Notes: generated from the letters alone by a model not told the origin. A DNA stretch of 64,000 nucleotides from Octopus sinensis (GCF_006345805.1 NC_043024.1:4650001-4714000); one strand, 5' to 3'. Shown: positions 1-64,000, counted from the first letter of the stretch. Numbers and translations: made by a program.

Positions 1-2390
1 TTTTCAAAAATATTTCTCCTCTCACCAAAATATATGGATATTTTGCTTCTTTTTTCTTTTATAGTTTATTCCAAATAAATATCACTTCTCTTATATTTCT
101 TCTAAATGTGATCAATGCCAATATTTAAAAATGTCACAAATACTCTTTGTAAATCCATCAAAGTATATTTAAAAGAGAAAATTATCTCTTGCACATTTCA
201 GACACAGAAGTAAAGAAATGCTTTCTCTCTCTCAGAAGAAATATTTTACTGTAATTCAGCAATGTTTTATAGAAGAAGGATTATACGTTTGTAGAATATC
301 TTTGCAGTGTCTTTCAAACATGATACATATTGATGATTCTTTAAAAGCAAAAAATACTTTTTATCCAATTTCATGTGATTTTCTGAAAGAATAGAAAAAA
401 TAATAAAGACATTAAGTATGTTTAAAAGGCAGATATTCAAAAGTGCAAATTTACGACATTTCTGTTTTCATAAATTGTAGAAGTAATTCTTTATCTGAAC
501 TATTAAATTTATCCCATCTCTCTGTTTTGAAGAAGTTTATATCAGGGTGTAGACACATGTAGTATAATAACATCTATTGGACATTAAGTCTATCATAGAC
601 ACACACCAATATACATGTCAATAACACTAGATATCTGATGCTTTCATCTCAGTCATGTGTCGTAAAGGAGATATCACACCTCCTCTGCCTCTTTCCGTAC
701 ATTTATAAATATATAAATACACACATACAAGCAGCTTAATGTCAATATTCTGTGTTACATGAAACATGAATAAAAGTCAGGAAATAATCAGTATGGATGA
801 CTAACAGCATCAAAATCTTTTGTGGGGAATTTTTCATGTAGGAAAATTTATTGGTTGAGGTGGAGAAGGAAATTGGTGACAACCCTTCTCAATGGGGGCA
901 AATGATGTAGTTTTAACATTAAATTATGCTCGTTATTTTTAAATTCTTACACCTTACAATAAATGTTTCTTTTCCTTTTTACTTCGCAACGAAATATTGT
1001 TTATTGTGGTGAGTGAAAAACACAGAGACGCGTAATCACGGAGGTGTGAGTTCGAGTCTCATAGCCGGCCGCCAACACTTTTCTGCAAAATAGGGGTAGC
1101 TTATCCTGTTCAGGCTATATTATTAGCAATATCCTGCCTTTGAGAATTTAAAATCACTTCTTAAACTTCCTAAGACATCTCAAAGCTTCTAAAGCAAACT
1201 TCGTTTGTTTGTTTCCGTTCATCGTAATTTGAATTTAAATATATATGTATTACGAAGAGAGAAAAGGATAACTTAGGTAATTAATTGAAAATAACATAAA
1301 AACACAGAGTGCAATTCATATATAATGCCTTAAATCCCAACAACGGACCATTGAATGTGTTTATGTGAATAAAGATATTGAAAAACATTAGCACGTAAGA
1401 GTGAGAAAGAAACTCGGAAGGTATCAGGTGGTCGTGGGGTGCGCGATAAATAACAGCTAAACTGCTCTTCAATCGGTTTTTTCCCTTCTTTGTTGGTTTC
1501 ATAACCGTTTGAATCCTTGCATGTACAGCAGAAATACGCAGAAATTTTCTGAAAATTTCCCCAAAATAAAAATATGTGATAAGCGGTTATATTGGGTGCT
1601 TAAAGAAAGATTCCTTTGAAAAATAGATATTAATTGTAAGTTGTAATGATGGAGAAGAACCTTCGGAAATAAAGACTTCCTAGGTTTTAAATAAAATCCG
1701 TTCCATTTCTTGTATATACAAAATTTACTTTTCGTTTCAGTATTTCAAGTGCACACTCGTATTTTTATACATTCCGTATGTCTTAGAAATTACATCGTAA
1801 TTTTCCCGCGGAATTTACGTGTGAGGAAGAAAGAGAAAAGTTATCTACACAAGGTATCCATCTGACGTTAACAAATAATATAGGAAATAAGGAAAGATGC
1901 AATGAAATATCTGAATGTAAAGGAGAACACAACGAAAGTATTGAAAGAACAGCCTCACCGAAGTTGAAAAAGTGGGTTTCCATCGCAAAAAAATTAGGGA
2001 AAGGTAGGTGCGGTCCATGCCCTTTACCTCCGCTATTTCGTCTTTGTTTAGTGAGATTCTTTCTTGTAACTTACTCAACACATCGAAACAAACAGACGTA
2101 CGTAATATGATACATATACAATAGAAATATACTTACATAGTAATATATATTCAGAGAGAGTCAACGATGAAAATATGAGAATATGTTGAATGAGTGAAAA
2201 GTTAGAGTGGACAGTGACAGCTTCAAGAGAATTTTTACGACGAATATTAATATTTAACAGGTCAACATAATTAAAAAAATGCTGCATCTGTTTCTTTAGA
2301 CACTTAATTACCAATCATGTGTCTATTTAATTAGATTTTCTCTTAAATATCAGTTGTAAAGTGGAATTGAGCAAGCAATACACATGCATT
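1..2390 (-). other. 5' non-coding part (5'UTR, type II intron 383-2136, first exon) of a ZNF gene whose coding exon lies left of the window
   Basis: Homologous to 30790-33200 upstream of ZNF-C. Minus-strand acceptor TTCTTTCAG ends at 383 and donor GTAAGT is at 2136. The promoter motif is deleted near 2384. Confidence 0.7.
1005..1073 (+). repeat. degenerate tRNA-like / SINE-head remnant with intact T-arm and B-box
   Basis: GTGAG-TTCGAGT-CTCAT forms a T-arm at 1046-1062, followed by AGCCGGCCGCCA. The D and acceptor arms cannot be folded. Paralogs occur at ~31790, ~54340, ~58900 and ~63820. Confidence 0.55.
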
Positions 2391-2401
2391 GTCTTTCTAC
2401 T

Positions 2402-2777
2402 CTAGCGGTGTCATATGAAATTGTCACCCATAATTATGACCCTAGTATCGATCTATTGCATTTCAATCTGTTTTAGGGTTAGGGTTGGGGGGAAGGATAA
2501 TCTTTTTTTCTTCACAAATGTAAATAAACCCAATCTGTTTCTTAAACGAGGGACATATTCATACGGCACAGGAATTATTTTCTTGCCTCAATGGACGTCA
2601 TTGATTGGTTGAAATTCCAGAAAAAACAACAAATATCTTACAAACCATAGAATTTTCTCAATAGAGCCAAGAGGGAAAGATGTTTTATAAACACATTCTA
2701 CCAGTATACGAAGTTGAAAATTTTTCAGTTACCTAGAAATTATGTTAAAAAAACTGCCGTTCAAACCGAAAAGATCC
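2402..2777. mobile_element. one-ended copy of the GGATCTTTTCGG-TIR MITE
   Basis: Matches the full MITE at 25540-25950 and 39741-40151. Only one TIR (CTGCCGTTCAAACCGAAAAGATCC) is retained. Confidence 0.75.
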
Positions 2778-3937
2778 TATATGTGTTAAAAAATCTCATC
2801 ACGCAATCGAACCAATGAGAGAGCCTCTGCCTGGTCGCTCGATATGCTAAAAATAGCAGCCAAAGTATACCCCTATCTAAATCACATGCCCATTGTACGT
2901 AATGTCCTAGATTATCCCTCAAAAGACAGTTTGCTGAAGGCTGGAATGTCTTTGATGATACGTTTGCTGTATCAGGTTTGATTTGAGGCTAAATAACATT
3001 ATGGTAAATTTCTATATTAACTCCCGCATGATTTTCACTAAGAAAAAACTAAAAAAATGTTAGATTTTTGCGTGGAATCAACTACCCTGACCTCATGATA
3101 TGCTACAAAACCCTTTTATGGGTCCAAAAGACGGGGTGGGGTGAGGTGGAAGCCATTTTTTTTTACCTTAGAAAAAAACACATTAGGACAATGGAGAAGA
3201 GTTTGATATTATTTATTCAGCATTACATGTGTTTCATTTCCTAATAGGAATTTCAAACATTTACACGTAGAGAAAAAGTGTAAAGGATTTCCTTTAAGAA
3301 AATCTTTGAACAAACATGTGTGTGTGTATGTGTCTGTGTGTGTACCCTTGTCCAGATATTATGTGATGTTCGTAAAGGGCCATCATACTTGTGCAGTTGT
3401 TCACTTCCAGTCCTCTGCGTAAAATATTTCCTTGCTTGGAAACAGGTGAGGATTGGTCATGAGAAAGGTACCCAGATGTAGAAAATCTCCATCAATGAAT
3501 TCCATCTGATCCACAGAAGCATGAATAGGAGAATATTAAATGATGAGGATCATCATCATCGTGGTTCCTCTACTGTATCAATGCATTTACATTTCAATAA
3601 TTGATCCATTTTCATAGAATGATTTAGCACAAATAGCTTAGGTTACAGTTATATCTTTCATATTAATAGGACTGTGTACAAACAATTCACCATTTTGAAA
3701 GAATGATTGAGGTTTAACATCACAGTGATATGTTTTCCTTCCTCTGTCAATGCTCTTTTGATTAAAAAATGGATGATTTCATGTCAAAGATTTACTATAG
3801 ATGTCACATTCATATAGTTTCTCTATTCTGTGGATGTCTTTATGAGATACGTCCTTTGTCCTTCTGAAGAAATGTTATACAACAAATATCACTGTGTTAT
3901 GGACCCACTTCATAAGGAAAGACTTCTCTTTAAATCA

Positions 3938-4147
<210 letters not shown>

Positions 4148-4156
4148 TTATGGTTC

Positions 4157-5974
4157 CTACCCCGTATGAATACGCTTGTGTTTAGTTAAGCTACTGTGTT
4201 GAGAGAAAGATTTACCACAGATATCACAGTGATAAGGTTTCTCCCCTGTATGAATACGTTTGTGCTGAGTTAAGCTATTGCCAGCAGAGAGTGATTTACC
4301 ACAGGGATAAGGTTTGTCCCCTCCATGAACCCGTTTGTGTTTCGTTAAGCTACTTTGAACAGAGAATGATTTACCACAGATACTACAGTCATATGGTTTC
4401 TCCCCTGTATGAATACGTATGTGCGTAGTTAGGGTAGTGTTTTGAGAAAATGATATACCACAGATATCACAGTGATATGGTTTCTCGCCTGTATGAACAC
4501 GTATATGTCGAGTTAAGTGACTGTCAACAGAGAATGATTTACCACAGATATCACAGTGATATGGTTCCTCCCCTGAATGAATACGTTTGTGCTTCGTTAA
4601 GCTACTTCCATCAGAGAAAGATTTACCACAGATATCACAGCAATATGGTTTCTCTCCAGTATGAATACGTTTGTGTTTCGTTAAGCTACCGCCAACAGAG
4701 AATGATTTACCACAGATATCACAGTAATATGGTTTGTCCCCTGTATGAATACGTTTGTGGTCTGTCAAGTGACTACTATCAGAGAATGATTTACCACAGA
4801 TATCACAGGTATATGGTTTCTCTCCTGTATGGATACGTTTGTGTTGAGTGAAGCCACCGCTATGAGAGAATGATTTACCACAGATATCACAGTGATATGG
4901 TTTCTCTCCTGTATGGATACGTATGTGCTTCGTTAAGCTACTTCCATCAGAGAAAGATTTACCACAGATATCACAGTGGTATTGTTTCTCTCCAGTATGA
5001 ATACGTTTGTGTTTCGTTAAGCTACCGCCAACAGAGAATGATTTACCACAGATATCACAGTGATATGGTTTCTCCCCTGTATGAATACGTTTGTGTTTAG
5101 CTAAGCTACTGTTCTCAGAGAATGATTTACCACAGATATCACAAGAATATGGTTTCTCCCCTGTATGAATATTTTTGTGTTGAGTTAAGACACTGTTCTG
5201 AGAGAATGATTTACCACAGATATCACAGGTATATGGTTTGTCTCCTGTATGAATACGTTTGTGTTTCGTTACGTTGCCATCAGAGAATGATTTACCACAG
5301 ATATCACAAGAATATAGTTTCTCTCCTGTATGGATATGTGTGTGTTTAGTTAAGTGACAGCCAGTAGTGAATGATTTACCACAGATATCACAGTGATATG
5401 GTTTCTCTCCTGTATGGATACGTGTGTGTTTAGTTAAGTGACTGCTAGTAGAGAATGATTTACCACAGATATCACAGTGATATGGTTTTTCGCCTGTATG
5501 AATACGATTGTGCTTAGTTAAGCTGCTGCTTTGAGAGAAAGATTTACTACAGATATAACAGTGATATGGTTTCTCCCCTGTATGAATGTGTTTGTGAGTT
5601 GTCAAGGTACTTCCTGAAGTGAAGGATTTACCACAGATATCACAATGATAAGGTTTCTCTCCTGTATGAACCCGTTTGTGTCGAGTTAAGTGACTGCCAT
5701 TAGAGAACGATTTACCACAGATATCACAGGTATATGGTTTCTCTCCTGTATGAACCCGTTTGTGTCGAGTTAAGTGACTGCCATTAGAGAATGATTTACC
5801 ACAGATATCACAGGTATATGGTTTCTCCCCTGTATGAATACGCTTGTGTCTAGTCAAGTTACCACTTTGATAGAATGATTTACCACAGATATCACAGTGA
5901 TATGGTGCTTCCCCTGCATGAATTTCTTGGTGTTTACTGGATTTACGTTTTTCTAAAAATGACATTTTGTACAT
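4157..5974 (-). CDS. C2H2 zinc-finger protein ZNF-A, 605 aa, 20 intact fingers plus 1 finger with a deletion
   Basis: Tandem CxxC-x12-Hx3H units with TGEKPY linkers. Finger 8 is one residue short and finger 20 lacks DIC. The ORF ends HTG* (GAG>TAG). No KRAB-like or other effector domain is seen. Confidence 0.95.
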
Positions 5975-6747
5975 GCCACAGTCATATGATGATGTTCCGT
6001 ATTCCTCCGATATTTCTTCAAGAACAAATAAAATCGAACCTTCAAGTTGTACAGATCAACAACTTTTTAATAATATTTCTTCTCTCACCAAAATTTATGG
6101 ATATTTTTCTTCTTTTTGTTTTTATAGTTTATTCCAAACTAATAAAGAAATATATATTTCTTCTAAATGTGATCAATGCCAATATTTAAAAATGCCGCAA
6201 ATATTCTTTGTAAATCTATCAAAGTATATTTAAAAGAGAAAATTATCTCTTGCACATTTCAAACACAGAAGTAAAGAAATGCTTTCTCTCTCAGAGGAAA
6301 TATTTTACTGTAAGCGATGTTTTCTAGAAGCAGGATTATACGTTTGTAGAATATCTTTGCAGAGTCTTTCAAACATGATACATATTGATAATTCTTTAAA
6401 AGTAAAAATTACTTTTTAGCCAATTTCATGTGATTTTCTGAAAGAATACGAAAATAATACAAGATATCAAGTATGTTTAAAAGGCAGATATTCAAAAGTG
6501 CAAATTTACGACATTTCTTGTTTCAAAAATTTTAGATGTAATTCTTTATCTGAACTATGAAATTTATCCCATTTCTGCATTACCAAAATGTTTATATCAT
6601 AGAGTAGACACATCTATTATAATACCAACTCCTGGAATATAAAGTCTGTCATAGACACACTTCCACACACCAATATACATATAAATGACACTAGATTTCT
6701 GATGTTTTCATTGCAGTCTTGTATCTTTGTTTGCTAAAACAGACATC

Positions 6748-7075
6748 GCTCTTTCTGTACCTTCATCATCATCGTTTAACATCTGCTTTCCACGCTGGCA
6801 TGGTTTGTGAGGTTTGACTGAGGACTGGCAAGCCATGAGGCTGAACAAGGTTTCAATCTTATCAGGCAAGATTTCTACAGCTGGATGCTGTTTTAGCGTG
6901 TAGCGGTTGCCTTTTATGTGCCACGGAGCCAGTCAGGTAGCATTGGCATCGACCATGCTTGAATGGTACTATGTATGTGCCACCGGCATGGGTGCAAGTC
7001 AGGCAGCACTAGCATCAATCATGCTCGAATGGTACTTTTTACATGCAACCTACATGGGAGCCATATATACAAAGA
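6748..7075 (-). mobile_element. old RTE-LINE 3'UTR fragment
   Basis: Reverse complement of ...GCGTGGAAAGCAGATGTTAAACGATGATGATG, similar to the 3' end of the RTE at 46750-46825. Paralogs at ~21545-21855, ~33950-34255 and ~43880-44175. Confidence 0.65.
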
Positions 7076-7269
7076 CATATATACATATATATATATATAT
7101 ACGGTTAGCTGAACGTTAATATTTTGTTGAGCATAAAAGATGAATAAATGTCAGTAAATAATATTGATGTCTCACTAACATCATCAAAATCCTTAGTGGG
7201 GTAATTTTAATGTAGGAAAAATTATTGGTTGATGTGGAGAATGAAAGCCAGATTCCTCCAAAGAGTTTG

Positions 7270-7420
7270 GGGCGTCCTGAAGAAGGCAATGTGCTGTTGA
7301 AATGGCTGCCACGTTCACCTGAGCTGACACCTTGCCATTTCTTTCTCAGGGAGGGCCTAGTCTATGTCTCCCCTCTTCCTGCAAGCCCAGAGGAACTTAA
7401 GCAGAGAATTATTACCATAC
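7270..7420 (+). mobile_element. Tc1/mariner transposase fossil
   Basis: Translates to WLPRSPELTPCHFFL...VYVSPLPASPEELKQRI, resembling the WPxRSPDLTPxDFFLWG...ELKQRI transposase C-terminal motif. Confidence 0.7.
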
Positions 7421-8374
7421 TGGTCGTGAGATGTGCGAAAAATAACAGCTAAATAGCTCATAAATCACAGTTGATTTTTTTCTTTTTTTGGTTGCATGAC
7501 CGAACGAATTCTCGTACGCAAAAATTTCTGAAAATTCCCCCAAATAAAAATATGTGACGAGGGATTATATTAGGTGCTTAAAGCAGCACTCCACACACAC
7601 ACACAAAATTAAATAAATTAGAAAAACATATTAATTCTAACATTTAATGATGCAGAAGAACCACCAGAAATAAAGACTTCCTACGTCTCAAATAAAAGCC
7701 ATTTCCTCTCGATACGATATTTGCTTTTCGTTTCAGTATTTCAAGTGCACACTCGTATTTTTATAAAATCCCCATTTCTTACTAATTACATCGTAATTTT
7801 CCCATATTTAACGAAATTGTCGAATTTACACGTTAGAAAGAAAGATAAATGTTATCTAAACAAGGGATTGATCCGACGTTTTTACAAATAATTTAGAAAA
7901 TAACCAAAAGTGCAATGAAATGTCTAAAAGAAAACGACAACACAATGAAAGTATTAAAATGACAGCCTTTCGTATAATTTCGTCTTAGTGAGATTTTTTT
8001 TCCTTTTAACTTTCTCAACACATCGAAACAAATAAATGTACATAATACGACACATATATAATAGAAATGTTTAAATAAATACTTACATAGTAATAGATAT
8101 GGAGAGAAAGAGTGAAGGAGGAAGATGTGAGAACTGGAGTCAGAGTGGACAACGACAGCTTCAAGAGAATTTCTAGGTTTCTACAACAAACGTTAATTAA
8201 TATTTTTCAGGTCCACATAATCGTAAATGCTGTATCTGTTTGTTTAGACAGTTAATTACCAATCATTTGTATATATTTGATTGGGTTTTCTCTTAAATAT
8301 CAGTTTGAAAGTGAAAGTGATCAAACAATCAAGGTGCGTGAGGAACAAGAAATACACTTAATTAGGAAGACTCA

Positions 8375-8391
8375 ACAAGGGGAACTAACTC
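8375..8391 (-). promoter_or_regulatory. putative ZNF core-promoter motif GAGTTAGTTCCCCTTGT, the 3' target-site copy of LINE 1
   Basis: Lies at the 5' end of the predicted first exon of ZNF-A and directly abuts the LINE 3' end. The promoter function is inferred. Confidence 0.55.
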
Positions 8392-8649
8392 CATATTTCT
8401 TTATTATGATTATACAATCGTTACATAGAAGGACAAATACAGGACATACATGCAAAAAACAGTTAAGAGGTTCGATTAAAAATTTTCCATAACATTTGGA
8501 TTATTCATTATAAAAATTCGTCTGTAAATTGTCCTTTACATGACCAATAGAATATTATAACATTACATAAACTTTCGATCTTACCGAAGTTTTAAACCCC
8601 GGCAATTTATAAGGCCCCGCAGCTTTTGTTTCCTCTCCTCCCTCCATAG

Positions 8650-11600
8650 TTAAGCTGGGTTTCTGACACCCACCTTTTTTTCCACTTCCTTCCATCTTTT
8701 CTCATACACACCCCGTGGTAAGATCCTCTTTTCCAGCCCCATTTTGCTCTTCAGATGATATCTGAAGTAAGTGAGCAAGCCGGGGCCCGAGACAAAGGAT
8801 CCTATCGCGACTCCTTCCATTCTTGTACGCCACATGCATTCTTTTGCTACTGCAACCGTGCAGTAAAAACATGCCTCACCTTCCTTCGAGAGTCCAGTTG
8901 GCGGTATCATCTTAATCATAGACTCAGCCGACAGCTGTACTCGTCCCAGATGCGATAACACGTGTTCTGCGTAACTTATCAAGTCGGACAACTTCCGACA
9001 GTGTATAAAAGCGTGCTGGACGGTTTCATCGTCCAACTCGCACCTTGGACACGTCGGTGGCACTGAAATTCCGTGCCGCGATAACTTCTCGCGAACAGGT
9101 AAAGCATTCCTATAGCACTGCCAGGCCAGGGATCTTTGGAAATTATCCAAATACCCCGTCCTGAAAGTCTTTTTAAACAGGTTGGTAAGCTGGTCTTCGT
9201 CAAACCCCAGAGCCCCTCCTAGGACGTCGTCGTTCTTTGCCTCTACCAGCCTTCTATAAAATACCGAGGTGGTATTTCCGCAGCCGGCCTTGCCCGCCTT
9301 GTGGATCAGCGTGAGTGCCTGTCGGCACTCCTTTTGCCATAAAGTCAGTTTCCATCTTTTGATGCGACCGGGTTTAAAATTCACTAAGGAGGCCGGTCTC
9401 GGGAAAAATTCCCCTGCCAGCGGACTCCACACCTTATCACCCTCCAGGTGGTGCCAGAGATGCTTCAGCCTCAACGCATGTCTGCGCATCATCAATCAAG
9501 GCATTCCTAACCCACCCTTTAACGGTTCGTGGCAGCAAACGGAGCGCCTCACAAGTGGCTTTCCTCCCTTCCACAAAAAGCGGAAAAGGATTCGCTCCAA
9601 CTTGCTAAGCCATGAATCGGGGCAAGGGACAACGGTCAGGCGGTAAGTGATTACAGATGCAATGAACATCTGTACCACCTCCGCCCTTCCTTTCAAGGAC
9701 AGAAACCTTCAGGACCAGGTCCGTACTATGGCCTCCACCTTGCTCGTCACCTCACTCCAGTTCCTCTCCGTTTGGGAGTCTGGCCCAAACCAAACTCCTA
9801 GCAACTTAACAGGGCCATCCGTCCAGTGTCCCACGACACTGGACGATATCGACTTACTCCTCCAGGTGCCGAGGCGCAAGCCAACCGACTTCTCCTTGTT
9901 AACCTTTGCTCCTGCCACCGCCTCGTATCCTCTGATAGCCTCTTCCACTCAAGGTAGCTGGGCCTCATTGGACACGGTGAGGGTGACGTCATCCGCATAA
10001 GCAGTAACCGTCCTCCCACCTCCGATCTCATCCGAGTTACTTCCCAGCCTCTCCAACTTTCGCAGCAATGGCTCAAGAGCCAACACGTACAAAAGTGGTG
10101 ACAAGGGGCACCCTTGACGAACTGAACATTCGATCGAAAACGGTTCCGTTATGTAACCGTTTATCTGGACGGTGGACTTGATGCCGCTATACATAGCGGA
10201 GATCCACCCGCGAAATTCAGGGCCCAGTCCAGCCGCTTCGAAGACCGTCGCCAGGTACTCATGGTCTACCCTATCGAACGCTTTACTTTGGTCTAAATGG
10301 ACCATTACCCCGCCCTTGCCGGTTAATTTACCCACCCTATCTAAGGTGTAGCGTATAAGGTGAAGATTGTCCTGGATCGACCTGCCTGGAATTGCACATG
10401 TCTGTGCTCTCCCTACAAGTTTCTCCACGACAACCGTCAACCTTTTTGCCAACACCTTGGCCAAAATCTTTAACTCTACATTAAGTAGAGTTATGGGCCT
10501 GTAGTTACTAATGTTATCCCCCTTGCTCGGGTCTTTCTGGATTAGCGTCACCACTCCCCGGCTTACAGAACTGGGAATTCTCCCATTCTGCTGCCAGTTC
10601 GTGTAGACGCCTGCCAATATTCCCCCGAACAAGTCCGGCATACTTTGGTAAAACTCGTAGGGCAGACCATCCAACCCCGGCACATCCGGCCAGTATCCCC
10701 TCTATCTTCGCGGGAGTGATCGCTTCTTCACAGCACTCCACCTTACGCCCCGAGAGCCGCGGTCCGCCGGCTAGGAAGTCCTTTAAGGCCCTCGCCCGCT
10801 CCGGCACCACACCACCCCCGAACACGCGGGCGAAATGCTGGTGAAGAAACTTTTGCATCTCCTCCTGTCCATAGATCTTTTGTCCCTGTTCGTCAGTTAA
10901 AGACTTGATTGAGGCTTTGTTACCTCTCTGACTCTCCACTCGACGGGCCCATCCGGCAACGTTAATACCTTCTCGTTTCCCAGCGCGTAGCTTAGCTCTG
11001 ACTCTGCAACCTTCGTGTTTGGAGTTAAGGTGACGGTACAGTACCGTCCTTGCTGCCATCACTCCGGATGCAGAGCCAGCTTCCATTGCCTCGTTTAGAT
11101 TCTTAACTAAATCGTCCTCTATCCTATTCCTATCTAACCTTAGCTGATTGCTAATTCTAATGGACTTTGAACGGATGGCTCTTTTGAGGGAGTGCCACCA
11201 TCTACTGTTAATGATGGTGCCACACAATGCCCTCTGTACTAACACCTTAATCCGGGCACGGAAGTCTTCACAATTCAAAATAGCCTTGTTCAGCTTCCAG
11301 TACCCGGGTCCCTGTCTATGACACTTATCTAATTGCATCCTACACGTCACAAATTTGTGATCCGTGTAAGGCACAATGTGAAACTGTGGACAACTAAACG
11401 TATCCTTATCTCTTTTCTTAACGAATATCCTATTTAAATACGATCTGTGTGAGCCGTCGTTGTTACTCCACGTCCACTGTGGAACGCTCGGCTCATCCAG
11501 TCGGTAACGGTCCACTAGATCAAAGCTCTCTAGTAGACCCTTGAGGCTAGGGTCCCCCTTCCTATTGGTTGAGCCAACACTGTCGACCCGCGCTTCAAGG

Positions 11601-12025
11601 ACAGTGTTAAAGTCCCCTACTAAGACTACCGTTTTCGACGTCGCTAAAAAGGGCTCCAGGTTCCGAAAAAAACCCGTCTGCCTACACTCATTCGGAGCGT
11701 AGACAGCTACCAACCTGAAGGACTGTTACCTTACGTGGGTCACATCCAGAACAACCAGCCTGGCTTCTGGGTTCAGAAAGACAGTACTTACCTGCAAGTC
11801 CAAGCTCTTCCTGATAAGGACTGCCACGCCTCTGCCTCTTCCTCGGCTAGGAGAAATAAATTTCTGGAACCCATTTAGAAGAGGCGAGAACGCTTGGGCC
11901 TCGTTCATCTTGGACTCGGTTGCAATAGCTATGTCCACTCCATGTGTCGTGAGGTCGTTCAGGAAACAAATTTGTTTCCATTTCGACCCCATTCCACGTA
12001 CATTCACACAACCCAGCTTAGCCAT
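8650..12025 (-). pseudogene. LINE ORF2 (endonuclease / reverse transcriptase / zf-RVT), disrupted
   Basis: Motifs LGCVNVRG, VVLVGDFN, YTDHKFV, PGLDGLP, NYRPITLLN, DQSKAFDRV, RQGCPLSP, YADD and CPRC-x7-HAFIHC. In-frame stops near 11727, 9950, 9710 and 9497, and a frameshift near 10685. Confidence 0.92.
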
Positions 12026-12079
12026 TGTCGGTGAGAGAAAAAATAAATGAACTTACGGTTGAGAAAGGGGCATGACAGT

Positions 12080-13189
12080 TTAAATCTGCCCTCTTCCCCT
12101 TCTTCCTCCTTGTGGTCGTAGCTGCAGGGCTCTTAACTTTTTCAAATCTTGTTTTATGGGGAGGGGTTTGGCGAACTGTTTTCCAATGAATACAGTGCCG
12201 TGGGGGTAGGGCTGGGGAATTTGCTTTGTATGTATGTCTGCAGTGCTTGCTGATTTTTTCCTTGTTTGGGGAGGGGAGTCCAGGGTGTTATCTTTTTTTC
12301 TTTTGTGTGTCACCTGTGTGTAATCCATTTGTTCAATACAATCCTCCGTTTCGGTTTCTTTGCTTGTCGTCGTCTTGGGTTCTTTTTCCGCCTTCTCCCC
12401 TTCAGTGTTTGAAGCACTTTGGGGGGGAGCTTCGTTGGTTTTCTTTTTTTTTAAACAGTTCGAGCGGACGTGACCCTTTTCACCACATTTAAAGCACCTA
12501 GGTCTGCGCCCCTCCACTGACACTCTCATGGACGTTCCATCCTCATTAAATACCCTATCGGGCAGGTTCTCCAATATCTTGTTTTCTGCCTGAACGAGGA
12601 GTTCCAGCGTCTGTCCCTTCCAGCGTACCTCCTCTTTCCTTCTCATCTGCAGAATCGAAACTTCCCGCTCTACATTGTGCAGGACCGCCGCTGCTACCCA
12701 CATTATGTCATATCCTCTACCAGCAGTTTAGCTGTTCTTTTCCCCATATAGCAACATGATATCATTATTTTTCAGGGTCATTGATGACACCTCTCTTGCT
12801 ACCTCAGCCGAGTCAAAATGTGCTTCAACGGTAGCGCTGCGAGCACCTCGAACAACATGGCTAATTTTGTCCCACACCGGGGACAAGCACTTTTCTACTA
12901 TCCCGTTTTTGACATCCATGATTTTTTTTTCTTTGTAGCTATAAACTTTGTATATAACTGTCTTTTCCTTTATTTCCTGTACCTTCGCTTGCGGCGGTAC
13001 CAGTTTAATTTCATTGCCTTCCATTTTTACTAAGTTCCGAAATTCGAATAACTGTTCAATCTTAAATTCTACATCCGTTATGGTTCCGCCCACTGCGGCC
13101 GAAAAAGACTGTTTTTTGACTTCGGTATCCTTTGGTTCACCTTTTCCCATCACGGGAAAGTCACTCTTCGACGCCAAGTCGAAATCCAT
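12080..13189 (-). pseudogene. LINE ORF1 (gag-like, zinc knuckle), disrupted
   Basis: Contains the CFKCGEKGHVRSNC knuckle. Small deletions near 12710-12750 relative to copy 2 break the frame. Confidence 0.85.
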
Positions 13190-13425
13190 TTCTCAAAAAA
13201 TGTTTCAAAAATATTACCTCGAAGGTAATGACAATGATTAAACACAGAATTTTCTGCCCCGTAGGGCGAAAATTACTGTTACACAACGGACAACAGTTCA
13301 ATTCACGAGTAACAATTCACAAACAACGAAGAACAAAAATCGAACTCACTCAACAAAAGGCAGCAAAATTCTCAAAACGCAGATGAAAGAGGTGTACCGA
13401 GACAATGAGGAAGAATTAACTCTGA

Positions 13426-13442
13426 ACAAGGGGAACTAAGTC
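13426..13442 (-). promoter_or_regulatory. type II version of the motif (GACTTAGTTCCCCTTGT) at the LINE 1 5' flank
   Basis: The flank 13408-13460 matches the empty type II sites at 57530-57575 and 62453-62498. Confidence 0.6.
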
Positions 13443-13455
13443 TTGTCTTTATACT

Positions 13456-13838
13456 CTAGCGGTGTCATATGAAATTGTCGCCCATAATTATGACCCTAGT
13501 ATCGATCTATTGCATTTCAATCTGTTTTAGGTTTATGGTTGGGGGAAAGGGCATCTTTTTCTTCACAAATGTAAATAAACCCAATCTGTTTCTTAAACGA
13601 GGGACATATTCATACAGCACAGAATGTTTTTTTTTTACCTCAATGGACGTCATTGATTGATTGAAATTTCAGAAATTGAAGAAAAAACAACAGATATCTT
13701 ACAAAGTATAGAATTTTCTCAATAAAGCCAAGAAAAAAAGATGTTTTATAAACACATTCTACCAGTATACGAAGTTTAAAATTTTTTAGTTACCTAGAAA
13801 TTATGTTAAAAAAACTGCCGTTCAAACCGAAAAGATCC
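13456..13838. mobile_element. one-ended GGATCTTTTCGG-TIR MITE copy
   Basis: Same sequence and same truncation as 2402-2777. Confidence 0.75.
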
Positions 13839-14984
13839 TATATGTGTTAAAAAATCTCATCATGCAATCGAACCAATGAGAGAGCCTCTGCCTGGTCGCT
13901 CGACATGTTAAAAATAGCAGCCAAAGTATCCCCCTATCTAAATCACATGCCCATTGTACGTAATGTCCTAGATTATCCCTCAAAAGACAGTTTGCTGAAG
14001 GCTGGAATGTCTTTGATGATACGTTTGCTGTATCAGGTTTGATTTGAGGCTAAATAACATTATGGTAAATTTCTATATTAACTCCCGCATGATTTTCACT
14101 AAGAAAACAATAAAAATGTTAGATTTTTGTGTGGAATCAACTACCCTGACCTCATAATATGCTACAAAACCCTTTTAAGGGTCCAAAAGACGGGGTGGGG
14201 TGAGGTGGAAGCGATTTTTTTTTACCTTAGAAAAAAACACATTAGGACAATGGAGAAGAGTTTGATATTATTTATTCAGCATTACATGTGTTTCATTTCC
14301 TAATAGGAATTACAAACATTTACACGTAGAGAAAAAATGTAAAGGATTTACTTTAAGAAAATCTTTGAACATACATGTGTGTGTGTGTGTGTGTACCCAT
14401 GCCCAGATATTATGTGGTGTTCGTAAAGGGCCATCATGACTGTCATACTTGTGCAGTTGTTCACTTCCAGTCCTCTGCGTCAAATATGTCTCACCAGGAA
14501 AAATATTTCCTTGCTTGAAAACATGTGAAGATTGGTCACAAGAAAGGGACCCAGCTGTAGAAAATCTCTATGAATGAATTCCATCTGATCCACAGAAGCA
14601 TGAATAGAAGAATGTTAAATGATGAGGATCATCATCATCGTGGTTCCTCTTCTGTATCAATGCATTTACATTTCAATAATTGATCCATTTTCATAGATTG
14701 ATTTAGCACGAATAACTTAGGTTACAGTTGTATCTTTCATATTAACAGGACTGTGTACAAACAATTCACCATTTTGAAAGAATGATTCAGGTTTAACATC
14801 ACAGTGATATGTTTTCCTTCCTCTGTCAATGCTCTTTTGATTCAATTATGGATGATTTCATGTCAAAGATTTACTATCGATGTTACATTCATATAGTTTC
14901 TATCATGTGTTGAGTTCTTTATAAGGTCCAAGCTTGACCTTTTGACGGAATGTCATACAACAAATGTCACTGTGCTATGGATCC

Positions 14985-15631
<647 letters not shown>

Positions 15632-15639
15632 CTTTTAAC

Positions 15640-16750
15640 TTACTCAACACATCGAAACAATTAGATATATGGCATGACACATATATAATAGAAATGTTTA
15701 TATAAATATAATACTTACACAATAAATATATATATATATATATATGTGTGTATACGCAGAGTGAGTCAACGAGGAAGGTGTGAGAAGAATATATTGTAGT
15801 GAAAACTGAACTCAGAGTGGACAAAGAGAGCTTCAAGAGAATTTCTTCCTCATTACAACAAACGTTAATTAATATTTTTCAGGTCCACATAATCAAAAAT
15901 GCTGCATCTGTTTCTTTAGAAATTTAATTACCAATCGTGTATATATTTGATTGGGTTTTCTCTTAAATATCAGTTGTAAAGTGGAACCGATCAAGTAATA
16001 AAAATGCGTAAGAAACAGGAGCAAGAAAGCCTTTTACGAATTTATGTGAAGCACCTCAGCTCTTAATTAAAAACGATTTCCCCTCGTCTGTTAATTGCTA
16101 AATCTTTCCAATTCTGTTTCCGTTTAAGAGAGAACCCAATTGAATATACACACGTTTGATAATTAACTGTGTAAAGAAATCCGTACAGTATTCTTTATTA
16201 AATTCACCTGCAAAATATAAATCAACGTTTGCTATTAAAAATCTAGAAATTCTCTTGAAGCTGTCATTGTCCACTCAGACTCCAGTCCTCACTGCTTCAT
16301 CATATTCTCACATTTTCCTCGGTGACTCTCTCTATATATATATACGTTTATTTCTATGTGAGTATTATATCTATTTAAGCATTTCTATAGTATATGTGTC
16401 ATTTTACGTACATTTGCTTATTCTGACGTGTTGAATAATTAAATTAAAAGAATTTCACTAAACAAAGCCGAAATTATATGAAAGTAAGGCTGACATTCGA
16501 ATACTTTTGTTTTATTTTCTTTTAGACGTTCCGTTCCAGTTTTGGTTATTTCTTACATTGCTTGGTTAAGTCAGTGCAATACCTTGTTTACACAACATTT
16601 TCCTTTATTTTTGGCTTGTAAATCTAACAATTTATTTAAATGCAGGGAAATTCCGATGTAATTTCTGAAAAATGGAGAATATATAAAAATTAGATTGTGC
16701 ACTCGAAATACTGAAACGAAAATAGGATAGTTCACTGAAGAAATGGAACG
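15640..16750. repeat. head-to-head pair of diverged orphan ZNF first-exon modules
   Basis: The minus copy (15640-16000, donor GTAAGT at 15718) and plus copy (~16075-16750, donor GTGAGT at 16358) are both homologous to 18925-19650. Neither has its own finger exon. Confidence 0.65.
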
Positions 16751-17087
16751 GCATTTGTGTGAAACATTAAAAGAAATGTCTTTATTTTTGCTAGTTCTTC
16801 TCCGTCATTACAATTTACAACTTATATATATATCGGTACTACTAGCAAAGACTGGACCCGGTGTGCGCTAGCTAGTCGTAAGTAGTTGATCCTACAACGA
16901 CTTGCATGTATGCAAATGAGTTGATTTTACAGAATAAAATAAAAGAAATTTTTAAAGAAAATAAATAAATTATTTCTTAGAACAATGGATTTGATTTTTT
17001 TACACAAATCAAATAAAATGTGTGTGATATATTCTTTTACTAGTTTTTAGTTTTTGGACAGCATCCATGGTAGGTACATCATTCAGG

Positions 17088-17118
<31 letters not shown>

Positions 17119-17930
17119 ATATTTATGTATATATATGTATATATATAAAACAGAACTGGGAGAAGAAGAAGAAACAGAACGAAGCGACGAATCGAAACGA
17201 ACCCGACACGAAGCGCTGTCAGACAATAGTGTAATAAATAAAATATATGCATACATACAAACATATATGTAAGTACCTACATCTACATGTATATATACAT
17301 GCATATATAAAAATATATATATACGAGAGTACAGGACACCACAACTAGACGTAGAACTCAACAAGAAACGAAAACGGAAAAGCTATTTTTTTACAACAGA
17401 AAAACCGAGACGTGGAACTGGACGAGAAACGAAGACGGGAAAAACATTTTTTTACAACAGAAAAACAAATTACAGGACATACTACACAAGGAAAAATCCC
17501 CAATCATCAGCTGTCGCTAGTTAGACTCAAGCGTGTTTCGAAGGCAAGACAGGACACGACTCGTCAAAACTAGGCCTTCCTGCCTGAGAATTAATATAAA
17601 ATTTTCTCACAGAGGGGTAAAACGAGCACGAAAAAAATGTAACACAAACAGGACAGTAACAATAAAAATGCACAATAAAATACAAGATAAAAATGCATGT
17701 ACAGGAAAATACAAAACGAGAAATAAAAAGAAAATACAGTACAGAAATCAAAATAAACAAGAAAACAAACGAAAAGGCCTTTTTTCTGGCTATAGACGGA
17801 GGATGTCCTGGCAGCGCATGGAATCTTGTGTGTGTGTATGTATATGTATATATGTTTTTTTTTTTTTTTGGTTTGTTTTCATGTTTTCTTGTTTGTTTAT
17901 TTACCCTAAACCCCCACCACCACATGAATT

Positions 17931-18002
17931 CCGGCCTGAGATTCGAACCCGCGATCCCATGACCGCGAGTCGGCTGCTCTAACCATTAGGCCATGTGCCT
18001 CC
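17931..18002 (-). mobile_element. tRNA(Arg-like)-derived SINE head
   Basis: Reverse complement reads GGAGGCACATGGCCTAATGGTTAGAGCAGCCGACTCGCGGTCATGGGATCGCGGGTTCGAATCTCAGGCCGG. A-box and B-box are present but the cloverleaf is imperfect. Confidence 0.75.
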
Positions 18003-18295
18003 ACATCTGCGTTACTAAACAAAGCTGTGTTGACAAGATAGAACTCCGAGGTGAAAACATTGGTCATCTTGGCCATGAACATTGGTGTGTGTGTGTGTGT
18101 GTGAGAGAGAAAGAGTGTGTGTGTCACAGATTTAATGTCCAGGAGTTGCTATTATAATTATTGAATCTGCTCGTAATTTATTAACTTTTGGGTAAGTTTA
18201 TTAGTTTGAATGCAGGTTTACTTCTACAATCCATTAAAACAGAAACGTCGTAAATTTGCACTTTTGAATATCTACCTTTTAAACATATTCCTTGA

Positions 18296-18885
18296 CGCCC
18301 CACTTTATTGAGGCCACCATTGTAACAGGGTGCAGGAGGAGTGAAAATGTTTTCATTTCAACGATGCAGCTTTATCCCCCACGGTCAGACATGCCGGTCA
18401 AGTTCTGCAGATTGCAATGTCCGGTGAGACCATGCTTCACCATGTCCATCAACAAATCCCAAGGCCAAACACCATCGATTTGGGGTTTTCCATTCAATGA
18501 GGATAAATAATTGATAAACTATTTCATTATAGGGTTTCTGCTGAAATTGGCTACACCTCATTTTCAACCATAACTTTTACCAATTTTGACATATTTTGCT
18601 CAAACTCGATGCCAGCATTACTTAGGACTTATGGGATCTTTGAAGGCTTTAAGTTCTCAAAAAAAAAAAAAAAAACCCGATGAGCGGAAATAATCGATAA
18701 ACTAATTCCTTATTGTATTTCCCATTCAAATTGCCTGCAATCCCACTTTCAGCCAAACTTTTGCCAATCTCACCAGATTTCGCTCGAATGTGATGTCATT
18801 GTCACTTATTTTGGTTTGAAATAAATCACTTCATCACTTAATGATCCGAATTTAATACCGAGCAACGCCGGGTTATACTGTTACT
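18296..18885 (+). mobile_element. Helitron remnant (Pif1-type helicase C-terminus and degenerate 3' end)
   Basis: Translates to IEATIVTG...KFCRLQCPVRPCFTMSINKSQGQT, matching helicase motif FPVRLAFAMTINKSQGQTL. A GC-rich CCGAGCAACGCCGGG at ~18858-18872 resembles the subterminal hairpin, but the terminal CTAG is not intact. Confidence 0.75.
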
Positions 18886-18924
18886 CAAATATATATCAGT
18901 AAAGCCGTTAATATTTCAAGAAAA

Positions 18925-18941
18925 GAGTTAGTTCCCCTTGT
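18925..18941 (+). promoter_or_regulatory. empty type I target / promoter motif GAGTTAGTTCCCCTTGT of ZNF-B
   Basis: Single uninterrupted copy at the position paralogous to the LINE-filled sites at 8391 and 48130. Confidence 0.65.
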
Positions 18942-19859
18942 CAACTCTTCCTAATTTTGTTCTACCTCCTGTTTCTCACGCACCTTCATTGTTTGATCAG
19001 TTCCACTTGACAACTGATATTTAAGAGAAAACCCAATCAAATATATACAAATGATTGGTAATTAACTGTCTAAACAAACAGATACAGCATTTACGATTAT
19101 GTGGACCTGAAAAATATTAATTAACGTTTGTTGTAGAAATCTAGAAATTCTCTTGAAGCTGTCCTTGTCCACTCTGACTCCAGTTCTCACATCTTCCTCC
19201 TTCACTCTTTCTCTCAATATCTATTACTATGTAAGTATTTATTTAAACATTTCTATTATATATGTGTCGTATTATGTACATTTATTTGTTTCGATGTGTT
19301 GAGAAAGTTAAAAGAAAAAAAATCTCACAAAAACGAAATTATACGAAAGGCTGTAATTTTAATACTTTCATTGTGTTGTCGTTTTCTTTTAGACATTTCA
19401 TTGCACTTTTGGTTATTTTCTAAATTATTTGTAAAAACGTCGGATCAATCCCTTGTTTAGATAACATTTATCTTTCTTTCTAACGTGTAAATTCGACGAT
19501 TTCGTTAAATGCGGGAAAATTACGATGTAATTAGTAAGAAATGGGGAATGTATAAAAATACGAGTGTGCACTTGAAATACTGAAACGAAAAGCAAATATC
19601 GTATCGAGAGGAAATGGAACGGCTTTTATTTGAGACATAGGAAGTCTTTATTTCTGGCGGTTCTTCTACATCATTAAAAATTAGAATTAATATATTTTTC
19701 TAATTTATTTAATTTTTCTCGTCACATATTTTTATTTGGGGGAATTTTCAGAAATTTTTGCGAACGAGAATTCGTTCGGTCATGCAAACAAAAAAAGAAA
19801 ACAATCAACTGTGATTTATGAGCTATTTAGCTGTTATTTTTCGCACATCTCACGACCAG

Positions 19860-20010
19860 TTTGGTAATAATTCTCTGCTTAAGTTCCTCTGGGCTTGCAG
19901 GAAGAGGGGAGACATAGACTAGGCCATCCCTGAGAAAGAAATGGCAAGGTGTCGGCTCAGGTGAACGTGGCAGCCATTTCAACAGCACATTGCCTTCTTC
20001 AGGACGCGCC
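19860..20010 (-). mobile_element. Tc1/mariner transposase fossil (paralog of 7270-7420)
   Basis: Translates to WLPRSPEPTPCHFFL...ELKQRI. Confidence 0.65.
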
Positions 20011-20199
20011 AAACTCTTTGGAGGAATCTGGCTTTCATTCTCCACATCAACCAATAATTTTTCCTACGTTAAAATTTCCACACTAAGGATTTTGATGCTG
20101 TTAGTGTGACATCAATATTATTTACTGACATTTATTCATCTTTTATGCTCACCTAAATATTAACGTTGAGCTAACCGTATATATATATATATATATATA

Positions 20200-21521
20200 G
20201 ATATATTATATTAAATTGGAGATAAAACTATTAGGCAAATCAAACAGTGAAAATCAACCAATACATGTAAATAGAATTAATTAAAAAACTATATAAAATA
20301 TAAAATTCCAAATTAAAATATTTAAATTAAAGTTCAAATTTTAAAAAATTATTGAAATAATTTAAACTTATAAAATTTAAATATATATATACATATTTAT
20401 TTATTATTATTTTATTTAAAAAAAATTTTTTCTTATATGACTATCAAAAAGTATTAAAAGTTTAATATAAGATAAAAACACTACGATCGTTTCATGACTG
20501 TAGCCAATTCGAATAACAATAATTTAAATTCAATTAATAATCCGAATTATGGTTACCGTCAATCTTCAGGTTAATTGTAATATTTTAATAAATAATCAGA
20601 AATATTTAAACAATATTTTTAAGAAATAAATAATATAATAATTTTACTTATAAAAAACTCCGTTATCAAACTAGAAACTTAACGATTATGATTATATCAA
20701 AACATTGATTATAATGTTAAATATTAATTTTAATTTTTAAGGTAAGAACCCACCAATAATCTAATATCAGTAATAGTCAATATCTAATTACATAAAAATT
20801 TTACAAAAAAATCACTATTATATTATTAAAAATATAGAATTTAAATAGTATATAAATTATCAATGAAAATATATAAATATATATAAATATTATAATTAAG
20901 AACTAAAATAATCTCTATAAATAAATATATATGCACATATAATAAAGACCTATTAAATTAATTTTTCATATTTAATGATGAAATAGCTAATTTCAAAATA
21001 CAAACAAACAATCTTAAACGAACGCTATAGCAAATTAACTATCTTCATATCTCGTTGGCTAAATAATAACTATCAGAAATCATATATTTAAAATACTTAA
21101 AGAAATAATCAATTCGTAGTTATATATTATCAAATAAATACTATAAATATATTTATCAATGGGAATAAAAAAACTAGCTAATATCAATTTTAAAAGACAA
21201 TATATAAGTTAAGATAATAATTATAAGAAATTTAAAACTACAATTAATGCTATTAATACATGTATATACATAAACCTAACTTTAAAGAACTCGTATACTT
21301 GCTATCAAACAACATATCCCTCGCTAAGTAAATTCTTACGAATAAATTTAAAGTTAATATCTAATACTTATATAGAAAATTACGATAATTAGATCATTAC
21401 ATAAACAACGATATTTACATAAAAAACAATATTATTACACCATAAGTCTTATGAAATATTAAAATTTAAAGATCTTAAATATAAATATATACTTAGCTAA
21501 GCGAGGTTTTATGATGAACTC
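20200..21521. other. extremely AT-rich unique 1.3-kb segment inside a (TA)n microsatellite
   Basis: Absent from the paralogous site in units A (~7090) and D (~33920). No ORF or recognisable homology. Confidence 0.6.
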
Positions 21522-22514
21522 ATATATATATATGTATTTGTATATATGCCTTCCATGCAGGTGGCATGTAAAAAGTACCATTCGAGCATGATTGATGCTA
21601 GTGCTGCCTGACTGGCACCCATGCTGGTGGCACATACAAAGCTCCTTTCAAGCATGGTCGATGCCAATACTACCTGACTGGCTCTGTGGCACATAAAAGG
21701 CAACCGCTACACCCTCAAACAGCATCCAGCTGTAGAAAGCTTGCCTGATAAGATTGAAACCTTGTTCAGCCTCATGTCTTGCCAGTCCTCAGTCAAACCT
21801 CACAACCCATGCCAGCGTGGAAAGCAGATGTTAAACGATGATGATGAAGGTAGAGAAAGAGCGATATCTGTTTTAGCAAAAAAAGATACAAGACTGCAAT
21901 GAAAACATCAGAAATCTAGTGTCATTTATATGTATATTGGTGTGGAAGTGTGTCTATGACAGACTTTATATTCCAGGAGTTGGTATTATAATAGATGTGT
22001 CTACTCTATGCTTCTACAATTTATGAAAACAGAAATGTCATAAATTTGCACTTTTGAATATCTGCCTTTTAAACATACTTGATGTCTTATATTATTTTTT
22101 CTATTCTTTCAGAAAATCACATGAAATTGGCTAAAAAGTATTTTTTACTTTTAAAGAATCATCAATATGTATCATGTTTGAAAGACTCTTCAAAGATATT
22201 CTACAAACGTATAATCCTGCTTCTATAAAACGTTGCTGAGTTACAGTAAAATATTTCCTCTGAGAGAGAAAGCATTTCTTTACTTCTGTGTCTGAAATGT
22301 GCAAGAGATAATTTTCTCTTTTAAATATACTTTGATAGATTTCCAAAGAGTATTTGCGACATTTTTAAATATTGGCATTGACCACATTTAGAAGAAATAT
22401 AAGAGAAGTGATATTTGTTTGGAATAAACTTTATAAGCAAAAAGAAGCAAAATATCCATAAATTTTGGTGAGAGGAAAAATATTTTTGAAAAGTTGTTGA
22501 TCTGTACAACTTGA

Positions 22515-23066
<552 letters not shown>

Positions 23067-23171
23067 AAACCATATGCCTGTGATATCTGTGGTAAGACGT
23101 TCTCTGGAACTATACACAAATGCATTCACACTCAAGAAAAATCAATTCACAGTGAATGAATTAATTTCTTC

Positions 23172-23759
23172 TCATCATCATCATCGTTTAACGTCCGTTC
23201 TCCATGCCAGCATGGGTTGGACGGTTCGACCGGGGATCTGGGAACCCAGAAGGCTGCACCAGACTCCAGTCTTATCTGGCAATGTTTCTACAGCTGGATG
23301 CCCTTCCTAACGCCAACCACTCCATGAGTGTAGTGGGTGCTTTTTATGTGCCAGGTGAAGCTGGCAACGGCCACGGTCAGATTGGTGTATTTCACGTGCC
23401 ACCGGCGCTGAAGCTAGTCAAGGTGGCGCTGGCATCAGCCACGATTCGAATAGTGCTTTTTACGTACCACTAGTCCAGAGGTCTTGGCATCTACTGGGTG
23501 CCAGTCATAGGATTGGTTCCATTTCGATTCCGATTTCAATTTCACTTGCCCCAACAGGTTTTTGTAAGCATCGGTGCCTGTCGTCGGATGAGGTTCGATA
23601 TCGACTTCGCTTGCCTCAAAAGGTCTTTGTGTGTCTAAGGGAGGAAAGGCATGCATAAGTGGACTGGACTCACTTGTCCTGCCAGGTCTTCTCACGCACA
23701 GCATATTTCCAAAGGTCTCAGTCGCTGGTCATTTCCTCAGTGAGGCCTAAAGTTCGAAG
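23172..23759 (-). mobile_element. 5'-truncated RTE LINE (ORF C-terminus, 3'UTR and (ATG)n tail) in the ZNF-B 3' region
   Basis: Encodes LRTLGLTEEMTSDRDLWKYAVREKT, like 46130-46200, and has the same 3' terminus. It interrupts CACAGTGATATCTGTGG, which is contiguous in A and E. Confidence 0.85.
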
Positions 23760-24584
23760 TGATATCTGTGGAAAATCATTTACACAAAATCATTTCTGAT
23801 TTAAACAGAAGTCTTTCCTTATGAAGTGGGTCCATAACACAGTGATATTTGTTGTATAACATTTCCTGAGAAGGACAAAGGACGTATCTCATAAAGACAG
23901 CCACACAATATAGAAACTATGAATGTGACATTTATGGTAAATCTTTGACATGAAATCATCCATTATTGAATCAAAAGAGCATTGACAGAGGAAGGAAAAC
24001 ATATCACTGTGATATTAAACCTGAATCATTCTTTCAAAATGGTGAATTAATTATACACAGTCCTGTTAATATGAAGAATATGCCATACCCTAAGATATCT
24101 GTTAATGATCAATTATAACATAAATGGATTCAAACAGAAGAGGAACCAAATCACTACTATGATGATGATGATCATTTAACATTCACTTTTACATTCTTCT
24201 ATGGATCGGATTGAATTCATTGATACCTTCCCTGTTTCCAAGCAAGGAAATATTTTCCCTGGTGAGACATATTTTACACAGAAGACTGGGAATGAACAAC
24301 TACAGAAGTATGACGGTCATGATGGCCGCTTATGAACACGACATAATATCTGGACAAGGGTGCACACACACACACACACTCTTATGTATGTCTGAAGATT
24401 TTCTTATAGGAAATATCTTACATGTTCTCTACACATCTAATAGTTTATAATTCCTATTAGGAAATGAAAGACATGTAATGCTGAATAAATGATATCAAAC
24501 TTTTCTCCACTGTCCTTATGTGTTATGTAATTACTTTGCAAAAAATATCATCCAAACCGCCCACAAAAATAATATATATGTATA

Positions 24585-25057
24585 CCGTAAATCCTTGAAT
24601 ATAATCCGCATTTTTTTCCTAAAATTTATCGGTCAAAATCCCTAGTGCATACTATATACGAGGTTAAAAATGAAAAATATTTTCTAAGCAATGTCCGAGT
24701 CTCTATTTTGCTGTCCGGCAATGTTTATTCAGGCGCAAAAATACCTTAAGCTAAGCCTGAAAGCAATGAAGTCATAAAATAATCATCCATAACTTGCAAT
24801 AAGCAACATTTATTAAAATAAAAGTATTCAGAACACAGAATAACATGTAACAAAAACAATTTGCAAACCTATTTACATTCCCATATAACAGTTAAGAACA
24901 TCACCATTATTGTATTACGCATGCGTGGAAGTGTTTGTTTGACTAAGTGCTGCTGGCTTAATTACGCACGATTCAAGTCAGAGAAGGGATGTGTATTATA
25001 CACAAGGTTTAGGTTTAGGTGTTATACTCAAGTGTGGACTAAACCGAGGATTTACAG
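24585..25057. mobile_element. pogo/Tc1-mariner-type MITE with TA TSD
   Basis: Paralog of 40616-41091. TIR CCGTAAATCCTCGAGTATAA is imperfect in this copy. Confidence 0.7.
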
Positions 25058-25071
25058 TATATATATATATA

Positions 25072-25350
25072 GTAACCAGCTTGTTTGTGGTGAAAGTTGG
25101 TGTGCATCAGGGATCTGTGTGGTCACCATTGTTGTTTGCAATAGTGGTTGATGTGGAGAAGGAGAGTGCAAGAAAGAGACTGTAAATGGAGATACTGTAT
25201 GCAGATGACCTTGTTCTGATGAGGGAGAAGTTTTGAAAATGGAAGGAGGCATTTGAAAGCAAGGGTTTGAAGGTAAACCTTGGGGAGAGAAAGGTGATAG
25301 TGAGTGGGGTGGAAGGAGAAGTGTTGGTGAGTAAGGTGGATCCATGTAGA
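25072..25350 (+). mobile_element. old RTE-like RT fragment
   Basis: Translates to VKVGVHQGSVWSPLLF...ILYADDLVL...WKEAFESKGLKVN. Mirrored at ~40345-40600(-). Confidence 0.75.
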
Positions 25351-25539
25351 AAGAGAAAATGATGTTTTATAAACACATTCTACCAGTATACGAAGTTTAA
25401 AATTTTTTAGTTACCTAGAAATTATGTTAAAAAACAGCCATTCAAACCAAAAATCTCTGACAATTTTGATATTTCAGGTATTCATATAATTTTCTATGTA
25501 GAATTTCATCAGTTAATTTGCTTCTTCCACAGAAAGTTG

Positions 25540-25950
25540 GGATCTTTTCAGTTTGAACGGCAGTTTTTTAAAATAATTTCTAGGTAACTAAACACTTTTA
25601 AACTTCGTATACTGGTAGAATGTGTTTATAAAACATCTTTTTCTCTTGGCTTTATTGAGAAAATTCTATAGTTTGTAAGATATTTGTTGTTTTTTTCCTT
25701 CAATTTCTGCAATTTCAACCAATTAATGACGTCTATTGAGGTGAAAACATTCTGTGCCGTATGAATATGTCCCTCGTTTAAGAAACAGATTGGGTTTATT
25801 TACATTTGTGAAGAAAAAAGATACCCTTTCCCCCTAACCCCAACCCTAAAACACATTGAAATGCAATAGATCGATACTAGGGTCATAATTATGGGTGACA
25901 ATTTCATATGACACTGCTAGAAAAATCTGCTGTTCAAACCGAAAAGATCC
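25540..25950. mobile_element. complete MITE with 24-bp TIR GGATCTTTTCGGTTTGAACGGCAG and 8-bp TSD
   Basis: Both TIRs are present. Flanks are GAAAGTTG and AAAAGTTG. An extra inverted terminal fragment lies at ~25355-25450. Confidence 0.85.
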
Positions 25951-27579
25951 AAAAGTTGTTTTTAAGTTACAATGGCTTAAAATTCGATTATGTTTACTCA
26001 TTCACAAAACAGGGTTTGGAAGCTATCATTTTGAGCATGGCAACACATGTCAAATATTTGTGAATCTGTATTCTTCACACGGTACTTTTACTTTTGTTTC
26101 AGTCATTCGACTGCGGCCATGCTGGAGCACCGCTTGTAGTTGAACAAATCTACAACTCTCTCTCTTCTCTTTCCCCTCCTTAATTCTTTTGTTCCTCTTT
26201 TTCTCTCCCCTGTGACCGATAGGCCAGACTGCTAGCCCTCTTTTTGCGTCTGACCACGGTCAGTGCAACATCGATATTCTTCCGTGTGTTTGTGAAAGCT
26301 CTGTATCTCTGCCGTAAGGCTTCAGTTCCACACACCAACTGAATTCAATTCGTCCCCAGTCAAAAGACACCTGTTGTTATGTCCTGTTTTTGTTATTAAT
26401 ATTTTTATTGTATTTTGTATTTATATTTGTGCAACATAAAGGACCCGTAATTTGGTGTGAAATAATTTTTTCCACAAGCTTTTTTGAGTGCATTCAACGA
26501 TGCTCAGTCCAAACCCACCACCCGCCACATTCTTCTGAAAAAGAAAGGGGGAGGGGTGGTGGGGGGACCTTGGAGTTTCCCCACCAACAGAGTTTTGTTT
26601 TGTTTTTTTCTGCGTTATTTTACATGCTTTCAATGTATGTGACATTGAAATTATACGTAAACGGCTCCTTTCCTTAGAAAAAGAAAGATTCGGCCGCTAT
26701 TTCTTACATGCCCTGCTACCATGTAACAGCTTTTTTTGAGTCCTTTAGCGTAAATAGCTGTTGTATGGTAACAGGGCGTGCTAGAAATAGCAACCAAATC
26801 TTTGGAGGTGAGATACATTGAATGCACTTGAAAAAAACCTATGGAAAGAATTTATTTCACAGTGAGGTTATGAACAGGTCTTTTACGAAATATTTACAGT
26901 ATTTCTAAAGCCATTTTCACTTTAAAATATTTTTTAAATATGCCAAAACAATTTTTGTAATGGTATTCAATTGAAAATAATAAAAAAATAAATAAAATTG
27001 TCTGTTTAAAGAAAGCTAAAATATAAATACAAAAAGCGAAAACAGAAACATTTCCTGTAAAAACAACTTTTTTTGTTGGCAACTTAGTCATAATGTGTCT
27101 AACCGAAAGGCTAGAAATTCTTCCTTTTCAGGGTTAAGTTACTTTTGGTGTATTTTCCCAATATGCACTGTTTTGGGTATTTATACCCACCAAAACTTCT
27201 AATATCTCAAGAACCAGTTGTCCAATTCACGCGAAACTTGTTTTATTCCATTTGTATTCACATTTCAGGAAAGTCTTAATTCTTAGTATTTTCCCCATTA
27301 TGTGCCATTTTGGCTATGTAACATTGGAAGCAAGATTTAAGTTAATTTTTAATGTATATATGTGTGTGTGTGTGTATAGGTCTGCCTACTTACAACTGCA
27401 ATACAAGTATTTAGTTGTGAATAAACCATTATACTTGGCACTTGTTGGGTTGAAGAAAGTCTTTGATAGAATTGCTCAGTTGGCCACGCACCAAGGTTCA
27501 ACAGAACCTACTGAAGCAAGCCAACGTGCTTCTGGCATTATCAAAGGCAAGAGCAAGAAGTCGACATTAAAGTTCGTAG

Positions 27580-27725
27580 TTTTCAAATTTTGGCACAAGG
27601 CCAGCAATTCCACGGGTGTGTGTGTGTGTTAAGTTGAATATGTCGATTCCAGTGCTCAACCATTGCTTATTTCCACCAACCCCCAAAAGGACAAAAGACA
27701 AAGTCCACCTTGGCAGAATTTAAGT
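27580..27725 (+). mobile_element. degenerate SINE body fragment
   Basis: AAATTTTGGCACAAGGCCAGCAATT...CCAGTGCTCAAC...CAAAGTCCACCTTGGCAGAATTT resembles a SINE central domain. Recognised from memory only. Mirrored at ~37755-37900. Confidence 0.4.
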
Positions 27726-29456
27726 ATTTTCCCCAATGTGCTAACGACCCTGCCAGTTCGCCACCTTAGTTTATTATTAATTACTAGTGGGACCCATGTA
27801 AATTCTACAGAATGAAAAATATTAAGAGGACCTATTTAAGAAAGAGAGGATGATTTGCATTTTTATAGCATTCATAGTTTTAGCTTTCTTTGAATATACT
27901 TGGCATCTCTCTACATCCAATTCCTCACAACACCATCGGTGCCATCATTTTCCTCCTTTTCATTATATCTTCTTAGTGTTCCATGCTCTAGATCTGTGCA
28001 TCTTTTCTCAGGCAGCTTGCAACTGTGTCTCTTGTGAATCCATAGTTTAGGCTAAATTAATCCTTAGAAACAAATATCAATCTCTTAAGTGAGAAGGCGA
28101 TAAATAATTGCAAAGAAGTGCAAGTGTTGAGTGATGGTCTCTATAAAAAAAAGAAATTCTTTGTCACTATCAACACACCACCACCACCATCATCATCATC
28201 ATCTCTCTCTCTCTTTGTTCCTTTCTTTAATATCAATGTCAGAACATCACCCCTCTGCTAAGATTATATTTCTAACTCTTCCCTATATCACGACCTTCAG
28301 CTAGCTTTTTTAACCATAAAATAACTATTACATTCCTCCCCATCACATGTCATGCTTGCTTTTTTCTTAGTCTTTTGTCTCTCCCTTTTCTTTCTTTCTC
28401 TATTTGTCTCACTCTTTGTCTTATAATCTCTTCTCTCTCTCTACTTTCTTTTCTCTAATAACATGAAAGTGTTACTGACGAGCTAAGTAACAGAATGAGA
28501 AGCAGAATTATTATAAGATCACCTTACTCTATTTCTCCCTCCCTTTTCTCCACTTCTGTCCCCACCCCTCATTTATTCCACTAATCTAATGAAATCATAA
28601 CAGCTGTACAAACAAGCTGGTTCTTATATATATACATAAATATTATTTTTGTCTGAGGTTTGGATAATATTTTTTGCGGAGTAATTACATATCACATAAG
28701 GAGACTGGAAAACAATTTGATAGTATTTATTCAGCATTACATGTGTTTCATTACCTAATAGGAATTACAAACTTTTAGACAAAGAGAAAACATGTAAAAT
28801 ATCTCCTATAAGAAATTCTTCATATATACATATATACACGTGTGTGAGTGTGTGTGTGTGTATGCACAAGTGAGTGTACCCATGTCCAGATATTATGTGA
28901 TGTCCGTAAATGGCCATCATGACTGGCATACTTGTGCAGTTCTTCATTTCCAGTCCTCTGCGTAAAATATGTCTCACCAGGGAAAATATTTCCTTGCTTG
29001 GAAACAGGTGAGGATTGGTGACAAGAAAGGGTACCCAGCACAGGAAAATCTCCATCAATGAATTCTATCTGATCCATTGAAGCATGGAAAAGCGAATTTT
29101 AAATGATGATTATCATCATTGTAGTGATATGGTTCCTCTTCTGTATGAATGCAGTTATGTTTTAATAATTGATCATTTTCATAGATTGACTTAGCACAAA
29201 TGTCTTGGGGTATGGTTTTATCTTTCATATTAATATGACTGTGTAGAATTCTCCATTTTGATAGAATGATTAAGCACTGCTATCACAGTGATATGTTTTC
29301 CTTCCTCTGTCAATGCTCTTTTGATTCGTTAATAGATCATTTCAAATGAAAGGCTTACCATTGATATCACATTGATATAGCTTTTCTTGTGTAGAGGGTT
29401 TTATGAGATACAAACTTGTCCTTCTGAAGGAATATTATACAACCAATGTCACTGTG

Positions 29457-30741
<1,285 letters not shown>

Positions 30742-31172
30742 CTCTTCAACAAAAATATAATCAATCCTTCAAATTGTAGAGATCAAAAACTTTTCAAAAA
30801 TATTTCTCCTCTCACCAAAATTTATGGATATTTTTCTTCTTTTTGCTTTTAAAGTTTATTCCAAACAAATATCACTTCTCTTATATTTCTTCTAAATGTG
30901 ATCAATGCCAATATTTAAAAATGTTGCAAATACTCTTTGAAATCCATCAAAGTATATTTAAAAGAGAAAATTATCTCTGCTCTCTTGCACGTTTCAGACA
31001 CAGAAGTAAAGAAATGCTTCTCTCTCAGAGGAAATATTTTACTGTAATTTAGCAATGTTTTATAGAAGCAGGATTATACGTTTGTAGAATATCTTTGCAG
31101 AGTCTTTCAAAATGATACATATTGATGATTCTTTAAAAGCAAAAAATACTTTTAGCCATTTCGTGTGATTTC

Positions 31173-32917
31173 CTGAAGAATAGAAAAAATAATATAAGAC
31201 ATAAGGTATGTTTAAAAGGCAGATATTCAAAAGTTACGACATTTCTGTTTTCAAAGATTTTAGAAGTAATTCTTTATCTGAACTATTAAACTTATCCCAT
31301 CTCTCTGTCTTCAAGAAGTTTATATCAGGGAGTAGACATAAGTAGTATAATAACATCTCCTGGACATTAAGTCTGTCATAGACACACACCAATATACATG
31401 TCAATAACTCTATCTGATGCTTTCATCTCAGTCATGTGTCGTAAAAGAGATATCACACCTCCTCTGCCTCTTTCCGTACATTTATAAATATATAAATACA
31501 TACATACAGGCAGCTTAATGTCAATATTCTGTGTTACATGAAACATGAATAAAAGTCAGCATATCAGTATGGATGACTAACAGCATCAAAATCTTTTGTG
31601 GGAATTTTTGATGTAGGAAAAATTATTGGTTGAGGTGGAGAAGGAAATTGGTGACAATCCTTCTCAATGGGGGCAAATGATGTAGTTTTAACATTAAATT
31701 TTCTCGTTTCTTCTTCGTTACTTTTAAATTCTTACACGTTACAATTAATGTATCTCTTCCTTCTTACTTCGCAACGAAATATTGTTTATCGTGGTGATTG
31801 AAAAATACAGCGACGTGTAATCACGGAGGTGTGAGTTCGAGTCTCATAGCCGGCCGCCAACACTTTTCTGCTAAATAGGTGTAGCTTATCCTGTTCAGCC
31901 TATATTATTAGCAGTATCCTGCCTTTGAGAATTTAAAATCATTTCTTAAACTTCCTAAGACATCTCAAAGCTTCTAAAGCAAACATCGTTTGTTTGTTTA
32001 CGTCCATCGTAATTTGAATTTAAATATATATGTATTACGAAGAGAGAAAAGGATAACTTAGGTAATTAATTGAAAATAACATAAAAACACAGAGTGCAAT
32101 TCATATATAATGCCTTAAATCACAACAACGGCCTATTGAATGTGTTTATGTGAAAAAAGATGTCGAAAAACATTAGCACGTAAGAGTGAGAAAGAAACTC
32201 GGAAGGTATCAGGTGGTCGTGGGGTGCGCGATAAATAACAGCTAAATTGCTCTTCAATCGGTTTTTTCCCTTCTTTGTTGGTTTCATAACCGTTTGAATC
32301 CTTGCATGTACAGCAGAAATATGCAGAAATTTTCTGAAAATTCCCCCCCCAAAATAAAAAAATTGATAAGCGGTTACATTGGGTGCTTAAAGAAAGATTC
32401 CTTTGAAAAATAGATATTAATTGTAAGTTGTAATGATAGAGAAGAACTCCGGAAATAAAGACTTCCTAGGTTTTAATAAAATCCGTTCCATTTCTTCTGT
32501 ATACAATATTTACTTTTCGTTTCAGTATTTCAAGTGCACACTCGTATTTTTATACATTCCGCATGTCTTACAGATTACATCGTAATTTTCCCGCGGAATT
32601 TACATGTGAGGAAGGAGAAAAGTTATCTACACAAGGTATCCATCGGACGTTAACAATAATATAGGAAATAAGGAAAGATGCAATGAAATATCTGAATGTA
32701 AAGGAGAACACAACGAAAGTATTGAAAGAACAGCCCACCACCGAAGTTGAAAAAGTGGGTTTCCATCGCAAAAAAATTAGGGAAAGGTAGGTGCGGTCCA
32801 TGCCCTTTACCTCCGCTATTTCGTCTTTGTTTAGTGAGATTCTTCTTGTAACTTACTCACACATCGAAACAAACAGACGTACGTAATATGATACATATAC
32901 AATAGAAATATACTTAC
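31173..32917 (-). other. predicted type II 5'UTR intron of ZNF-C, containing a tRNA-like remnant at ~31785-31858
   Basis: Donor at 32917 and acceptor at 31173. Homologous to 383-2136. Confidence 0.55.
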
Positions 32918-33589
32918 ATAGTAATATATATTCAGAGAGAGTCAACGATGAAAATATGAGAATATGTTGAATGAGTGAAAAGTTAGAGTGGACAGTGACA
33001 GCTTCAAGAGAATTTTTACGACGAATATTAATATTTAACAGGTCAACATAATAAAAAAAATGCTGAATTTGTTTCTTTAGACACTTAATTACCAATCACG
33101 TGTCTATTTAATTAGATTTTTTCTTCAATATCAGTTGTAAAGTTGAACTGAGCAAGCAATACACATGCATACGGAGCAACAAAATTAGGAAGAATTAACT
33201 CTGAACAAGTGTCTTGTCTTTATAAGAAATGGGGAATGTATAAAAATACGAGTGTGCACTTGAAATACTGAAACGAAAAGCAAATATCGTAACGAGTGGA
33301 AATGGAACGGCTTTTATTTGAGAGATAGGAAGTCTTTATTTCTGGTGGTTCTTCTGCATCATTAAAATTTAGAATTAATATGGTTTTCTAATTTATTTAA
33401 TTTTTGTGTGTGTGGAGTGTTGCTTTAAGCACCTAATATAATCCCTCGTCACATATTTTTATTTGGGGGAATTTTCAGAAATTTTTGCGTACGAAAATTC
33501 GTTCGGTCATGCAACCAAAAAAAGAAAACAATCAACTGCGATTTATGAGTTATTTAGCTGTTATTTTTCGCACATCTCACGACCAGTTT

Positions 33590-33740
33590 GGTAATAATTC
33601 TCTGCTTAAGTTCCTCTGGGCTTGCAGGAAGAGGGGAGACATAGACTAGGCCCTCCCTGAGAAAGAAATGGCAAGGTGTCAGCTCAGGTGAACGTAGCGG
33701 CCATTTCAACAGCACATTGCCTTCTTCAGGACGCGCCAAA
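33590..33740 (-). mobile_element. Tc1/mariner transposase fossil
   Basis: Translates to WPLRSPELTPCHFFL...ELKQRI. Confidence 0.65.
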
Positions 33741-35056
33741 CTCTTTGGAGGAATCTGGCTTTCATTCTCCACATCAACCAATAATTTTTCCTACGTTAAA
33801 ATTTCCCCACTAAGGATTTTGATGATGTTAGTGAGACATCAATATTATTTACTGACATTTATTCATCTTTTATGCTCACCAAAATATTAACGTTGAGCTA
33901 ACCGTATATATATGTATATATATATATATATGTATTTGTATATATGGCTCCCATGCAGGTGGTATGTAAAAAGTACCATTCGAGCATGATTGATGCTAGT
34001 GCTGCCTGACTTGCACCCATGCCGGTTGCACATACAAAGCACCATTCATGCATTGTCGATGCCAATGCTACCAGACTGGCTCCGTGGCACATAAAAGGCA
34101 ACCGCTACATGCTCAAACAGCATCCAGCTGTAGAAATCTTGCCTGATAAGATTGAAACCTTGTTCAGCCTCATGGCTTGCCAGTCCTCAGTCAAACCTCA
34201 CAAACCATGCCAGCGTGGAAAGCAGACGTTAAACGATGATGATGAAGGTAGAGAAAGAGCGATGTCTGTTTTAGCAAATAAAGATACAAGACTTCAATGA
34301 AAACATCAGAAATCTAGTGTCATTTATATGTATATCGGTGTGTGTGTGTGTTGAAGTGTGTTTATGACAGACTTTATATTCCAGTAGTTGGTATTATAAT
34401 AGATGTGTCTACTCTATGATATAAACATTTTGGTAATGCAGAAATTGGATAAATTTAATACTTCAGATAAAGAATTACTTCTACAATTTATGAAAACAGA
34501 AATGTCGTAAATTTGCACTTTTGAATATCTGCCTTTTAAACATACTTGATGACTTATATTATTTTTTCTATTCTTTCAGAAAATCACATGAAATTGGCTA
34601 AAAAGTATTTTTTACTTTTAAAGAATCATCAATATGTATCATGTTTGAAAGACTCTGCAAAGATATTCTACAAACGTATAATCCTGCTTCTATACAACAT
34701 TGCTGAGTTACAGTAAAATATTTCCTCTGAGAGAGAAAGCATTTCTTTACTTCTGTGTCTGAAATGTGCAAGAGATAATTTTCTCTTTTAAATATACTTT
34801 GATGGATTTCCAAAGAGTATTTGCAACATTTTTAGATATTGGCATTGATCACATTTAGAACAAATATAAGAGAAGTGATATTTGTTTGGAATAAACTATA
34901 AAAGCAAAAAGATGCAAAATATCCATATATTTTGGTGAGAGAAGAAATATTATTGAAAAGTTGTTGATCTGTACAACTTGAAGGGTTCATTATATTTTTC
35001 TTGAAGAGGTGTCTGAAGAATTTTGAAAATCATCATATGACTGTGACACATACAAA

Positions 35057-36046
35057 ATGTCATTTTTAGAAAAACGTAAATCCATTAAACACCAAGAAAT
35101 TCATACAAGTCAAGAACCATATCGCTGTGATATCTGTGGTAAATCATTCTCTCTTCGCAGTAGCTTTACTAACCACAAACGTATTCATACAGGTGAGAAA
35201 CCACACCACTGTGATATCTGTTGTAAATCATTCTCTGATGGCAGTACCCTAATTAAACACAAACGTATTCATACAGGTGAGAAACCACACCACTGTGATA
35301 TCTGTTGTAAATCATTCTATAAAAGGAGTGACTTAACTAACCACAAACGTATTCATACAGGTGAGAGACCATATCACTGTAATATCTGTGGTAAATCATT
35401 CTCTCAAAGTAGTCACTTAACTCAACATACACGTATTCATACTGGGGAGAAACCATATCACTGTGATATCTGTGGTAAATCATTCTCTGATGGCAGTACC
35501 CTAATTAAACACAAACGTATTCATACAGGGGAGAAACCATATCACTGTGATATCTGTGGTAAATCATTCTCTGGAAATAGCATCCTAACCACTCACAAAC
35601 GTATTCATACAGGGGAGAAACCATATCCCTGTGATATCTGTGGCAAATCTTTCTCTGAAAGCAGCAGCTTAACTAAACACAAGCGTATTCATACAGGGGA
35701 GAAACCATATCGCTGTGATATCTGTGGTGAATCATTCTCTGTTAGCAGTACCCTAATTAAACACAAACGTATTCATGCAGGGGAGAAACCATATCACTGT
35801 GATATCTGTGGTAAATCATTCTCTGATTGCAGTAGCTTACCTTGCCACAAACGTATTCATACAGGGGAGAAACCATACCACTGTGATATCTGTGGTAAAT
35901 CATTCTCTGTTGGCAGTACCTTGACTGCACATAAACGTATTCACACAGGTGAGGAACCATATCACTGTGACATCTGTGGTAAATCATTCTCACAAAAACA
36001 TCACTCAATTAAACACAAGTGTATTCGTTATGAAGTTGATCCGTAA
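35057..36046 (+). CDS. C2H2 zinc-finger protein ZNF-D, 329 aa, 10 intact fingers plus a terminal degenerate finger
   Basis: Open ORF ending [11 protein letters not shown]. Acceptor at 34579, but no own first exon is found. Confidence 0.88.
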
Positions 36047-39000
36047 CACAGTGACATTGGTTGTATAACATTCCTTCAGAAGGACAAGTTTGTATCTCGT
36101 AAAACCCTCTACACAAGAAAGAAACTATATCAATGGTAAGCCTTTCATTTGAAATGATCTATCAACGAATCAAAAGAGCATTGACAGAGGAAGGAAAACA
36201 TATCACTGTGATAGCAGTGCTTAATCATTCTATCAAAATGGAGAATTATACACAGTCATATTAATATGAAAGATAAAACCATACCCTAAGACATTTGTGC
36301 TAAGTCAATCTATGAAAATGATCAATTATTAAAACATAACTGCATTCATACAGAAAAGGAACCATATCACTACAATGATGATAATCATCATCATTTAAAA
36401 TTCGCTTTTCCATGCTTCAATGGATCAGATGGAATTCATTGATGGAGATTTTCCTGAGCTGGGTACCCTTTCTTGTCACCAATCCTCACCTGTTTCCAAG
36501 CAAGGAAATACTTTCCCTGGTGAGACATATTTTACGCAGAGGACTGGAAATGAAGAACTGCACAAGTATGCCAGTCATGATGGCCATTTACGGACATCAC
36601 ATAATATCTGGACAAGGGTACACTCACTTGTGCATGCTCACACACTTGTATATATGTATATATGAAGAATTTCTTATAGGAGATATTTTACATGTTTTCT
36701 CTTTGTCTGAAAGTTTGTAATTCCTATTAGGTAATGAAACACATGTAATGCTGAATAAATACTATCAAACTGTTTTCCAGTCTCCTTATGTGATATGTAA
36801 TTACTCTGCAAAAAATATTATCCAAACCTCAGACAAAAATGATATTTATGTATCTATATAATAACCAGCTTGTTTGTACAGCTGTTATGCTTTCATTAGA
36901 TTAGTGGAATAAATGGGGTGGGGACAGAAGTGGAGAAAAGGGAGGGAAAAATAGAGTAAGGTGATCTTATAATAATTCTGCTTCTCATTCTGTTACTTAG
37001 CTCGTCAGTAACACTTTCATGTTATTAGAGAAAAGAAAGTAGAGAGAGAAGAGATTATAAGCCAAAGAGAGAGGCAAATAGAGAAAGAAAGAAAAGGGAG
37101 AGACAAAAGACTAAGAAAGAAGCAAGTATGACATGTGATGGGGGGAATGTAATAGTTATTTTATGGTTAAAAAAGCTAGCTGAAGGTCGTGATATAGAGA
37201 AGAGTTAGAAATATAATCTTAGCAGAGGGGTGATGTTCTGACATTGATATTAAAGAAAGGAACAAAGAGAGAGAGAGATAGATGATGATGTTGGTGGTGG
37301 TGGTGTGTTGATAGGGAAAAGGAATTTCTTTTTTTTATAGAGAACGTCACTCAACACTTGCACTGCTGTGCAATTATTTATCGCCTTCTCACTTAAGAGA
37401 TTGATATTTGTTTCTAAGGATTAATTTAGCCTAAACTATGGATTCACAAGAGACACAGTTGCAAGCTGCCTGTGAAAGGATGCACAGATCTAGAGCATGG
37501 AACACTAAGAAGATATAATATAAAAGAGGAAAAAGATGGCACCGATGGTGTTGTGAGGAATTGGATGTAGAGAGATGCCAAGTATATTCAAAGAAAGCTA
37601 AAACTATGAATGCTATAAAAATGCAAATCATCCTCTCTTTCTTAAATAGGTCCTCTTAATTTTTTTCATTCTGTAGAATTTACATGGGTCCCACTAGTAA
37701 TTAATAATAAACTAATGTCAAACTGGCAGGGTCGTTAGCACATTGGGGAAAATACTTAAATTCTGCCAAGGTGGACTTTGTCTTTTGTCCTTTTGGGGGT
37801 TGGTGGAAATAAGCAATGGTTGAGCACTGGAATCGACATATTCAACTTAACACACACACACACCCGTGGAATTGCTGGCCTTGTGCCAAAATTTGAAAAC
37901 AGTATGAACTTTAATGTCGACTTCTTGCTCTTGCCTGTGATAATGCCAGAAGCACGTTGGCTTGCTTCAGTAGGTTCTGTTGTACCTTGGTGCGTGGCCA
38001 ACTGAGGAATTCTATCAAAGCCTTTCTCCTGGCCAACAAGTGCCAAGTATAATGGTTTATTCACAACTAAATACTTGTATTGCAGTTGTAAGTAGGCAAA
38101 CCTATACACACACACACATATATTACATTAAAAATGAACATCAATCTTGCTTCCAATGTTACATAGCCAAAATGGCACATAATGGGGAAAATGCTAATTC
38201 AGACTTTCCTGAAATGTGAATACAAACGGAATAAAACAAGTTTCGCATGAATTGGACAATTGGTTCTTGAGATATTAGGAGTTTTGGTGGGTATAAATAC
38301 CCAAAACAGTGCATATTGAGAAAATACACCAAAAATAATTTAACCCTGAAAAGGAAAAATTTCTAGCCTTTCGGTTAGACACATTATGACTAACTTGCCA
38401 ACAAAAAAAGTTGTTTTTACAGGAAATGTTTCTATTTTTGCTTTTTTGTATTTATATTTTAGCTTTCTTTAAACAGACAATTTTATTTATTTTTTTATTA
38501 TATTCGATTGAATACCATTACGAATATTGTTTTGGCATATTTAAAAAATATTTTAAAGTGAAGATGGCTTTACAAATACTGTAAATATTTCGTAAAAGAC
38601 CTGTTCATAACCTCACTGTGAAATAAATTCTTTCCATAGGTTTTATTCAAGTGCATTCAATGTATCTCATCTCCAAAGATTCGGTTGCTATATCTAGCAT
38701 GCCCTGTTACCATACAACAGCTATTTACAATAAAGGACTCAAAATAGCTGTTACGTGGTAGCAGGGCATGCAAGAAATAGCGGCCGAATCTTTCTTTTTC
38801 TGAGGAAAGGAGCCGCTTATGCGTGATTTCAATGTCACATACATTGAAAGCATGTAAAATAACCCAGAAAAAAAAACAGAACAAAACTCTGTTGGTAGGA
38901 AACTCCAAGGTCCCCCACCACCCCTCCCCCTTTCTTTTCTGGAAGAATGTGGCGGGTCTTGGGTTTGGACTGAGCATCGTTGAATGCACTAAAAAAAACG

Positions 39001-39740
39001 TGTGGAAAAATTATTTCACACCAAAGTACAAACGGGTCCTTTATGAAAAAGAAAGGACGGGTCATTCGAAGCTTTCTGTCCCCTGTAAAGAACCAGGTCA
39101 TCCTCGCAATTTCGGCTGATTAATCTTGAGATTGCTCCAATCTGGCCAGCCCCAAGGAAAAAGTAAGCTAAGAGCATCAGATTCCTTGGAAGAAAGCATG
39201 GAATGTATACGAAAATAAGGACGGAAAAACAGACGATGTTACACAAATATAAATACAAAATACAATAAAAATATTAATAATAATAACAGGACATAACAAC
39301 AGGTGTCTTTCGACTGGGGACGAATTGAATTCGGCTGGTGTGTGTGGAAATGAAGCCTTACGGCAGAGATACAGAGCTTTCACAAACACACGGAAGAATA
39401 TCGATGTTGCACTGACCGTGGTCAGACGCAAAAAGAGGGTTAGCAGTCTGGCCTATTGGTCAGGTGGGGAGAGAAAAAGAGGAACAAAAGAATTAAGGAG
39501 GGGAAAGAGAAGAGAGAGAGTTGTAGGTTTGTTTGACTAAAAGCGGTGCTCCAGCATGGCCGCAGTCCAATGACTGAAACAAAAGTAAAAGTACCCTATG
39601 AATTACCGTGTGAAGAATACAGATTCACAAATATTTGACAACACGTGTTGCCATGCTCAAAATGATAGCTTCCAAACCCTGTTTTGTGAATGAGTAAACA
39701 TAATCGAACTTTAAGCCATTGTAACTTAAAAACAACTTTC

Positions 39741-40151
39741 GGATCTTTTCGGTTTGAATGGCATTTTTTTCTAGCGGTGTCATATGAAATTGTCACCCAT
39801 AACTATGACGCTAGTATCAATCTATTGCATTTCAATCTGTTTTAGGGTTGGGGTTAGGAGAAAGGGTATCTTTTTTCTTCACAAATGTAAATAAACCCAA
39901 TCTGTTTCTTAAACGAGGGACATATTCATAAGGCACATAATGTTTTCACCTCAATAGACGTCATTGATTGGTTGAAATTGCAGAAATTGAAGGGAAAAAA
40001 ACAACAAATATCTTACAAACTATAGAATTTTCTCAATAAAGCCAAGAGAAAAAGATGTTTTATAAACACATTCTACCAGTATACGAAGTTTAAAAGTGTT
40101 TGGTTACCTAGAAATTATTTTTAAAAACTGCCGTTCAAACCAAAATGATCC
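39741..40151. mobile_element. complete GGATCTTTTCGG-TIR MITE with perfect 8-bp TSD
   Basis: CAACTTTC at 39733-39740 and 40152-40159. Confidence 0.88.
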
Positions 40152-40615
40152 CAACTTTCTGTGGAAGAAGCAAATTAACTGATGAAATTCTGCCTAGAAA
40201 ATTATATGAATCCCTCAAATATTAAAATTATCAGATCTTTTTGGTTTGAATGGCTGTTTTTTAACATAATTTCTAGGTAACTAAAAAATTTTAAACTTCG
40301 TATACTGGTAGAATGTGTTTATAAAACATCATTTTCTCTTTCTATATGGATCCACCTTACTCACCAACACTTCTCCTTCCACCCCACTCACTATCACCTT
40401 TCTCTCCCCAAGGTTTACCTTCAAACCCTTGCTTTCAAATGCCTCCTTCCATTTCCAAAACTTCTCTCTCATCAGAACAAAGTCATCTGCATACAGTATC
40501 TCCATTTACGGTCTCTCCACATCAACCACTAATGCAAACGACAATGGTGACAACACAGATCCCTCATGCACACCAACTTTCACCACAAACAAGCTGGTTA
40601 CTATATATAGATATA

Positions 40616-41091
40616 CCGTAAATCCTCGAGTATAACACCTAAACCTAAACCTTGTGTATAATACACACCTCTTCTCTAACTTGAGTTGTGCGTCATTAAG
40701 CCAGCAGCACCTAGTCAAACAAACACTTCCGTGCATGCGTAATACAATAATGGTGATGTTTTTAACTGTTATATGGGAATGTAAATATGTTTGCAAATTG
40801 TTTTTGTTACATGTTATTCTGTGTTCTGAATACTTTTATTTTAATATATGTTGCTTATTGCAAGTTATGGATGATTATTTTATGACTTCATTGCTTTCAG
40901 GCTTAGCTTAAGGTATTTTCGCGCCTGACAGCACAAAATGCGTCTGAACAAACATTGCCTGACAGCAAAATAGAGACTCGGACATTGCTTAGAAAATATT
41001 TTTCATTTTTAACCTTGTATATAGTATGCACTAAGGATTTTGACCGATAAATTTTAGGAAAAAAATGCGGATTATACTCGAGGATTTACGG
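40616..41091. mobile_element. pogo/Tc1-mariner-type MITE
   Basis: Perfect 20-bp TIR CCGTAAATCCTCGAGTATAA with TA on both sides. Confidence 0.85.
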
Positions 41092-41875
41092 TATACATAT
41101 ATATTATTTTTGTGGGCGGTTTGGATGATATTTTTTGCAGAGTAATTACATAACACATAAGGACAGTGGAGAAAAGTTTGGTATTATTTATTCAGCATTA
41201 CATGTGTTTCATTTCCTAATAGGAATTACAAACTATTAGATGTGTAGAGAACATGTAAGATATTTCTTATAAGAAAATCTTCAGACATACATAAGTGTGT
41301 GTGTGTGTGCACCCTTGTCCAGATATTATGTCGTGTTCATAAATGGCCATCATGACCGTCATACTTGTGTAGTTGTTCATTTCCAGTCTTCTGTGTAAAA
41401 TATGTCTCACCAGGGAAAATATTTCCTTGGTGGGAAACAGGGAAGGTATCAATGAATTCAATCTGATCCATAGAAGAATGTAAAAGTGAATGTTAAATGA
41501 TGAGGATCATCATCGTAGTGATATGGTTCCTCTTCTGTTTGAATTCATTTATGTTATAATTGATCACTATCAGATATCTTAAGGTATGGCATATTCTTCA
41601 TATTAACAGGACTGTGTATAATTAATTCACCATTTTGAAAGAATGATTCAGATTTAACATCACAGTGATATGTTTTCCTTCCTCTGTCAATGCTCTTTTG
41701 ATTCAATAATGGATGATTTCATGTCAAAGATTTACTATAGATGTCACATTCATATAGTTTCTATATTCTGTGGATTTCTTTATGAGATACGTCCTTTGTC
41801 CTTCTGAGGAAATGTTATACAACAAATATCAATGTGTTATGGACCCACTTCATAAGGAAAGACTTGTTTAAATCA

Positions 41876-42010
<135 letters not shown>

Positions 42011-43123
42011 CTACCCTGTATGAATACGTCTGTGTTGAGTTAAGCCACTGTTCTGAGAGAATGATTTACTACAAATATCACAGCGATATGGTTTCTCACC
42101 TGTATGAATACGTTTATGTTTAGTTAAGCTACTGCTTTCTGAGAATGATTTACCACAGATATCACAGGTATATGGTTTCTCGCCTGTATGAATACGCTTG
42201 TGATTAGTTAAGCTGCTGCTTTCTGAGAATGATTTACCACAGATATCACAGTGATATGGTTTCTCTTTGGTATGAATACGTTTGTGTTTCGTTAAGTTAC
42301 TGCCATTAGAGAATGATTTACCACAGATATCACAGTGGTATGGTTTCTCCCCTGTATGAATACGCGTGTGTTTGGTTAAGCTACTGCGAACAGAGAATGA
42401 TTCACCACAGATATCACAGCGATATGGTTTCTTGCCTGTATGAACACGTTTGTGTTTAGCTAAGCTGCTGCCAACAGAGAATGATCTTCCACAGACATCA
42501 TAGGTATATTGTTCCTCCCCTGTATGAATACATTTGTGTTGAGTTAAGCGACCGCCAACAGAGAATGATTCACCACAGATATCACAGCAATATGGTTTCT
42601 CCCCTGTATGAATACGTTTGTGTTTAGCTAAGCTGCTGCCAACAGAGAATGATCTTCCACAGATATCACAGGTATATGGTTTCTCACCTGTATGAATACG
42701 CTTGTGTTTAGTTAAGCTACTGCGAAGAGAGAATGATTTACCACAGATATCACAGTGATATGGTTTCTCCCCTGTATGAATACGTTTGTGTTTCGTTAAG
42801 TTACTGCCATTAGAGAATGATTCACCACAGGTATCACAATGATATGGTTTCTCCCCTGTATGAATACGTTTGTGTTTAGCTAAGCTGCTGCCAACAGAGA
42901 ATGATCTTCCACAGATATCACAGGTATATGGTTTCTCACCTGTATGAACACGTTTGTGAGTAGTTAAGCTACTGCGAACAGAGAATGATTTACCACAGAT
43001 ATCACATTTGTATGGTTGTTCCCCTGTATGAATATGTTTGTGTTGATTGAATTTACTTTCTTCTAAGAATGACTCTTTGCAGATGTCACAGTCATATGAT
43101 GATTTTCTTAATTCTTCCGACAT
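42011..43123 (-). CDS. C2H2 zinc-finger protein ZNF-E, 370 aa, 12 intact fingers plus 1 Cys>Tyr finger
   Basis: [10 protein letters not shown] head, ends HTG*. Predicted intron 43552-47818. Confidence 0.93.
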
Positions 43124-44210
43124 CTCTTCAAGAAAAATATAATGAACCCTTCAAGTTGTACAGATCAACAACTTTTCAAAAATATTTCTCCTCTCACCAA
43201 AATATATGGATATTTTGCTTCTTTTTGCTTTTATAGTTTATTCCAAACAAATATCACTTCTCTTATATTTCTTCTAAATGTGATCAATGCCAATATGTAA
43301 AAATGCTGCAAATACTCTTTGTAAATCTATCAAAGTATATTTAAAAGAGAAAATTATCTTCTGCACATTTCAGACACAAAAGTAAAGAAATGCTTTCTCT
43401 CTCAGAGGAAATATTTTACTGTAATTCAGCAATGTTTTCTAGAAGCAGGAGTATACGTTTGTAGAATATCTTTGCAGAGTCTTTCAAACATGATACATAT
43501 TGATGATTCTTTAAAAGCAAAAAATACTTTTAGCTAATTTCATGTGATTTTCTGAAAGAATAGAAAAAAATAATATAAGACATCAAGTATGTTTAAAAGG
43601 CAGATATTCAAAAGCACAAATTTACGACATTTCTCTTTTCATAAATTGTAGAAGAATTCTTTAACTGAACTATTAAATTTATCCAATTTCTGCATTACCA
43701 AAATGTTTATATCATCGAGTAGACACATCTATTATAATACCAACTCCTGGAATATAAAGTCTGTCATAGAAAACACTTCCACACACACCAATATACATAT
43801 AAATGACACTAGATTTCTGATGTTTTCATTGAAGTCTTGTATCTTTATTTGCTAAAACAGACATCGCTCTTTCTCTACCTTCATCATCATCGTTTAACAT
43901 CTGCTTTCCACGCTGGCATGGTTTGTGAGGTTTGACTGAGGACTGGCAAGCCATGAGGCTGAACAAGGTTTCAATCTTATCAGGCAAGATTTCTACAGCT
44001 GGATGCTGTTTGAGCATGTAGCAGTTGCCTTTTATGTGCCACGGAGCCAGTCAGGTAGCATTGGCATCGACCATGCTTGAATGGTGCTTTGTATGTGCCA
44101 CCGGCATGGGTCCAAGTCAGGCATCACTAGCATCAATCATGCTCGAATGGTACTTTTTACATGCCACCTGCATGGGAGCCATATATACAAATACATATAT
44201 ATATATATAT

Positions 44211-46825
44211 AGGGCTATTAGACAAAAGAAACAGGCTTGGAAGGACTGGAAGAACGGTGGTAGCAGGGAAGTGTATCAGACTGCCAGAAGGGAAGCTAGG
44301 AGGCAGGTGTATTTAGCCAGAGGGGAAGCAGATAAGAAAAAATTTGCCAATGTTCTGCACCGTGAGGATGAAAGACTTGAGGTATTTCGTGTTGCAAGAG
44401 TGTGTGAGAGAGAATCGTGACATGGCAGGAGAGAAATGTGTTTGCAACGATGACGGTTCACTTGCGCTAAATGAAGATGCAAAGAGAGAGGTTTGGAGAC
44501 GCCAGTATGAAAGGTTGCCGAATGAGGAAAATGAATGGGATAAAGAGAGTCTGCCGAATGTCGACCCAACAGAGGGACCAGCAATCCGAGTTGACAGTTC
44601 CTTAGTAGTTAAGGCAATTACAAGCATGAAAACAGGAAAAGCCCCAGGCCCATCAGGAATTACTGCAGAGATGCTCAAAATATCTGGTAGTGTCGGCTAT
44701 AGCCTAGTCACCCGTAGAGTTAACCGGGTGATACACAAAGGAGTCATACCCAATGACTGGTGTAGCAGCATAATAGTCAACTGCTACAAAGGTAAAGGTG
44801 ACGCCCAGGATACAAATAACTACAGGGGTATCAAGCTGCTGGATCAGGTAATGAAGGTTACGGAGAGGGTTATAGCCCAACTAATTAGAGAGAGAGTTAG
44901 CTTAGATGAGATGCAGTTTGGGTTCGTGCCAGGGAAAAGTACTACTGATGCTATATTCCTGGTAAGACAGCTGCAGGAGAAATACCTAGCCAAAGATAAG
45001 CCCCTGTACCTGGCTTTTGTTGACATGGAGAAAGCCTTCGACAGTGTCCCCCGATCCCTTATCTGGTGGTCAATGAGGAAACTAGGGATAGATGAATGGT
45101 TAGTGAGAGCTGTGCGAGCCATGTACAGAGACGCTGTTAGTAAGGTGAGGGTTGGCAACGAGTACAGTGAAGAATTCCGGGTAGAGGTTGGGGTCCACCA
45201 AGGTTCAGTCCTCAGTCCCCTCCTATTTATCATAGTCCTTCAGGCAATAACGGAGGAATTCAAGACAGGATGCCCCTGGGAGCTCCTCTATGCTGATGAC
45301 CTTGCTCTAATTGCTGAGTCACTATCAGAACTGGAGGAGAAGTTTCAGGTGTGGAAGCAAGGTTTAGAATCAAAAGGCCTTAGAATCAACCTAGCCAAAA
45401 CCAAAGTCCTAATAAGTAGGAAGATAAACCAATCACAAACGCCTTCAGGTAGATGGCCCTGCTCGATCTGTAAAAAAGGTGTAGGTAGAAACTCCATAAG
45501 GTGCACCAAGTGTAAGCTATGGACACATAAGAGGTGCACCAATGTCAAAGGAAGGCTAACTAGGAAAATAGTTTTTGTCTGTGGCAGATGCTCAGGAGCA
45601 ATAAACACTGAAAATGTGCAGAGACCAACGTCTACCATGTTCCAGGGAGAAAAACTAGAAGTAGTTGATAGCTTCCGCTACCTAGGTGACCAAGTCAGTA
45701 GCGGGGGTGGGTGTGCTGGGCGAAGTTTAGAGAGCTCTTACCCCTGCTGGTGACAAAAGGCCTCTCGCTCAGAGTAAAAGGCAGACTGTATGATGCATGT
45801 GTACTTACAGCCATGCTACATGGTAGTGAAACATGGCTGTGACTGCTGAGGATATGCGTAAGCTCGCTAGAAATGAAGCCAGTATGCTCCGATGGATGTG
45901 TAATGTCAGTGTTCATAATCGACAGAGTGTAAGTACCTTGAGAGAAAAGTTGGACCTAAGAAGCATCACTTGCGGTGTGCAAGAGAGACGTTTGAGCTGG
46001 TATGGTCATGTGACGAGAATGGCTGAAGATAGTTGTGTGCAAAAGTGCCACACCCTAGCAGTTGAGGGAACCTATGTAAGAGATAGACCCAGGAAAACCT
46101 GGGACGAGGTGGTGAAGCACGACCTTCGAACTTTAGGCCTCACCAAGGAAATGACTAGAGACCGAGACCTATGGAAGTATGCTGTGCGTGAGAAGACCCG
46201 GCAAGACTAGTGAGACCATAACCCGTGGCCTCTACCTGGTATGTAGCCAGTCGACTTATACATACCTCTCCTTCTTGGGACACAAAACTCCGCTTGTGAA
46301 GACCCGTTGTGGCAAGTGAAAATCAAAATCAAAACAAATCAAATATCAGAAAGCAGATCCAAAATCGAAGTCGATCAACATCAATGAAAATTGCGGCTGT
46401 GATACCAGTGCCGGTGACAAGTAAGCGAACCATCCGATCGTGGCCGTTGCCAGCGCCGCCCCGACTGGCCTCCGTGCCGGTGGCACATAAAAGCACCATC
46501 TGTTCATGGCCATTGCCAGCCTCGACTGACCCACCCGTGCCGGTGGCACGTAAAAGCTCCATCCGTTTGTGGCAGTTGCCAGTCTCGACTGGCCCCCGTG
46601 CCAGTGGCACGTAAAAAAAACATCCGTCCGTGACCGTTTCCCAGCTCCGTCTGGCACCTGTGCGGGTGGCACGTAAAAAGCACCCACTACACTCACAGAG
46701 TGGTTGGCGTTTGGAAGGGCATCCAGCCGTAGAAACACTGCCAGATCAGACTGGAGTCTTCCCAGACCCCAGTTGAACCGTCCAACCCATGCTAGCATGG
46801 AAAGCGGACGCTAAATGATGATGAT
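44211..46825 (+). mobile_element. 5'-truncated RTE-clade LINE with RT, embedded PHD-like finger, repeat-rich 3'UTR and (ATG)n tail
   Basis: Motifs KAPGPSG, YRGIKLL, QFGF, VDMEKAFD, HQGSVLSP and YADD. No endonuclease. Broken near 45720-45830. TGGCAC(A/G)TAAAAG repeats at 46480-46685. Flanked by (TA)n on both sides. Confidence 0.92.
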
Positions 46826-46999
46826 ATATATACGGTTAGCTCAACGTTAATATTTTGGTGAGCATAAAAGATGAATAAATGTCAGTAAATAATATTGATG
46901 TCTCACTTACAGCATCAAAATTCTTAGTGGGGAATTTTTAATGTAGGAAAAATTATTGGTTGATGTGGAGAATGAAAGCCAGATTCCTCCAAAGAGTTT

Positions 47000-47150
47000 G
47001 GCGCGTCCTGAAGAAAGCAATGTGCTGTTGAAATGGCCGCTACGTTCACCTGAGCTGACACCTTGCCGTTTCTTTCTGGGGGATGGCCTAGTCTATGTCT
47101 CCCCTCTTCCTGCAAGCCCAGAGGAACTTAAGCAGAGAATTATTACCATA
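47000..47150 (+). mobile_element. Tc1/mariner transposase fossil
   Basis: Translates to WPLRSPELTPCRFFL...ELKQRI. Confidence 0.65.
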
Positions 47151-48130
47151 CTGGTCGTGAGATGTGCGAAAAATAACAGCTAAATAGCTCATAAATCACA
47201 GTTGATAGTTTTCTTTTTTGGTTGCATGACCAAACGAATTCTCGTACGCAAAAATTTCTGAAAATTCCCCCAAATAAAAATATGTGACGAGGGATTATAT
47301 TAGGTGCTTAAAGCAGCACTCCACACACACAAAAATTAAATAAATTAGAAAAACCTATTAATTCTAACTTTTAATGATGCAGAAGAACCACCGGAAATAA
47401 AGACTTCTTACGTCTCAAATAAAAGCCGTTCCATTTTCTCTCGATACGATATTTACTTTTCGTTTCAGTATTTCAAGTGCACACTCGTATTTTTATACAT
47501 TCCCCATTTCTTACTAATTACATCGTAATTTTCCCGCATTTAACGAAATCGTCGAATTTACACGTTAGAAAGAAAGATAAATGTTATCTAAACAAGGGAT
47601 TGATCCGACGTTTTTACAAATAATTTAGAAAATAACCAAAAGTGCAACGAAATGTCTAAAGGAAAACGACAACACAATGAAAGTATTAAAATGACAGCCT
47701 TTCGTATAATTTCGTCTTAGTGAGATTTTTTTTTCTTTTAACTTTCTCAACACATCGAAACAAATAAATGTACATAATACGACACATATATAATAGAAAT
47801 GTTTAAATAAATACTTACATAGTAATAGATATGGAGAGAAAGAGTGAAGGAGGAAGATGTGAGAACTGGAGTCAGAGTGGACAACGACAGCTTCAAGAGA
47901 ATTTCTAGATTTCTACAACAAACGTTAATTAATATTTTTCAGGTCCACGTAATCGTAAATGCTGTATCTGTTTGTTTAGACAGTTAATTACCAATCATTT
48001 GTATATATTTGATTGGGTTTTCCTCTTAAATATCAGTCGTAAAGTGGAACTGATCAAACAATCAAGGTGCGTGAGAAACAGGAGCAAGAATTAAAGGGAA
48101 TTACGAAGCGTTAACAAGGGGAACTAACTC

Positions 48131-51100
48131 CATATTTCTTTATTATGATTATACAATCGTTACATAGAAGGACAAATACAGGACATACATGCAAAAAACA
48201 GTTAAGAGGTTCGATTAAAAATTTTCCATAACATTTGGATTATTCATTATAAAAATTCGTCTGTAAATTGTCCTTTACATGACCAATAGAATATTATAAC
48301 ATTACATAAACTTTCGATCTTACCGAAGTTTTAAACCCGGCAATTTATAAGGCCCCGCAGCTTTTGTTTCCTCTCCTCCCTCCATAGTTAAGCTGGGTTT
48401 CTGACACCCACCTTTTTTTCCACTTCCTTCCATCTTTTCTCATACACACCCCGTGGTAAGATCCTCTTTTCCAGCCCCATTTTGCTCTTCAGATGATATC
48501 TGAAGTAAGTGAGCAAGCCGGGGCCCGAGACAAAGGATCCTATCGCGACTCCTTCCATTCTTGTTCGCCACATGCATTCTTTTACTACTGCAACCGTGCA
48601 GTGAAAACATGCCTCACCTTCCTTCGAGAGTCCAGTTGGCGGTATCATCTAATCATAGACTCAGCCGACAGCTGTACTCGTCCCAGATGCGATAACACGT
48701 GTTCTGCGTAACTTATCAAGTCGGACAACTTCCGACAGTGTACAAAAGCGTGCTGGACGGTTTCATCGTCCAACTCGCACCTTGGACACGTCGGTGGCAC
48801 TGAAATTCCGTGCCGCGATAACTTCTCGCGAACAGGTAAAGCATTCCTATAGCACTGCCAGGCCAGGGATCTTTGGAAATTATCCAAGTACCCCGTCCTG
48901 AAAGTCTTTTTAAACAGGTTGGTAAGCTGGTCTTCGTCAAACCCCAGAGCCCCTCCTAGGACGTCGTCGTTCTTTGCCTCTACCAGCCTTCTATAAAACC
49001 GAGGTGGTATTTCCGCAGCCGGCCTTGCCCGCCTTGTGGATCAGCGTGAGTGCCTGTCGGCACTCCTTTTGCCATAAAGTCAGTTTCCATCTTTTGATGC
49101 GACCGGGTTTAAAATTCACTAAGGAGGCCGGTCTCGGGCAAAAATTCCCCTGCCAGCGGACTCCACACCTTATCACCCTCCAGGTGGTGCCAGAGATGCT
49201 TCAGCCTCAACGCATGTCTGCGCATCATCAACCAAGGCATTCCTAACCCACCCTTTAACGGTTCCTGGCAGCAAACGGAGCGTCTCACAAGTGGCTTTCC
49301 TCCCTTCCACAAAAAGCGGAAAAGGATTCGCTCCAACTTGCTAAGCCATGAATCGGGGCAAGGGACAACGGTCAGGCGGTAAGTGATTACAGATGCAATG
49401 AACATCTGTACCACCTCCACCCTTCCTTTCAAGGACAGAAACCTTCCGGACCAGGTCCGTACTATGGCCTCCACCTTGCTCGTCACCTCACTCCAGTTCC
49501 TCTCCGTTTGGGAGTCTGGCCCAAACCAAACTCCTAGCAACTTAACAGGGCCATCCGTCCAGTGTCCCACGACACTGGACGATATCGACTTGCTCCTCCA
49601 GGTGCCGAGGCGCAAGCCAACCGACTTGTCCTTGTTAACCTTTGCTCCTGCCACCGCCTCTTCCACACAAGGTAGCTGGGCCTCATTGGACACGATGAGG
49701 GTGACGTCATCCGCATAAGCAGTAACCGTCCTCCCACCTCCGATCTCATCCGAGTTACTTCCCAGCCTCTCCAACTTTCGCAGCAATGGCTCAAGAGCCA
49801 ACACGTACAAAAGTGGTGACAAGGGGCACCCTTGACGAACTGAACATTCGATCGAAAACGGTTCCATTAGGTAACCGTTTATCTGGACGGTGGACTTGAT
49901 GCCGCTATACATAGCGGAGATCCACCCGCGAAATTCAGGGCCCAGTCCAGCCGCTTCGAGGACCGTCGCCAGGTACTCATGGTCTACCCTATCGAACGCT
50001 TTACTTTGGTCTAAATGGACCATTACCCCGCCCTTGCCGGTTAATTTACCCACCCTATCTAAGGTGTAGCGTATAAGGTGAAAATTGTCCTGGATCGACC
50101 TGCCTGGAATTGCACATGTCTGTGCTCTCCCTACAAGTTTCTCCACGACAACCGTCAACCTTTTTGCCAACACCTTGGCCAAAATCTTTAGCTCTACATT
50201 AAGTAGAGTTATGGGCCTGTAGTTACTAATGTTATCCCCCTTGCTCGGGTCTTTCTGGATTAGCGTCACCACTCCCCGGCTTACGGAACTGGGAATTCTC
50301 CCATTCTGCTGCCAGTTCGTGTAGACGCCTGCCAATATTCCCCCGAACAAGTCCGGCATACTTTGGTAAAACTCGTAGGGCAGACCATCCAACCCCGGCG
50401 CATCCGGCCAGTATCCCCTCTATCTCCGCGGGAGTGATCGCTTCTTCACAGCACTCCACCTCACGCCCCGAGAGCCGCGGTCCGCCGGCCAGGAAGTCCT
50501 TTAAGGTCCTCCCCCGCTCCGGCGCCACACCACCCCCGAACACGCGGGCGAAATGCTGGTGAAGAAACTTTTGCATCTCCTCCTGTCCATAGATCTTTTG
50601 TCCCTGTTCGTCAGTTAAAGACTTGATTGAGGCTTTGTTACCTCTCTGACTCTCCACTCGACGGGCCCATCCGGAGTTCCAGCGTCTGTCCCTTCCAGCG
50701 TACCTCCTCTTTCCTTCTCATCTGCAGAATCGAAATTTCCCGCTCTACATTGTGCAGGACCGCCGCTGCTACCCACATTATATCATACCACTCGGTATGT
50801 CCTCTAACCAGCAGTTTGCTGTTCTTTTTCCCATATACGAGGGTAGCAGCATGATATCATCATTTTTCAGGGTCAATGATGACACCTCTCTTGCTACCTC
50901 AGCCGAGTCAAAATGTGCTTCAACAGTAGCGCTGCGAGCACCTCGAACGACATGGCGAATTTTGTCCCACACCGGGGACAAGCACTTTTCGACCATTTCG
51001 TTTCTGACGTCCATAATTTTCTTTTCTTTGTAGCTATACACTTTGTATATAACTGTTTTTTCCTTTATTTCTTGTACCTTCGCTTGCGGCGGTACAAGTT

Positions 51101-51485
51101 TGATTTCGTTTCCTTCCATTTTCACCAAGTTCCTAAATTCGAACAGTTGTTCGATCTTGAATTCAACGTCCATCATGGTTCCGCCTACCGCGGCCGAAAA
51201 AGACTGTTTTGTTACTTCAGTGTCCTTTAATTCACCTTTTCCCATTGCGGGAAAATCATTCTTCGACGCCAAGTCGAAATCCATTTCTCAAAAATGTTTC
51301 AAAAATTACCTCGAAGGTAATAACAATTTTAAACACAGAATTTTCTGCCCCGTAGGGCGAAAATTACCGTTACACAACGGGCACTGTTCAATTAACAATT
51401 GACACAAACAACGATGAACAAAAAATCGAACTCTCTCAACAAAAGGCAGCAAATTTCTCAAAACGCAGATGAAAGGGGTACAACC
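48131..51485 (-). mobile_element. Tx1/L1-clade LINE copy 2 with internal ~1.64-kb deletion
   Basis: The RT and zf-RVT region is nearly identical to copy 1. The junction at 50674/50675 joins copy-1 equivalents 10956 and 12600. The identical 17-mer ACAAGGGGAACTAACTC flanks both ends (48114-48130 and 51504-51520). The 5' boundary is approximate. Confidence 0.92.
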
Positions 51486-52049
51486 AAATTAGGAATAGTT
51501 TTGACAAGGGGAACTAACTCTAGACTTTAAATAATTTCGGCTCTACTTTATATTTTATTTATTTTTATTTTATTTAGTTTCAGCTCACAAGCTGTGGCCA
51601 TGCTGGGGCACCGCCATTTATATATAATTCATATTTTTTTAAAGCGTTTCTTTGAAAATTCTTCCTCATAAATCACAATTATTGTCGGTACCACTTACAC
51701 AAAGATGGCACCGACATTTTATGCACAATTTTATACACGCAGCTCTCATAAGATAAATATTCACTCTTATTTTTCCATTTTGACCATAAACAGATGAAAT
51801 TACATTTTGAAATTGAAATGCTCAAATTTTTCTTCTAGAAAACAAAAATTGTATAGTAAAATATAGGAGTCACAATTTCATGTGAGTAAAAAATTAAAGG
51901 AACATGGTATACACTGAAAACCGTATCATTGGTAACTTATAAGCCAAGGTGATGGGTCAGAGCCAATACACATTTCAATTTGTAGGTGATACAAAAATTT
52001 ATTTCAATGAAAGGACAAAACCGTTTTCACTATGCACTCACCACCATAT

Positions 52050-52710
52050 CTGTCTGTGTGTATTATTTTTGTGGGAGGTTTGGATAATATTTTTTGCAGA
52101 GTAATTACAAATCACATAAGGACAATAGAGAAAAGTTTGATATTATTTATTCAGCATTACATGTGTTTCATTTCCTAATAGGAATTACAAACATTTACAC
52201 GTAGAGAAAACATGTAACAGATTTCCTATAAGAAATTCTTCAGACATACACATGTATCTGTGCGTGTTCCTTTGCCTAGATATTATGTGATGTTCGTTAA
52301 AGGGCCATCATGACCGTCATACTTGTGCAGTTGTTCACTTCTAGCCTTCTGCATAAAATATGTCTCACCAGAGAAAATATTTCCTTGCTTGGAAACTGGT
52401 GAGGATTGGTCACAAGAAAGGGACCCAGATGTAGAAAATCTCCATCAATGAATTCCATCCGATCCACAGAAGCAAGAATAGGAGAATTTTAAATGATGAG
52501 GATCATCATCATCGTGGTTCCTCTTCTGTATCAATGCCTTTACATTTCAATAATTGATCACTTTCATAGATTGATTTAGCATGAATAGCTTAGGTTACAG
52601 TTATATCTTTCATATTAATAGGACTGTGTACAAACAATTCACCATTTTGAAAGAATGATTCAGGTTTAACATCACAGTGATATGTTTTCCTTCCTCTGTC
52701 AATAATGGAT
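52050..52710 (-). repeat. orphan ZNF 3'-flank / 3'UTR module without a coding exon
   Basis: Homologous to 56150-56750 and 61070-61660 in reverse orientation. It is fused at ~52710 to a type I intron fragment. Confidence 0.65.
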
Positions 52711-55375
52711 AATTTCAAATTCTCGTACGCAAAAATTTCTGAAAATTCCCCAAAATAAAAATATGGGACGAGGGATTATATTAGGTGCTTAAAGCAGCAC
52801 TCCACACACATAAAAATTAAATAAATTAGAAAAATATATTAATTCTAACTTTTAATGATGTAGAAGAACCACCAGAAATAAAGACTTCCCATTTCTCAAA
52901 TAGAAGCCGTTCCATTTCCTCTCGTTACGATATTTGCTTTTCGTTTCAGTATTTCAAGTGCACACTCGTATTTTTATACATTCCCCATTTCTTATAAAGA
53001 CAAGAGACTTGTTCAGAGTTAATTCTTCCTAATTTTCTTCCTCCGTATGCATGTGTATTGCTTGCTCAGTTCAACTTTACAACTGATATTTAAGAGAAAA
53101 TCTAATTAAATAGACACGTGATTGGTAATTAAGTGTCTAAAGAAATAGATGCCGCATTTTTTTTATTATGTTGACCTGTTAAATATTAATATTCTTCGTA
53201 AAAATTCTCTTGAAGCTGTCACTGTCCACTCTAACTTTTCACTCATTCAACATATTCTCATATTTTCATCGTTGACTCTCTCTGAATATATATTACTATG
53301 TAAGTATATTTCTATTGTATATGTATCATATTACGTACGTCTGTTTGTTTCGATGTGTTGAGTAAGTTACAAGAAAGAATCTCACTAAACAAAGACGAAA
53401 TAGCGGAGGTAAAGGGCATGGACCGCACCTACCTTTCCCTAATTTTTTTGCGATGGAAACCCACTTTTTCAACTTCGGTGAGGCTGTTCTTTCAATACTT
53501 TCGTTGTGTTCTCCTTTACATTCAGATATTTCATTGCATCTTTCCTTGTTAACGTCAGATGGATACCTTGTGTAGATAACTTTTCTCCTTCTTCCTCACA
53601 TGTAAATTCCGCGGGAAAATTACGATGTAATTTCTAAGACATGCGGAATGTACAAAAATACGAGTGTGCACTTGAAATACTGAAACGAAAAGTAAATATT
53701 GTATACAGAAGAAATGGAACGGATTTTATTTAAAACCTAGGAAGTCTTTATTTCCGAAGGTTCTTCTCCATCATTACAACTTACAATTAATATCTATTTT
53801 TCAAAGGAATCTTTCTTTAAGCACCCAATGTAACCGCTTATCACATATTTTTATTTTGGGGGAATTTTCAGAAAATTTCTGCTGTATATGCAAGGTTTCA
53901 AACGGTTATGAAACCAACAAAGAAGGGAAAAAACCGATTGAAGAGCAATTTAGCTGTTATTTATCGCGCACCCCACGACCACCTGATACCTTTCGAGTTT
54001 CTTTCTCACTCTTACATGCTAATATTTTTCGATATCTTTATTCACATAAACACATTCAATAGTCCGTTGTTGGGATTTAAGGCATTATATATGAATTGCA
54101 CTCTGTATTTTAATGTTATTTTCAATTAATTACCTAAGTTATCCTTTTCTCTCTTCGTAATACATATATATTTAAATTCAAATTACGATGAACGTAAACA
54201 AACAAACGAAGTTTGCTTTAGAAGCTTTTGAGATGTCTTAGGAAGTTCAAGAAATGATTTTAAATTCTCAAAGGCAGGATATTGCTAATAATATAGCCTG
54301 AACAGGATAAGCTACCCCTATTTTGCAGAAAAGTGTTGGCGGCCGGCTATGAGACTCGAACTCACACCTCCGTGATTATGCATCATTTGCCCCCATTGAG
54401 AAGGATTGTCACCAATTTCCTTCTCCACCTCAACCAATAATTTTTCCTACATGAAAAATTCCCCACAAAACATTTTGATGCTGTTAGTCATCCATACTGA
54501 TTATTTGCTGACTTTTATTCATGTTTCATGTAACACAGAATATTGACATTAAGCATCCTGTATGTATGTATTTATAAATGTACGGAAAGAGGCAGGGGAG
54601 GTGTGATATCTCTTTTACGACACATGACTGAGATGAAAACATCAGATATCTAGTGTTACTGACATGTATATTGGTGTGTGTCTATGACAGACTTAATGTC
54701 CAGGAGATGTTATTATACTACATGTGTCTACACCCTGATATAAACCTATTGAAAATAGAGTGATAGGATAAATTTAATAGTTCAGATAAAGAATTACTTC
54801 TAAAATCTTTGAAAACAGAATTGTCGTAAATTTGCACTTTTGAATATCTGCCTTTTAAACATACTTGATGTCTTATATTATTTTTACTATTCTTTCAGAA
54901 AATCACACGAAATTGGCTAAAGAGTATTTTTTGCTTTTAAAGAATCATCAATATGTATCATGTTTGAAAGACTTTGCAAAGATATTCTACAAACGTATAA
55001 TCCTGCTTCTATAAAATGTTGCTGAATTACAGTAAAATATTTCCTCTGAGAGAGAAAGCATTTCTTCACTTCTGTGTCTGAAATATGCAAGAGTTAATTT
55101 TCTCTTTTAAATATACTTTGATAGATTTCCAAAGAGTATTTGCAACATTTTTAAATATTGGCAATGATCACGTTCAGAAGAAATATAAGAGAAGTGATAT
55201 TTGTTTGGAATAAACTATTAAAGCAAAAAGAAGCAAAATATCCATAAATTTTGGTGAGAGGAAAAATATTTTTGAAAACTTGTTGATCTGTACAACTTGA
55301 AGGTTCAGGTTTATTTTTCTTGAAGAAATATTGGAGGCATAAGGAAAATCATCATATGACTGTGGCATGTAGAAA

Positions 55376-55950
<575 letters not shown>

Positions 55951-57153
55951 TATCTGCGGAAAATCATTCTCATAAAATCATCACTTAATTAAACACAAGT
56001 GCATTCGTTATGCAAAGGATCCATAGCACAGTGACATTTGTTGTATGACATTCCGTCAGAAGGTCAAGCTTGGACCTTATAAAGAACTCTACACATGATA
56101 GAAACTATATGAATGTGACATCTATAGTAAATCTTTGACATGAAATTATCCATTATTGAATCAAAAGAGCATTGACAGAGGAAGGAAAACATATCACTGT
56201 GATGTTAAACCTAAATCATTCTTTCAAAATGGTGAATTGTTTGTACACAGTCCTATTAATATGAAAGATATAACTGTAACCTAAGCTATTTGTGCTAAAT
56301 CAATCTACGAAAATGATCAATTATTGAAATGTAAATGCATTGATACAGAAGAGGAACCACGATGATGATGATCCTCATCATTTAAAATTCTCCTATTCAT
56401 GCTTCTGTCGATCAGATGGGATTCATTGATGGAGATTTTCTACATCTGGGTACCTTTCTTGTGACCAATCCTCACCTGTTTCCAAGCAAGGAAATATTTT
56501 CCCTGGTGAGACTTATTTTACGCAGAGGACTGGAAGTGAACAACTGCACAAGTATGACGGTCATGATGGCCCTTTACGAACATCACATAATATCTGGACA
56601 AGGGTCCACACACATGTATGTTCAAAGATTTTCTTAAAGGAAATCCTTTACATTTTCTCTCTACATGTAAATGTTTGTAATTCCTATTAGGAAATGAAAC
56701 ACATGTAATGCTGAATAAATAATATCAAACTCTTCTCCATTGTCCTGATGTGTTTTTTTCTAAGGTCAAAAGAAAATCGCTTCCACCTCACCCCACCCCA
56801 TGTTTTGGACCCATAAAAGGGTTTTGTAGCATATTATGAGGTCAGGGTAGTTGATTCCACACAAAAAATCTAACATTTTTTTTTTTTTCTGAGTGAAAAT
56901 CATGCGGGAGTTAATATAGAAATTTACCATAATGTTATTTAGCCTCAAATCAAACCTGATACAGCAAACGTATCATCAAAGACATCCCAGCCTTCAGCAA
57001 ACTGTCTTTTGAGGGATAATCTAGGACATTACGTACAATGGGCATGTGATTTAGATAGGGGTATACTTTGGCTGCTGTTTTTAGCATATCGAGCGACCAG
57101 GCAGAGGCTCTCTCATAGGTTCGATTGCGTGATGGAATTTTTTAACACATATA

Positions 57154-57526
57154 GGATCTTTTCGGTTTGAACGGCAGTTTTTTTAACATAATTTCTAGGT
57201 AACTAAAAAATTTTAAACTTCGTATACTGGTAGAATGTGTTTATAAAACATCTTTTTCTCTTGGCTTTATTGAGAAAATTCTATACTTTGTAAGATATTT
57301 GTTGTTTTTTCTGCAATTTCAACCAATCAATGACGTCCATTGAGGTAAGAAAAAAATTCCTGTGCCGTATGAATATGTCCCTCGTTTAAGAAACAGATTG
57401 GGTTTATTTACATTTGTGAAGAAAAAGATGCCCTTTCCCCCAACCCTAACCCTAAAACAGATTGAAATGCAATAGATCGATACTAGGGTCATAATTATGG
57501 GTGACAATTTTATATGACACCGCTAG
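57154..57526. mobile_element. one-ended GGATCTTTTCGG-TIR MITE directly upstream of the ZNF-G promoter motif
   Basis: Same truncation as 2402, 13456 and 62068-62449. Confidence 0.75.
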
Positions 57527-57539
57527 AGTAGAAAGACAA

Positions 57540-57556
57540 GACTTAGTTCCCCTTGT
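57540..57556 (+). promoter_or_regulatory. empty type II motif GACTTAGTTCCCCTTGT of ZNF-G
   Basis: Precedes the first exon, with donor at 57844 and acceptor at 59474. Confidence 0.6.
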
Positions 57557-59943
57557 TCAGAGTTAATTCTTCCTAATTTTGTTGCTCCGTATGCATGTGT
57601 ATTGCTTGCTCAGTTCCCCTTTACAACTGATATTTAAGAGAAAATCTAATTAAATAGACACGTGATTGGTAATTAATTGTCTAAAGAAACAGATGCAGCA
57701 TTTTTTTTATTCTGTTGACCCTTTAAATATTAATATTCGTCGTAAAAATTCTCTTGAAGCTGTTACTGTCCACTCTAACTTTTCACTCATTCAACATATT
57801 CTCATATTTTCATCGTTGACTCTCTCTGAATATATATTACTATGTAAGTATATTTCTATTGTATGTGTATCATATTACGTACGTCTGTTTGTTTCGATGT
57901 GTTGAGTAAGTTACAAGAAAGAATCTCACTAAACAAAGACGAAATAGCGGAGGTAAAGGGCATGGACCGCACCTACCTTTCGCTAATTTTTTTGCGATGG
58001 AAACCCACTTTTTCAACTTCGGAGAGGCTGTTCTTTCAATACTTTCGTTGTGTTCTCCTTTACATTCAGATATTTCATTGCATCTTTCCTTATTTCCTAT
58101 ATTATTTGTTAACGTCCGATGGATACCTTGTGTAGGTAACTTTTCTCTTTCTTCGTCACGTGTAAATTCCGCGGGAAAATTACGATGTAATTTGTAAGAC
58201 ATGCGGAATGTATAAAAATACGAGTGTGCACTTGAAATACTGAAACGAAAAGTAAATTTTGTATACAGAAGAAATGGAATGGATTTTATTTAAAACCTAG
58301 GAAGTCTTTATTTCCGAAGGTTCTTCTCCATCATTACAAATTACAATTAATATCTATTTTTCAAAGGAATCTTTCTTTAAGCACCCAATGTAACCGCTTA
58401 TCACATTTTTATTTTGGGGGAATTTTCAGAAAATTTCTGCGTATTTCTGCTGTACATGCAAGGATTCAAACGGTTATGAAACCAACAAAGAAGGGGAAAA
58501 ACCGATTGAAGAGCAGTTTAGCTGTTATTTATCGCGCACCCCACGACCACCTGATACCTTCCGAGTTTCTTTCTCACTCTTACGTGCTAATGTTTTTCAA
58601 TATCTTTTTTCACATAAAAACATTGAATGGTCCGTTGTTGAGATTTAAGGCATTATATATGAATTGCACTTTTTGTTTTTATGCTATTTTCAATTAATTG
58701 CCTAAGTTATCCTTTTCTCTCATCGTAATACATATATATTTAAATTCAAATTACGATGGACGTAAACAAACAAACGAAGTTTGCTTTAGAAGCTTTTGAG
58801 ATGTCTTAGGAAGTTTAAGAAATGATTTTAAATTCTCAAAGGCAGGATATTGCTAATGATATAGCCTGAACAGGATAAGCTACCCCTATTTTGCAGAAAA
58901 GTGTTGGCGGCCGGCTATGAGACTCGAACTCACACCTCCGTGATTACGCATCATTTGCCCCCATTGAGAAGGATTGTCACCAATTTCCTTCTCCACCTCA
59001 ACCAATAATTTTTCCTACGTCAAAAATTCCCCACAAAACATTTTGATGCTGTTAGTCATCCATACTGATTATTTGCTGACTTTTATTCATGTTTCATGTA
59101 ACACAGAATATTGACATTAAGCTGCCTGTATGTATGTATTTATATATTTATAAATGTACGGAAAGAGGCAGAGGAGGTGTGATATCTCTTTTACGACACA
59201 TGACTGAGATGAAAACATCAGATATCTAGTGTTATTGACATGTATATTGGTATGTGTCTATGACAGACTTAATGTCCAGGAGATGTTATTATACTACATG
59301 TGTCTACACCCTGATATAAACCTATTGAAAATAGAGAGATAGGATGAATTTAATAGTTCAGATAAAGAATTACTTCTACAATTTATGAAAACAGAAATGT
59401 CGTAAATTTGTACTTTTGAATATCTGCCTTTTAAACATACTTGATGTCTTATATTATTTTTTCTATTCTTTCAGGAAATCACATGAAATTGGCTAAAAAG
59501 TATTTTTTGCTTTTAAAGAATCATCAATATGTATCATGTTTGAAAGACTCTGCAAAGATATTCTACAAACGTATAATCCTGCTTCTATAAAACATTGCTG
59601 AATTACAGTAAAATATTTCCTCTGAGGGAGAAAGCATTTCTTTACTTCTGTGTCTGAAATGTGCAAGAGATAATTTTCTCTTTTAAATATACTTTGATAG
59701 ATTTCCAAACAGTATTTGCAACATTTTTAAATATTGGCATTGATCACGTTTACAAGAAATACAAGAGAAGCGATATTTGTTTGGAATAAACTATAAAAGC
59801 AAAAAGAAGAAAAATATCCATATATTTTGGTGAGAGAAGAAATATTATTAAAAAGTTGTTGATCTGTACAACTTGAAGGATCGATTTTATTTGTTCTTGA
59901 AGAAATATCGGAGGAATATGGACAATCATCATATGACTGTGGC

Positions 59944-60864
59944 ATGTACAAAATGTCATTTTTAGAAAAACGTAAATCCAGTAAACACCAAGAAATTCAT
60001 ACAAGTCAAGAACCATATCGCTGTGATATCTGTGGTAAATCATTGTCTGACAGGAATAGCTTAACCCGACACAAACGTACTCATACAGGTGAGAAACCAT
60101 ATCACTGTGATATCTGTGGTAAATCATTCTCTGTTGGCTGTAGCTTAACGAAACACAAACGTATTCATACAGGGGAGAAACCACACCACTGTGATATCTG
60201 TGGTAAATCATTCTCTGATGGAAGTAGCTTAATTAAACATAAACGTCTTCATACAGGGGAGAAACCATATTCCTGTGATATCTGTGGTAAATCATTCTCT
60301 GATGGAAGTAGCTTAATTAAACACAAACGTCTTCATACAGGGGAGAAACCATATTCCTGTGATATCTGTGGTAAATCATTCTCTGATGGAAGTAGCTTAA
60401 TTAAACACAAACGTCTTCATACAGGGGAGAAACCATATTCCTGCGATATCTGTGGTAAATCATTCTCTGTTCGCAGTAACTTAACTCGACATACACGTAT
60501 TCATACAGGTGAGGACCCATATCACTGTGATATCTGTGGTAAATCATTCTATCAAAGCGGTAACTTAACTACACACAAACGTATTCATTCAGGGGAGAAA
60601 CCATATCACTGTGATATCTGTGGTAAATCATTCTCACGTACTCATAGCTTAGATATTCACAAGCATATCCATACAGGAGATAAAAACTACCACTGTGATA
60701 TCTGTGGTAAATCATTCTCAAAGGGCAGCAGCTTAACTACACACAAATTAATTCATACAGGGGAGAAACCATATCACTGTGATATCTGTGGTAAATCATT
60801 TCCTGATGGTTGTAACTTAGCTTCTCACAAGTGTATTCATACAGGTGAGGAACCGTATCACTGA
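59944..60864 (+). CDS. C2H2 zinc-finger protein ZNF-G, 306 aa, 10 fingers
   Basis: MYKMSFLEK head. Fingers 3-5 are near-identical 84-bp repeats. Ends TGEEPYH*. Confidence 0.93.
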   Translation: MYKMSFLEKRKSSKHQEIHTSQEPYRCDICGKSLSDRNSLTRHKRTHTGEKPYHCDICGKSFSVGCSLTKHKRIHTGEKPHHCDICGKSFSDGSSLIKHKRLHTGEKPYSCDICGKSFSDGSSLIKHKRLHTGEKPYSCDICGKSFSDGSSLIKHKRLHTGEKPYSCDICGKSFSVRSNLTRHTRIHTGEDPYHCDICGKSFYQSGNLTTHKRIHSGEKPYHCDICGKSFSRTHSLDIHKHIHTGDKNYHCDICGKSFSKGSSLTTHKLIHTGEKPYHCDICGKSFPDGCNLASHKCIHTGEEPYH

Positions 60865-62067
60865 TATCTGCGGAAAATCATTCTTATAAAATCATCACTT
60901 AATTAAACACAAGTGCATTCGTTATGCAAAGGATCCATACCACAGTGACATTTGTTGTATGACATTCCGTCAGAAGGTCAAGCTTGGACCTTATAAAGAA
61001 CTCTACACATGATAGAAACTATATGAATGTAACATCGATAGTAAATCTTTGACATGAAATCATCCATAATTGAATCAAAAGAGCATTGACAGAGGAAGGA
61101 AAACATATCACTGTGATGTTAAACCTGAATCATTCTTTCAAAATGGTGAATTGTTTGTATACAGTCCTATTAATATGAAAGATATAACTGTAACCTAAGC
61201 TATTTGTGCTAAATCAATCTACGAAAATGGATCAATTATTGAAATGTAAATGCATTGATACAGAAGAGGAACCACGATGATGATGATCCTCATCATTTAA
61301 CATTCTCCTATTCATGCTTCTGTCGATCAGATGGAATTCATTGATGGAGATTTTCTACTTCTGGGTACCTTTCTCATGACCAATCCTCACCTGTTTCCAA
61401 GCAAGGAATTATTTTCCCTGGTGAGACATATTTTACACAGAGGACTGGAAGTGAACAACTGCACAAGTATGACGGTCATGATGGCCCTTTACGAACATCA
61501 CATAATATCTGGACAAGGGTCCACACTCATGTATGTTCAAAGATTTTCTTAAAGGAAATCCTTTACATTTTTTCTCTACGTGTGAATGTTTGTAATTCCT
61601 ATTAGGAAATGAAACACATGTAATGCTGAATAAATAATATCAAACTCTTCTCCATTGTCCTAATGTGTTTTTTTCTAAGGTAAAAAAAAATGGCTTCCAC
61701 CTCACCCCACCCTGTCTTTTGGACCCTTAAAAGGGTTTTGTAGCATATTATGAGGTCAGGGTAGTTGATTCCTCGCAAAAAATCTAACATTTTGATTTTT
61801 TTCTTAGTGAAAATCATGCGGGAGTTAATATAGAAATTTACCATAATGTTATTTAGCCTCAAATCAAACCTGATACAGCAAACGTATCATCAAAGACATT
61901 CCAGCCTTCAGCAAACTGTCTTTTGAGGGTTAATGTAGGACATTACGTACAATGGGCATGTGATTTAGATAGGGGGATACTTTGGCTGCCATTATTGGCA
62001 TGTCGAGCTACCAGGCAGAGGCTCTCTCATTGGTTCGATTGCGTGATGAGATTTTTTAACACATATA

Positions 62068-62449
62068 GGATCTTTTCGGTTTGAACGGCAGTTTTTTTAA
62101 CATAATTTCTAGGTAACTAAAAAATTTTAAACTTCGTATACTGGTAGAATGTGTTTATAAAACATCTTTTTCTCTTGGCTTGATTGAGAAAATTCTACAG
62201 TTTGTATGATATTTGTTGTTTTTTCTTCAATTTCTGCAATTTCAACCAATCAATGACGTCCATTGAGGTAAAAAAAAACATTCTCTGCTGTATGAATATG
62301 TCCCTCGTTTAAGAAACAGATTGGGTTTAGTTACATTTGTGAAGAAAAAGATGCCCTTTCCCCCAACCATAAACCTAAAATAGATTGAAATGCAATAGAT
62401 CGATACTAGGGTCATAATTATGGTTGACAATTTCATATGACACCGCTAG
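62068..62449. mobile_element. one-ended GGATCTTTTCGG-TIR MITE
   Basis: Same as 57154-57526. Confidence 0.75.
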
Positions 62450-62462
62450 AGTAGAAAGACAA

Positions 62463-64000
62463 GACTTAGTTCCCCTTGTTCAGAGTCAATTCTTCCTAAT
62501 TTTGTTGCTCCGTATGCATGTGTATTGCTTGATCAGTTCCACTTTACAACTGATATTGAAGAGAAAATCTAATTAAATATACACGTGATTGGTAATTAAG
62601 TGTCTAAAGAAATAGATGCAGCATTTTTTTTATTATGTTGACCTGTTAAATATTAATATTCGTCGTAAAAATTCTCTTGAAGCTGTCACTGTCCACTCTA
62701 ACTTTTCACTCATTCAACATATTCTCATATTTTCATCGTTGACTCTCTCTGAATATATATTACTATGTAAGTATATTTCTATTGTATATGTATCATATTA
62801 CGTACGTCTGTTTGTTTCGATGTGTTGAGTAAGTTACAAGAAAGAATCTCACTAAACAAAGACGAAATAGCGGAGGTAAAGGGCATGGACCGCACCTACC
62901 TTTCCCTAATTTTTTTGCGATGGAAACCCACTTTTTCAACTTCGGTGAGGCTGTTCTTTCAATACTTTCGTTGTGTTCTCCTTTACATTCAGATATTTCA
63001 TTGCATCTTTCCTTATTTCCTATATTATTTGTTAACGTCAGATGGATACCTTGTGTAGATAACTTTTCTCCTTCTTCCTCACATGTAAATTCCGCGGGAA
63101 AATTACGATGTAATTTCTAAGACATGTGGAATGTATAAAAATACGAGTGTGCACTTGAAATACTGAAACGAAAAGTAAATATTGTATACAGAAGAAATGG
63201 AACGGATTTTATTTAAAACCTAGGAAGTCTTTATTTCCGGAGGTTCTTCTCCATCATTACAACTTACAATTTATATCTATTTTTCAAAGGAATCTTTCTT
63301 TAAGCACCCAATGTAACCGATTATCACATTTTTATTTTGGGGGAATTTTCAGAAAATTTCTGCGTATTTCTGCTGTACATGCAAGGATTGAAACGTTTAT
63401 GAAACCAACTAAGAAGGGAAAAAACCGATTGAAGAGCAATTTAGCTGTTATTTATCGCGCACCCCACGACCACCTGATACCTTCGGAGTTTCTTTCTCAC
63501 TCTTACGTGCTAATGTTTTTCGATATCTTTTTTCACATAAACACATTCCATGGTCCGTTGTTCGGATTTAAGGCATTATATATGAATTGCACTCTGTATT
63601 TTTTATGCTATTTTCAATTAATTACCTAAGTTATCCTTTTCTCTCTTCGTAATAAATATATATTTAAATTCAAATTACGATGAACGTAAACAAACAAACG
63701 AAGTTTGCTTTAGAAGCTTTGAGATGTCTTAGGAAGTTAAAGAAGTGATTTTAAATTCTCAAAGGCAGGATATTGCTAATAATATAGCCTGAACAGGATA
63801 AGCTACCGGCTAAGTGTTGGCGACCGGCTATGCGATTCGAACTCACACCTCCGTGATTACGCGTCGCAGTATTTTTCACTCACCACAATAAACAATATTT
63901 CGTTACGAAGTAAGAAGGAAGGGAAACATTAATTGTAACGTGTAAGAGTTTAAAAGTAAAGAAGAAAACGAGAATAATTTAATGTTAAAACTACATCATT
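62463..64000 (+). other. motif (62463-62479), first exon and start of the type II intron (donor 62767) of the next ZNF gene (H), coding exon beyond the window
   Basis: Direct repeat of 57540-59000, offset by 4923 bp. Contains a tRNA-like remnant at ~63815-63890(-). Confidence 0.72.

What the first reader, a model, noticed from the sequence alone, without database searches (positions are those of the whole stretch)
8360..13445. Candidate sequence-specific Tx1-like retrotransposon that targets, and regenerates, the promoter motif of C2H2-ZNF genes
Seen in the sequence: both LINE copies (8392-13407 and 48131-~51485) lie on the same strand as, and immediately 5' of, the predicted first exon of a ZNF gene (A and E). 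Each is bracketed by ACAAGGGGAACTAA(C/G)TC, and looser similarity (AATTAGGAAG...) extends the duplication to about 30 bp. Empty single-copy sites exist at 18925, 57540 and 62463. Established: Tx1-clade LINEs are often target-specific (Tx1L in another transposon, Keno in U2 snRNA, Mutsu in 5S rRNA, Dewa/Kibi in tRNA spacers) and can make long TSDs. Inference: this family uses a multicopy Pol II gene-family promoter as its safe-haven target. The upstream motif copy would drive the element and the TSD copy would restore the host gene; A and E both retain intact ORFs. I know of no described LINE targeting ZNF promoters. It would invert the usual picture of ZNFs silencing TEs.
Basis: partly seen in the sequence, partly recalled or inferred. 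Interest (0 to 1): 0.92.

Follow-up and report, generated by a model that had tools for sequence, protein, structure and literature searches.

The report
Promoter-homing LINE in octopus zinc-finger genes
Two dead copies of an L1/Tx1-type jumping gene sit at exactly the same spot, just after the likely transcription start of tandem zinc-finger genes in an octopus-like genome. Their 5' parts come from two separately evolving lineages, so the element probably homes to this gene-family promoter, a kind of target not described before.

Summary
ACAAGGGGAACTAASTC occurs 7 times exactly (0.01 expected). It brackets two minus-strand LINE copies, 8392-13394 and 48131-51476, each directly upstream of a same-strand C2H2-ZNF gene.

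The element has an ORF1 with a CCHC knuckle, an APE endonuclease, an RT and a zf-RVT domain. Its closest solved structure is human L1 ORF2p. It has no poly(A) tail.

The duplicated host segment is about 44-52 bp: the 17-mer plus 27-35 nt. It lies between a TATA-like box and a conserved splice donor about 110 nt downstream.

- **3' junctions are not independent.** The LINE 3' part and its flank are about 99% identical, share a 14-nt disabling deletion and differ in a neutral pattern.
- **5' parts are independent.** The first 147 ORF1 codons differ with dS 0.49 and dN/dS 0.075 (p 5e-13), which marks two active lineages. One abuts a B-type promoter copy and the other an A-type copy, at the same position.
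- **A possible endonuclease footprint.** One paralog has lost exactly the 52-bp segment.

A site- and orientation-specific LINE is therefore the best explanation (about 0.68). Three things remain untested: promoter use, genome-wide specificity, and Tx1 versus L1 placement. The "TSD" halves are only 60-65% alike beyond the 17-mer. An Octopus sinensis relative sits at an unrelated site.

The parts
8392..13394 (-). LINE copy 1. It is a recombinant: the 5' ~550 bp come from lineage alpha and the rest from the same dead copy as LINE2. It is broken by several frameshifts.
   Evidence: ORFs and Pfam hits: zf-CCHC 12080-12703, Exo_endo_phos 10514-11713, RVT_1 9949-10683, zf-RVT 8650-9495. Ends were fixed by comparison with LINE2 and with the O. 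sinensis relative.
13395..13442 (-). Upstream (5') copy of the host target segment at LINE1. It is B-type: GACTTAGTTCCCCTTGT plus 31 nt.
   Evidence: It is contiguous with 1.8 kb of B-type flank that is 94-95% identical to 55780-57574 and 60692-62497. After the 17-mer it matches unit G at 29/35 positions.
8342..8391 (-). Downstream (3') copy of the target segment at LINE1. It is followed by exon 1 of ZNF A, with the donor GATTG|GTAATTAA at 8252-8264.
48131..51476 (-). LINE copy 2 (lineage beta). It has a 1.6-kb internal deletion.
51477..51520 (-). Upstream copy of the target segment at LINE2. It is the A/U type.
   Evidence: After the 17-mer it matches the empty site at 18925 at 21/25 positions. 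The ~26 nt upstream are also U-like.
48081..48130 (-). Downstream copy of the target segment at LINE2. It is the E/X type and is followed by exon 1 of ZNF E.
18925..18966 (+). Empty target site. It is the promoter-proximal segment of ZNF B, whose array is at 22575-23057.
57540..57591 (+). Empty B-type 52-bp target segment at the 5' end of ZNF G.
62463..62514 (+). Empty B-type 52-bp target segment of the next unit (H).
2381..2398 (-). Unit Z. It is 97% identical to G and H but lacks exactly the 52-bp segment. The junction reads AGAAAGACAA|TGCATGTG.
   Evidence: The deletion ends coincide with the LINE 3' junction and with the LINE1 5' junction.
12749..13189 (-). ORF1 N-terminal 147 codons of LINE1. 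Compared with 50844-51284 of LINE2, this region shows purifying selection.
   Evidence: 45 differences, split 7/7/31 by codon position. dS 0.485, dN 0.037, dN/dS 0.075, p 5e-13.
4157..5974 (-). ZNF A zinc-finger exon. Its frame is open, with 20 fingers.
42011..43123 (-). ZNF E zinc-finger exon. Its frame is open, with 12 fingers.

Best explanation
This is a non-LTR retrotransposon of the L1/Tx1 superclade with ORF1-CCHC, an APE endonuclease, an RT, a zf-RVT domain and no poly(A) tail. It integrates in one orientation at one position in the first ~50 bp of a tandemly amplified C2H2-ZNF gene unit. That stretch holds the conserved 17-mer GASTTAGTTCCCCTTGT and the next 27-35 nt. It lies just downstream of a TATA-like box and about 110 nt upstream of a conserved splice donor.

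Shown here:
- There are two copies at the homologous nucleotide and in the same orientation.
- Their 5' parts belong to two lineages, alpha and beta, that diverged while ORF1 was under selection.
- Alpha abuts a B-type promoter copy and beta abuts an A-type copy.
- From about 12850 to the 3' end, and on into about 540 bp of flank, the two copies are one dead copy shared through recombination or gene conversion.

Inferred:
- The endonuclease nicks the bottom strand at ...AACTAASTC^T.
- It nicks the top strand 44-52 bp downstream.
- The host segment therefore ends up on both sides of the element.
- The upstream copy, with its TATA-like box and a TCA initiator-like site at the end of the 17-mer, can transcribe the element.
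- The downstream copy keeps the 17-mer and the start region for the ZNF gene.
- The LINE's terminal AATAAAG lies where the TATA-like box was.
- LINE copies in a tandem array then recombine, which explains why each copy now joins flanks of different paralog types.
For: - The motif occurs 7 times against 0.01 expected.
- LINE domains are present. The best PDB match is human L1 ORF2p at 6e-41, against R2 at 1e-21.
- The 3' end ...ATAATAAAGAAA is conserved in relatives from O. sinensis, Argonauta and a metagenome contig, so the motif is host sequence and not the element's tail.
- The 5' ends of both copies start at the same LINE nucleotide and join the target segment at equivalent positions.
- ORF1 N-terminus: dS 0.485, dN/dS 0.075, differences 7/7/31 by codon position, p 5e-13.
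- By contrast the RT block has 15 differences, 4 synonymous and 11 non-synonymous, and a shared 14-nt deletion.
- The LINE1 upstream flank and its target copy are B-type, 94-95% over 1.8 kb and 29/35 after the motif. The LINE2 upstream copy is U-type at 21/25.
- Unit Z has lost exactly the 52-bp segment.
- No other fragment of the family lies elsewhere in the 64 kb.
- Nine units share the donor GATTG|GTAATTAA about 110 nt after the motif. A TATA-like box lies 4-11 nt before the motif in every context.
Against: - There are only two copies in a single 64-kb window, and the 3' junctions are one event.
- The two halves of each 'TSD' are only 60-65% identical after the 17-mer. The duplication is therefore inferred from position and not from sequence identity.
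- The 5' UTR differs by only 6.7% against pS 0.36. It must either be constrained or the 5' part of LINE1 is a mosaic.
- An ectopic conversion of ORF1 plus a separate rearrangement at the 5' junction could mimic two insertions.
- The closest relative found, in O. sinensis (82% aa in ORF2), lies at an unrelated sequence with a perfect 18-bp TSD and no ZNF nearby. The Argonauta relative has no motif within 10 kb.
- There are no transcript data, so the promoter and TSS assignments rest on sequence features only.
Confidence: 0.68

Rival explanations
1. There was a single chance insertion of a non-specific LINE upstream of one ZNF gene. Tandem duplication of the unit copied it. Later gene conversion and rearrangement produced the different 5' parts and flanks.
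For: The LINE 3' part and its downstream flank are about 99% identical between the copies. They share a 14-nt deletion and differ in a neutral pattern. The cluster is visibly rearranged, with palindromes, head-to-head junctions and truncated units. The O. sinensis relative is at an unrelated site.
Against: ORF1 differences show dN/dS 0.075, which in-place decay of one insertion cannot produce. This rival needs an ectopic conversion from a second active lineage. It also needs an independent breakpoint exactly at the junction between target segment and LINE, to put a complete B-type segment and 1.8 kb of B-type flank in front of LINE1. The upstream flanks share no homology that could support such a conversion.
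Confidence: 0.15
2. The element is site-specific, but the target is not a functional promoter. It would be a conserved repeat-unit boundary, or a sequence derived from another mobile element, that happens to lie 2.4 kb upstream of the ZNF exon. Tx1 elements are known to target other transposons or satellites in this way.
For: Known Tx1 families target DNA transposons, LTR elements, satellites and small RNA genes (PMC4494074). No transcript evidence is available. The ATG near the donor is not conserved among units. Homology between units begins only about 11-26 nt upstream of the motif.
Against: Every ZNF array in the window carries this 5' region in the same orientation. A TATA-like box, a 17-mer conserved at 16-17/17 amid about 70% flank identity, a TCA initiator-like site and a conserved GT donor sit at promoter-like spacing. 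No Rfam family or tRNA matches the site.
Confidence: 0.12
3. The 17-mer plus about 30 nt belongs to the element as short terminal direct repeats, or as the 3' tail of a tandem partial copy. The 'empty' sites would then be solo remnants, and unit Z would be the true empty site.
For: Unit Z lacks exactly the 52 bp. A distant relative forms head-to-tail tandems.
Against: The 3' ends of the relatives stop at AATAAAGAAA and are followed by other sequences. Z is nested among B-type units that all carry the segment, with G and H at 97% and C and F as outgroup, so its absence is a derived loss. The 5' copies match the local paralog type rather than each other.
Confidence: 0.05

Closest known systems
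Site-specific Tx1-clade LINEs: Tx1L (in the Tx1D transposon), Keno (U2 snRNA genes), Mutsu (5S rRNA genes), Kibi and Koshi (microsatellites), Tx1-Mar (Mariner-N4)
   Same: It has an APE endonuclease, an RT and a C-terminal Cys/His domain, and its ORF1 carries a CCHC knuckle. Insertion is orientation- and position-specific, into a multicopy sequence. Relatives differ in target (PMC4494074).
   Different: The target here is the start-proximal segment of a protein-coding Pol II gene family. It is not an RNA gene, a microsatellite or another transposon. The duplicated host segment is long, at 44-52 bp. Placement in Tx1 rather than L1 could not be tested.
[quoted passage not shown]
   Same: Different subfamilies of one LINE family each sit in a different sequence variant of a paralogous target. 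Here alpha sits in the GACTTAG (B-type) variant and beta in the GAGTTAG (A-type) variant.
   Different: Here the pattern rests on a single copy of each lineage. Co-specialisation is a suggestion and not a finding.
CRE-clade elements SLACS, CZAR and CRE1/2 in trypanosomatid spliced-leader RNA genes
   Same: They insert at a fixed position a few nucleotides into a Pol II-transcribed multicopy gene and make TSDs (PMC3636483 and PMC12278014). From my own recollection, they rely on the target's promoter and have a TSD of about 49 bp.
   Different: They use a restriction-like endonuclease and belong to a different clade. Their target is a small non-coding RNA gene. No TSS data exist for the present case.
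R2 and R1 in 28S rDNA, and R9 in rotifer rDNA
   Same: They are site-specific, are co-transcribed with the target, and use target-derived RNA ends to form precise junctions. R9 makes an exceptionally long TSD (cited in PMC3636483).
   Different: The target is Pol I rDNA. R2 and R9 are RLE-type elements.
Relative in Octopus sinensis (CM016868.1, locus L046 9747-15272)
   Same: It is 82% aa and 83% nt identical in ORF2. It has the same 3' end ...ATAATAAAGAAA without a poly(A) tail and the same ORF layout.
   Different: It has a perfect 18-bp TSD, TTTCATCGCTACCTGGTG, in an unrelated repeat-rich site with no ZNF gene and no 17-mer. The window copies carry a 12-17-nt leader, C(A)CC(T)CTTTCATCTGCG, that resembles that target.

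Membership tests
L1/Tx1 superclade non-LTR retrotransposon | APE-type endonuclease placed N-terminal to the RT | tested here: met
   Pfam Exo_endo_phos on 10514-11713 and RVT_1 on 9949-10683.
L1/Tx1 superclade non-LTR retrotransposon | RT closest to L1-type ORF2p, with a C-terminal Cys/His (zf-RVT) domain | tested here: met
   Human L1 ORF2p scores 6e-41 against R2 at 1e-21. zf-RVT scores 2.6e-10 on 8650-9495.
Tx1 clade (as opposed to L1 proper) | Type I ORF1 (RRM and/or CCHC knuckle) instead of Transposase_22 | tested here: met
   zf-CCHC was found in 12080-12703 and no Transposase_22 hit was found. PMC5203782 calls this 'consistent with the Tx1 clade' in non-mammalian animals.
Tx1 clade (as opposed to L1 proper) | RT phylogeny places the element inside Tx1 | not testable with these tools
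   No Tx1 reference sequences could be obtained. There are no named hits among the homologs, and the Mutsu paper has no supplementary files held as text.
Sequence-specific LINE | Independent insertions at the same nucleotide and in the same orientation of a target | tested here: met
   Two 5' junctions at equivalent positions belong to lineages with dN/dS 0.075 and sit in two promoter subtypes. This is n = 2 only. The 3' junctions are one event.
Sequence-specific LINE | A large share of all genomic copies flanked by the same target (the >20% criterion of PMC4494074) | not testable with these tools
   The source genome is not in any searchable collection. Within the window, 2 of 2 copies are at the target.
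Sequence-specific LINE | Empty target sites exist, and the motif is host sequence rather than element sequence | tested here: met
   Empty sites lie at 18925, 57540 and 62463, each with unrelated upstream sequence. The relatives' 3' ends stop before the motif.
Sequence-specific LINE | The endonuclease cleaves the target sequence specifically | not testable with these tools
   This needs an in vitro assay. The only indirect hint is the exact 52-bp loss in unit Z.
Target-promoter-dependent LINEs (R2-like or SLACS-like way of life) | The element is transcribed from the target's promoter | not testable with these tools
   Only sequence features are available: a TATA-like box 4-11 nt before the 17-mer and TCA at its end. 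No 5' ribozyme or stable structure was found.
Target-promoter-dependent LINEs (R2-like or SLACS-like way of life) | A clean target-site duplication of defined length | tested here: inconclusive
   The host segment is present on both sides over 44-52 bp. The halves are only 60-65% identical after the 17-mer and belong to different paralog types.

The most novel reading that the evidence does not exclude
A LINE family has made the core promoter and first ~50 transcribed-region bp of an expanding C2H2-ZNF gene family its safe haven. Subfamilies would be matched to promoter subtypes: alpha to GACTTAG and beta to GAGTTAG. The element would use the host TATA box and start site for its own transcription. 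It would leave endonuclease scars, namely the exact 52-bp loss in unit Z and the 8-bp loss in the motif of units C and F. Through LINE-LINE recombination it would drive the shuffling, duplication and loss of ZNF units in the cluster.
Probability: 0.35. Interest if true: 0.85.

Novelty: new variant of a known kind. Interest (0 to 1): 0.68.

Why it matters
The known targets of site-specific LINEs are rRNA, snRNA, 5S, tRNA and spliced-leader genes, microsatellites, telomeres and other transposons. I found no description of one that homes to the start region of a protein-coding Pol II gene family.

If it holds genome-wide, three things follow. It adds a new class of 'safe haven'. It links a transposon physically to the promoters of the gene family usually thought to police transposons. 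It also offers a concrete mechanism, 5-kb direct repeats planted at the same place in many tandem units, for the fast turnover of cephalopod ZNF clusters. A 17-mer-specific APE endonuclease would also interest work on targeted integration.

Tried and rejected
1. A protein search with ZNF A, meant to find cephalopod ZNF loci, was swamped by long vertebrate ZNFs and gave nothing usable.
2. Exact look-ups of window ZNF proteins A, E and G found none on record.
3. A metagenome scan for the 17-mer gave 41 hits. None resembles the window, so they are chance matches.
4. A viral-contig scan with the RT, and a genome-contig scan with the 3' junction, found nothing.
5. Rfam and tRNA scans of the window and of an empty site found no small RNA gene at the target.
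6. I looked for a 5' ribozyme or structure. There was no Rfam hit, and the fold z-score was -0.65.
7. I considered a programmed frameshift between EN and RT, because the O. sinensis copy also changes frame there. This is rejected. The window copies share a 14-nt deletion, O. sinensis has its own 1-nt deletion, and Argonauta is continuous.
8. I considered that tandem ZNF units were made by LINE 3' transduction ending at the motif. This is rejected. The 11 nt TATAAAGACAA travels with the downstream promoter in unrelated upstream contexts.
9. I considered that the 17-mer is the LINE's own tail. This is rejected (the empty sites).
10. A Tx1-versus-L1 phylogeny was not possible because no reference sequences were available.


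Full report
**1.

ACAAGGGGAACTAASTC occurs seven times without mismatch: 8375+, 13426+, 18925-, 48114+, 51504+, 57540-, 62463-. Shuffles of the window give 0.01 expected. Read in the sense of the genes, the motif is GASTTAGTTCCCCTTGT.

Two LINE copies lie on the minus strand between motif pairs. LINE1 is 8392-13394. LINE2 is 48131-51476 and lacks the stretch equivalent to 10956-12598. No other fragment of the family is in the window.

**2. What the element is**

Pfam finds the following:

| Domain | Coordinates |
|---|---|
| zf-CCHC knuckle in ORF1 | 12080-12703 |
| Exo_endo_phos | 10514-11713 |
| RVT_1 | 9949-10683 |
| zf-RVT | 8650-9495 |

- The closest solved structure is human L1 ORF2p at 6e-41. 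R2 proteins score 1e-21.
- ORF1 gives no Transposase_22 hit. A CCHC-type ORF1 in an animal L1-like element is described as consistent with the Tx1 clade (PMC5203782).
- I could not run an RT phylogeny against Tx1 references. "Tx1-like" therefore remains plausible but untested.
- Both copies are dead. LINE1 has several frameshifts and LINE2 has a 1.6-kb deletion.

**3. Host and relatives**

- The best RT hits are cephalopod sequences: Argonauta hians at 61%, and metagenome contigs at 64%.
- An ORF1 search found a single protein, an Octopus sinensis "gene".
- Its locus L046 holds a full-length relative that is 82% aa and 83% nt identical in ORF2. The window therefore comes from an octopodid.
- All relatives end in ...AATAAAGAAA(T/A) and have no poly(A) tail. 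What follows differs:
  - (ATT)n in the metagenome contig;
  - AT-rich sequence in Argonauta;
  - a perfect 18-bp TSD, TTTCATCGCTACCTGGTG, in O. sinensis.
- The 3' end of the window element is therefore ...ATAATAAAGAAATATG, and the 17-mer that follows is host sequence.
- None of these relatives lies at the 17-mer or next to a ZNF gene.

**4. The target in its gene context**

The window holds eight ZNF arrays plus truncated units. Each unit has this layout:

- a TATA-like box (TATAAAG, TAGAAAG or TATTTAAAG) 4-11 nt before the motif;
- the 17-mer, ending in CTTGT(T)CA, which looks like an initiator;
- a conserved donor GATTG|GTAATTAA about 110-130 nt after the motif start, present in nine units;
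- about 2.4 kb of intron-like sequence;
- the zinc-finger exon;
- about 1.6 kb of 3' region.

G and H repeat with a period of 4923 bp. Homology between unit types starts only 11-26 nt upstream of the motif. Across unit types that are about 70% identical in this region, the 17-mer is 16-17/17 conserved. No Rfam family or tRNA matches the site. A core-promoter and start-site role is the natural reading, but no transcript data were available.

**5. Anatomy of the insertion**

- In sense orientation the order is: upstream flank, TATA-like box, target segment, LINE, target segment, rest of exon 1.
- The segment present on both sides is 48 nt (13395-13442) and 50 nt (8342-8391) at LINE1. At LINE2 it is 44 nt (51477-51520) and 50 nt (48081-48130).
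- Both LINE copies begin at the same nucleotide, C(A)CC(T)CTTTCATCTGCG TTTTGAG.... They join the target at equivalent positions.
- The TATA-like box is not duplicated. In front of the downstream copy, the LINE's own ATAATAAAG sits at nearly the same distance.
- After the 17-mer, the two halves are only 17/26 identical at LINE1 and 15/25 at LINE2.
- Each upstream half matches a different empty paralog. LINE1 matches G at 29/35. LINE2 matches the site at 18925 at 21/25.
- This is therefore not a fresh, clean TSD.

**6. One insertion or more?**

The 3' side is one event.

- From about 12850 to the LINE 3' end, and on to about 7850 in the flank, the two loci are about 99% identical.
- The 15 differences in the RT block are split 5/3/7 over codon positions, with 4 synonymous and 11 non-synonymous.
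- Both copies share a 14-nt deletion that removes the EKSPG codons at the start of the RT. The O. sinensis and Argonauta relatives keep those codons.

The 5' side is different.

- In the first 147 ORF1 codons there are 45 differences, split 7/7/31 over codon positions.
- That gives 32.5 synonymous and 12.5 non-synonymous differences, dS 0.485, dN 0.037 and dN/dS 0.075, with binomial p 5e-13.
- Such a pattern arises only while ORF1 is under selection. The two 5' parts therefore come from two lineages (alpha in LINE1, beta in LINE2) that diverged as active elements.
- The alpha part is directly preceded by a complete B-type target segment and 1.8 kb of B-type flank, 94-95% identical to the F-G and G-H spacers.
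- The beta part is preceded by an A/U-type segment and unrelated flank.

The simplest history has three steps: an alpha insertion into a B-type promoter, a beta insertion into an A-type promoter, and later recombination or conversion between the LINE copies. The rival history is a single insertion. It needs an ectopic conversion from a second lineage, plus a separate breakpoint exactly at the junction between target and LINE.

If the element were not site-specific, two independent hits at the same nucleotide of a ~50-bp segment in a 64-kb window would be expected with a probability of order 1e-7. That figure is my own rough estimate.

**7. A possible footprint**

- Unit Z (minus strand, junction at 2389/2390) is 97% identical to G and H but lacks exactly the 52 bp GACTTAG...CTCCGTA.
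- Its left end coincides with the LINE 3' junction. Its right end coincides with the LINE1 5' junction.
- Units C and F, the outgroup, carry the segment, so this is a derived loss.
- Two staggered nicks 52 bp apart, followed by trimming and end joining, would give this result. This is inference.
- C and F share an 8-bp loss inside the motif (33194-33221 and 52996-53023).

**8. Points that do not fit neatly**

- Inside the 99% block, the ~80 nt after the motif (the rest of exon 1) differ by about 28% between A and E. A is the outlier, and E resembles unit X. A short conversion tract from an unseen paralog is the simplest guess.
- The 5' UTR differs by only 6.7% against pS 0.36. It is either constrained or younger than the ORF1 segment.
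- The 12-17 nt between the target segment and the start of the LINE proper, as defined by the O. sinensis copy, resemble the O. sinensis target (CCTTCAC|TTTCATCGC). This may be a leader carried over from an earlier target.

**9. Comparison with what is known**

- In architecture and behaviour, the element matches the site-specific Tx1-type LINEs. Their known targets are RNA genes, microsatellites, satellites and other transposons (PMC4494074).
- Mutsu subfamilies matched to 5S gene types are a close parallel to the alpha/B and beta/A pairing (PMC5340908).
- In way of life, the nearest analogues are elements that sit just inside a transcribed multicopy gene. These include the CRE-clade elements in spliced-leader genes, which also make TSDs, and R2 and R1.
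- Searches of the held literature gave no LINE that targets the promoter of a protein-coding gene family, and none linked to cephalopod ZNF genes.

**10. Verdict**

A site- and orientation-specific L1/Tx1-type LINE in the 5' end of ZNF gene units is the best explanation, at about 0.68. It rests on two lineages in one window.

Several claims remain open:

- promoter use;
- regeneration of the host promoter;
- a defined TSD;
- Tx1 membership;
- genome-wide specificity.

It is a new variant of a known kind, and a genome-wide census would settle it quickly.

Noticed in passing
window 44211-46824 (ORF 44344-45753, + strand): A 2.6-kb insertion in the intron-like 5' region of ZNF E carries an ORF with RVT_1 plus a PHD finger. 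It is a second, unrelated retroelement, antisense to the gene.
   Followed up: partly
window 2381-2398 (unit Z, minus strand): There is an exact 52-bp loss of the LINE target segment in a unit that is 97% identical to G and H. The ends coincide with the LINE junction positions. It may be an endonuclease footprint.
   Followed up: yes
window 33194-33221 (-) and 52996-53023 (+): Units C and F share an 8-bp deletion inside the 17-mer, GA[CTTAGTTC]CACTTGT. They belong to a 640-bp head-to-head junction that is present twice at 96% identity (32859-33499 and 52718-53358).
   Followed up: partly
window 8254-8374 versus 47990-48113: The rest of exon 1, right after the 17-mer, differs by about 28% between ZNF A and ZNF E. 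It lies inside a block that is otherwise about 99% identical. A carries the unusual version. This is unexplained.
   Followed up: partly
window 15634-16443: This is a near-palindromic head-to-head pair of truncated ZNF 5' regions (units X and Y) without the motif. It lies next to a 2-finger ZNF fragment at 15075-15221.
   Followed up: no
window 13190-13394 versus 51285-51476: The LINE 5' UTR differs by only 6.7% between the two lineages, while synonymous sites of the adjacent ORF1 differ by 36%. The UTR seems constrained. No Rfam hit or stable fold was found.
   Followed up: partly
window 13503-13598, 15233-15329 (inverted), 2449-2547, 25776-25873, 39820-39914, 57384-57479, 62307-62402: A ~98-bp repeat occurs in both orientations and contains a short telomere-like CCCTAACCCTAACCCT stretch. 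It is part of the B-type ZNF 3' region but also occurs elsewhere.
   Followed up: no
L046 10001-33599 (Octopus sinensis CM016868.1): The NCBI gene model LOC115216432 (527 aa) is mostly the ORF1 of a LINE, stretched over a 23.6-kb 'gene' that overlaps a carboxylesterase gene on the other strand. It is probably a mis-annotation. The LINE itself has a perfect 18-bp TSD and a single 1-nt frameshift in ORF2.
   Followed up: partly
L045 348-12180 (ENA ERZ26052130 ctg11195c): A distant relative (49% aa) forms head-to-tail tandem copies with a period of 7547 bp.
   Followed up: no
L002 2010-2105 and L001 12280-12330: Relatives at 61-64% aa end in ...AATAAAAGAAATC(ATT)n, or in AT-rich repeat sequence. 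This suggests microsatellite-associated insertion in sister families.
   Followed up: no
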